Both the position numbers and the translations under genes were made by a program. Below the pieces are notes generated by a model. It had not been told where the DNA came from, searched no databases, and saw only the letters and a list, made by a program, of their open reading frames with translations. 64,000 nucleotides of DNA from Moniliella sp. 'wahieum' (lineage: Eukaryota), in NCBI GenBank assembly GCA_003971905.1, contig RSEE01000029.1, positions 620,001-684,000 on the forward strand, given 5' to 3'. How positions within the stretch are numbered: position 1 is the stretch's first letter; each line of letters starts with the position of its first letter. Below, piece after piece: positions 1 to 64,000 of the stretch.

Positions 1-110
1 GTGGCTCCGGTGGCGCCTCAGGGGGGCGGATGTTGCAGCCACACTAACCCCGCCCTTCTTCTTGCCTCGGCACATTGCCGCCCAACCATCCCACCCAACC
101 ACCACCGCCC

Positions 111-1147
111 ATGTCTGCCGACACCCCCCAGCACCGCCTCCGCTACATCAAGAGCAGCACCGCCGCCCTCGTCGGCTGCCCCAGCACCGCTGGCCAGGGC
201 AAGGCCGGCGTCGAGCACGGCCCCAACGCGCTCATCGAGGCTGGCCTGCCTGCGCAGCTCGAGCAGCTTGGCTGGCACGTCGAGTTGACGGCCACCAGGA
301 CTTTGCCACGATTGCCACCCCCGAGTTCGTTGCCAGCGACACCGATCTCGACGGCATGAAAAGCCCCGGACCGTGTCGGCGATCACCAAGCACGTGGCCG
401 AGGTCGTTGCCGCCCACGCCACGCAGGGCAAGATTCCCGTCACCTTGGTGGCGACCACAGTCTGGTGCGTTGCTCCCCGCTTCGTTTTGTCTGAGCTAAC
501 GCGCTAACACGGCTGTTGCTAGGGTTTGGGCACTGTGCTTGGCACCCTCACTGCCCACCCCGAGCGGGCTGATCTGGGTCGACGCTCATGCCGACATCAA
601 CACGCCCAAGTCGACCGAGAGTGGCAACCTGCACGGCTGCCCGTTTCCTTCCTGCTTGGGCTCAAGGACAGCTGGTGCACCCGTTTGAGTGGCTCCCTGG
701 TCCGGCAGGCAAGTTCCTCGACCCGAAGCGGCTCGTGTTTATTGGCCTACGGGATGTGGATGCGGGGGGAGAAGCAGATCCTACGCGAATACGGCATCAA
801 GGCCTACTCGATGTTTGAGGTGGACAAGTATGGGATTGGTGCGGTGGTGGACAAGGCGCTGGACTACCTCAATGACGGCGTGCAAGGCAAACGTCAACGC
901 CCCATTCACCTCTCCTTTGATGTCGATGCCATGGACCCCACTGTCGCCGCTAGCACGGGACCCCCGTTCGCGGAGGCCTCACCTTCCGCGAGGGCCATTC
1001 ATCTGCGAGGCGCTGTACGAGACGGGCAATTTGGTTGCCATGGACATTATGGAGGTCAACCCTGCTCTTTCTCCTGAGAACGCAGAGGCAACCGTAGCGA
1101 TTGGCTGCTCCCTTGTCCGCGCTGCGTTGGGGGAGACGTTGCTCTAA
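111..1147 (+). CDS. CAR1: Arginase; one intron about 465-522; several apparent sequencing frameshifts
   Basis: Motifs pieced across frames: [63 protein letters not shown], ending LGETLL-stop at 1147. Intron GTGCGT (465) ... CTAAC ... TAG (522). Confidence 0.93.
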
Positions 1148-2604
1148 GGCTGAGCGCTTACCGCAACCCGCTTTCCCCGCCTCGCCCGCCCTTGTCCGTC
1201 ATACTATTTGCAACAACTTATCAAGTTCGCAATGCATTATCAAGTACTTGTCCACCACGTGTGCCGCTGGCCCGATCCAATCCAGTTGGATGGGGGGTTA
1301 ACGGCAGCGGTGCTCGTATTCATACAACAACGTTTGAGGAGGCCACGAGAGGTGTGTGCTACGCAAACTAGAACGAGATAGCATTTGCCAGGGACGTTTG
1401 ATACCATTGCTGTCCCTATCGACTATCCCCCACCAAATCAAGCAGACCAGTAGACATTTTTGCTGTCACCATGTCATTGACATCCACCCTGCCCTCGGAC
1501 CAGACTGAGAATACTGCATGGCTACTGCACTAGCAGTCATCGATCTTGTGCCCGCTGTGGCACGATGAAAAGTAGTGCCAATGAGAGCGCAGCCTTCCTT
1601 CCACGCTGTGTCTATAGGCGGGTCGGGTGTCACGGGCGTCAGGTGTGCTGTATGCTGGGTGGCGAGTCACTGGGGGTGTCGACGCAGGAGGAAGGTGGCG
1701 CAAGGGCGGGGCGGACGGGTGGATGGCCAAGCCAGGGGCGAGATGGATAAGGAGTTGGACGCGTTGGAGGGGAGGCAGGTGCTGGGCCTGAGGGGCAGAG
1801 GCTGAGCCAGGAGCAATCGCAGTCCGCTGGCAGCTGTGGCCAGAGTGACCCGTGGCATGCGGCCGTACACTAACTCAGGCCAATTATGGTGCGCATCAAA
1901 ATGTGGGTGTGCTAGGGTGTGGATTCGCTTGCCCCAGTACGCCGTAGTACGCACATCCGTCCTATCCTCCTGGCGGCATGGGCCACCGCTGCCGCCTAGA
2001 TCAGCCAGCAGCGCCCTTCTTGCCCGCCAGATCCCAGCGCCACGCCACGCAAACGAGCGGGCAAGCGGACGAGTGGACGCACGCGTGGACCGTACTGGGA
2101 ACGCCCACGACTGGGAGAGCAGCCGGCAGCGCGCTAGGCTGGCACGTTACTACGCTTGGACGTCCCTCTGCCAACTCAACCACCTCCCTCCCTCGGCCTC
2201 ATGGCGTCGCCATCGAGTATATCATCGCTTACTAGTGCTTCCCCTTTGCGGATCCTGCCAGTGGTCCCTCCTGCATCCTGTACGATGGCCCTAGCCCCCC
2301 CCAGGCACAAACCTGGGCACCCCCCCCGCATCGTAACCGTACTAGACAGCCACTGGTGCCCCCCCCAAGAAGAAGAGGTTCACAACCCCCGCCTGCGCGT
2401 GATCCTACGAGGAATATGATCTGTGCCCAACCAGGCCAAATAGCACACAGCCATGTAAGACACCCACCCCCTCTTGTCCCCCAACAGCACATATCTTCCA
2501 CGCTTGATCAGTCGCGCCCTCGTTTCCCGCTTTCCTCTTTCTTGTGCCGTCTTCCCTCTGCCTCCCACCACCACCACCTGCGCCTCGCTCCTACCTGCCC
2601 CGCC

Positions 2605-3333
2605 ATGCCTGCCGCCAAGACTGCTGCGCCCAAGAAACCCGATGCGCTCCTACGAGGTACGTGCTCTCCCTCGCGTGCCGTTGGGCGCCCTGCGCTCGCC
2701 GCGCGCTCTGAGGCTGTGGAACGACAAGGGACAAGTTTGCCACCTGGACTCTGGCGCTGCCTTGCTGCCTCGCTGCTCAATATTCAATACTCAATGCTCA
2801 ATGCTCGGTACTGACACGCTCCCTGGCTGATGCAGGCAATGATCAAGGAAGCATTCTTGCTCACCCGGAAGCCGCGCGAGCTGGGCTGTCGCGTCAGCTG
2901 CTCAAGAAGTGGATTCAGGCGCAGCACCCGACCACCGCCGAGAGCCCCGCAGCTACCTTTAGCGGACTGGTTGCTCGCGCCATTGCCAAGGGCGCGGAGA
3001 AGCATGTGTTCCTCCTCCCAAGGGCCCGGCCGGCAAGGTGAAGCTGGCTCCGACAGCCAAGGTCGCAGTAAAGAAGGTGCCGTCCAAGTCCGCTGGGCCA
3101 AAGAAGGCTGAGAAGAGGACGGCCAAAAAGACGTCGAGCACAACAAAGAAGGCGAGCTCGGCCAAGAAGGCGGGTACGAAGGCTAAGACTCAGACGAAGG
3201 CTAAGGCTAAGCCTACCACGACCAAGGCCAAGGCCAAGTCTACCACGACCAAGGCGCCCAAGGCCAAGGCCAAGACGTCAAGGCTGCCAAGCCCGTCAAA
3301 GCCGCGCCCAAGGCAAAGAAGGTGGCGGCCTAG
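2605..3333 (+). CDS. HHO1: Linker histone H1; intron 2657-2835
   Basis: MPAAKTAAPKK start. Globular-domain pieces YE|AMIKEA..., GLSRQLLKKWIQ, LVARAIAKGAEK..F.LP.KGP.GKVKLA. Lys/Ala/Thr-rich tail ends KAKKVAA-TAG (3331-3333). Intron GTACGT...CAG. Confidence 0.88.
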
Positions 3334-3835
3334 GTCGTACGAGCCTTGTGTCTGCTCTTGTCGTTTGACAGCGTGGCTCGATCGACTGGGTTCGCGCGTG
3401 ATCCGTCTGTGTACTATTTCCTTTCTCCTTCTCCTTCGCCTTTCGCCTTTCGCCTTCGGCCTTTCTCCTTTCGCCTCCCTCTGTCCCCTTCTGTCTTACC
3501 CTTTCCCCTCCTTGGTGACATGTTCTCACTCCTGTACTATGTACTACTTCATCCGCTCCCCTTATGCTCTGTTCCGTCTGCACAAAATGGACGGGGTTCA
3601 TTTATAGAGCAGACTAGCTAGGCCGTGGGCGCGAGAGCAAGGAAGCTGTCCACTACCGTTCAAGCTTCTATGTGCATTGGCTCGGTACCGTGCCGAGGCA
3701 AGGGACTAGAGCGATCAAATCAAATCAAATCTAACCAGTAATAGTACATGGCAAGAAGGGAATAGAGGGGGAGATACAACAAGGCCACGAATCAGATCCC
3801 AGTCCCAAAGGGAGGGTGCAACTGCTCGAGACGAG

Positions 3836-5227
3836 CTAGAAGGCAATGCCCAGGCTCTGTGCAATGCTTCATGTACGACTCGGCAAGACGGGTGAGCGAG
3901 TCGCGCTCCTCCTGCAACTTGAGCACTTGCGCATGGTGCTTCAGGTGGATCTCCTCAATGTGCAGGTAGGTCAGCAAGTGTGTCGTCGTGGAGCAGGCTC
4001 TAGAGTCAGGGGGGACAGGAACATACCTGGTTCTCCAATTCGCGGCATGTCTTGTCCCGGGCTGTAGCTTCTTGCAATTTGGCCTGCTTGTCGGCGGTAG
4101 CGAGCTTGAGTGACTGTTGCAGTTCCTCCCGCTTCTTGGTCCATAGGTTACGTTTCTGTTCCAAGTTGGCCAAGAGGCGTTCGGAACGGGCCGTGTCCAC
4201 TTCGATTCGCTGGGCAGCCTGCTTGTGTTGGAACAGGAGGTCGTCCAACTCGGTTCGGTCGCGGCGACATGAGCCTCCAACTCGGCCGCAGCCGTTTTCT
4301 CCTTATCGGCACGCGCTTGCTCACTGACCACACGGTGCATCGCTTCGTTGGCAGTGGCCAACGCGGCGGCCAAGGACGCGGCCGAGTCGCGCTGCCGCGC
4401 CGCATCCGACGCATTGCGCTCCTCCTCGGCTAGCTCGAGCTTGGCAATGCGCAGCGCCTCGTGAGCTGCGTCAAGGCCGCCAACAAGGCTTCGGGACTTT
4501 GACGTGTGCGTCGCCGGAGCGCTTCGACCTCGGTGGCGAGGTTGTGAGCATGCTTCGTCCCGAACGCGCGCGCTTCGCGCGTCGCCTTTTCCCGCTGAAA
4601 CTTCCAACGTGGTCAGGCGCGGTTTGCTCGGCACGCAATTCGCGCAGACGCTTGTCCAGCTATCGTTCCTGCGAGAAATTTCGCCCAGTTCGGCTTCTTC
4701 GGCTTTTTCTTGCGCTTTGATCGCGGCAATTTCCTCCTCCTTGCGCGCCACCTCGCTGCGCAACTCGTCCCGCTCCACCACAAGGGCATCGCTATTGGAT
4801 GTCAAGGCTTCGAACTCGTGGATGCGGTCGTGGCGGTGGCCCCAAAAGTTGTGCAGGGCAGAGAGGTGGCGCTTGAAGCGGCCCTTTTGAGGGCGGGTGA
4901 GGTCGAGCAGGGTAAAGTCGGTAATGGTAGCTGCGGTCATCAGCTCGCGCATCTCCCGAAAGAGGTAGAGGATGTTAAAGGAGGACACGTAGAGCTCCTC
5001 GTGCTCCAAGCCACTGACGGGGTACGTCTGCGCTGGTCAATCAGGTCTTGGTTCACCCCGCTGAGGCCCTCGAGAAAGGCACTGAAGCAGGCCTCGGCCA
5101 CCGCCCGGTTGGGCGACGAGATCTGCTCGGCAGAGATGGGACAGCCGAGCTCGGTCTGCAGCAGCTCGCTCAGCGCCTTGGCGGACACATGCGGGAAGGA
5201 GGTGGAGGTGACACCGGGCGCGGCCAT
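3836..5227 (-). CDS. NUF2: Kinetochore Ndc80-complex subunit Nuf2; probable intron about 3960-4026; 3' end approximate
   Basis: N-terminal CH-type domain (FPHVSAKALSELL..LGCPISAEQISSP; ITDFTLLDLTRPQKGRFKRHLSALHNF) followed by a long coiled coil. GTATGT donor at 4026. Confidence 0.85.
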
Positions 5228-5445
5228 GGCGTGCTGCAGGGCAAGGAGCGGATGGTGGGGGGGAGGAGGGAGGACAGCGGACGGTAGACGAGTGTTGAAC
5301 TCGACGTTGATTTGCGCTGGCTCACGCGTGCCATCAGCGGTGGGCCCTCACCCATCGCCGCCTCACCGCACGCGTGAGTCACGCGCCCAGAGGGGTGCAT
5401 CACGTGACAGGACCTGTCTTCAACTTTGCTACCGACGGTGGTGGG

Positions 5446-5501
5446 GAACGTTGAACATTGAACATTGAACATTGAACATTGAACATTGAACATTGAACAT
5501 T
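5446..5501. repeat. Heptamer tandem array (TTGAACA)7 preceded by GAACG
   Basis: Seven exact copies at 5451-5499, in the divergent NUF2/cyclin intergenic region. Confidence 0.97.
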
Positions 5502-6097
5502 CCTACAACGCTGGCGTTGCACCGATGGGGGAGGACCACGTGCCACGCGCAAAGACGGGGCTAGCGCCTCCCAGCCACGTCCTGGGTCCAATGTACTGTG
5601 TACCCGCCGTGTGCGGTGGAACCAAGGAGGGGGGGGGCAGGCACTGGACAGCACTGCACGTGCGCAACGCGGCGTGTGCTGAGTGGATGGGGTTGTATTT
5701 CAAACGGAAGCGCTGGCGTAGCGTAGCCCTGGTGTCTTTGCCTCCGCACGGTCCAGCTTCCGATCCAAGTTGAACGTTCAAGCGCATTGCCTTCCAACCA
5801 GCCCCCTTCTGGGTAGGATGCTGCCTGGGCAGCGTGGGCCTTGGCCCCAAAGAGGGGGGAAAGGGGCGCACGAAATGGGAAAGGGCCAGCGGAGGATAGG
5901 CTGTGGAGGCGACGCGGCAACGGAGCGGCGGGAAGCGCCGACTTGGAGCCAGTGGGAATTCAAGTTGAATATTGAATGCTGGCGGGTGGGAGGGTGATGC
6001 GGACGGGTGACGCGCAGGCGTGTGTCGAGCATGGCGCTCGTAGCAGCTGTGGCCCGCAGCGGCAGAGGGGCAGTGTGTGCACCGGGTTCGTTGGACG

Positions 6098-6676
6098 ATG
6101 GATGATCCTGTCGAGGTGCCTCGGCTGCTTCCGCCCAGCAGGCGCATCCACCCTCGAGACGCTCGGCATCACCAACTGCCTGCCCTCACCGCCTTGCGTC
6201 GCCTCCTCTCCTGCTCTTCTCCTTCTCCTCCTCCCTTGGGCCAGCGAGCGCGCGTGCTAGTGCCCGTGCCAGTCTCCGCGTCAGCACCACAGGCAGCACC
6301 GGTGTCCCCGCCCTGCCTCCGTACCCTCCCTCAGTCCTCAGGGCCTCATCCTGCACCCCCTGGCCACAGACCACCACGCCTCCCTGACGTTGACCCTCTG
6401 CCGTCACCCAGCCCCCACCGCCGCTGCGCCCCCCCCCACCCCCATTGCCGCCCCTGTCGCTAGCCCTGTCTCAGTCGCTGTCGCCATCGCCATCACCATC
6501 GCCATCACCATCATCATCACCATCGTCCTCCTACCTCCCACCACTAGCCCCCCCACCCCCGCGCCATGTCGGCCCCGCATCCCACTCACCCCATCTGCCC
6601 CTCCTTGCCCCGGCAACCCTCCTCTGGGTCTGCCAGCCCCCGTGCGCATGCTGACCCTCCCGGTCCCCGCCAGAGT

Positions 6677-6709
<33 letters not shown>

Positions 6710-7952
6710 GCCCCCTGCATCGTCTTTGCATGGCCCGCAGTCCCTACCCCCACCCGGGTCGGACCCAGCGGACCAGCCCAGGCCACATCTCGACCTGGCC
6801 ACCTACCCCAGCCGGGACTTGTGCGGGTGTTGGCCGCGCTATTGCAGCAGATTGCCAGTGCGAATGACCGCTTGAGCCCTCGGACCACCAGTGCTTCCCA
6901 TTCTCACTCCCAGTCCCAGTCCCAGTCCCAATCCCAATCTCAGTCCCAGTCTCAGTCCCAGTCCCCGTCCCACTCTCATACGCGGCAGGCAGCTGCGACA
7001 ATACCCGATTCGACGCCTGGGGAGGACGGGAAGCAGCCTACGACGACGGATTCTGCCAATTCTACTGGCTCTGCTGGTACGGTCAATCCAGCTGCCCCAC
7101 CTGCTGCGAACCGGTGGGAAGCGCTCGAGTCGAGTCTGGACCGGATTAGTGGTACTCCACAGATGACGTCGGCAGCGCAAGGGGCGCTCACCACGGTAGT
7201 AGCACACTGTGTTTCCATGCACGCACCGTACCCAGCATCTCGATTGCCGACTACTTGTTGCGCATCCTCAAGTACTGTCCCACCACCAATGAGGTCTTCA
7301 TCTCCCTCCTGGTCTACTTTGACCGCATGAGCCGCATGGGTGGTGCTACCTTTTCCGCCTCCCCTTCTCTCGGCGACGACAAACCCACTACGGCCGTCAC
7401 GGCCGACAGTCTGACCCAGGCTAGGCTTTCGCCGCAGGACAAGCTCCCACAGACCGCTCGCCCTGGTCGGGCTGCGCAGGACGAGCCCGAGGCCGAGTTG
7501 GTGTACCCTGGCATGAAGGGCTTTGCCATTGACTCGTTCAATGTGCACAGACTCGTCATTGCCGGGATCACGGTAGCGAGCAAATTTTTCTCGACGTGTT
7601 CTACACCAACTCGCGCTACGCCAAGGTGGGTGGACTGGGCGTGACCGAACTGAACCAGCTCGAGTTACAGTTCCTGCTGCTCAACGACTTTCGCCTCTCC
7701 ATCCCGCTCGACGAGTTCCAACGCTACGCGGACCAGTTGCTCCAGTTTGGTTTGGGCCAGCTCCCGCCGCCCGGACCCGAAGCAGCCAACAACACCCCAC
7801 CTTGCTTCCCACCCGCACTCGACCCACACTCGCACCCACACTCGCACCCGCACTCGCACCCACACTCGCATTCCCACACCGAACCAGGTGCACACCCTTC
7901 GGCACCTCGCCAACCTCACGCCCACTTTGCCGTGCCCTCGGGCCACAGCTAG
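6098..7952 (+). CDS. Pho85-type cyclin of the Pho80/Pcl6-7 subfamily; start codon uncertain
   Basis: Cyclin-box pieces: FHARTVPSISIADYLLRILKYCPTTNEVFISLLVYFDRM; FAIDSFNVHRLVIAGITVASKFFS; FYTNSRYAKVGGL...ELNQLELQFLLLNDFRL. Flanking segments are low-complexity (Pro, His, SQ). Confidence 0.87.
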
Positions 7953-9191
7953 TACCGCATCTGGCCTGCCCCATGTCCACTTGCACTTGAGGCGCAACGC
8001 CCTCCCCCCCCCCCACTTGCCTGCTGAAGGCGCTGAAGCTTGAAGCAGGATCGGCTACGCTGGGCCCGGTACGCCCCCCCTTCGCGCTCTCTCTTGCGCA
8101 TCGATGTGCTGTTCATCCATGTCGCACCCCCCGCGTGCATGGCGGGTCGTTCGCTCCGAGCTCAGATCGGAGACTCAGATCAGAGACTCAGATCTATTCT
8201 CTATTCCACTCCCTCATCTGTTCTGTCTTCGCTGCATGTAGGTAATCGGTAAATCGGTAACCTTCTCTCCGATCTAATGCCTTACTTGCTCTTACCCAGT
8301 TCCTAGTTACTAATTACTAGGTTCCTGGTACCCGGGAACCAGATGTCCCGCGCGCGAGGGTATCGGCGAGGCCAGTTGTCAGCGCTCAGCATTTAGCCGG
8401 TAACCGGTAACCAGCCAAGTCACTAGTTGGTGACTAGTCACTACGTAGGTGGCCAGCTGCAGGCGTAACCCTAAGGAGAGACAGGGCTGGTGCTCCCCAG
8501 AAAAGGGGGGACAGTAGGTACAGCGCTGGGACAGCTCGCGTGGCGGCGCAGCGCTGCGACGCTTGCATGGGCCTCTTCCCCCTGGGGTTCCAGGCACCAC
8601 ACGAGCACAACAGGGCGCGACCCAGGAGCAGGGGGGGTACTAGTTACTAGTTACTAGTTACTATGCAGTCCCAGCTCCCCCGGCAACCAGCCCACCTCTA
8701 CCGGCTACTCCACCAATGCCATCCGTGGTCGAGGGATCGCAATTACATATACATACCCCAACGCCCACGCTGGCTCCACCCCGGCGCCACCTCTGGTCCT
8801 CCCAGGCTCAACGCGCTCAACGTTCAACCAACCGTCAAGCTCATCAAGCTTCAAGCTTCAAGCTTGCCAATGCGCAGTGGAGCACCAGGGGCCCCTCAAT
8901 GGCCATACCGATTCCGAGTGCCCCCGAGCCTGTCCAGCCCCTTGTGGGCTGTGGCCTACCTCCTTTCCGCCTGTCTTTCTCTTCTTTCCGCGCCCCCTCG
9001 CAAGCAATTTCCAGTGCAACTGGATGCTTGATTTATACACTCTGCAGTGCCCGCCGTACCGTCATGGATCGATGCTATCGCTGGATGATGCATGATGCAC
9101 GGCGCATAGGCCCAACTATACGACAGAAGACGAGCTCCATACGAGGAACATGTATTGTACATGGTAAAGTACATGAGCGCATGCGCGGGGC

Positions 9192-10947
<1,756 letters not shown>

Positions 10948-12250
10948 AGGCGCCAGTGCGTTGCCTACTTCGCACTTCCCTTATTGTATTACGGCCCTTG
11001 GAAGTCTGCTTCCTCTATGAAGATGCTTCTGTCATGCTAGCTGTCGTGTCGGGTACGCCTTCGACAGGTACTCAGTAGGTTGGTAGTGGTAGTGCTGTAG
11101 CCAGCGTCGCTTCGCAAGGCAGTGTGTCTGTTGGTGAGCACGAGCAGAGGGCAGTGTTGGGCCCGCTTGGAGCTCGAAGGCTGCCCACCGCCACCTGCGT
11201 GTGCGGCGCCCAAGCGAAGGCGACCTGTTGACGAGATGGGGGTCGGACTCGCCACCCCTTCTCGGCAACAGCCTCCGGCACTGGCCCCCAGCCAGCATCC
11301 CCAGGGCAGCACAGGCGCAGCACAGTGGCCGGCCAGGTCGGCATGTGCTGTTACGTATACCCCGAGCTCAGGCACGCTGCGACTGTGCTTGGTCTGGGGT
11401 GAGCTCCCTGCAGAAGACAGGCGCAGTGCCTGCACGCTCCGTTCGCCCCCCAGCAGTGGCCAGGGAGAGCGACCAGTGAGCGCCAGGTGGGCGACGCAAG
11501 CAACGCACGGCTGCGGGCCAACCTGCTCTTGCACCACCACCGCTCTCTGTGCCGCGCGCCTCTCCCCATCTCCAAGCATCGCAAATGGTCAGCATCCATC
11601 CGTCCATCCATCTGTCCATCCATCCCATCCATCCCACCCGCTCCTCCCCTTTCTCCTGAGCTCTGCTGCGCGTGGCCCGCGTCCATGGCCCGCTCGGCGC
11701 GTCGCGTGTTGCCTCCTGCGCCCCGCATGCAGGAGCCGTGTCCCCGCATCTGCGTGACGTGTGCTTGTGCTCGTCCGGCAGAGACACAACCCTCGCCCCC
11801 CTCTCCCCCCCTCCCTCTACCCCCCCTGCTCTCACGGCATGGACGTGGCCCAAGCGGGTGTGTTGAGCGGCCGTCGGGTTAACAAGCGGTCCGTGTGCAG
11901 CTGGCCTTGCCGTCTCTCTCCTTTGAGTCCTGGCCCCTGGTGCTTGTGCTGCGTTTGGGCCGTGAACTGCGCGAGACTCCATGCGTGTCTGCTTGGTCGA
12001 GGGCAGCGGTCGACCAGGACGCTGTCGGTCGACCGAAGCCGGACTGGGAAGCGCTCGTCTCACGCTAGCTTGACTAGGCGTGATGGAGCGGCGTCTCTCT
12101 TCTCAGCCTCCCCCTCACTCCTCCCTTCCCAGCCCCTTTCTCCTCCACTCCCCACCTCGACTTGAACTAACTCATCGTCTTGATGTCTGCTCGCTGTTTC
12201 CACTTGCTGTTTGATCCGCCCTGTCTACCGTTCCACCGCCTCAGTCCTCC

Positions 12251-13024
12251 ATGAACATTGACAAGCGTACGCTATTTTCTCCTCATGTGCACTTGGCAGG
12301 CAACTGACACGGGTCTCCCAGCCCTCGACGAGCTGATCAAGGCCAACCCGTCCGCACCCAGGCGTCGCTCGTCCCGTGATGGGGGGCGAAAACGGTCGTC
12401 GGCCTCACGTGCGCCCGTACCGGCTAGCCGAAACGCTCTCCCGCCGCGCCCGCGCGTGCCGTTCCCTCCGCGTGTGCCTATTGGCACCACGAGTGCTCCG
12501 GCTCCCCCCCGCCCCCGCTCCTCGTACGGCTCCTCGATCGGAAGCAAGATCATCCTCTCCAACCTGCCCACAGATGTGACCGAGGCGCAGGTACGGGAAC
12601 TGTTTACCACGTCGGTAGGACCGGTGAAGAAAGTGGTGATGAGCTATCAGCAGAACGGAGTGTCGACGGGAACATGCACGGTGATTTTTGACCAGGCTGC
12701 CGATGGCCAAAAGGCATATGATCAATTCAACAGTCGTCTCATTGACGGTACGCGTCCGCTTCGTGTGGAGGTGGTGGTGGATTTCGCCCAGGTACCGGCA
12801 ACTACACCGTACGCGCCTCCCATTGTGCTTGGAGGCCCTCCGCGCGGCAGTCGTGGTGGTGCCCCTCGTGGTTCCCGCGGTGGCGCGCGGGAAAGTGGTC
12901 GTGATGGACCGCGGGGGGACCGCGCGGCGGCTCGGCTCCCCGCCCGCACAAGACGCTCGAAGACCTGGATGCTGAGATGGATGACTACCTCAAAGCCGGT
13001 GCGGATGCATCCCCGGAGGCCTAA
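12251..13024 (+). CDS. YRA1: mRNA export adaptor Yra1/ALYREF (RRM); intron 12267-12321
   Basis: Spliced N-box MNIDKPLDELIK, RRM (KIILSNLPTDVTEAQVRELF..VGPV...IDGTRPLRVEV), RGG region, and C-box KTLEDLDAEMDDYL ending TAA at 13022-13024 after a frameshift. Confidence 0.88.
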
Positions 13025-13620
13025 GTCATCGTCGATCAACCGGATCCCCAGGCAACGTACGTTGCGCCCCCCCCCCCCCATTGGATCTGATCCACGTTGG
13101 TCTCCAAACATAATTTGGCGTTTTTGCAGTGGGGGCTGCGTTGGGACAAATGGTATCGTATCCACAGTTCAAATATCATCGACATCTATCATCCTTTCCA
13201 CCATAGGCGAGGAGACGGGGCAGCACAGCTTCTACCCGGTGCCCCCAACTAGTAGGCTTATGTGTAGCCAAGCTCTCTCCATTCCCTCGTCCACCTCTTC
13301 CCGTCTTCCCGGCCGGTTCCTGCCTCACTGGTCACCTGGACCGCCAAGCCTGCTTCCGAGCCCTAGTTCTCGTCTTGCGTTCTAACCGAGACCTCGCTCA
13401 ATCTCCACTCGTCGAATCGTTTTATGGTGCGCATGCTACCTCGATATTCCAATGCAGCCTGGGGAGGGGGGGATGAGAAAGCGAACTAGGGCAACAGCGG
13501 CAACATCGGTTCCAAACGAGACAGAATGGGGTAGGTGGCGTGACGTTGATAGACAGTAGACAGAGCTGGGAAAGGGACGGGGTACAGGGTAGGGTAAGTA
13601 TACGTGTGGCAAGCTTGCGA

Positions 13621-13660
13621 ATCGGATCGGATCGAATCGGATCGAATCGAATCGGATCGG
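13621..13660. repeat. Pentamer microsatellite (ATCGG/ATCGA)8
   Basis: Read directly; lies just beyond the inferred CorA stop. Confidence 0.9.
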
Positions 13661-13663
13661 ATG

Positions 13664-16647
13664 CTAGCGCCGCATAAAGCGAAGTGTCAGAATAAACCGC
13701 CCACGCCAATGGCAACCATCACGGCCACAATGCCGCCAAACCAATGCAGGTTGTCATTCTCATCCACTTGGCCCGGTACCTGCACGCACAGTCAGTCGTC
13801 AGCCAAGGTGAGAAAGGAGCAAAAGCAAATGCAAACGCAAACGCAAACGCACCTTTACGTTCATCCCCCACAGACCGGTCACAATGTTGAGCGGTACAAT
13901 CACCGTACCAAGCGCGGTAAGCTTGGACAGCACATCGTTGATCTGGTTGTTGGCGTCGGTCATTTCGATCGAAATTTGGGCGAGGTAATTGGAATGGGAG
14001 CGGGATAGAATTTTTTCGTAGTGATTCAAGTTCTGGGTCATGGTGATCAAGTGGTCTTGAATGTCGGAGAGGTACAGACCGATATCCGACTTGGGCGCCA
14101 CGGACCAATTCTCGTTGCACCGCTTGGCCAGGCCCTTAACCACATCCGCCTTGCTTCCCATCAACCGCAACAGCCCCATCACCTTTTGCGACACGACCCG
14201 ATCCGCCGCAACATATCACTCTGCTCGGCCTCTTTTAAAATCAAGACCAGCTCGTCAATCGAGTCGACCTCGTACTCGATGCTTTGGATCAACGGGCCAA
14301 ACGCATCTGTAATATCGTCAATCAAAGCATACGAGATCCAGTCCGAGGTGACCTGAATGTAATCCTTGAGCTGCTTGATGCGTCGCCGCACATTGTGCGG
14401 GTGCGGGGTGCTGCGGAAGTGGAAGGAAAGCGTTCCTTCGCGGAAGACGATAATGTACATGTTGAGCGGTTGGAGGTAGGTGGGGCTGTAGGGGTCTTGG
14501 TCAAACGAACGGAAACAGACCAGGTAGTAGTTGCGGAACAATTCAATCTTCTCCGCGTCTCTTCCATAAGAATGTCCTCGGTCGTCAAAGGATGAATCCC
14601 AAACGCACGACTGATCACCTTCATCTCCTCCACAGTGGGACTCTGGACATCGAGCCACCAAGTATTGGGTTCCTCATCAGCCGCCGTGGTAGGCATTCCC
14701 CCCGCTGGCAAACCTCTGCCCAACGGTTCGGGCGGGGCGCGACCAGGCCCAGTGGGGAGCGTGCCAGGCGCCCGCCCGGTCGTACCACGAGAAGCATCGC
14801 GCCGCCCTGGGGGAGCATCCGCTCGCAGGGAGCCATGTTTCGCACCACCGCCAAGGGTGTCCGTGTCGACCTCTGTCTGCTCTGGCACGGCATCCATTTC
14901 GGGTTTGGACATCGGCCGTCCCTTGAGCAAGTCCTCAAACGTTTGTCCTGGCGCAGGCAGCTCATACAGCTGGCGCGCATGGATGGTGCTGTTGAGCGCA
15001 TTGCTATAGAACGCAAACCGGAACGGTTTCTGTTTCTCGCCTGCGGCATTGTAGCGTGCCTCGGCGCCCACCCGCCCACGGCCACCTGTAGCCGAATGAC
15101 GCGTACTTTTGCGCCGCAGGAAGGAAACCGGACCGCGTGGGGGAGAAGAAGGCGCTTCGGGCATCTCCTCGTCCTCCCTTACTCCGTAGGTTGGTTGAGC
15201 CTTGACCTCCTTGCGATCCAAAAGAGAGGTATAGGGAGTAGCTTGGCCCGTGCCTCGCGGCTCCGCCGCATGCTCATCCCCATTGGGAATTGCCGTCGGC
15301 TCATCCCACTGGCCAGGAGGAGGTGGGGGGGGCGTTCCTACCTGGTCCTCAAACAAGGCGAGTTTACGCTGGTACCGTCCCGCCACGCTCGACGGCTCCA
15401 CAGACGGAGCGGACGCAGGCTGGGAAAAGCGCGACGAAGCATGGGTCGCGCCGGCATCTTCCTCCTGCCCCGTGTACTTGCGCCGACGACGAGCATAGAA
15501 GGAACTGTCATTGGCAGTGTAGTGTAGCTGCTTAGCGGCTGACTCTTCCCTCCGGCCTCGGAGCCCCGCTGCCCCGTCACGACGCGCGACTGGATCGGAA
15601 TCGCATCCGCCTGCTCGCGCTGTTGTCGGACAAAGTCATCGAGCGAGTCGAGATCAAACGTGTACGGGTAGCCGGGGGGCAATTCGGGCTCGGCACGCGG
15701 CGTCTGTGTACCGCCACCATAGTGTGCCGACGCGTCCCCAGCCCGGTCCGCGTCCGGATTGATGTTGTCGGGCAGATCGGGGGGGGAGCGAGGGAAACAC
15801 ACGTCATCTTCCGCGTTGGCCTCACTGGGTGGCTGCGACAAGCCAGGGGAGAGTTGAGTGGGGTCGAGCGAGCTCGGGCCAACGGGGGGCGAGCGGGCAG
15901 AATGGAACGCCATGCTGCGCGCTGTCGAGGGCGACTGTCCAGAAACCATCTCGACAGGCGAGTAGTAGCTGCTGCGGAACAGACCAGGCGATCGGGCGGA
16001 AGAAGCAATGTCCAGCCGAGAGGGAACGGCTTGCGAAGGTCGGTGATCGATCCAAGTCGATCCATGCTCCGCGTGGTCCCGGTCCGAATCAAAGCTACCT
16101 GTGCGCAGCCGGTGGCTCATCCGGAACCGATCGGCAATCCCTTGCGTGTTACCAAATTCGAGGGCCGAAGAGGCTGGCCACGCCGAGTTGCGCTGCGTCA
16201 GGAGCGCCGAATTGCCTTCGAGCACGGTGGCAGGGGCCGCAGAGGCGTGGACGCGCATGTCCTCGTCCTCAGCGTCGTCGCGAGGATGAGAGGGGCGCAT
16301 CATAGCTGGCAGCACAAGGGAACCTGAAAAGGTGCGTCAGTCTCGGATCGTTTTAGAAGCCAGGGGACGAAGAAAAAATGGATGAGAACCCAGCTCAGCA
16401 ACTGCGGCAGGCGGGAGCCCGCCCAGCTTGTTACAGGCGTTGCAGGGTGAAGAGAGAGATGGGGGAGGGGGGGGGGGAAAGAAGGGCAGAAGCCGGGAGC
16501 ACAGTGGCGCACGGCAAGGGACAAGTTGGGGGAAGAAGACATACTGTTGCGACGAGCACGCTGAATCTCGCGCGCCGACTCGAGATCTTGTTGCAGCTGT
16601 GCGTCCTCGACGGGCGAGGGAGGGCGGGTGGCGTCGGGGCTAGACAT
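13664..16647 (-). CDS. CorA-family Mg2+ transporter (Alr1/Alr2-like); introns about 16324-16512 and 13779-13852; ends approximate
   Basis: WWLDVQSPT.EEMKVISRAFGIHPLTTEDI; KIELFRNYYLVCFRSF; DWISYALIDDITDAFGPLI; YLSDIQDHLITM...SRSHSNYLAQISI; TM segment with the signature GLWGMNV. Confidence 0.92.
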
Positions 16648-17309
16648 GGGAGAGCGCGCGCAAAGAGGAGAAAGGTGGCAGGCGCAGAGAGGAGGGGAGG
16701 AAAGGCAGACGCCCCAATGGGCAGCAGAACGTGGCAGGCGGGTGCGGGAGGTGCGTGTGGATGGTGCGGATGCACACAAGCGAAGTCGGCGCGAGGCGAG
16801 GCAATCGTGCCAGACGCAGAGCGAAACGGAGGGTGCACCGACCAGGGAAGGGCAAGGAGGAGGGGAAGAAGAAGGGGGGGTGGCGGTCAGAGCTCACTAC
16901 GGCTAGACTGACGCTTCGACTCCGAGCGTACTCAGTCGGGAACCTTTTCCGTCCAGCGCGCAAGGCCAAGCGTGCTGGTCACTCACTAGTCACTAGTCAC
17001 TAGTCCTCGTCAAGGCCCCATCGCCCTCCGGCCAGCCAGACAGCTCACCGGTCACCCGTCACCGTCTCAGGGCGCTCCCCAACAGGCTGCCTCTCAGCTC
17101 TCATCCATCCCACCGTGCGCAGACCCGCGCCCACTGCCCCCGTGCCTCTCCCTAGCCGCACCTCAAAAATTCGCCCAGCGGCACAGCCACAGTGTCTAGA
17201 ACAGGGTGACGTCAACAGTCCCCCACCCCTGGGCCCCCAGCTTCAACTTGCAACTTCCATCCGTCCATCTTCAAGCTGCAATAAGCTTCAAGCTTGAACT
17301 TCAAGCGTC

Positions 17310-20300
17310 GACGGCGCCACGGACTCTCTTCTATACATTTTGAGAGCGTACCTTTTACCGCAACATGTTTGGCTCCACGACCCACGCCACGCCACGTCCT
17401 TCTCCAAGAGCTCCTTCTCTGCTAATGGGGAGATACGCTGCTTAGGTGTATTGGAGCAGGTGCTTATCGATGAATATCGGTATGTGGTCACCGTGATGAA
17501 ACTGGAGCCCTCGTCTGATGTGTGTGCTGGCCCTCGAGACTGCCTTCATGATTCACTCCTGGGCATCGTTTTCTTCTGGGCCCAGCCTCTCCGCCTTCTA
17601 TCGTTGAAAGATCCTCGCATCAAGCTCTGGCTAAAGACTGGCTGGGCGACGCAGTCCTATATACTAGCTCACTGACAGTCCCCGCAGCGACTATTATAGT
17701 CGACGGATCATACCCTGCCCGATGATGGCCGAGAGATATGTCTCCATCAACTATACAATACCCTTTGTATGATCTCCGATGGCGAAATTCATCGCCCCAT
17801 ATCAGCTTTCTTTTCTATCCTTGTTAGCACACGCGGTTCTCAACTACAACTAACCTCAGATTGCCCATTTTTGTTTCTCTTGTCCCTAAAACATGTGGGA
17901 ACAGAGTCAATATCCCCAGTCGATGATCCCCTTGATTTTTCCACAATCCACCATTGTCTTCTCCCTCTTTCTTCCGCTATTGAGTTGTTGGGCTTTGCGA
18001 CCTCCTGTGCGCGCTCATGAGCGCGAGACCATTTTGCGTTTCCCTCACACGGTCTGTCCTTTTTTGCCCATCTTCTAGTGGTGGCACCCCTTCCCTTCCT
18101 GAAACGTGTGTGCACTTTTCGGACTCACCGTGTGCTCCAGGTTCCACACCCATTATTGACGGTGACAGTGATAAGCAATTGCATTATAGTGATGAGGGCG
18201 GCCGGTACAGTCCATTTCACGACTCCATATATGCACTGGCATTATCAAAACAACTCAAGAGCTGTCTCTGCGCCTCTAGCTCCAGCCTGAGAGCTCTCGC
18301 CTACTGCTGAAGAGATGAGGCTCCAACTACGTATGGGCGCTACGGTATACGGGAAATCCCAAATAAGGGATAGCAGAAAAATCGCGTCTCAGACCCCCAC
18401 TCTTCTTCTCCTTCATCCGCGTTTCCTCTGGTACAGGCCAGGTGGGTTACCAGACGCAGGCTTTCTCTTCACCACACCCCCATCTCCCCCTATCTCTCAC
18501 GTTTGTTGTGGAAAGGTCAACGGAAGATTTCCTCGCACTTAACCTAAGAAAGCTATAAGAATATGGAAAACTGCAAGCTCGCATTAGAGGGATGCTGTGT
18601 CTGTCATAATTAGTTAGCTGATCTCCTCATCGCTCCTATTTCCAATTTTTCTTCGTCTTGAGCGTATCGCTCTCTCCCTATTCTTCCGCTTCGCACCATC
18701 ATATCCTCTGCTGTTTTGCTTCTTCCCCACAAACGATTGCCACATCCCTGGGACTAGTCCCGAGACTCTGGTCTCCCTTGCCTCAGTCCCGACTGTGACA
18801 CTGATGTTTGCTCCTTTTCGCTTCCTGTGCATTTTGTTTTTTGACTTGTGATATTTTCAATGGCTCTGCAACAATGTCCGATACGATGACGAACATCTTC
18901 CTCATCTCTGTGTGTATGTACGACAGTTCACCATTATCTGTAGTGGCAAAGAATCATGCAAACCCCCGCTCATCCCACTGTTGACAGAGGAGATAGACTG
19001 TTGTGCTGGCGACCGATCCAACCTAAACATAATTGTGGCTGTGGATCTCTCAGAAAACGGGCAAAGAGACGAGGCGAGCCCGAATTGATCAGGCGTGAGT
19101 CGTCGCATGACAACAGGTTGGTTTGCATATACGGGGGGATCGGGCGACCAAGATTATATATATTAAGACTAATACTGGCGTATAACTCTATATGTTGCTT
19201 GTGTGGTATCCTAAAGGCCGTTGGTTGGGAGGGTGGTACACGTAACGACAGGCTCGCGGATAGGGCCTGGGCCACTGAGAAAACCCAACCCTTTATATAT
19301 TCACAGAAGGTCGCACACGCAGTGGAATGGAACATTCTCGATCCGCTTTTGGACACAAAACAGAGTATACTATATGTGGGTTTTGTTTAGCGTTCAGACG
19401 AACTGTCCTAACAGTCATTACGCAGATGCAACCCAGGCAATAGAGGCAAGGATCGTTTGAATGCTCTCGTCCGGGAGGGTCACCGCCCCCCACCAGCCTT
19501 CGCTCATGACGACCTCTCATCGGATCTGCAGAATCCTTCTCCACATAATACTTTAACGGTGGTTTCTTATATATCGCACCGACTAGAAGGCTGTCGGGCC
19601 TACTGCCAGGTCTGCCAACAGCGTACTGTATTGATGCTGGTTTTCCTTCGGTGGTCTGCATTGTATACCTGGGGCTTCGCCTCAGCCTGTCCCCGGGTAG
19701 ACGGCGACGGTCAATTCTCATCACATCTTTCCGCCGTCGTCCAGTAGGTTCCATAGTCCACATACCGTTCCTTATAGATCACCACGTGACGATATTCCAC
19801 GGCTCCATATCGTCCACACACACTCCACCGTACCATGATGCATTTTATTACGGTTAACGTTCCATCGTATTCTCACGGTATCCATATAAGTAGTACACTG
19901 TTTCAAAGGCAGGTGTTGCAAAGAAGCATCACACCTTACACACTAGTGATAACACTCCCACTTTTATATACTCCTCTACATATACCATGTTGAATCCCCT
20001 CTGTTTTAGCATGATGGATCACGCCGACGATTTGTCTTCTCTTCTTTTCGTTAGCTTTCTCGTATACTTTCGCCGCGCTAATACATGATACATGAAATGG
20101 GGAATAGTGCACGGAGGGGCAGGCTAATAGATCAGAAATGGCATGGCCTCTGTCATGGAGCGGTAGACAAACAACACAGTTATATACATTATGGATGAAC
20201 GGTAAAGCATATCTCGGTGCCGAGCACCTATTTATATATACGGCAAGTGGGGTCGCACGGGCCGCGGGGGGTACGAAAAGGGAGGTGGGAAGTAGTGTAT

Positions 20301-20750
20301 TCCCTGTACTGTCATGATGACAGTGTACTATGGCGTGTATATACACCAAAACCATATGTTCACCAGGCATCCCCGTTCAAAAGTGCGACCAAATATTTCC
20401 AGAGATCCGTCTGAACTGCAGCACCACACCATGTCGACGAACATGTTATAGAGAGTCCGCGTAGTAAACGCATATGCGACGGCGTTTTGAGGCTATAGGG
20501 GGCATTTTCCGGATAACCCCGGTAACCTGGGTGACCGCCGGTGGCCCGTCCACTACGACTGGGAAACTGTCCTGCCAGTGTGCAGGCCATGGATAATACA
20601 GCGACTACTAGGAATATGTTACAGGCACAACAGCAGAAAGAAGTACTCAGTCTCTGATAATCGAAATGGTAATCGATAGCTCTCTCAGTTGCATAATGTT
20701 ACAACGCCAATAAAAAGGTGTGACACACACTTGTTCGTTTAGACGTTTAC
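17310..20750. other. AT-richer non-genic block with only short broken ORFs; possibly decayed coding or mobile DNA
   Basis: Visibly lower GC and many TA dinucleotides relative to the flanking genes. No recognisable intact protein, and essentially no heptamer arrays inside. Confidence 0.4.
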
Positions 20751-20905
20751 TGACCTCGTCAAAACTCTTGAACCTCTTGAACCTCTTCAAAAGCTTTTGA
20801 AGCTTGAAGCTTGAACAGCTTGAACAGCTTGAACGTTGAATCTCTTGAAGCTTAAAACTTCGCTACATGGGCTTAGCGCTTACTCGCTTACTTTATTAGA
20901 GTCGT

Positions 20906-21269
20906 GACAAGAACGCCAAGTACCACAGGGACGCGCTCAAGAGCCGTTTTTCCCCCTGGTTTTTTGACGACGCGAGGATACTGCGGCACCAAGACAGCGG
21001 GCAAGATGCTCGGGCACTGGAAGGACTTGACTACTGACTCTCAATGGAAATGGTTCCTCGCTCGGATGTCTACTACGTTCATCCGTGTCCACACGCGCTA
21101 CCGGGTACGGGAACGGATGGCGGTCACACCAGAGGTCTTCATCTCCTGGCGATTCCCTTGGTTCCTTAAGCGGGGTTGGCACTACCAAGCATCACACGCA
21201 AGACGAACGGGTGGTTTATAGGCGTAGCGTTTCCCTGTTCCAGCCTTAAGCTCTGTCGATGATATGGAT
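20906..21269 (+). mobile_element. 5'-truncated 3' fragment of the CRE/Cnl1-type non-LTR retrotransposon
   Basis: Aligns by eye with the reverse complement of 49338-49689. Encodes the end of the endonuclease region (DKNAKY...LTTRGYCG...WFLARMS). Confidence 0.88.
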
Positions 21270-24162
21270 CAATTTATTATATAGTAAACGAAGAAGAGAA
21301 TATATGTTCAGAGTACCTCTTACGGGGAGATTCTACAAGGAAGAGAGCGCTAGTTGCCCGATTTCTTATTGTTTTTTTTTTTATTGAGTTGTAACCCTCC
21401 TTGAGTTGGTTTCTTTTCAAAAGGTAATATAGCACGTCTCAACGCTCTCGTATCCTTTGTGTCGCTCCAATCGACCATCGGCCACCGGCCATTTAAGCTG
21501 ATCAATGGGGAATTACTAGCTTTATTATTGGACCCGTTAAAGACTGCTAGTCTACTACTGACTGTCTTCCCTCTCTAGATCAGCCTTTCTCTTCTATACA
21601 ATGTTGGGGCGATGCCCCAGCGGGGGGGCTTCCCTTTTCTTTTTTCACGAGCTTTTCAAGCACATACCAAGATCAATGTTCATCAATCTTTTCCAGACAA
21701 TGTGCCACAACAATGTATCTCAGCCATCAAACCCAACAGATTTCCTGTGTGTCATACCTGCGTTACCACGCCAGTCCTCTCTGCAGAGATCACCCTGTTT
21801 GGGGAGGAGTTACTAGTTACTATTAGTCATTGTGATGTACATATTAAAGTAATCAATATATTTAAGTCTCGCACACACTGTTCCTTCCTATATTTACTGG
21901 TTCAACGGTGGGGAGGTGAGTATACACTGAGTACTGAGGTCACTAATTACAGAACTCCTCTCCTCCCTTCCTTCCTCCCTCCCTCCCTCCCTCCCTCCCT
22001 CCTCCCTCCTATACATTGAATCATCCAGCGGGCACTACATCATCAACTCCACAGATTCACTGATGCCACACTCGACGCCAAGTGTGGCAAAAACGCCAAA
22101 AGTTTTCTCAGGGACACGCAACACAGTTCTGCATTTGCTCCCTACAATATACGACCACACTTTGGCGGCTGATGCTCTTGCTATGTACACTGGCTCTGTC
22201 CGTCGGTCTCTCACATATCGATCAGATCTCAGATCTCTGGTCTCAACACGATGGGCCCTCTCTCACGCGCTCATGCACTTGCACCATGCACATTTTTTGC
22301 TCATGCTCTCGAGCTCCGAACAATTATATCAAACGCCCTTCGCGCCGGCAATCCGCTGTCACAATAACATGCAACATCCCGGCATTTTGTTACTGTAGTA
22401 CTGAGCAAATGAGAGTCTCCTGCCTGATGAGTGACCGGTGACCCCCGACCCGGTGACGTCAGGACTGAGTACATATATGGAATACGAGTGCCCTGTGATT
22501 AATGATGGTGAGTTAGTCACTGAAAGTACAGCACAAGTGCTTAGCTATTAGCGCTTTGCTGTGGCGACGGTCAAAAACCCTCATGCCGGCCTCTGGTCTC
22601 TGCAGGAGAATTCAAGACTCAGAACTCAGTGAGTCCCACTCAGGCCGATTGGGGCCTGACAATACTTCTCATCGGGTTTAATGTGTAACGCGCCTAACGT
22701 CGAACGCCATGGCGCGCGTGTGCGGCGCTCGCGCCCTCTCTCGTTGTCTTCGACGAGCCCATGCCACCCTATTGAAATTAATGAAAGGATGTATACCCAA
22801 GCTAAAACACCCCCCCCCTCTGGTTTTTGTCCTTGAGAAGCGGAGGGAGCGGCCCCTGTGGGCTTCAAGCTTCAAGCTCAAGCACCCCCTATATCATAGG
22901 CCCCACATTCAACCGTCGAACCTGTGTCACATGCCTGCACCACATGATCAATCCATGTAAGGATGATCGATGAGATTCTGAGTTCTAAGATCAGCTTATA
23001 TAGGCGACGGTACTACATTTTGATGGAGCTTATTACTTGCATCGGAGTCCTGTGTGATCACATGCACCATATAGAACACTCCTGGCCCTACTAGCTACTA
23101 CACACTGCATCCATCTGAATCATCCACTCATACTACATTCAATTTGAACACCAGTCGTGCGGGGAGTCAGCAGGACCTGCTGTTGGCGATGCATTTCCGG
23201 TCCTTTTGTGGTGGGGGTGAGCAGCAAATGCATTGATTGAGGGAAGAGCCTCATTAATTGAATGTACCGAATTCTGTTTTGTCCACGACCGTGGCTTGAT
23301 ATGCTGCGCAAAGGATACAGTTTTGTATATTCAGGCAGTAGTTATGAGTTGGAAGAGGTAGAGGAGGATCATGGTTCAGGAGACATTCATATATCCCCCG
23401 CATCTGATGCATGATTTGCATGGTGCCTCCTCCAGAACGAGAAGGCCAAGGCGAACGAGAGGAGCTGCTTCGCTGCTTAGCGCTTATCCGTAAGAGGTGA
23501 GGTGTTAGGGGGTGCAAAGCTTGCTTAGGTGGGAACCACTTGGCCACCAGGGTCAAAGCCGGGAACGTCGAGGAAGGGAAAAGAGCGTACTGCATCGGAG
23601 AACAGATAGAACTGGGCAACCGAGGAGGGGAGCCAGACCTTAGGGACTCCAGGCCGCAGCGAGTTTCAGGGCAACCTTCTTCGCTCCAACAACATTCCCG
23701 GCCGGCCGCAGTCCCACTCCCATCACAATCAAGTCCGAGGGTCCGAGCGATGCGGATTTACGTATTAAGTTACGTTGGCTTTGTATGGTTCGATGGGCCC
23801 GTCGGGCATCGTGCGCGATCGGCTATGATATATGACGGTATCGGATAGTGCGGCGGCAATCTGAGGGACAGAGGGTAAAGAGTTGGGGTTGGAATACGGG
23901 GAGGAATCGATGAATGGATATTGAATCGCTGTGCTAGTGTACAAGAGGCGGGTTGGCCAAGCCCGCCGGATGAAAATGTTGAAGCAGGAGTAGGAGTAAT
24001 AGGCCAATGTCCAAGAGATGGAACTCAGAGAAGGGTCAAGGGTAAAGGGGAATCTGGAGAGGCTTGCGTAGGGAAGTGGGTGAAAGGCAAGCTCGAACGG
24101 GACAGGCAAAGAGGCTAACAAGCGGCCGCGAGTATGTCAACGGGCAACATAACCATCGCGGC

Positions 24163-26057
24163 TCAGAATGAACGGCTTGGAGAGGTCCGCAGCGACGCCG
24201 AAAACGCCGGCCAGGAATCAGGCTGACCAGCATTGTTGAATGGTTGGACGTGCCACCCAGGAGGCATGCCCGCCACCGTGCTCGCTCCCTCCTTGGAGTT
24301 CGTCTCGGCCCAGTGTGGCGGAGTGTAAGGTGTCGCGACGGTGGGATACGTGGGCGTGTGGTACGCCGGGGCCAACACCGTAGAAGGAATGCCAAACAGC
24401 GATCCACTGGCCAGTTGGTAATATGTCAGCGCATTGGGCTTGGGCGCCACACCTACGCCCCTCCCATACGAGAAAGGCGCTACCAGCGTCTGTGGGGCGC
24501 CAAGTGGGGTGCCCATCATGGTAAAGTACCCATTCTCTTGCGGAGCAAGCACGTTGGAAGGACATGCTTGGGTCCCCATCCCCACCTCGTTGCACAACGA
24601 AGGCCCAGCAGAGGGGCACCGGCCCAACCGTTCGTGCCACCGTGTCGCTGCGGCCGGGTGAGCCGGGGAAACACAGGGTGGAGCAGTCGAAGAGGGCGGA
24701 AGGGAGTAGGCAGGGGACAACATGCGTGCTCTCTCCTCCCACGGTACAGTAGACGGGGCGGTGCTGATGGTGCTAAGGGTGGCACTGTCCAATACAGATG
24801 CTGGTGAACCGGTAGAGGGGTAGCCGTGGGGACTGGAAGCACTAGGAGTGGTGCGCTGCGTGCCTGTGGCTGGAAAAGATGACGCTGGAATTGGCAAAGC
24901 GGGCGGGAGGTTTGGCAGGTGGTCCCATTGCCGCGGCGGAGAGATGGAAGGGTAAGTACGACCAATGGACCGGCTACGGAGGGGCGATAGACGGTCTTGA
25001 AGTCCACGGGTCGTGAGCAGACCGATGGATGCGGGTCGGCTTGGACGGGGCTGATCCGACGGACGCTCCTCCGTCCTGGATCGCGGGAAGCTACCTGCGG
25101 CGCACACGCTTCCCTCCGCTCAGCGGTAATGGCTTGGATGCGATGGGACCAGCGGTCAAACTGGTCCGCTGGTACGTGCACCGTCATCCCCAGTCCGCGC
25201 CACAACTCCACCTCGGCATGAGTGAGGGAAGCAAGCGGAATGTTGCTCAACTCGGACCAGGTTTTGGTCGTATAAGTGTTATCGTCCAAGTACTTGTTGG
25301 CCAACATCAGGGACACGATGGCGGCGCGGAATTCGGAGCCGGGAGAGCAACTCAAGTGTGGCTGGGACTCCTTGAAACGGTGGAGATAGTACAGCGCCAA
25401 CAGCACAATGGAGGTAGAGAGTTGTGTGGTGCGCAAGACCTTATGCACAAAGCTGGTGAATTCGGCAGTGGGGTGCAGACGCATTTGTCGAGACTCGCCA
25501 GCCAGCGGAGGGGAAGGAGACCTAGGCGAGCTCACCGTTCCCAATGAGGATGGCCTGCTGGGCTCGGGGGAATGTGCAGCGGAACAAGGAGAGGTGGGCG
25601 GGGCATACCAGATGTAGCAGGTTAGACTCGCAAACCACTCCGCACGGGAGAGAAGAGCGGCATCATGGGTATGGCGTCGGCGCTTGTGAGGGTTGGGACG
25701 AGTATCGGCGGAGGTAGCGACGGGGGGAGCGACGGGGGGAGCGGCGCTCGTCGTGGCCGTCACTGTCAGTGCGGTGGGAAGAGCCGTGGAGGGAGCGACG
25801 ACGGCGGGGGCAGCCAATGCAGGCAGCTGGGCAGCAGCCAGAGACGAATGGTGGTCCCGTGGCTTCTGCAGCTCGGGGAGTGGTGGGAGCGGGAGCTGTG
25901 GTAGGGTGTGGGGTGGGGAAGCGGGAGGCGAAGAGAGCGGGGGCGGGGTGAGGGTGAACGACAGCTTGCGCTTCAACGGAGCGGCGTCCACATAGGGCGC
26001 AGCGACTGGCGACATGGGGGAGGCAAGGGCGAGAGGTGGTGGGGGGGCGAAGGCCAT
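24163..26057 (-). CDS. Pho85-type cyclin, Clg1-like; one frameshift near 25000-25100
   Basis: EFTSFVHKVLRTTQLSTSIVLLALYYLHRFK...GSEFRAAIVSLMLANKYLDDNTYTTKTWSELSNI...AEVE cyclin box with Pro/Ser-rich N- and C-termini. ATG at 26057. Confidence 0.87.
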
Positions 26058-26299
26058 GAATGATATGGACGAGGGGGTGGGGGGCGAGCACGGGGAGTAG
26101 CAGCGGTGGTATGTGGGTTGTGCAAAGAGTAGTATATTTTGGAGGTGTGTCACGCGTTGGTGCGGTCTGCGTTGTGTGCGAGTGACGAGTTGCTAGCAGC
26201 GTTGCCAGTTAGTCGCTAGTAGCTATTAGCTGCTGGTGCTAGGGACTAGGTACCGGCCCTGGCCCATGCATCAATTGAGTACGGGGTCTGCGCACCAGC

Positions 26300-29200
26300 A
26301 CTTCAAAGGAGCTGTCACGCGTGAAGATGAATGAGATGATAGATATGCGATGCATGATGCATGACGGCTGGTGTGATGGGATGGATGAATACACGATGGA
26401 TGATACAATGTGAGACCCAGATCGGAGAGGAACGCGAAGGCCCTACCCAAGTGTGTGTGATGCCTCTGGAAAGTCGATGTTAAATGACATGCGACACTAT
26501 GTATGGTCCACGTTCCTCCCATCTTGTCCGCAGCTGTGGCACATGCCCCCTGTCACATGTCACACACCGTCGGTCACACATTGCCGCTCCCCGCTGCCCG
26601 ATCACTAAGTACTAACGTTTATAGTACGTTTAACGTTTAACATCAACCATTAAATATTAATCATTAATCATTGGTCACAAGCACACATGACATTTCGCGC
26701 CCCCCAATGGCACCGTCGGGGTGGGACACAGTGGGACCTGGGGCCTGGTGGGACTGGTAGGTGGGACATGGAGCAGGTGGCAGGCAAGCCGGGATTGAAT
26801 ATTGTGTAGTGGTGCATGATGCATGATGTATGACGCATACCATGCATGCATGATACATGGTTCAGTCCTCGGGTTTCGTTGCAAGGCGGGGACGGGGTGC
26901 ACCAGGTGCAGTTGGTGCAGTTGGTTAAGCGGGCCATGGCTGCGCCATACGACGCGGTGGGATATGGGTTGCGCTGCCGCCACGCATCATGTTCCGAATG
27001 CACATACCGTCCATGCAGTCAATTCTTCACATGCTTCACATCTCCGCAGCGAACCCAGTGCTTTTTGCAGCGTTTCTTTTTGTTTTGGCAAAATAGAGAG
27101 CAACTGGTGTGACTAGTGACTGTAATAGTACTTCCAAATACTGGCAGCACGGACGAGAACTACAGATACAATGTTGCGCATCTCATGTACGTAGAAGACA
27201 CCCTCGCCGCTGTTGAATAGATCATTCTTCCTTCTACGTAGTCGCTTTCATGGCCACGATGCCGGTGGAAACGGAGGATTCTTGTTTGCTGCTCCTGCGC
27301 CACCCAGCTTACCCAGCCTCGGACCCAGGGTGCTCCTTGGCGCCCCTGTATGGGTCTCACAGGCCTCGTGCCGGTACCAATCATTAAATTAATCACGAGT
27401 GACCGGTGACTCGCCTAATGGCCTACACAGCCCCTCTGCCCTGCCGTAGCAGGTTGCATCTCTGCCTTCTCATCCTATGCTCCACACCTTCACCTCTTTT
27501 TTTCGGTCGGTCGGTCGCGTTCGCGTTTAGCGTTCACGGTCACAACTTAGTGCTTGCCGGTTACCCGAGTCTAGGTGAGCCGGTGACACTAGTGGCGCGG
27601 ACATTGGCCATCGATGCCCAATTAGAAATGGAAATGTAAATGGAATCAGCAAAATAGGGAGCAGTCTTCAAGCTTCACTATAGTCACTAGTCACTAGTCA
27701 CTGTCATTAGTTACTATAGTCACTTAGTATTCAAGCTCAGTTCGTTGCGGCGCCGGTGTTTGCTTTGCTCGCGCTCCAGGCACTCTGTGAGAAACACCTA
27801 CAACAGCCAAAGGGCCAGCGACTGCGACGGAGAGAGACGTCTATGTTTTAGATGCCTTCCCGAGGGCCGACGCTCCACCCGCGCTCAGCACAGCTGCACA
27901 AACCGCACCCACACCAGCCCCACACTGCGAGCGTCGGTGACCGGTGACCAACATCCAAAGTCCAATATCCAATTCGCCCTACCCTATCTTTTGGCCGCAG
28001 GGCCCTAGATGCGTTGGCCGTTCGCCGGCCAGGTTGCGTTCGATGCATTGGGGAGGGTGTTACATGTTACTGGTTACCGGGTGCATTCGCATACTGGGCC
28101 TCAGGCAGGCCTGAGCCTCAGGCCTCAAGCTTCAAGGATCTCAAAAGCTTCAAGCCTTCCCCGGGTCACCGTCACCGGGTCACCGCGGTCAGCCGCTCAC
28201 CTCTCAGGGTCTTAAGGCTTCAAGCTTCAGGGCCCCTCATGCACCATGCATGATGAACGTATGGACAGCCGCAGCAGGCCGCAGTCCCTTGGCTTGGAGC
28301 CCTTGAGTTAAGCGCTTAAGCACAAAAGGGATTGTGCAATGCGTTGTGGTGCCTTGGCTTGGTGCGCGCACCACCCTCTCCTATTCTTGTCGTATCGATC
28401 GTATCATGCATGACGCATGACGTTCAACGGAACAGTCAGACATCTCAGATGCCACAGACTACCCCACGCTTTAGTTCTAAAACGACCAAAGCCATCCCCC
28501 TGAGCCTTAGGGCCCTCGGCCTGAGGGCGTAACCACTGCCTCCCTCAAGGGCTCGGCCTAAACGTCCTCTCAGATCTCAGATCTCAGATCTTAGATCTCA
28601 ACCTCCCAACTCACAACGTTCAACCGTTCAACGGGCAACGTCAACTGCCTCACGCCGCAACGTCTCAGAGTTGGTTTCAACTGCCTCCTGGGCAGCGATT
28701 AATAAATGGCTTCACCAGTCACTAGTCACTGAAGAGTGAGGTGGTTTGGATCTGAGATCTGAGATCGCTTATTCATGGTATGAACCTGACGCAGCGTAAT
28801 TCTCTGGGGCTTAGTCGTTCTCTTCGGAGCTCGACGCAGTAAGACGTTAAGGCTGCTTAATTTGGCTAAAGCGCGATATGGCAGGAACGTGAACGCCGAC
28901 AGGGAAAGAGCGTCCAGGATCCGATCACATGATCACTAGGCCACTTGTTCCCAGTCCCATGTCACATGTCGCAGTTACATGTCACACAATTGGATTGGGC
29001 GTCGAACGTTGAACACTATTGGTACCGAAGTTCACTTCAGCAACTGAGGTGGAAGTTGAACCTCAGCTCAGCACGGTCAGCTGTTCCATGTTCAGGCTGA
29101 GCATCCCAGCGCCCAGCTTTATTGGGTGACCAGTGACGCGTGACGCGGAGACGGAGCGGAGAGCGTCGGAGAAGTGTAACGCATGACGCATGACGCGTGA

Positions 29201-32200
29201 AATGACCTGTGATTCCCTGGACACCGATCATCGAGATCACCGATCATCGATCATCCCCTTGTACTTAAAATGGCAAAAGTAGGCTTGTAGCATGTAGAGA
29301 GAGTAATTTAGAAGCTGAACGTGTGAACGTAGCGTAATGTTCAGGTGACCGGTGACCGGTGAGCGTGGAGTGCCACAAAGGACAGGAGAAAATATCTAAC
29401 AGCCTCTTTCTCAATTGTCAACATGTCAACGTCTATGCACTGTGCCAGCTCTGATCTGCACGCTTTGGATCTGTGCTGCATGTGCCTACGGATAAGAGGC
29501 ACGCCAGGGGTACGATGTACCAAGAAAGACGATGTACCATGGTCGATGGCCGGTGGCCGCGGCGCACCTCGGCTCGGTGCTCGGCGGCCAGTTGAACGTT
29601 GAATGGAACATTGGGCCGAGCAGGCACAGGAACGGCCGGCTTCGAATGTTAAACGTTAAACATTAAGGGCGTTCCGCGCGTTACGCGTTAGGCGGCAACG
29701 CGGGTAACATTAACACCTAAGGCCTAAGGCGTTAAATAAGGGCCAGGCGCGAATAAGGGGGGCGTTGGCATTGTGAAACAAGGAAATTAATCAGCAAAAA
29801 AGTTTCGCATCATACGCATGCCCTTGAAGCTTAGCTTGAAGCTTGACCGGTGGAGTGGCTGGTTCGTGGCTGGGCCGAAAGCAAGGTCGGCAACGCATTG
29901 CTGTGCGCGGGGTGCAATACGCAATAGCAGCGGTGCGTCCCGCAGCCCCAGCCCAAATTGGCCGAGCAAGGGGCGCAAGCAGGCGCAAGCCCTTTCCGCC
30001 AAGCACCCGGTCCTGAGTGCCCTATAGGTTTCCCATGCGGCCACAACGTCGATACTCGGTTGCCCAGCTCAGTGTGGCTCTCAGCAAGCGCTGAATCTCT
30101 CATTGCCACCATTGTCGGTAACTACTGGCATATTAGCTCGCATTAATTCAACTCGAGTGCAACCCCTGCCGCGTGAAGTAATAATAGTAAAACTGCAGTA
30201 CTATAACTATTAGCTATAGTAACGCGTAACGCGTAACGTATACCCAACCAAAGGAACAGTGGCACCCCGGAGTTCCACTGAAGTACAGAAGCCACAAAGA
30301 GTCCACTGCATTGCAATGCGGTGCGTGAGCTGTGCACAGCGTGTGTGAACGCATGAGTTTTCCGTTTCGGCCACTCGTGCAGGTGACGGACCCTGGCGGA
30401 CTATAGAATGCCTACGTGGCGTACTGACTTGCGCGTAGTGCACACGACCCTGGTCGAGGCGCTGAGGCGCTGAGGGCCCTGCGGCCTGAAGCCCTGAGAC
30501 GCGCTGACGCCTGACGGGCCTGACGCCCCCTGGCGCCTCAGCCGGAGGCCTGATGGCGCTGAGGCGCTGTATGATGTAGGACGAGCAGTCTAACGGTGTG
30601 CCCGCGATGAGATCGATGAGCCGCGCACCACGAGGACTCATTATTACGGTTTAAGAGACGTAAGATCTGTAAGAGTTGCGCTAGCCAGTAGCACGCGTCG
30701 AGAATATACTCGCTCCATCAGTAATAGGGTTTGGCGGGGATAGTCGATAGCATGACACCGCCGCCACGCCGACAGGTACTGATGGCAACATGTAAAACAG
30801 AATGCCTGTCCTGGTGCCCTGGAGCTCAGCGCTCAGACTGAGCTTTGACCGGGACGGGCCTGAGGCTCAGATGCCCGGGACTCATGAGTGCATGAGCTCA
30901 GGCCGGCTCAGGAGTTCAAGCCTCGGGCTGCGTTATTTTATCGGTGCCAATTAAACCTGCACGGACCCGTCCAAAACAATAAGAGCAAAACTGATCATCG
31001 ATGCTCGTAGATAGCCGGATGACCGATGACCGGCCAAACCCGGTAACGCGGTAACGGCCGGTAACCATGAATCAAGAGCCGACAACCCGCGCTCAAGCGT
31101 GCGAACGCCCCCAAACGCCCTCAAAGGCAGAGCGTGTACCACCGCAACGTAAGGAAGAGTGTACAAGACCAGAGCAGGCAGTTCATGACGTTGATGTGCG
31201 TTGGACGTATGTTGAAATTGAATATTGAACGTTGATGCATGATGCATGATGGTACGTTGATGGTGCATTGCACATATGAGCTACGGACAGAAAATTCCTA
31301 CCCTCCAATATTGGGAGGGATGTACCAGATGGACCCGGACTTGGGCTACCCGCGCCACTGGGCCAGTGTGGCGCCACAAAGTGTACTCGGATGAGTACGA
31401 TGAGTACTGAGTCTCAGTACGGAGGTACTCAGAACTCTGAACGCAGAACATAGAACTCAGACTGAATCCTTAGTTCGATCCGAACTCAGATCCAGATCCA
31501 GACTGAGTAAGTCCTGAGTACTTAACGGAAAACTTATCTGAGTACTGAGTAGTACTGAGTTACTGAGTGTGCAACGAAGTATGCGCGTCACGCGTCACGC
31601 GACATGCCTCGGTGCCCCGGCATCCCATGTCCATATCCACATCCTTCGCGCTCCTGCTGCTCCCTGCTGCTCCAGCTCGACCAAGCTCAACAAAACCGCG
31701 CCGACCAGCAACCACGTGATAAGCCCAGTAACGATGACATGTCACATGTCACATGTCACATGTCACATGTCACTGGCGCCTCGGCCAGTAAATATGAATC
31801 TTTGATTCGATCAACATCCGTGACGCATGTGTGATTGGGACGGATCACATGTATCGCAACCTACAATTGCATGTTACACAGTGCTTATTATTTGGTGCTC
31901 TGTTTGGGTTGACGCGTTGATGCGTTGACGCGGTGACGGTGATATACATACTTGACGCCCGTTTGAGCCGCCTGTTCCCATTTCATCTTGGCACGCATGG
32001 GAAAACGCGTAACGCGTAACGCACAACTGGCCGGGAAACGTAAGTGTCACAATAGGATCGATAGTCGATTGAATATTGACCACGAATCCCCTGCTCAATA
32101 CTCCAGAACTCAGTGTCCTCAAACTCTTTTCCTTGTTCATTGTTCATTGTTCCATGTTCATCCTTCGTTCGTGATTAAAGTGTGACACGTGAAGAAGAGG

Positions 32201-35200
32201 TGAATATGAATGCGATTGCGACGGGTGACCTAGGTGGAACAGGCATGTTACGCGTTACGTACGTTCCTTTTATTCGCTTCGTTGTGATGCTGTGCTCCTT
32301 GAGGGCCTGAGATCTGAGAACCCGAGCGCCCGAGCGTCTCAGGCGTCCGCTTCAGGTGAAGCTTGAAGCTTGAAGCTTGAAACGTATCAATATCATATAT
32401 CACACATCAAGAACGTCACCCGTCACGCGCCGACGAAGTGCCGATGTGACAGTCCGCTCGGCTGCGGCTATGAGAATTCACAACGATTAATTACGTGTGT
32501 GGGGCAAGAGGGGCAAGCCAACAGCGTCTCGAATTCCGTAAGCGTCGGGCGCCCGCTGTGGGACCTTGGGCCGCCAGCTGCCCTCGGCGCCCCCCTTCTC
32601 CCCCAACGTTACGCGTGACGTCACGTGACGCGTAAAGCCTAAGCCCTGAGACGGAGGCCCGAAGCTTGCTTGAAGGGGGGGATTCGGCCTTGTTCTGCCG
32701 GGCAGCCGGCCGGGCGCTTATGCCCATTTGGGCATGTAGCGAAACTACAATGTGCACTGGGTTGTCGACAGCCTGGTGTCGCTCCAAAAAAAAGACGCCG
32801 GGCTACCCGAAGCACCGGCCAATGGCGAGGGTTGAAGAGGGGACAGTCCCATCTGGTGCGAAACGTTTTTACGCGTTACGCGTTCAAGACGTTGTTCAAG
32901 CGTGACGCGTGACGCGTGACGCGTGAAGCTTGAAGGTCTAGAAACTAGTAACTAGTAACGAGCTACTTGCTGGTATGTAGCAACTAGGAACTAGGAACTT
33001 ATAACTTGTAACGCGTAACGCGTAACGATTCATCGATATTCAAGCTTCAAGTGTTCTAAGATCTGGATCTGAATCTGAGGCCGGAGGCAGGCCCTGAGGA
33101 CTCAGGCTCAGATCTGAGTTTGGATATCAGGCAGTGGGCTTTGATATATTGATGACGGCTTGCTTGTGAGCGCATAAGCAGGTGACATTGTGGGCCCCAT
33201 GTGACATATGTGCGCTAGCGCTGAGCATGGGACATGACGCATGACGCACGTGATTGGTGATATGTGATGTGCATGGCATGTGAGCTGTGAGCTGTGAGCT
33301 GCGTGTGCGCCGAGCTCAAGCAGCCAAAATTTTGGGAGCTGAGACCACCGAGACTTGACACTAGCTTGAAGCTTCAAGTTGAAGAGCTCTTGATGTAAAG
33401 CATCAGTGCATCAGTGCCATGATGCATGAGTGCATGAGTGCCCTTCAGAGCCGGCGCTCAGTCTCAGCTTGTCCATTGCCAATATGCCAATTCGAAACTA
33501 GTAGAATTTGCCTGAGAACGTCGTGCGGGTCTGCGCTGCGTTCAGCCTGAACCCTGAACAGCGCGGCTCAGTCGCTCAGGCGCTCAACGTTGAATCGTTC
33601 AATACGTTCCATGTATTGCTGTATACTCCCGTACTCGGTAGTCAGAACGGACTCAGAACTCAGAGTACTGAATTCAGAGTACTAGAACTCAGTACTCTGA
33701 GAACTCAGATCCAGACCCAATGATGCTAAAGCCCAGTACGTTCAACGTTGAACGTTGAACGTTGAACAACAACTCCCATTCAGAGGGTTTACTACGTACT
33801 CCCCAGTGGCGCAGGCCCTGGGTACGATTGTTCCGGGTGCTCCCTGTTGTTCCTGGGCTTTGCACCCATTTGTCTAGCCGGCCCAGGCCAGCCCTATATT
33901 ATCCTCCCCGCGCCGACACGGGTAATATCACACATCACGTCTCACGATGATCAGGCCGTTGCTTCCGTCCCATACCGTCCCATACCGTCCCATGCCGTAA
34001 GCGCGAAACCCGTACCTTGGGCATTACGCGTTCGTTACGCGTTACGCACCGCCTCTTCCTGCCTTTTTCCGGCCCCAGCGTTCACCGGTCACCAGAACCC
34101 GCGGCCGTGGGCGTGCCAGGCCGTGCCACGTGACGCACCGGACGACGGAGTCGGCAGTACTAGTACTAGCGGCTAGTGGCTGAGACTGAGGTGCCGCCTG
34201 GTGCCGCCTGGTGCATCGTTTGCGATCATCGATCATGCACCATGCATCATCGAAGCATTAATCATTAATCATCGATCATCGATCATCGATCATCAATCAT
34301 CGATCATCCTTTATGTGTCACATGCCACGGTACAGCTCCCCTGCGACGGGCAGTGTGGGCGATGGTGCCGCTCTGTGCCGCGGCAGCCTATGGCATTCCC
34401 TGCGCACTCTCAGATCTCAGCCACAAGGAACGGCAGACATGCTCTACCCCGCAAAGCCACGCGCCACGTTGTTCCTGCATCGAAGTGTGTGTCGATATTC
34501 GATAGAGCGGCCCGGACGCCACCCGTGGTTGTGCCCCCCCCTAAGACAGGTCGCCGGCAAGGTGTCGAAGTGGGGACTTTTTCTGAGAGGCTCTGATGCG
34601 TGATGCGTGATCAGCTTGTTGCATATGGTGGAATCGAGCGTCTAAGGCCGTAGGCCCATAGAATGTTTTGAGTCTGAACCATTAATCAGGTCCAATGAGT
34701 ACTCAGACTGAGTGAGCAGTGATGTAGTGACGCGAGTGTGGCGTGGGGACATTTTCTGGTTTGGCGTAGTAGCGTGGAAGAGTGGAGCGCGTGGGCGTTG
34801 CAGGCCTATCTGGCTTGTGGTGCAAAGGGGGCGGGATACCGAGCTCGGAACCCCCGGGAGCGTGCCCACAAAAACCCGCAGTCATCATGCTCAAGCTTAC
34901 TTCTAATTGATTAATGCTTGACTTCAATCGAAAGTGACGGTATACTGACTCAGACTAGAGAAAGAGCTTCAAGCTTCAAGCTTCACGCGTCACGTTTCAA
35001 GTGTGCGCCACCGCGCCCATGCTTGCCGAGATTGGACCAGCTGCACCAAAAAACCAAACAAAAGAGAACAGGCAGAAGGTCTGAGGATGACTTCTGGTAA
35101 CCGGTGACCGGTGACCGGTGATCAATGAGCACTTCGATCATTTCTACTTCGTACGTAGTACAGGCACTGGGCGTTAGGCTGTCATGCGCATGTGTGTCAC

Positions 35201-36750
35201 TTCTGCCACAGAAGCAACTCTGCTCGCCAGGAGACAGAAGGTCTGGCAGCTTGACCAGTGCCAACAAGCCCCCGTGGCGTTGTTCAACGTTCAGGCCTGA
35301 GCGCCTGAGCGCCTGAGCTGAGGGGTGACACCGCACAGGTCACCGCCATCAACGTTCAACGTTCAACGTTCAACTTGAACGCCCAAGATGAGGCCGATGA
35401 AGCCGAGGTGCGGCAGGCCAGGCCTTTAACAAGCCTATGGCCTTAAAATTTAAAAGCCTCACATGTCACAGCCTCTGAGCATCGAAGTAAGTGCCCTATT
35501 TTAAGCACTCTGTGGAAGCGGCAAGCGGCATACCAGGCCCAGTACGCCCCTCTGTGATGCCGGTGATATATGATACGGGTCCGGGTAATTATTAAATGCC
35601 GCGCTGAAATGCAAATGATTAATCGATGATGAATAATGTACTCGAAAGACTCCCGAGACTGGGTTCTGACATCTGACAGATCTGACCCTAATATCGACTA
35701 CCTATGTCAAGCTTCCCTCGAATCGATCGGTACAACGACGACTGGGGGGCGGCTGGATCAGCTGACGGCGGGCGGGAGGCTTTCGGCTTTCCCCGGTTAT
35801 CGAGTTATCGGTTAACCCGTTCAACGTTCGACAGGCTGTTGTCTCCGTCCACAGCCTCCCCGGCATCAACACCGGGAGGCATCTTGCATCATGTGCATCA
35901 TGCATTATGCATTACCGCCATTTATTATTCTGTCTTTTTCCCCATCGACCTCATCGGCCTCAGGGCCTCATCAATCATCTCGTCATCGATCATCGCTCAT
36001 CTCAGCCTCAGGCGTCATCAGCTTCTTTCGACTCGATGGCACCTCGGCGGTATCTCAAGGGTCCTGTGGTCATTTCGCGTTTTGTTGCCTCCAACGGTTC
36101 CGGCTTGTGCTTCTCGTCCTGTCTGACTTCTGAGGCCCTCAATCGAATGTGCGAGCTCTGTAACGGAGTACTGAGTACTGAGTGGCTGAGAGCGGCTCAA
36201 GTGGCTTAAAACTTGAGACTCTTCTTTGTTACAAGCCAACGACCAAGAACTAACTGTCCGATGCCCCACCACTGAATTTGAAGCGAAGGATGTCAGCCTC
36301 TTTTTTGCTTCGGGTTCCACATTCAGTTGCTCCGCCTCTTAAATTGTGGGAGGACCATCGTTCTTTTCTTCACAGGTTGTCAGTACTGTCCGTACTGAGA
36401 CTCCGTTGGATATACTCAGTTGCTGAGTGTAATACTACTCATAGACACTCCTACAGGTGCTCACACCGTTGATCAGGAATGTCATACTTTTGCCATTCAT
36501 TTACTCAAGCCGCGAACTCACAACACATTGTGCCTCTTTTTGAATAGTACTCCGTTCCACGTTGACTCTGCGGGTGCGGGCCTGGACTCTGCCCGTGACA
36601 CGTTTAACCGCGTCTCGTGAAATAGTCAGGGTGCTTTGGCCTCGCCTCAGGCCTCAGGCCTCGGGCCTCACAGCCTCACCTGTGGCCGCCCAAATGTCAC
36701 AGCTGTGAGGGTCAGCCTGTGAGCCACAGAGCTCAGCCTGAGCGGCTCAC
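26300..36750. repeat. Gene-free region densely populated with T-N-A + 4-bp-palindrome heptamer arrays
   Basis: Examples: (AGATCTC)n 28569-28600, (ACCGGTG)n 29344-29362, (ACGCGTA)n 30219-30239, (ACATGTC)5 31737-31771, (AAGCTTG)3 32357-32381, (AACGTTG)n 33738-33767, (ATCGATC)n 34257-34307, (AGGCCTC)n 36645-36670. Confidence 0.92.
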
Positions 36751-38797
36751 TAGTTTCGACATTTTCTCTGTTGACATTCATCACATCAAAAATGCCCATC
36801 TGGAAAAGGGTGTTGCGAGCTTTGGTTGCGGCATCCAATAATGTGTGTGCTCGCCATTGATTCTTTCCATCGGCTTTCACACAAGGTTACGATCCTGAGG
36901 CCACGAGGGTGTCCCATCAAATGTGTCCCTCTCCGTCCACACAACCCGCCAAAATGTTGAGTAACAGGGTTCCACACCACGGGGAAGGAGAAACGTCAAC
37001 GTCTGTATAACACACACACACCCTGAGCAGTCTGCATGCAAAAACTGTCTCTCTTTTATCAAGTTTTGGAAACGTATAGAGACAGCCATACCACGGAGAC
37101 ACAGGGACAAGGCTCTCGTTGTCATCAGTGTGGGCGGACGTCGGCCCGGGGCCCGACCTACAGTTTAGAGGTGCTTTCCCTTGGAGAAGGGCTGGCCACA
37201 CTCAGTATGTAATCAGTACTCAGTACTCACGGTGGACCAAGCCTTCTGAACCCTGAACCTTGAGCAACACTTTTAGCGGATCTGAACTCTGAATGGGGCT
37301 AGAGAAGACGAGGCAAGAGGACTATTAATTGGGGCGTCGGCTCGCGTGATAAACGTGTGTAATATGTGCCAGAACGAGCAAGACTAGCGGGCCTGTAGTC
37401 CGTGGGCCTAAAGGGTTGGCCAGAAGGTTGACGCAGGCAAAGCGCAGGGGATGAGGTAGGTAATGCGCACGGTCGAACAACTCGATACTCTTGTAGAATA
37501 GCCCCGGGGGGATCCATACAGAGTTGACTGATTGTTGGAGATCGACGGCAAAATTGAAGCCCGGTCGAAAGGATACTGGAAAGCCAAGATATTGGCTGGA
37601 AGCTGGATGGAGGGACCGGTGGTGAACCATGAGAAACGCGAAAGTTGCCTCGTGGATCAAGAATGGATCGGCAAAAGGATGTTGATACAAAATGACCCGC
37701 TAAGGGAAATGGAACATGGATCAAACTGATGGAAGTCGATCAAGGGTCATACAAACACAGAATCCATAACGAATAGACAACATAACGAAGAACGTGGTGG
37801 GTCTCATGATCATGATCTTGGCTCTCAGAAAGGAGCACAGACCAAGTAAGGAAAAGTTACCACACTCAGCCACAGGAACGGAGAAAGTCAAAACCAGCAA
37901 AAGGCCTAAAGTAAGCTAAGGGCAGGTTCTCTGCCCTCATCCACAGGAGCGAGAAAAGCATGAGAGAAGAGTCTCGCAGCGAATACACACACACACACAC
38001 CGGGAAACTATAACGCCCAGATGCGGGTGTTGTTTTTTTCTCACATGGATGGATAAAAACAAGTGTCCAATGAAGGCAAACTCTGCTTCTTATCCTTGCA
38101 CCGCCTCTCGACTGCAAAAGCAAAACAAAATCGAAGCCATGGGAAGCGGTCTACTGACTCAAACGTGATAAGGAAGGTCGGTTTCGGTGTGAAGAAACGT
38201 GTCATTTTAGTGCATATAACACACTGAGAAGGAAGACTAAGGTGCCTCTTTTCTACTGCTCTCTGAAAGGCCCACATCCCTGCCCCGCTTTATTGACAGA
38301 TCTGGACCAAAGTGGAACAGCAGAGGCAAAGAATGTGCACTATACTATTTATTAGGTTACTCTCTGCAACTATTTTACTAGTACCCCTTGCCAGCATCGT
38401 CGTCTCTTCTGCCCTTGTTCCGGTTCCTCATTCCTTCGTTATCCTTGCTGTGGGTCCAGCCCTATTCGGTTGGGCCCATACATCCATGGGCAGCACCTGT
38501 CACAGTGACAACTGTCACTGATATGAGAGATGCGTTTTTGAGCCAATGTCTCCTGGTTAGGGCTGACCTACTATCATCAATGAGTCCGCACTACTTATAC
38601 ACTTATACATGGGAAGAACCTACGTGTCCGTGAGTGGCATCCGACGTTCTGATGCTATGCAAAAAAGGGAAGACGGTCACGAGGGAAGGCTGGCACATGC
38701 ATGGCGGATGGATGCAGGGATGGGGGGTACAGGAGACAAGAGAGGCGATAGGCATTGAGGGTAGGCTTGGCGATAGGTTGTGGGCCTAGGTAGAGAG

Positions 38798-41418
38798 CTA
38801 CTGGGGTGCGGTCCAGTCAAACTGAGCAAATGCTTGGTCTTCCGCCGGGGTAGGGGGAGAGTCAACGGATAAGGTGGGCTGGGCGTGGGTGTGGAGTTGT
38901 TCAAAGTGGTGCGTGTCCAGGGCGGCTTGAATGTGCGGCAGAAATGGAGGTGGAAGTTGCTTGGCCAAGAGCAGGTCCCAGTCCAACGTGCGAAAGAAGG
39001 GATGCACCTTGACTTCGGCCGCATCGGCTTGTCCGCCGCCCAAGCGGCAGCGCGGGTCGTGCGCTAGTAGACGGTCAATCAAATCTTCACTGTATTCGGG
39101 CCATTGCGCAGCGTTCTCCTTGTAGTACTTGCCTTCTTGCACCCGCCCTGCAATTTCCGCAATGTCGTCTCCAAAAAAACGGCGCGACATTGAACAGCAG
39201 CTCGTACAGCAGCACCCCAAACGCCCACCACTCGACCGCACGCGTGTATTAGCAGCAGGGAGAATCAAAGATCTGATCCACATATGTCATGTCAGTGCCA
39301 TGGTCCAGAACAGGGAGGAAACTGGCACAGTCAGTTGTCCCTAAAAGCGCACAGCGTACCTCGGGAGCCATAAATTCCGGCGTGCCAGTAAACGTATCGG
39401 TTGTTGTGTTGTGGAACATGTTGCCGTACAAATCGATCAGGAACGGGTGCCCTTTGGGGTTGGCGCTGACAATATCAATAAACGTGTCACGCTCGCGGTA
39501 CAGCAACCCCAATTGCCTCTCTGTTTCGGCCAACAACTCGGTCTTGACCACCGCCTTGAGCGCCACCAGCCGCCCTCCCCCGCGTGCTAGGAACACCGTT
39601 CCAAATGCTCCGCGACCCAAGATACGTAGAAGAGTGTAGTCCTCCAACTTGGTCGGCATGCGAGGCAGCACCGCGTCCCTTCTTTCGCGCTCTCACCACC
39701 GGCAACTCTTGCTCGGCTGGCACCTGGAAGCATCGCCCGCCACATCGCCCGCCACACCGCTTTCTGCAGGCACCTGGGAAGCACCGCCTGCCACACCCTT
39801 TCTTCGGCAAAGTGAAGGCGTGGGATGAGGGGGACTGTGGATGCAGGCGTACGCGCACGTATAACTACCTCCACCCCATCGTCGACGCCGCACCCGGGCC
39901 AACGATTCCCCTTCTGTGTGGGAAACAGTGGCGAAGGACGGGTCCATCTCGAGCGGAGACGGCGGTGGATGCAGTCCCAGGGGTCGGAGATGGGCATGGG
40001 CGGAGATGGGCATCCGTAACTTGACTAGGTGAGTAGGGGTTGTAGAAGAAGGTGGCGTTAGGGGAGACGGTTGAGTTGGCACTGGGGATCTGGATCTCAG
40101 TAACAGGGGAAGTGGCGATGGCTGAGCGGGGGGGGTCAGTGGCCGTCTCAGAAGGGGCTGGGGTGGGTCCGGGACGTAGAGATTGGCGTAGTACGGCGGT
40201 GGATAGGGGACCGACGGTGGGTTGGGGTTGATGCTGGCCACTGGCGTAATATGGGTGGACGCGGTGACGGTCCGCCTGGGAACGACCGACGGGGGCGGGG
40301 CCGGGGTTTCGGAGGGGAGAATGACAGAGGTAGGAGCGACGGTGGTAGTGGAGGTAGGAGCGACGGTGTAGTGGAGGTAGAGGAGGTAGAGGATGTGGTG
40401 GGGCGGTGGTTGCGACGGCTGCTGCTACGAGGACCGCGGCTGAAAGTCTGGTAGAGCTGGAGCGTTTCTCTGGGCTTTCTCCACAGGTCAAAGGCAGGCG
40501 GGGCGCACAGGCTTCGTGGGCCCGAACCGAACAGCGAGAGCACTTGCTCCCCTTGGCGCTTGGCACACTCCGCTTGCCGCAGTGGGCGCACCAGTCCCTG
40601 CTGAGCACCACCATCTTTGGTGGTTCAAAGTCGTGAGGGACTTGAAGCGACTGACAAACCCTTTTTCCTCTTCGGTCACCGTCGAAGCAAAGCAAGGGAC
40701 CCAGACCTGCTCTACACACGCTCCGTGGCACCCGTACGAGCAGCGAGAACATTGCACTTCAGAGTCCTTGTTCTTTTGTCCACAGAGCGCGCAGACAATG
40801 CGAGGGAAACTGGTGCTAGCCACAAACTGGTGCCCGTGTCGGCCCTGAATCAGCCCGACCGGGGCAGGATTTTTAACATCACGGCGTTGCGGCCCAAGCG
40901 CCTCTCGTCCTGCTTAATGTAGAGGCTGATCTGCATTCGTGCGCCCACCGGTTCGAGCAGGAGCAGGGCGGTGGCCTCGGGCTTCTCCAGCTTCTTGCCC
41001 GAGTTGACGCCCACCACATAGTTCATCGATAGCTTCCGCTGTATTTCTAGCACTTTCGCCAAACAGATCCATCCGATTGCAACCGGCGTGGGGGACGGGG
41101 CCGCGCTGTCGAATCCCACAAGTTGGTCGTACACGATCACTTCGACGTACTGCACGCTCTCCAACGTGACCTGCAGTTGACTGAGGCGGATCCGACGGGC
41201 TTACCACCTCCACCCCGACCCCCATCTCGTCCAAGGCAGCGGGCTCGGTCTTGTAGCTGAGCCCTTGTTGGCCCGCATCTCAAAAAACGTCCGACGCTGC
41301 TCGGACCGACACTGGGGCCAACGTGCTCAATCCCACTCACCGTATACACTTTGCAGATAAGCGTGCCCGATACCTTGGGCACCTCTTGTCGCTTCAATTC
41401 GGGGACTTGCTCCTTCAT
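38798..41418 (-). pseudogene. Diverged PKC1-like protein kinase C copy (C2, two C1 domains, broken kinase domain); intron 39273-39359
   Basis: C2 (VEVIVYDQ..IGWI; LEPVG), C1a (GHQF...CALC...CSRCSYGCH..C), C1b (PHDF...WCAHCG...CSRC...H..C), LGRGAFGTV, VALK, GTPEFMAPE and the AGC C-tail. Kinase subdomains V-VII are absent and there is an in-frame TAA at 39249-39251. Confidence 0.8.
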
Positions 41419-41705
41419 CTAAGGGATCATTTGTACCCCACCAATCTGGGTGAGTCCCATGACAGGGCCCCTGTGACAGGGTCGTCGTAATTCACGTTCC
41501 ATGGATCGAGCCCACCTCTGGACCACCGATCATCCTTGCTCATCTCCTCCTTGCTCCACCACTTCGCCTGTGCCACGGTTACTCTTTGCACCACCGCTCG
41601 ATATAGAAGTAGAGATCGAGTACTCTCAGGCAGTACTCTACGTCCTACGTACAACCCCGACACTGATGCCCCGCTGCGTCTGCTGGCGCCAACCGTGCAT
41701 TGCGC

Positions 41706-42866
41706 TCACGTGACCTGCGCCCGCTCCAGCAGCGCACACACACTCCAGTGCGCCCGCTCGTCGTACTCGGGCTCGAGCCCTGGCCGCGCCGTCTGGGCGG
41801 GGGGCAGGCGCAGCCTGCTGCCGTCCCACTGCGGCAGGTCCGGGTCGCCGCGCCAGCCCACCGAGCGCACCTCGCCCCCCGGCGCCAGGTACCGTTCCCA
41901 CACGCCCTGCGCAGGCGCCTCCCGGTCCGGCACGAGCCCCGTCTGCGCGGCCAGCGCGACAAACGTAGCCAGCGGTCGTCGTCCCGTGTGCAAGCCCGAT
42001 GATCAGGACCTTGCCTCGGGGCGCGAGCAGCGCGAGCAGCGTAGTCAGCAGCGTATCGGCGCCGATGTCATCCACAGCACGTCCGAGCACAGAATCAGGT
42101 CGTACCCCCCCCCTTGGGTCCAGCCGCGCGCGGCTTGCATCTGCTCCTCGTTGCCCACAGCAGCGCTTGCGCCTCGGCGCGGCCCCCTTGGCCGGTTGCG
42201 GTCCACGTTCGCCTTCAAGCACGCAAGAAGCATCTCATCCGGGTAGTCGTTGCCAGGCTCTGTCTCACACACACACATACACGCACACATCCCACAAAAA
42301 CAGATGGTTAGTGAGGGAGTGCCACCGGTATCGGGCAGGAGATGGATCGGGGGGGGGGGGGGGATCCCGCGTTCCAACCCGGGCTACGCGCAACAGCGAG
42401 CAAAGATCAATGCAGGGCGCGGAGACGTACGAGAGAAGCGCGAGCTGGGCGGCTACCAGGCTGGGCAGGCCGGTGCCCGAGCCCAGTTCCAGCACGGCTT
42501 TGGAGCGCACGTCGAGGGCGGTGCGGATGTGGGCGTGGGGCAGGGGAAGCGAGGTGAGTTCGCGGCCGCGGCCAAGGTGCACGTCGGCCAAGAGCTGGGC
42601 CATGTCCGCCCACTGGCCCATTGGTACTGCGCCGCAATCTTGGTGTTGGCAGCCTCGACATCGGGGACGGAAAAGTGCAGGTCGTGGGCGAGGGCAGGAT
42701 GGGAAAAGGCGAGCTGAGCATGGGCGCTGCCCTCGGCAGGCTGGGACAGGCCAAAGATGCTGCCCAAGGCATCCTCAAACACGTCGCTGGCGTCGAGCTC
42801 AGCAGGAGATGGAGATGGAGACGGAGATGGAGATGGGATGGACAGCGGCGCGGTGGTGGCAGCCAT
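41706..42866 (-). CDS. Family-16 SAM-dependent protein methyltransferase (EFM7/NNT1-like); intron about 42260-42430
   Basis: AQYQWASG, KAVLELGSGTGLPSLVAA, NDYPD..LL..LKANV, YDLILCSDVLW, GLHTGR; C-terminal ERAHWSV. Confidence 0.85.
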
Positions 42867-43595
42867 GGGTGGGGCGGAGCTGATGGCCACGGCTGCGGCT
42901 GGGTGGCAGCGGCCGAAGACAGGAAGGAGCAGACCAAAAGCCAAGACCTGGCGAGGTGGTCTCGGTGTGTTACTCGGTGGCGCCTCTAGCTCTGAGATTC
43001 TGAGATCGGAAGCTGAAGTCTAAAGCGGAAGTGTGGCAGCGTGTCACATGTCAGGCGGTACGTAGCATCATGCATCATGCATCATGCATCATGCACCAAC
43101 GCCGCCGCTTTTTGTCTGGCGCACCACCACAGCGCCAGTGCGTGGGCGTGCCTGCAGGCTGGGTGGGTGAGGACACAGTTCCAATGCCAGGCACCCTCGC
43201 ACTGCAACAGGCGGCGTGTGGAGACATGCGGCGATGCGAGCCTCTCGGCTGTCTGTCGCACAGCAACGTTATGCGTGCGTTCGCAGTGCCTGGTGCGTAG
43301 CCCCCGTCTCACACACTCCTCCCTGGTGGCCGTCATCTTCTTCCTGGGCGGGATGATGATTAACGTATTAATATGATTTCTGTCACCGGTCGCCCGCCTC
43401 GTCGCGACGCGACGCTGGGCCTGGACGCGGCAAGAACAGGCAACAGCCGCCCAACACGCAAAAACAGGCAAGAACCCACGCCCGCTTCCCTGTCCGAGTG
43501 CGGTGCTGTCCAGCGCGCGGAGCGTGGCTGCCGCCTCGCCACTAGGGACTATATACTAGCCGCACTCGCCACGGCCGATCGGGCCGCGATGCACA

Positions 43596-45617
43596 ATGGT
43601 GCATGGTGTGACATGTGACATGCCACATGCGATGCATGATGCACGACACAGCCCCCTGCAGCACCAGCCCGTCGCTGCCCTTCTTCCGTCCGGCCCACTT
43701 GAGCCGCAATCCTCCGCAGCCGTCCGCCCCCGCTCCTCGCCTGGGAACAGCCCCCCCTCGCCCATGCCCATGCCCCCGCCCCCCGCCCCCCGGCGCCCCC
43801 ATGTCCATGTCCATGTCCATGTCCATGTCCATGTCCATGTCCATGTCCATGTCCATGTCCACGCCCATGTCCACGCCCATGTCCACGCCCATGCCCATGC
43901 CCATGGCCCTGCAGACGCACATGTCCATGCCCCTGGGCGCCCGCATGCACATGCCCATGCCCATGCGCCCCGCCCCCCGCCCGGTGCTGCCCCGCACCCG
44001 CACCTGTACTACGCCCCCCCGCGCCTGGCCCTGGCCGCAACCCCAGCCCCGTCCCCAGTCCTGCCCGCCCGCCCTCCGCGTCGAGCCACGTGGCCCGGCT
44101 GACCCAGCAGCTGACGCGCGCCAACGTCGATACCTGGCTGGCGATTGCCTCGGCCATTGTCGTTGTTGGCGGAGAGGGCGCGCCGAAAGATGCGCTGGCG
44201 TCGGTGCAGCATGCGCTGCGCCACGACCCGCAGTCTGCAGCGGCCTACCGTGTGTTGGGACGCGTGTACCTCGACCTGGGCCAGCAGCCGGACGACCATC
44301 ACCGCCCTCCACACCTCCCTCTCCCTCGCGCCGGACGAAGGCGCAACGTATCAAATCTTGGGCGACGCGTACCTTGCCTTGGACCAGCTCAAGCCCGCGT
44401 ACGAAGCGTACCAACAAGCTCTGCGTCTGCTGCCGGACCCCGATGTACCCGAACTGTGGTACCCGATCGCCATCCTGTACGAGCGCTATGGCTCGCTCGA
44501 GTACGCCCAACAGGCACTGGAGCACGTCGTGGCCCTTGTCACCCAGTCGCAAGACAGGGAGGACGAGAGGATACGTCACGTGCTCGCTAGCCCCGCACGC
44601 TTCCCTCACCTTCCCGAGGTGCTGTATCGTCTCGGCTTACTCTATCGCCAGCAAGGCATGTACCCCGAGAGTGCGCGCGCCTTTCTCTTGCTCGTCGACG
44701 TGCCGCCGGCCCAGCTGACCAGGGGCGACGTGTACTTGGAACTGGGGCAAGTGTATGCGCTGGCGGAGGAGTTTGGTTCGGCGCGGGACGCATTGGAGCG
44801 CGCTTTGACCAGCTCGCCCCCGACCCAGCTGCAAGCTCACCAAGCCCTAGCCTCGCTCTACCTGTCCCGCTACTCGGGCCTGCTGGACCTGGACCAGGCC
44901 AGGATGCACATCTTTGCTGCGCAGCAAGGTGCGCCCATCGACGCCGATCCCGTCCTGGCCGCCCGCACAGCCTACCTCTCTGGCCGCTTACACGCCGAGC
45001 ACGAGCAGGTAACCGAAGCGTTTTCGGCGTACCAACAAGCCATTCGCCTTGCGCCACAAGACGCGCGGACCTGGACCGCGATCGGCGTGCTGTACTACCG
45101 CACCAACCAAGCTGAAGACAGCTTATTTGCCCTGGCCCAGGCGGCCCAACTGGCACCCACGTTGCCCGAACCGTGGTTCAACCTCGGATGCTTGTACCTC
45201 CACACCCCGGACCGCTCCGACGACGCCCACCAGGCACTCCGGCGCGCCCAATCCGCTGCGCGGGCCCAGGCGCTCGCATGGACCACTTACGCGCTTGCTT
45301 GGCCGACTGGGACCGCGAGAGAACCGGTGGACATTGATACCCTCGTCCCGCTTCCTCCCACGGACGAGACGGCGCATGGAGCGACGCCCAAAGGAGCTGA
45401 AGCGGACACGGAAGCGGACGCGCAAGCGGCAGTGGAAGTGGCAGTGGAAGCGCCAGTGCCAGTGGAAGCGGGAACGCCAGCAGGCGCAGGTACAGGTACA
45501 GGTACAGGTCCCGGCGACCGGGACGGCGCGGCGGTGGATGCGTTGCTGGGCTTGGCCTCGGCGCGCTTCTCGCCCAAAAAGAAGAAACTCGTGTCGCCGC
45601 GGCGGGGGCGGAGGTAG
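43596..45617 (+). CDS. Ssn6/Cyc8-like TPR corepressor, strongly diverged; start and N-terminal frame uncertain
   Basis: TPR units resembling Ssn6: YQQALRLLPDPDVPELWYPIAILYERYGSLEYA, EVLYRLGLLYRQQ, PPAQLTRGDVYLELGQVY, AFSAYQQAI...WTAIGVLYYRTNQ..DSL, EPWFNLGCLY. C-terminal basic NLS-like PKKKK..RRGRR. Confidence 0.8.
43801..43905. repeat. (ATGTCC)10 hexamer array with degenerate extension
   Basis: Ten exact copies at 43801-43860, followed by ACGCCC/ATGTCC/ATGCCC variants. Confidence 0.96.
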
Positions 45618-45686
45618 GTGGGCCTAGGCGGTGGGCCTAGGCGGTGGTCCTAGGCGGTGGTCCTAGGTGGTGGACCTAGGCGGTGG
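45617..45686. repeat. 13-bp tandem repeat GGTGGNCCTAGGY x5
   Basis: Five copies beginning at the stop codon of the SSN6-like gene, each containing CCTAGG. Confidence 0.9.
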
Positions 45687-46604
45687 CGGTTGGTTTGTTC
45701 GCTGTCGTCGGCCCCGCGGCGAACGCGGCTGATGCGGGGCGCCAAAAGGCCCTTGGCTGGGCTTGCTTGTAGCATACATATGCCAGTGTACACCTACATG
45801 AGGGCTGTGCTGGGTAGCGGGGGGGGTAGAGGGTAGTAGATAGAGTAGATGTCACATGGGGCGTGGGAGATAGGCGGAGAGAGAGGCAGCGGCTGGGGGA
45901 AAGCTGAAAGGTTCAACATTCGCCTGAAGAAATGGCAACCGGGATGGCTGAAATTGACCGGGATGGCTGAAATTGCAACTGTGTCATGATGGCATGGAAA
46001 TGGTGCTTCTGACATAAAGGAACGTCTCAGCAGCCAGTAGCTAGCAAAGAGTAGCCAGGAGCAGGCGCTGCGCTGGCTTAGTGACCGTGGCTGGCGGCTG
46101 GGCCGCGGAGGCGTGTCGCATGTCGCAGTGGCCCAAGCCAGGGGGGCGCAGGGCGTGGTGCGGTGGGCTGACCGGTGACTGCCGGGCGCCCCCCCGCTGC
46201 CCCAGCCCTGGCAGCGCAGCGCAGCGCCAGTGTCAGCACGGGCCCTGCACCCACACCTCACCCTCACGCCTTCGGCCTTCCCCGGCCACCCCGACCCCTC
46301 AGCGTGGGGCGCTGGCTGGCCAAGTATGAATATGACGTGGGACGCGTGATGCAGATGGACACCTGCCAATATCCAACGCATCTTTGCTGTGCGCTGCTAC
46401 GCCCCGAGCCCAGCCTCTAATCTCTCGCCGTGCCCAGCCCAGCCCGTTTTCCTGTGGCCAGCTTGCCACCCCGTCCCTGCCTCTGCCTCTGTCCTTGCCC
46501 TCGCCCTCGCCCTCTCCTCCGCCTTTGCTCTGCCTCTGCCTCTTCCCCCCATCAAGCCCACGCCGCCGTTGGCCCTGCCCGCTTGCTCCTTCCTTCCTTC
46601 ATCC

Positions 46605-46942
46605 ATGGCTGTACGTCTCCCTACCTCCTCCTCCCCCCCCCGCCCTCGCCCGCCGCTTACCTCCCCCCTCTCTCTCCATCCCAGACCCCCTTTGCAGCGC
46701 AAGAAGCCCAGCTGGCGGCGCGCTACGGCGGCAAGCTACCTGGCAAGAAACCGTGGCTGCAACAGCGCCTCAAGGAGCGCAAGTACTTTGACTCGGGCGA
46801 TTACGCGCTGAAGCAAGCAGGCAAGCCGACGGACAATGAGGTGGGACAGCAGATTGCCACCCCGCAAGTCCTCGGCGCAGGGACGGTCGATGTGTCGGAC
46901 GCTACGACGCCCTCTTCCCCGCTCGACGTTCAAGGGGTTTAG
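46605..46942 (+). CDS. IGO1: Endosulfine (Igo1/ENSA family); intron 46611-46684; may extend to about 47505 if a frameshift is an error
   Basis: ATG GCT | GTACGT...CAG | in-frame TPFAAQEAQLAARYGGKLP...LQQRLKERKYFDSGDYAL, containing the Greatwall/Rim15 site FDSGDY. Confidence 0.88.
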
Positions 46943-48211
46943 CTTTGCGAAGGCTACCAAGCCGGACTTGACTGCCGCCAAAGACGAGTTGCCCCCCGAC
47001 GAGATGGCTCCGTTTGTGCCCCCGCCTCGACCGACGTATTCACATTCGACCCCAACCTCAACCTCCACCTCCACCTCCACCTCGGCCACGGCCTCCGACC
47101 CAACCTCCGTTCCCGCCCCAACCTCCACCCCAGCGCCTATCTTGAACCCCGTCTCCCTTGACCCTCCTTCGTTCCTCTCGTCGTCCCCGCACTGCCGAGC
47201 TGCTACGGCGCTGCTTCCCTCTTCGTCCTCCCTTTGCGCACGCGCACGATCCGCTGCCCTGTGCCCATGCCCAGACCCAGACCCAGACCCACGTGTCCAC
47301 CATCCCCATTCACCATGCCGGTCTGCCTCATGGCCGATCGAGCGTCGCGGGCTCCTTCTCCTTGCCTGGTCAGCCGCCGTGGCAGGCAGCCGTGCCCAGC
47401 GGCGAACCGATCGAAGAGGACACCCAGGCTCAGGCTCGTACCTCCTCCCACCTCTCCAGGGAAAGTTTCTCCGCGGACGAGCTGGGGGACGCCACATTGG
47501 ACTGATGACAATGGACGGACGGACGGACGGACGGACGGATCGATGGACTTTTTGTTTGTTTGGGCCTTGTTGGCTCCGTTTGCCAGTTGCTCTTGCCGGT
47601 TGCTGCTTGGACTCCTACGCGCGCACAACTTTCATCCATGCTTGTCTCTTTTTGCTCTCAGCTCTCGCGCGACGAGGGGGGGAGGTAGGCGCCACCTCGG
47701 CCGTAGCTCGCTAACGGGTTGGCTTGGCTTGACTTGGCTTGGCTTGGTAGACCTCAGCAGCCAAAAAGCGGTCGGAAAGGCGAGGTAAGATAGGCCAGAC
47801 CAGGTGCCAAAAGGTACTTACGGCTGCAGAGGCAGACTGCCCTGCGTATCGCACGGTCGTGCACCTGACACAACGGTGTTAACCAATGCCCCTTTCGGCT
47901 GTGGTTAATGATTATGCATTATGGGATTGCGGGCCAAGGGGAGGAGCTAAGACCACCAGTGGCACTGGGCTTTCTGTACCTCTGTAGTACGGCCTACGGA
48001 GAGAGACTCAGTCGGGTGGGGAGGAGGGGGTAAGGCCTAAGGTAGGGCAAGGTATGTGGGAAAGTGAGTAGCACAGTGGGATCCGGGACACTGGGGAGGA
48101 CTGAGCCTAACCTCAGAGGTCAGGGCCTCAGTACTGAGACTCAGTAGGGATCGGTTTTGGGCTAGGGCGGTGAGGTGAACGTGTTAAACGAGGTTAAACG
48201 TATGAAGACGG

Positions 48212-48295
48212 TGACCGGTGACCGGTGAACATTGAATATCGGCATCATGCATCACCGGTCACCGGTCACCGGTCACATGTCACATGTCACATGTC
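48212..48295. repeat. Compound heptamer array with several palindromic cores in one register
   Basis: TGA-CCGG-TGA-CCGG-TGA-ACAT-TGA-ATAT, then TCA-TGCA-(TCA-CCGG)3-(TCA-CATG)3. Confidence 0.95.
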
Positions 48296-49337
48296 GTATT
48301 CATAGTGACGTCACTTGTGACAGAGGGACGTGGGACAGGTGCCCGGTGCAACGTGCACCCCCGCGGCGGAGCCAATAAGACAACGATTAAATATTAAAGC
48401 GATTAACGAGGCCAGCAGTTGGCTGATCGTGCCGTTGGCACTGCCCCTGTCTGCTCCTGCCTTACACGCCCACACTGTGCACTATACCCTACTCGGGCCC
48501 TCACTAGTCACTCTGTCCTCGTACTACTCACTCCCTACCATATACTACGCCCGACCAACTAACTGCTTCAAGCTTCAAGCTTCAAGCTTCATGCACTTCA
48601 TGCTTCAACAGCTTCACTAGTCACTGGTCACTTGCCCCTGTCTGTGACCTTCATGAGGGAGACACCGGCACCAAAAGAAGAGAGAGAACAGAGGGGATAT
48701 CCACAGCGTACCCCAAACACAGCGTCACGACCTTACAAAAACCAAAACAGACTGTTGTGTATAGAGCAGCTGGAACTATAAGCTCTGGCATCAATAGTCA
48801 TTGCTCACGCTCATCCCATAGCCCGCAAGCCAGCTGAACGCTGAACAACCTGCTAGAACCCCGTCATCATTTCCATGCCACAGGTGGACGGAGGATGGGC
48901 CCTGCGCCCTGGTAGCCACCCTACGGCACGGTGATAGTGAGGATACTCAGCCCTCAGCCTGAGCGCTCAGCAAACTGGCTATAGATGCAAGTGCTGTCAA
49001 GAAGCACTAAAATGCATAATGCGTAGTGGCCATGGTGGCTGGAGACCGGTCATCGTCAGCCTTGCAGGCAAAGCCACCAGAGTGCTTAATGAGACGAAGT
49101 TAGTGAACGTTGAACGTGTTGAACCCAGACTAGTAGTAAATGTAGTGAAGACCGCCTCAGCCAGCCCCTGACAGCCGCCCACCTCCCCCCTCTAAATCCC
49201 TACCACCGAAAACAATAGGCGCGGAGAATAGGGCAATCCGAGGGGAGGGGGTGGCGACTAACGACAGCTCTATGGGGCCGGACCCACACGCCCCGCCACG
49301 CATAAGCTTCGCACCCAGTGAGTCTAACTCTCTCTGC

Positions 49338-51700
49338 ATCCATACCATTGGCAGAGCTTAAGGCTGGGACAAAGAAACGCTACGCCTAAACCATCATGCC
49401 AGTGCTGTTTGGTAGCGCCAACCCCGCTTAAGGAACCAAGGGAATCGCCAGGAGATCAGGACCCTCCGGTGCCCGCCATCCGTTCCCATACCCGAGGTAG
49501 CGCGTATGGATACGGATGGACGTGGTAGACATCCGAGCGAGGAGCCACTTCCATTCAGAGTCAGTAGCCAAAGACTTCCAGTGCCCAAGCATCTTTTGCC
49601 CGCTGTCTTGGTGCCTTAGTATCCTCGCGTCGTCAAGACCAGGAAACGGCGCTTGAGTGCGTCCTTGGTGCTAACAAGGCGTTCTTGTCGCATTCTGCTT
49701 GCTCCAGCAGCCGAAAGCAGCTCCTTCTCCCGACGTTCCAAGGGCGTCGCGGTGCTCTCACATGCATTACCCTCCGGTTCGCGCTCTGCGCCTCCTGCGA
49801 CCCCGTGTCGCGCAGCGTGTCCACCTCCATTCCTGAACCTCCGATTGCTCCAGGCCCCATCACGCGGTAGTCGGTGCGCAGTGCCCTCCTCCCGCGCCTC
49901 GCCCCATCCTCTTCCTGCACAGTAGGATTGTTGTGGACGTGGGTGCGGGGATGGAGCGCATGAGCTGGAGAATGGGCTCCCGCACTGCCGCATGCGACGC
50001 AGTAGTAACTTGGCCTGGCTGCGGGTGCACACCATGATGTGCTGCAGCGAGGACATGACGCCGCACTTACACATGCTGCGCGTGGTGCGGCACAGCGTGC
50101 GGAGCTGGAGACCAACCTGGACTGCTGGTCAGAGAGCTTGAGGCACGGGGTGGATGGAATGGCGGAGAGCCAATTGTGGCTCAGCGGGTTGCTGTGCTCA
50201 ACCACGTGACGACCATCGGCATCGTCCAGTTTATGGAGCAACAGCTGTTGTCGACTCTGCTCTCACATCGGCCGGCAGCGCTGGCATTGCTTCGTAAATG
50301 CGTTTGCCGTCTTCGCCGTTTGCGGTCCCGATCGGTCAACGTAGTGGTAATAGGAAAATCGTTGACCTCGGTGGCCGCGGCACAGGCGTGGGGCGCAATA
50401 TACAAGTAAAGCCGGCTGCCACATCCTCCCATCCGGAGAGGCAGGATCATGAGCATGTCGAACTGGTCGTCCTTGGCACCTTGGGGGACCTCATCGCCCC
50501 GGATCCGCCTGAACTCCGTACAAATGAAGGCATCAATCTCGGCCAGCACATCGTCTAGCTCTCCCCATCTGCATGGTGCGCACAGCAGATGGCGCAGCTT
50601 GGTCTGAGTACTGTATGCCATAGTAAGAGGCGTCCCTGCGCGGTGGTGCCATCATACTTGGGCATGTTCTCCCTCAAACAGGCTGGCCAGTTGGTCCCGG
50701 AGCCACGATCGACGACAGTCTACCTCTCCCACACAAGTCCCCAGGACCTGCAGACCATCCTCCCGAATCCGGTCCCGACCCGCTCGACGCACTTGCGCAG
50801 GTTGATGCGTGAGGCCTGACGCGTCGTCTTCCAAATCTTCGCAGCTAGGCCGGTAATGCCGGCTCGGTCCGAAAATCGTATGTCGTCCAGGTATGCCATC
50901 ACAGGTGCCCCGGCGGCAGCTCCTTTTCCAACCTCTCCAGCGTGGGCCGCACTGCGATGGAGAAGAAAAGGCGGCGAGGGGATCTCCCTGCCGAACGCCC
51001 TCTGCCGACAGAACGCCTGTCTCATTTCCGCCCGACGCAACCCAAAGCTGGGTGGGGGTACCATAGATCCATCGACCCAACGAGAGGAGATGGGGGGGCG
51101 AAGCTGTGGAGCACCTTGGCAAATGTGCGACGGCGCAGTGTTGAAGGCATGGGTAAAGTCGAGCATGGCGACGTGGTTGAAGTCGCCCAGTTCCACATCG
51201 TTCTCCCTGCCTGTCGCTGCCATGCGCTCGACCATCCGTACGATAGACTCCACCCGTTGGCGATGCTACTCCCAGCTGAGTGGGGAGAAGCCAGCTGTTC
51301 GGGGCGATCGCTCGAGCGATGCCTTTGGCCAACAGACGAGAGATCAGTTCCCCACAGGCGATGTGGTGGATACCTCCTGATGCCTTCTCCAGCGGGGCAA
51401 GACGGGAGGGCAACACAGCTCACGGCCTGGAGCAGTGCCGTGGTAAATACTCTTGGTGGGGGCTGTGAGAAAATCAACGAAGCGGTCGCATTCGAGGACC
51501 GCACGTAGGAAGGGCTGGGTCCACCCGGATAGACCTACTGCCCCAACGTCCGGTTGAATGTGGCAATCAAAGCAGCAAAAAGTCGATTTTGTCCAAGTCC
51601 ACCACGGTGCGGTTACTGTCTGCCGCGTCGGTGAGGGTAGTGCCCGGCGGTACCACGCGGCCTGGGTGGGTAGGATGAGCTGTATACTATAACTCTCGAC
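49338..51700 (-). mobile_element. CRE/Cnl1-clade non-LTR retrotransposon (RT plus restriction-like endonuclease), frameshifted; 5' boundary uncertain
   Basis: GLSGWT, LAPLEKASGGIHHIACGELISRL, QLGV, LDFTHAFN, GVRQGDPL, YLDD, LPLRMGGCG, NWLSAIP, CKCG...HIMVC zinc knuckle, HAAV, RTDYRV and the K..K endonuclease region. Confidence 0.87.
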
Positions 51701-52500
51701 GACGACGGTTTTTGGAGAGAATGCATGATGCATTATGGCCCTTGAAAAATATATATTTGATCCGCCTTTCGCCCTGCCGTCTTTCTGGTTGTTTGGTGTG
51801 CCGGGCAGGCAGTGGGGGTAGGCGCAGTTAGTAGATACCAGATCAGCTCGATCAGCTTGATGGATGGCGCAGGCACTCAGGGCGCTCCGCCGGCGCTCAG
51901 GCCGGAGAGTATAAGTTTCTTGTGTACCTCGCTCGGTAGTACATGACAACCATGGTTCATGCATGTTTTGCTCCGTTCAAATACTCGAAACAAATAAACG
52001 GCGGTGGTAGTCAGGCCGTGATGCGATGCGTGACGTGATGGTTTGCTGTGGGCAATTTGATAAGTAACTGAGCACGCGGTGAGTGTACCGATGCTTGAGG
52101 ATTCCTGGGGTGATTGATGATCTGATCGATGATCGGCATCCCAGCACCAGCACGCCATGGCCGCGTGACACACTGCCCCGCCAGCCCGAGCACGCATGCT
52201 TGTTTGTCCTGTCTGGCTGGCAGTGCTGCCGTGCCTGGGCTGCAGGGCTCCCGCCTGCTCCAGCTCGCCCGCCGGCACGCACGGCAGCAGACGATACGCG
52301 GCTGTTAGCGCGTTAGCCCCGGCATGCTGTATCTCCGTTGTGGGCTTTTTTCTTCTTCTCGACGCCCGCTGTCTCTTCCACCGTAGTGTAAAGACGGCTC
52401 CTCGCGCCTCCCTTGAGCGTTCCCCTCCTCTCCCGCCCCTTGGTCCTTGTTCCCTTTCCCCTCCGTATCCTCTCTGTCCCCCTTGTGTACCACCACGGCC

Positions 52501-53134
52501 ATGTCTGCCTCTGCCGCCACTTCGACCCCGCCGCCCACCACGGAAGTCGCCACCATCTCGGCCGGCTGCTACTGGGGGCTGCCACCTATCTTTGAACAGC
52601 ACTTTGGCAAGGGCCGCGGCCTGGTGAGTGGCGAGGTGGGCTTCATTGGTGGCAGTGCCTCCCACCCCACCCCCACGTACGAGGAAGTGTGCACGGGCCG
52701 AACGGGCCACGCGGAAGCGTACCAATTGGTCTACGACCCCTCGCTGGTTTCCTACGCCCAGCTGATTGAGCATTTTTACCGCACACATGACCCTACCACT
52801 GTCGACAGACAGGGCGAGGACCGCGGGACCCAGTACCGCTCCGCCATCTGGGCTCACTCCCCGGAACAGCTCAGCATTGCGCGCCAAGTGACGGCTGAAG
52901 TTCAGAAGAAGGTACGTTGTGCCCCTTCCCCTCTTCTTCGCCACCACGCGGTGTTGGAGACTGACAACTCGTTTGCCTTGCCTCCTAGCACTTTGACCCC
53001 AAGGGCGAGAAGATTGTTACGCTCATGAAGAGCGTCGGCCCCAAGACTTTTTTCCCGCCGACGAGTACCACCAGGACTACCTCTTCAAGCATCCTTCCGG
53101 CTACCACTGTTCTACCCACGTGCTCCACTGGTGA
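52501..53134 (+). CDS. msrA: Peptide methionine sulfoxide reductase MsrA; intron 52912-52988
   Basis: AGCYWG, PTYEEVCTGRTGHAEA, HDPTTVDRQGEDRGTQYRSAI, EYHQDYL..HPSGYHC; ends HVLHW-TGA. Confidence 0.95.
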
Positions 53135-53795
53135 TCGTATTGGTGATGTCACGATGTGACCTGCCTGCCAAGGTGGACCCCTGCTACATGTTACCCTTGT
53201 ACTTCCCTCCCCCCCCTATCGCTCCCTTTCCTACATCCTGCCGACGTCTGGAGCTTGCATCCAACCGCTGCCCAGCACCCTGCGCCCCCGGATTCCGATT
53301 CTCTACCCCATCGCCTCTTCCCTGCCGTCTTCTGGCTGTTGTCTGCATCCTCTGCCTACCCATGTACCCTGCCCTGTGCATCCAACACTGCATCCGTATT
53401 CCCCATTGGTAACCCTCTGCGCTTGCTCTGCGCAGCCCCGCACGACAGGCGTAGAGACGTGTATGACGTGATTGCCTCTGTGTAGGTGGGCGGATGGATG
53501 AGGAGGAGGCGAGTGCGCGTGCGGCTGCGGCGTGAGATGGAGGAGGGGGGATGGATGATGGGTGGGCGAGGCAGGCGGTGCTAAAAGCGCCGTGGGCGAA
53601 GCGAAGAGGCGCGCAGGCGCGACGCCTGCGCCTGTCGTGCCGCATGCGGTCCTGAGTCTGAGTGCTGCGGTGTGCGGCGGTGTGCGCGGTGTGTGCGGCG
53701 GTGTGCTGGGCGGTGCGCTGCGGTGGATGGGCGGCGCGGGGCCAGTGTGGGCGGCGGCGGGCGCTGTGGCGCGGCGCCTGCGGATGCGTGCCTGC

Positions 53796-56273
53796 ATGCC
53801 GCCCGCGCTGCCCAGCCGATCGGCGGGGCCAGGCGTGCTTGAGCCACACAGGCACCCCTCGTGTAGAAAAGCCCAGCCCTCTTCGTTTTTTCACACCGAC
53901 GCCTCCCTCGCCTCTCCTGCCCCCCCCACCGCCACCGCCATGGCCACGCCCCCGTCCCCTCCTTTGCGCCTCAGCCTCTCCTCCGCCCCCTCCGCCCCTC
54001 CGCCCCCTCGGGCCCTGCCAACCCGCCCCTGCGCCCGGCCAGTACGCATCCCAGCCGCTCCAGCCCGGCCGGTATGCATCCACGTCCTTGCACCCCGGCC
54101 AGTTCGTGCCCCGCCGCCCCCACCACAGCCCATGCCGCGCACAGTCAGCGACGGCAGCATCGCCCACCACGCCTACTCTCGCTACGCTGCCCCCCCCGCC
54201 GCCGCCCGCACCCGCGCTTGCCTACTGCTCTTCCCCTCCGCCCGCTGCCTACACCCGCAGCCCACCCCCCCCGTGCCCGCTGCCGCTTCCGCCCCTGCCC
54301 TGGCCAACCCCTATCCCGAGGAAGCTCCTTCTGCCGAACCGACTAGTCCAACGCCCAGCTCACTGCCCCCTTGCCGATCTCCCCGCCCTCGTGACGGAGC
54401 GGGAGAAAGCGCTGGCGCTGGCCGAACCGGCGCGCGTCTTGCGCTGGATCACCTCCCTGATGATTCCTCGAGCGCGACGTTGATGGTTCGCGCCGATCCG
54501 ACGTGCCGTGGAGCGCATGATTGATGATGCGGCTGCTTGGGTACGTGTTGTTTGTTCATGATTCCCGCCTTGTCACCCTAGTGGATTCAGCGCATTCAGT
54601 GGGGACAGTGTGCTGACCTATGGATTCCCCCCGTCCTGCCTTGCTCCTTTCAGGTCTTGCGTCTTACCGACGGCCAGGGCATCCCGCCTGTCGTCCAGGC
54701 CGAAGCGTTTCTGGTCCGTGGCGACCTGCGCGCCAGTGGAACCATGTTCCCGCGCCAGTTCCGCCGAAGTCTGCGTCAGGCCTTTACCGACTACGAGCAT
54801 GCGGCGCGCGGCGGGTGCGCGACGGGGTGGGCGCGGATTGGGCGCGACTACGAAGGATTGAAAGATTATGTGCATGCCAAGGTGGCTTATGAGCAGGGCA
54901 TTTCCAAGGCCGAAGTGGGATGTCAATACCGCATTGCCATGGCTTGCTTGATGGGGCAGCTGGATATGGTACCGGATCACCGTCGTGCCCTGTCATTGCT
55001 CCGCCAGGCCGCATTGCAAGCTACCCTCGACGTTCCCCAACCAGCCTACATTTACGGCATGCTTCTCGCGCAAGAGTTTACGGCGCTGGCCATTGCGCCC
55101 GAACTGTTGCAGGCGTCGGTGGCGCAGGGCGGGAGTGGTCGGACGCTCGAGATGGAAGCAGCCCAGTTCATTGAACGCGCCGCATACCTCCACTACGCCC
55201 AGGCACAGTACAAGATGGGATGGGCGTACGAAAATGCTCGGTTGGACTTACCGTATGAGCCGCTGTTGTCGGTGCAGTGGTACAGCTTAGCGTCGCAGGG
55301 TGGTGTGGCCGAGGCGGATATGGCACTGAGCAAGTGGTTCCTCTGTGGCGCGGACAAGTGCTTTGACATTAACGAATCGCTAGCCTATTCGTTTGCCGAG
55401 AAGGCTGCTGCGGCGCACCTGAGCTCGGCGCAGTTTGCCCTGGGCTACTACACGAAATCGGGGTGGGATGCACAAAAGATGTAGTGACCGCTACGCGCTG
55501 GTACACCCAAGCTGCGGCCCAGGACAATCCCGATGCCAAAGAACGCTTGCGCGCATTGCAAGCTCCCACTCAGCCTACCCTACCCTTACCTCTGGCACCG
55601 TGTCCCCGCAACCCCTCTCGCGCCACGAACACCAACAAAATGTCAATGCGACCATCCAGCGATCCCGCACCCTCGCCGCCCAACGCACCATTGCCCGCCG
55701 CACCAAGGCCGCCGGCCAGCGTCGCGACCAAACCCCTGCCTACGACCACGCCGCACAGGAACAGGCCCGTGCCCATCCTCTACCCCCGCAGTCCAACCCG
55801 GAAGCTCAAGCACGCTACCCTTTCGCTACTCACGCGCCCGCACCCGAACCCCATCCTCACCGGCGCCCGTGCCGGCGCTCCCGTCGGCTCCCACCCCCGT
55901 TCCGGCCGGCGGGGTCGCCGGCACGCACCTCCCCCCGTGCGACCCGGTGCGGACAGCACGGGGTGGCAACAAGAACCGTTGCGACGCAAACAGACCTTGT
56001 CCATGGCCCAGGCCGCGGCGGGGGAAGACGGTACGGTCGCGGAGCGGGAGCCGGAGCGGGAGCCGGACGCGCGCGGCCGTCAGTCGGCCCAGGTGCGAGT
56101 GCAGGTAACGGCGGACGGACCGTTTCGATGGGCGCTGCCCCCCCGGGTCTGGGTCTGGGTCGGGACCAGGACCTGACCTGGCACCTCCCAGCACCGGCGT
56201 CAGGTACAACACGTTTTCCGAGATGGGCTTCCAGCCCAAGAAGCAGAAGCAGGAGGATTGCGTGGTGATGTGA
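53796..56273 (+). CDS. Sel1-repeat protein (chitin synthase regulator Chs4/Skt5-like) with C-terminal CaaX; intron 54541-54653; start uncertain
   Basis: Sel1 repeats AQYKMGWAYE...LSVQWYSLASQGG.AEADMALSKWFLCG, AQFALGYY.EIGVG..KD...A.RWY..AA. C-terminus MGFQPKKQKQEDCVVM-stop (56223-56273). Confidence 0.85.
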
Positions 56274-57886
56274 TGTGTGGTGGGAGCGTGCCAGGATACT
56301 CGATACCGGCCACGAAGGTCACCGGCCACGGTCCAGCCCAGCCAGCCACGTTTACTCCACCAAGTCCAACCCGCTGCCAAGAAAGGGGCAAGGGAAAACG
56401 AAATGGAAATGGGAAAATTGAAAATGACAGGAACGGAAAATGAAGAGGGGAAAGGAGAGGAGGAGGAGGAGAAGAAGAAAGAAGAAGAAGAAGGTGTACG
56501 ACGTCTCTACCAGAAAATACCATCTTTGCATCCGAACGAAACGAGAAGCCGGGTCCGGTAGGGTAGGGTGTTCCATAGCACGGGGTTGGCTTGGTCCAGG
56601 CCCATGTCCATGTACATGCTACTTACCTCGTAGACGCATTGGCATTGGCATTCGCGTTTCTTCCGCATCGGGATCCGGCCGGGTCCGACCGAGGGGAGGC
56701 GACTAAGTACCCAGTACCACGTCCCACGTACAGTACAAAGTCAACGGGGTTCGCCGCGCACGCCCAGGCACCCATCGGACCCAACCGGTCCTGGCACCAC
56801 CCACGCCAGCCCACCAAAGCGTACTAGGCGGACAGACGGGCTGTAGGAGTCCTGACCGGCGCGAAGGCACACGTGTACCCAGGACACAGAGAGGTACGCG
56901 CGGGTACAACAGTATGCTACGTCATGGTTGGTTGGTCCGAGGGATATATAATAGGTACGAGGTAATAGGTACGACGTGAGAGCTACAGGTGTTTAGTGTG
57001 GGTTGACTAGTCAACGGCGCTCCAGTTACGCGTTACGACGGCTTGCTTTCCTACGGCCTAGACACCGCCCCTACCGGGCCCAGGGGACCGGGGGACTGGG
57101 GGACCGCACACCGGGGTTGGGGGTGATGCATGATGCGCAACCTCTTCCCTCTGCCAAATCCAACCGGCCCCGGCCTTGCCCTGCTCGTCTGTGTCTGGGC
57201 TGCGTCGCGCTCGCGCCTTTCCCACGCCTGGGGTCCCACGAGACCGACCAGGCCCCGTCACTAGTCACTAGTCACGCACAAGGCCGGGGGCGCATGGCTC
57301 TACATCCGTAAACTTGGGTGTATTAAGAAACGGGCAACGCGTACGAGCGAAAGGAATGCGCAGGTAGGGGAAAGGGAAAGGGGAAGGGGAAGGGAAGGGA
57401 GACGTGCGCAGAGGGAGGGGGGAGGATTATCAGTAGAGGGGCCAGGGGGGCGGATGGCGGGTGGTGAGCCAGTACAGCCCAGCACAGTCAACCGCGGGCG
57501 TGGGCGTGATGAGGCCCTGAGGAAACGAGGCGGGCACGGGGGTTAGGGGGAAGGAGTGAGTGGTGAGGAGGTATATCGGTGGTGGGAACAGTGTTGAAAT
57601 ACCCAATGCTTAGGCTTAGGTATCGCAAGCCACGTCGTGTCCCGCGAGAGGGGGATGAGGGGAAGGGGGAGATGCAAAGGAGGGCAGGGCGGGACGCAAC
57701 GTGCAACGTGCAACGTGCAACGCGTACCGGTTCCAGGCGCCTCCCAAGAGAAAAAGGCGCAGGCTGCAGGCGTAGAGGGAGGCCCAGTCTGCAAAGTACA
57801 ACGTACAATGTACAACGGGAGGCGGGGGGGGAGGGCAGGGGTAGGCCAACGGAGGCGGCCGACACATGCATGCTGTATCATTCTTA

Positions 57887-59334
57887 TCACACCAACGTCC
57901 TTCCTGAAGAATCGGAGCTGCTGCGTACCGAGGCAGGGTCGAGGGCCGAGCTGGGAGCAGGGTAGGGCGCCGACCCATCCTGCTCTTTTGCTCGTGGGTC
58001 CACAGGCTCCATGCGGACCAAGGACGAGTCTGACGCCGCTGATACAGGCACCACCGCGGCCATAGGAATGTCCGAGGGGATGGGCTGCCATGCGTGTTGT
58101 CGCTCGCTCAAGCCGAGGCAGGGTAAGGGGAAGAGAGGAGGAGGGGGCAAGGTGCTGGACCGGTCCGCATGGCTCAGCGATATGGCCGACGCTGGTGGTG
58201 CGTCACGAAGTAGGAGACGGTCAATGCCGCGGGTACTAAGGTGGGCCGTATGCTGGTGCTCAATTCTTCGTAGTGGGCCCAAGACAGCGCCCGGAAAGAA
58301 GAGGAGCGTCAAGGCACTCCCGGCGGCCAAATCAATCGCCCAGTGATGGTGAAAGTACATCGTCGAGTAAAACATCATGGCCGTATAGAGTGCCATCAAG
58401 CCCGTGCCCACCCGGGCACAGTAGCGCGCTACAACAACGACGAGCACACTGCCGTCGCCGCATGCAACGACGGGATCGCTCCAAAACAACGGGGCCCTTT
58501 CGGAACCCATCGGTGTAGAGGTGCGTGCCTAGCACTTGGTCCACCCGCACCAACCCGGCCGCGTTGCCCGGAAAAGAATAGTCAGGCACCGTGCCAGGCG
58601 GTACGTGTCGTAGTACCACGGCCCGCATGTGGGTTGAGCAATGCAGTGCCAGCCCGTCAAGTTCTGCAGACCAAGGCACCAGCCAAACACGTTGGCCGCA
58701 CTGGGCGGCGCAAAGAACCAGAGCCACCAGCCTACCAGGAACGGCGAGGCGAAATGCAACACGCCATAAAACAGCCACGCCACCACGTCCAGCACTGGCG
58801 CCGGGTCCAGACCCAACGCCAGCTCATTCAGCACGCGCAAGCCCACGGGGAAACATAGCACGGCTGCGGGCCAGGCTAGGGCGCCGGCCACCGCCATTGG
58901 CTTGGCGAGCGCGGATGTGCACAAGGGCCAAGGGAACTAGCAGCAGCGTGCTCACCACCACGCCGGCCGTCGAGAGCATCTTGGCCTCGAGCACGGGCAG
59001 CACGTCGGTGTGGATCTGGTAAGGGAAGGGGGGAGGGGGGTCAGGCGAGGCCAGGGAGGAGGGGGTAAGAAACAAACGCACAGTGGGGCGGATGTGGTCG
59101 GGGATGCGGGCCTGCTTGAAGGCAAAGGTCCAGACGAGGGGCGGGCCATGCCGAAGAGCAGGCCAGCAAGCCAGCGGAGGGGGTGCTTGCCGTTGAGCAG
59201 GACGCGGGTGCAGTGCACGACGAGGCGGCGGACAGGGCGGCAGACGAGGGCGAGGGCAAGGATGGAGGCGAGGAGGGCGAGGATGGGGCCGACAATCTTG
59301 GCCCAGACGGCCAGAGGGCGTAGGCGAGGGCCAT
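57887..59334 (-). CDS. AUR1: Inositol phosphorylceramide synthase; intron 59016-59081
   Basis: IRPT|IH..VLP.LE; LDVVAWLFYGVLHFASPF; PWY; GNAAGLVRVD; GPVV.GAIPSLHA; STMYFHHHWAIDL (PAP2-like catalytic motifs). Confidence 0.92.
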
Positions 59335-62296
59335 GCTGGGGTGGGGAGAGAGGAGAGGAGGAGCAGAGGCGAGGACGAGGACGAGGAGCCCAACCTCGGG
59401 CGAGCGTGGTGGAGGCGGCGGGGGGGGGCACTGGCGGGTGGGGGGGAGGAGGAGCAGCAGACAGGGTCGGAGCGAAGGGCCTGCGAGTGGGTGCGGGCTT
59501 AGCATTCGCTTCGCTTCGTGCCAAGTGAAGTGCTTAGCCAGTCGGGCGGTCGTGCGATGCGCCATCTGCAGCCTGGGCAAGCGCAGCACAGCCCAGCACG
59601 CACCATCGGCCAGCTGTGCCCAGCGCCCAGTGCCACGCCCAGTGCCCAGCACTCTGCCCGCGTCCGAGCCGCCGCACCCACCCGCTCGCGCCATCGTGCA
59701 TCGCCTGCCGTCCGGTGCCGTCACGCGTCACCGCCCCCACACACCCGCCCCGTGCCTCCCGCCCACACCGCGCCGTGCCACCCCCGGGTGGCTTGCCGCT
59801 TGGCCGCCCGGGGGCTGCTGCGGTGGCACCGCGGCCCCGCAGGACTGCGCAGCTCTGCGCAGCCCAGCGCCCCGCCAGTGTGCTTGGCACACGACCGGGG
59901 CCCCTCGGCCGTCGCCTCCACGGCCCCCGATGCATGATGCTTGCGCCTCGTGTGGGACAGGGGATGCTGCGGGCGCCCCCATGCATGATGCATGATGCAT
60001 GATGCATGGTGTCTGATGCATGGTGTCTGATGCATGATGTGCGATGTGTGATGCTGCGCAGAGGCAGTGTCCAGTCTCTCCCGCTGCCACCGCTGTCGTA
60101 CGGTCGTACTAGTCCGCCCAGCCTGCAGGCCCAGTGCGATGTGAGACTGATCGTTGAACGGCGCTGGCCTGGAGGGCTTGGCACTGCGCCGCTGGGCAGC
60201 CGACAGCGAACGTGACGCGTGACGTGTGAACATGTTGAACTTCAACTTGAATAGTGAGATGGAGCGGTGCATTCGGTCAGTCCCAGGAGGCTGCCTCGGA
60301 CTGGCGCGGTGCGCAGCCCCCTGCGCCACCCCGGTGGACCGGTGCTTCCGCGGAGCCTCCCCTCTGTGGGCTACTGTGGGCGTCCATCTTGCCTGGGGCC
60401 GACGCTTGGGCCTTAGGCTAAGGGTTACCTAGTACCTAGCCACTAGTCACTGGCTAGTCACTGGTTAGTCACCAGTCCGCGGGATGGCTCAGGCGCGGTG
60501 TTGAGCCTCAGCTTGCCTGCGCCCTCATGCCGAGGCCGATGCAGGCCGATGCCGGCCGATGGATGGACTGGGTACACCGACTCATGCTTGCCCGACCTGA
60601 CCGACCGGATGGGTGGTCTGGTCGATCGGATGACCGAGGTTCGACTGCTGGCCAATACATATCGTAGAGGCCATCGATGCCAGTCGCTCGGGCAGGCGGC
60701 ACTGGCGCTGCGCTGCGCTGCGCTCGGTCGCGCTCGGCGGGGGGCGCACCACACACTGCTCTCCTGCCCCTGCCTGCTCTGCTTCGCTCGCTCTCTATCG
60801 TGCCTCCCATTTCAGGCGCCAGCAGGCCAGCGTGCGTCGAACGTACTTCCCCTCAGTTACGCGTTACGCTCGCAGAGCACCTGTACCTAGCATGTAGCAC
60901 CCCCCAGCAGCCACTAGCCACTAGCCCTCCACCATCGGCCATCCACCATCCCATGTCGCCCCCCGTGCCAGCCGCTGGGCAGAGAGAGTGATGGAGAGGG
61001 GCGTTCAAGCTCAAGCTTCAAGGACCCTAGAGTGGCCAGAGAACCCCCAGTGACTGGGGACCGGTGATCAATGACCGATGGTCGCTCCAAGCTACACAAC
61101 CGCTCCACCACTCTTCTCCACAACACTGATTGATTGCGACAAGTTGGCCACGTACAGACGATCCACCCACGCAGCAGCCCCCGCCGTCCCCGCCACCTCC
61201 CACTGCCCACCTCCCTATCTCTCCCCATCTCAGATCCCACACCTCCCTGTGCTTTCTACCGCGCCAAGCCATCAGCCAGCCGCACTGCATCACACCAAGC
61301 TTGAAGCTTCATGCACGTTGCACGAAGCGGCTCGAAAAGCACATACTCCCCGCTCCATGATCCCACTCCACGCTCCACGCTCCACGCTCCACACGCTCTC
61401 CGCCACGCTCCCCCGTCACGCGCCACGCGCCACCGCCCCCCCTTGTTTGGTCGCCAGGGGTCGCCTTGGGCCCCTTGAAGCTTGACGTTGGAGCTTGAAG
61501 CTAGATGCAATGCTTTGTCGACTGGATTTGCCCGCTTTTTCCTGCCCGCCTAGTACTTAGTACTTAGTAGGTACATCGATGCTACCAGCCCAAATCTTGA
61601 TAAGGCTCACAGTGAGTACGTACGGCTGCCGCCGCCGAGAATCATTTCCTAGCACTAGCCACGAGTTACTAGGTAGCCTAGCGAGTAACTAACTAGTAAC
61701 CAGCCACCAGTGAGGTTACCTGACCATCATCCACATGGCCTCGCGTATCGAGTCTGCATCTGCATACCTGAGAAGCGCAACGCAATAGGGGGTGCAGAAA
61801 CGCATAACTGGTAGCCGGTAACCGGTAACCTCCCTTGCCGCTGCGGCTTGTGTCACATCTCAGCGTCATCACTTAGACCACATCACACATAGTCACGTGA
61901 CTGACCCACGTGCGCCCTTGGGTGTCTGCGTCTCTCCAGCCTTAACCATTGCTTTGCTGCACCTACCAGTCCCCCAGCGCCCTCAGCTGAAGACTCCTTG
62001 GAAGCTCACCCCCACCATCCCATTTTCTCACTTTCCTTTAGCAGCTTGAGCCCACACTTGACTTGTGGACAGACGTGTGGGCCACTCGCCTGCTGCCGCG
62101 CCACCCTCCCACACGCTACCCCTTCCGTATCTGATGCGCGTACCCAAGCCGTCTATAATGCCTGCCGTCCCCGCCGCCCCGGCTGCCCTCACGGTGGACG
62201 ATGGCGCCCTGGCTCTTCCGCCGGCCCACGTGCACTTGTGCCGTCCATGTCGCGGCCAACAACACACACCCACTCGAGCTTGCCTTTGCAGGCTCT

Positions 62297-64000
62297 ATGC
62301 GGACCAAAGTCCTCTCCCTGGCAGATGCCGCGGCCCAGATCCAGAGCCCGGCGCACGCCAAGGCCTTGATTCACTTCTTGACCGAGGAACGTGGGTACAC
62401 CCTCGCGGAGGTCCTTGCCGAGGTGCCGAATGGCTGTGTGCCCGTCACCCCCCGATCTACCCGGATTCCACGCGCTCGCCACGGACCCGCCTACCGTACC
62501 TTGACCATGATGGCGCCCGCCCCAGCGGACAAACCGTGGAAGCTCATTGACCGTATCATCTCCTCCCAGGTGTTCCCTCCTGGCCTGCCTGCCCTGCCTT
62601 GGGCTCCAGCAAGTGGTACATGCTCATGAAGAAGGGGTTACTGCAGTGTGTGGTCTGTGGCACATTCTCGAGAACGGTCCTGCGACAGCCGACGAGGTGG
62701 CACTCGATTATGAATTGCCCGCCTGCCTCGCCGTGGGCATGGATGACGAGACCAGGTACATGGTACAGGACCGATCGGGACACGTGTGCGTGTTCCTACG
62801 CAACCTGCACCGCCAGTACGGCGACGGGCACGACTTAGCCATGCGGGAAGTGTACCTGCGGCAGTTACTAGTTACTAGTTACTGCAGCTCCAGCCCAAGC
62901 GCGGAGAGATGTTGCAGGAAATTTGTCGCGCATTGAGGTGTGAGCCCGCGATGCGTCTTGCTCGTCGAGAGCGATTCGGTGGCTTGTATGACCCTCCGCT
63001 CCGCTCGCTCTCTCGTCCACCCCCTCGGCATGATCAACCTCGCCTCGCGCACCGCACACACACACGCATCCAAGCTGTGCACCTCAGTGGCCTCGCGCTC
63101 GAGCTCCAGCCAACTACCGTTCCAGCCAGGCGGGATCGCGCCTGCCGCCGTGTGGCCAGCGGTCCGGCCAGGCCCGCGCAAGCGACCACCGTCCAACGGG
63201 GGACCGCCTGTCCATCCACCGCTCCCGCTACGCCTCCCACAGCCCTGCGGCACGCGCGTCCTCCACCCTTTCTCCCTCCTGCACCTCCACAGTCCCTGTC
63301 CCGCGCCACGGCGGGGGGACCGAGGTACGCGCTGACCGTGACAGATGCCTGTACGCAGTACGCCTGGACGCAGCCGTTGGTGCGGCAGCAAGATGCGACG
63401 GCGGCGGTGCAGGCGCTGATCTGGCGGGACCTTGCTCGTCCTGACCGGCGCCTTGAGACCGTGCGGTGCGACCATGTCCCCCCGCTCTCTACGGCTTTGG
63501 AGACGTTTTGTGCTGAGCTGGGCGTGGTGCGGCAGCGTGCGGATGCGCATGCGCATCCGGACCAAAAGGCGTCCGGGGGGAATGACACGGCCGGCGCACA
63601 CCGTCCATCATCCAATCTACCTTGCACTCTTGCACCGTGCCTGGAGCATGGTACGGTCCAACGGCTTGGTCTGGGACCAGTGGTCCACCACAACTCTCCT
63701 GGCCGCCACGTAAGCTGCCAACCAGGCCCGGCCCCGGTCCGCCCCACGGCCCCAACCCGGGCACCGGGAACGGCACCAGGAGACTGTGGGACAGACAGTC
63801 GGTTTGTGGCGTACCATGGGTTCCACCCCTTGGCTCGGCATGCCAGCGGCCCAGTTTGGCACGCCTCGCGTACCTGCCCGTGCGCCCGCGCATCAGCCCC
63901 ACGAGAAGACCGACACGCGTCCCCCTCCGCGTGCCAAGTCGAAATCGAATCCCGATCCGAATCTGAGCTCCAAGCCGAACGGCGGGCGCGTGCCATAATG
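62297..64000 (+). mobile_element. Ty1/copia-type integrase-derived sequence (about 63240-63900) joined to an unrecognised N-terminal coding region; broken frames; start may be 62158
   Basis: Frame through 63323 (not in the ORF track) reads GGPRYALTVTDACTQYAWTQPL...RRLETVRCD...LETFCAELGVVRQ. Adjacent frames give HPFSLLH before it, and LLHRAWSMVRSNGLVWDQW plus QFG..AY after it. This is the order of the copia rve core. Confidence 0.72.

Follow-up and report, generated by a model that had tools for sequence, protein, structure and literature searches.

How can an array of short tandem units exchange one palindromic core for another and keep its 7-bp register? The 64-kb stretch of DNA analyzed here (the window) raises this question, since TNA triplets that alternate with 4-bp palindromes recur throughout its noncoding DNA. 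A sequence-only reading of positions 32901-48295 had proposed that whole palindromes are swapped in midarray, and that each new unit is built by fold-back synthesis from the two bases next to a TNA, coupled to a duplication of TNAxy (5 bp). We present evidence that these units are probably the excision footprints of cut-and-paste DNA transposons that use a 7-bp target, ab-TNA-xy.

Results

TNA-palindrome units populate noncoding DNA

The 10-mer T-N-A-xyy'x'-T-N-A has 64 occurrences in 32901-48295, against a mean of 1.7 and a maximum of 6 in 30 dinucleotide shuffles, and 111 in 26001-40000 (shuffle mean 2.6, maximum 6). The units spread window-wide, beyond the span originally described; the whole window harbors 194 of them, grouped as 143 arrays, with all 16 palindromic cores represented and N identical on both sides in 163 units and complementary in 18. 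Odd 7-mers with a TNA center (193 versus 47.1 in shuffles) and 6-mer palindromes of the A...T class (199 versus 44.6) are enriched, and the T, C, and G 6-mer classes and the ANT, CNG, and GNC 7-mer classes show no enrichment over shuffles. Two noncoding zones are dense in units:

26019..38700, no strand: main noncoding zone, 111 units at 858 TNA sites
47900..49130, no strand: second dense noncoding zone, 18 units in 48001-50000 versus 0.1 in shuffles

Three coding stretches, with 122 TNA sites, contain no unit. An assembly artifact is ruled out, since read errors are not expected to be TNA-specific, palindromic, and missing from coding DNA; 1-bp indels between genome copies (1,196 of 1,939 clean indels) resemble read errors. 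Plain 7-bp tandem duplication (core xyab) was likewise rejected as a TNA-specific product, with 47 cases at TNA versus 65-71 in controls and no unambiguous case among alleles.

Sampling of 393 kb from two contigs gives 407 arrays, or about one per kilobase. Terminal cores of the compound arrays in this sample match the flanking dinucleotide at one end in 15 of 17 cases and at both ends in 10 of 17 (500 permutations: means of 2.5 and 0.12, respectively), as anticipated if the flank dictates the core. For a site ab-TNA-xy, we designate b'a'ab the left core and xyy'x' the right core. The four compound arrays quoted in the sequence-only reading are all present and are given here with a further three-core array:

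32903..32933, no strand: compound array, site CG-TGA-AG, left core CGCG three times followed by right core AGCT once
34255..34306, no strand: compound array, site AA-TCA-TC, left core TTAA followed by TCGA right cores
34969..34992, no strand: compound array, site CT-TCA-CG, AGCT units as left cores and a CGCG unit as right core
48245..48293, no strand: three-core array, left TGCA and right CATG flank-predicted, middle CCGG block not
31219..31249, no strand: three-core array, flanks predict left ATAT and right TGCA but not the middle ACGT

The first three run fully left-then-right. In the fourth, the rule accounts for the outer cores but leaves the middle CCGG block unpredicted, which would need one intervening substitution; its last CATG unit ends in TCG, not TCA.

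Genome copies differ by whole, flank-derived units

The assembly is four-copy, and second copies of window regions are present, C102 being one of them. Six alignments provide 217 kb of matched sequence, in which the polarity of events was assigned by parsimony; copies from the other subgenome (C68 and C142) cover only window 6500-16700, with noncoding DNA too diverged for outgroup use. Among 49 clean 7-bp indels, 28 fit a rule in which abTNAxy gains xyy'x' or b'a'ab plus TNA (12 right-type, one of which fits both sides, and 16 left-type), and 21 have no exact fit; the same rule applied to control triplets returns 0 for ANT, 0 for CNG, and 1 for GNC. The short allele lacks a palindrome in 27 of the 28, and the unit added is new to it. 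The proposal that cores are read from the dinucleotide on either side of a TNA is borne out: alleles differ by whole 7-bp steps with a flank-read core, not by stepwise substitution through nonpalindromic cores. These 28 scars accompany 7,492 substitutions, or roughly one scar per 270.

Sites shared between copies but carrying unlike cores are particularly informative. At three of seven such sites, one copy carries the left core where the other carries the right, and two more gained the predicted core; one gained a core not predicted. Cores are therefore not swapped in midarray, as had been supposed; rather, these are two products of one site, a single ancestral ab-TNA-xy that received both left-type and right-type units. 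Individual sites illustrate these outcomes:

34082..34091, no strand: site GT-TCA-CC, right core CCGG in the window, three left cores ACGT in C102
48501..48510, no strand: site CC-TCA-CT, right core CTAG in the window, left core GGCC in C102
35284..35300, no strand: compound array arisen between copies, left core ACGT in the window, none in C102
33356..33358, no strand: empty TGA site, C102 gained a right-type unit (core CATG), left flank unaltered
34720..34722, no strand: empty TGA site, C102 gained a left-type unit (core CTAG)

The compound arrays introduced above also differ in C102, where 34255..34306 is shorter, 34969..34992 has a 9-bp type scar in place of the CGCG unit, and the site of 32903..32933 carries a 9-bp type scar with two whole 7-mers around CT.

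Longer variants define a 7-bp duplicated unit

Clean alleles of +7, +8, and +9 bp that are explained by flank copying occur in the ratio 28:3:2. The two longer types consist of a whole 7-mer, palindromic (P) bases, and another whole 7-mer, as found in 3 of 14 clean 8-bp indels and 2 of 11 clean 9-bp indels, and in arrays of the window:

35296..35318, no strand: 8-bp type array, whole 7-mers separated by one palindromic base
20810..20834, no strand: 9-bp type array, whole 7-mers separated by two palindromic bases; copies differ by one unit

In fixed DNA, TNA 7-mer pairs two bases apart harbor the predicted P dinucleotide in 33 of 51 cases (8.4 by chance; 1/9, 5/56, and 3/33 for control triplets), and pairs with a 1-base spacer harbor the predicted P base in 27 of 35. 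Since the 8- and 9-bp forms retain two whole 7-mers, the duplicated unit is the 7-bp ab-TNA-xy and not the 5-bp TNAxy originally proposed. Copying ends abruptly two bases from TNA on each side: an arm of 2 with 2 P bases gives counts of 260, 27, 30, and 1 for 0, 1, 2, and 3 left bases re-copied, and an arm of 3 with 3 P bases gives a count of 1 (controls, 0-11). The bases gained in rule-fitting alleles read as the neighboring flank in reverse complement, as expected for P nucleotides and not for element ends.

A transposon family with a 7-bp, TNA-centered target

The same genome harbors a family of terminal inverted repeat (TIR) elements, represented, always outside the window, by copies of 5 kb and by a 378-bp derivative. 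Their TIRs are ~78 bp long with 88% identity, and subterminal tandem repeats lie inside both ends. These features, together with the length of ~5 kb and a CAC near the end, are shared with EnSpm/CMCT elements. Five of six two-ended copies are flanked by identical 7-bp sequences (target-site duplications), and nnTNAnn, which by chance occupies 3.8% of positions, adjoins 18 of 19 element ends. The scar unit thus has the size and center of the target-site duplication of a resident element. All ends read CTCAC..GTGAG, unlike the CA..TG (CAC..GTG) termini of EnSpm/CACTA (PMC12730594); by strict EnSpm/CACTA definitions, the family is further set apart by a TNA-centered duplication of 7 bp and not 2-3 bp, and the range described for the CMCT clade is 2-5 bp (PMC12730594). 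Over 4,014 columns, private substitutions number 13, 4, and 1 in three 5-kb copies at different loci, few relative to the ~3.5% divergence between genome copies, which argues that they moved recently.

The transposase pieces of this family appear CMCT-like and resemble DUF4218/Tnp2 proteins, with CxxC, HxxxH, and downstream glutamate motifs identified by eye in separate frames. Their first Atlas match (0.96) falls in a DUF4218-named cluster, with a recognition value under the tool's threshold and flagged as weak; they are linked to a PF02992 gene directly (E 4e-6) and also via P0229. None of the three copies read has an intact transposase frame, and a Pfam search with their stop-free pieces returns no transposase family. 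For longer relatives of the transposase fragment, a word search returned none and a full HMMER scan two, both weak. The genome contains two Tnp2 genes (on C17 and C34), rejected as agents for lack of convincing TIRs or a 7-bp duplication, and a DRMBL-domain gene. It has no match to PF13359 (Harbinger), a weak negative, or to PF05699 (hAT) and PF18758 (KDZ/Kyakuja), also weak as these profiles were silent in controls.

Genome-wide, we count 13 distinct element sites, a lower bound. T occupies the first flank position in 58% of their half-sites and N is C/G in all 13; at that flank position the 28 scars show C in 38% and T in 23%, close to background TNA sites, with N as C/G in 23 of 28. Element and scar sites thus have the TNA center in common but differ in preference at the first flank base (p = 0.0016, 13 sites versus 28 scars), and scars are far more numerous (407 arrays in 393 kb versus at least 13 element sites in the genome). 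If this family is one agent, its narrow target preference suggests that others exist besides it. The 64-kb window holds no TIR copy; a TIR-plus-duplication scan of ~0.8 Mb returned only solo LTRs and array artifacts, and an nnTNAnn-specific element scan recovered the known copy alone. No site occupied by an element in one copy and scarred in another was found among the large indels listed for three alignments. A dispersed family at window 49338-51200 is unrelated, having matched DNA near the element but outside it.

Discussion

A proposed route to footprints by hairpin opening

We propose a route that begins with insertion of an EnSpm-like (CMCT) element at nnTNAnn and duplication of the full 7 bp, as seen for the one family described here. 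Excision would then seal each flank as a hairpin with no base lost, in the manner of RAG and Transib, and a host nuclease would cut each hairpin open at a point two bases 3' of its tip, so that palindromic 3' overhangs of 4 nt remain (left xyy'x', right b'a'ab). End joining would mostly retain one whole overhang and lose the other, which predicts the observed +7 products, TNA-xyy'x'-TNA or TNA-b'a'ab-TNA; less often, more of the overhangs would be kept (+8, +9, and rarely +11). Because a scar offers two TNA targets in place of one, scarring can repeat and arrays grow, with further rounds, as the alleles illustrate, placing left cores leftmost and right cores rightmost to yield compound arrays; these would stay in a fixed 7-bp register while slippage and point changes lengthen and vary them.

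The hAT, Transib, RAG, and Muta1 enzymes are known to form flank hairpins (PMC5499845), and Artemis opens hairpins mainly at +2 (PMC2175297), in agreement with the two P bases seen here. The literature searched, which left most subscription papers and Repbase outside, contained no description of flank hairpins for EnSpm-type enzymes and no account of this pattern or of a CMCT family with a 7-bp duplication. Footprints of Ac/Ds and Hermes hAT elements, Transib, and the Muta1 MULE, and V(D)J coding joints, likewise combine a duplication with a short flank-copied palindrome (PMC5499845, PMC5873905). Here, in contrast to such footprints, one product pair dominates (28:3:2), and the scar rebuilds and doubles its target, iterating into arrays at ~1/kb of sampled DNA; relative to Ac/Ds, these scars have even palindromes and lose no base at the tip.

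Alternative origins

An unlikely alternative is that a transposase-derived or other hairpin-forming enzyme cuts TNA with a 7-bp stagger and scars without lasting insertion, whether by abortive integration or through a RAG-like activity that has been domesticated; the TIR family would then show only the chemistry of its relatives. The excess of scars over element sites (over 1000:1 if the sampled density holds), the near-background flank spectrum of scars set against the narrow one of the family, and Tnp2 genes without evident TIRs or duplication would all fit. However, two hairpins on a fully duplicated 7-mer would require prior fill-in, which insertion supplies naturally; each Tnp2 gene was found once in the four copies, albeit by a lossy search, unlike a kept host gene; and one scar per ~270 substitutions should be attainable by a hopping element. 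With the same small likelihood, a RAG-like, transposase-derived enzyme might act in this lineage as a standing genome-wide mutator that cuts accessible TNA, forms flank hairpins, and leaves +7 scars with no lasting insertion required, in which case it would have seeded tens of thousands of heptamer arrays and reshaped intergenic DNA at ~1 event per 270 substitutions.

Template switches are well known to occur between short inverted repeats, and their short products resemble these in joining a short inverted copy to a short duplication; they are not known to be fixed to one triplet and one geometry. A polymerase that passes TNAxy, copies 2-3 bases backwards, and reprimes at TNA would formally reproduce the +7 product on either strand without a transposon, and the complementary N in 18 of 194 units is what a longer inverted copy would yield. 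We nevertheless consider this improbable, as it requires a loop-free turn with no inverted repeat in the short allele (27/28), fixes neither TNA, nor an arm of exactly 2, nor a stop two bases left of TNA, and reduces to coincidence the agreement with a mobile element of this genome, whose nnTNAnn duplications are also 7 bp long. The free fold-back synthesis put forward initially is accordingly better replaced by a 7-bp target-site duplication with hairpin-derived P nucleotides, for which such an element is present.

Ordinary microsatellite evolution, by slippage with point mutation or by selection for protein-binding sites and with short alleles as deletions, has very little to recommend it, and slippage as the origin of the units is already largely refuted. 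Two of 26 rule-fitting or near-fitting 7- or 14-bp TNA events do extend an existing lattice, and deletion between 5-bp direct repeats would also produce the short allele of events polarized by parsimony, but all 16 cores occur and track local flanks, left and right products of one site appear in different copies, and no other central triplet has the pattern.

Footprints of TNA-duplicating PIF/Harbinger or of 7-bp-duplicating hAT7 or Kyakuja elements are the least credible source: the broad scar flank spectrum calls for another family, PIF/Harbinger and Tourist MITEs have a TNA-like triplet at the target center (TTA/TAA for mPing), and fungal hAT7 and Kyakuja have 7-bp duplications in basidiomycetes (PMC12730594), but Harbinger duplications are 3 bp and not 7 bp, with excision mostly precise (PMC4561436), as it is precise for mPing, hAT scars of Ac/Ds center on the complement of the element-adjacent base where even palindromes are found here (PMC5873905), the searches for all three transposases, weak as they are, drew no match, and hAT7 and Kyakuja belong to other transposase families, with no TNA-centered target or genome-wide scars stated (PMC12730594).

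Implications

If the excision-footprint reading is right, short tandem repeats in this lineage would arise chiefly from transposon scars and not from polymerase slippage, and the genome would keep a record of thousands of hops made in the past by elements of which few are left. The 7-bp target would go beyond the 2-5 bp described for the clade (PMC12730594), and the scars would constitute in vivo evidence for clean flank hairpins made by an EnSpm-like transposase, like those of Transib and RAG, as well as an unusually uniform read-out of fungal hairpin opening and of the joining of mismatched 4-nt overhangs.

TNA-centered palindromic units and their flanks

The four heptamer arrays quoted in the sequence-only reading of positions 32901–48295 are present as written, and their unit, two TNA trinucleotides enclosing a 4-bp palindromic core (TNA-xyy′x′-TNA), occurs 64 times in that span versus 1.7 expected from 30 dinucleotide shuffles. 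Between 26001 and 40000 the count is 111 versus 2.6 in dinucleotide shuffles, and the whole window holds 194 units, grouped into 143 arrays; every one of the 16 cores is represented. Enrichment is limited to A...T six-base palindromes and TNA-centered odd palindromes; three coding stretches (122 TNA sites) harbor no units versus ≈16 expected from the intergenic rate.

A 393-kb sample of contigs C29 (which includes the window) and C10, a nonrandom part of the genome, contains 407 arrays. For a site ab-TNA-xy, the right core is xyy′x′ and the left core b′a′ab. Among the 337 single units of this sample, 262 have a terminal core that matches a flank (permutation mean 42.7); as had been predicted, the same holds for 15 of 17 compound arrays (mean 2.5), with both terminal cores fitting their flanks in 10/17 (mean 0.12). 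The two N positions of a unit are complementary in 18 of the 194 window units (C/G in 17), more commonly than other mismatches, which suggests that a longer inverted stretch is copied in a minor product; some alleles of 5 or 6 bp resemble such units.

Two pairs of genome copies

The assembly (69.5 Mb, 223 contigs) carries four copies of RPC2, 96% and 98% identical inside pairs and 88% across pairs, and four close copies of the Ssn6-like gene (C29, C102, C68, and C142). Two pairs of genome copies are therefore present; the assembly is hybrid and four-copy (L091–L094 and L097–L101, the loci of these genes), and alleles are available. In a search restricted to longer proteins, an RPC2 copy shares 69 to 73% identity with basidiomycete proteins, above other groups, which places the host as a basidiomycete on a long branch. 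Window genes are as follows.

24516–26018, cyclin
39249–39671, kinase piece
44145–45617, Ssn6/Cyc8-like ORF, ≤36% identity to fungal proteins

Collinearity with C102, the second copy, spans window positions 10194–63986. The stretch 16700–44100 occupies ≈27 kb here, but the anchors that bound it are <8 kb apart in the other subgenome (C68 and C142), where the array-rich zone has no counterpart. A PKC-like gene made up of C1 and kinase pieces (38798–41510, minus strand) is missing, relative to C102, 229 bp at 39422, inside the kinase domain, and a further ≈1.9 kb near 41430–41501, representing either a broken allele or assembly loss. Positions 20906–21269 and 49338–51200 belong to a dispersed repeat family with no Pfam match, whose copies are 65 to 85% identical, share one common end, and range from 64 bp to 1.4 kb depending on where they are cut, a pattern resembling that of truncated non-LTR retroelements. 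An old repeat at 37290–38000 has ≈40 matches elsewhere in the genome at 66 to 79%, and C10, C102, and C115 harbor solo-LTR-like elements of 843 to 873 bp with TG..CA ends and 5-bp duplications.

Allele comparisons

The count was restricted to clean indels, those flanked on either side by six matching bases; between the window and C102, 23 of 63 seven-base gaps passed this criterion. The rule proposed earlier, by which the bases next to a TNA and their reverse complement form the new core, is borne out by 28 of the 49 clean 7-bp indels in six alignments (two long and four shorter; 217,214 matched bases and 7,492 mismatches), the other 21 not being exact fits; the control centers ANT, CNG, and GNC account for 0, 0, and 1. 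Within the two long alignments, 23 of 44 follow the rule with a short allele that lacks the palindrome, and the remaining 21 comprise one lengthening of an existing lattice, one TCG variant, two slippages of other units, and 17 nonfitting indels. Insertion occurs on either side of the TNA, as claimed, with 12 of the 28 rule-fitting indels read from the right flank (one fits both sides) and 16 from the left. Events are present in both subgenome pairs; the direction of change rests on parsimony because the other subgenome is too diverged to serve as outgroup.

Seven shared sites have unlike cores in the two copies; at three of them, one copy shows the left core where its counterpart shows the right one.

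Window 34082, left-versus-right core site
Window 48501, left-versus-right core site
Contig C10, left-versus-right core site

Two sites (29681 and 30220) gained the predicted second core, the flanks of 46169 differ between copies, and the core gained at 28060 is unpredicted. Since left and right cores occur at the same sites, a compound array is a single ab-TNA-xy site bearing left units (b′a′ab) and then right units (xyy′x′). The arrays described as switching cores midway are real, but no swap of cores is involved: left-then-right units of one site explain three of the quoted examples fully, and the middle blocks at 48245 and 31219 would need an extra substitution.

The duplicated unit

The sequence-only reading had TNAxy copied; the core is indeed read from the flank, but the duplicated unit is 7 bp rather than 5 bp. 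Three of 14 clean 8-bp indels and two of 11 clean 9-bp indels consist of two complete copies of the 7-mer ab-TNA-xy, separated by one or two bases that complement the end of the 7-mer. In fixed DNA, the dinucleotide between two TNA 7-mers spaced two bases apart is the predicted one in 33 of 51 pairs (chance 8.4; controls 1/9, 5/56, and 3/33), and a single-base spacer is the predicted base in 27 of 35 (chance 14); the window alone gives 12/13 and 11/12, respectively. The geometry is sharp: units with a 2-base arm plus two palindromic bases number 260, 27, 30, and 1 for 0, 1, 2, and 3 left bases recopied (+7, +8, +9, and +10), and a 3-base arm plus three palindromic bases occurs once (controls 0–11). 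The C102 copy has 9-bp scars (units read as excision footprints) at two of the quoted arrays, 32903 and 34969.

A transposon family with 7-bp TNA-centered duplications

C29:72158–77127, TIR element, 4,970 bp, with 78-bp TIRs starting CTCACTGA and tandem repeats inside both ends

This element has the 7-mer GT-TGA-TG on both flanks, and a genome search with its end retrieved at least 19 ends. An nnTNAnn 7-mer, found at 3.8% of positions, adjoins 18 of 19 ends, and the 19th after a 2-bp shift. The same 7 bp stand on both sides of five of the six two-ended copies (four of ≈5 kb, one of 378 bp); the flanks of the sixth are unlike, both nnTNAnn. Three 5-kb copies share 97 to 98% identity, differing mostly by small indels, and their private substitutions (13, 4, and 1 over 4,014 columns) are far below genome-copy divergence; the family has therefore moved recently.

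The transposase is fragmented in all three copies read; many of the breaks occur in one copy only and could be errors in the reads. The best of its pieces is similar to basidiomycete DUF4218 proteins (Atlas 0.96; flagged weak by recognition value). This piece also matches a C34 gene that bears PF02992 (E 4e-6), and the two have a relative in common; CxxC, HxxxH, and a later glutamate are discernible by eye, and a Pfam search of the pieces matched no transposase family. Judged by sequence, the family appears to behave like CMCT elements; it differs from EnSpm proper in two features by which that clade is described, CA..TG ends and 2–5 bp duplications (PMC12730594). Two Tnp2 (PF02992) genes, L109 (C17:557095) and L110 (C34:514908), have long frames and, when examined, no evident TIRs or ends; the latter lies ≈8 kb from a TIR element.

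Element ends at L123 (C8:478644–479530) and L124 (C23:153453–154501) share the same flank. On C8 an extra CT separates target from TIR; it may stem from P nucleotides joined back onto the element, from duplication of the first TIR bases, or from an error in the reads. Copies on C11 (L113/L114, 228241–233089) and C38 (L125) have differing nnTNAnn flanks, a pattern that neighboring copies would produce by recombining or by excising aberrantly. Five unit-like 10-mers, some with matching flanks, are common to three 5-kb copies (L127, L128, and the C29 element), and two near-identical, inverted tRNA-like sequences (L108:628–710 and L103:3180–3242) flank the C29 element.

Source of the scars

At the base next to the TNA, the family's 13 distinct targets have T in 58% of half-sites, with N always C or G, and differ from the 28 scars, whose composition is close to background (C 38%, T 23%; p = 0.0016); the family is therefore not the sole scar source, unless it once had another preference or the sample is too small to be representative. 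No occupied-versus-scarred site pair was seen among the large indels of three alignments, no family copies were found within the window, and scars exceed elements by orders of magnitude. These observations, with the 21/49 inexact indels and the Tnp2 genes that show no evident ends, keep viable an enzyme that leaves scars without lasting insertion, which we consider unlikely. The fold-back synthesis originally put forward, as template switching, accounts for neither the TNA center nor the 7-bp limits and is highly improbable as the cause.

Proposed mechanism

P-nucleotide footprints are already known. The arrays probably arose through repeated excision of EnSpm-like elements, each round leaving a hairpin-type footprint at a 7-bp TNA-centered target. 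Insertion yields abTNAxy-element-abTNAxy, as observed in the family's flanks. Excision would then proceed via a hairpin on each flank, as documented for hAT, Transib, RAG, and Muta1 (PMC5499845); we infer this step, as our literature search found no flank-hairpin statement for EnSpm. Hairpins opened at +2, where Artemis mainly opens them (PMC2175297), would give 4-nt 3′ overhangs, xyy′x′ and b′a′ab; a DRMBL-domain gene, a candidate Artemis or Pso2, is present in the genome. If one overhang is kept whole and the other dropped, the two +7 products would arise at nearly the same frequency; if the second overhang instead loses only its P bases, the product would be +9, and a joint through one or two shared bases would give +8, all product classes that are observed. 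The dominant class might, speculatively, arise if both strands were ligated across a 4-bp mismatch that replication later resolved. Precise excisions, as reported for mPing (PMC4561436), would leave no visible trace in the comparison used.

Ac/Ds scars are described as diverse and centered on the complement of the base adjoining the element (PMC5873905), and Arabidopsis Pack-CACTA elements as having 3-bp duplications and varied footprints (PMC6379663); unlike those of Ac/Ds, the scars here are mostly of a single size and form even palindromes, as if from RAG-type hairpins. Fungal hAT7 and Kyakuja elements are known to duplicate 7 bp (PMC12730594), and none of the literature located by searching describes heptamer arrays built from footprints or a CMCT family whose duplication is 7 bp long and TNA-centered. 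The insertion process itself is real, ongoing, and rule-bound, and because each scar would leave two targets for further rounds, it would be self-feeding, with the register kept.
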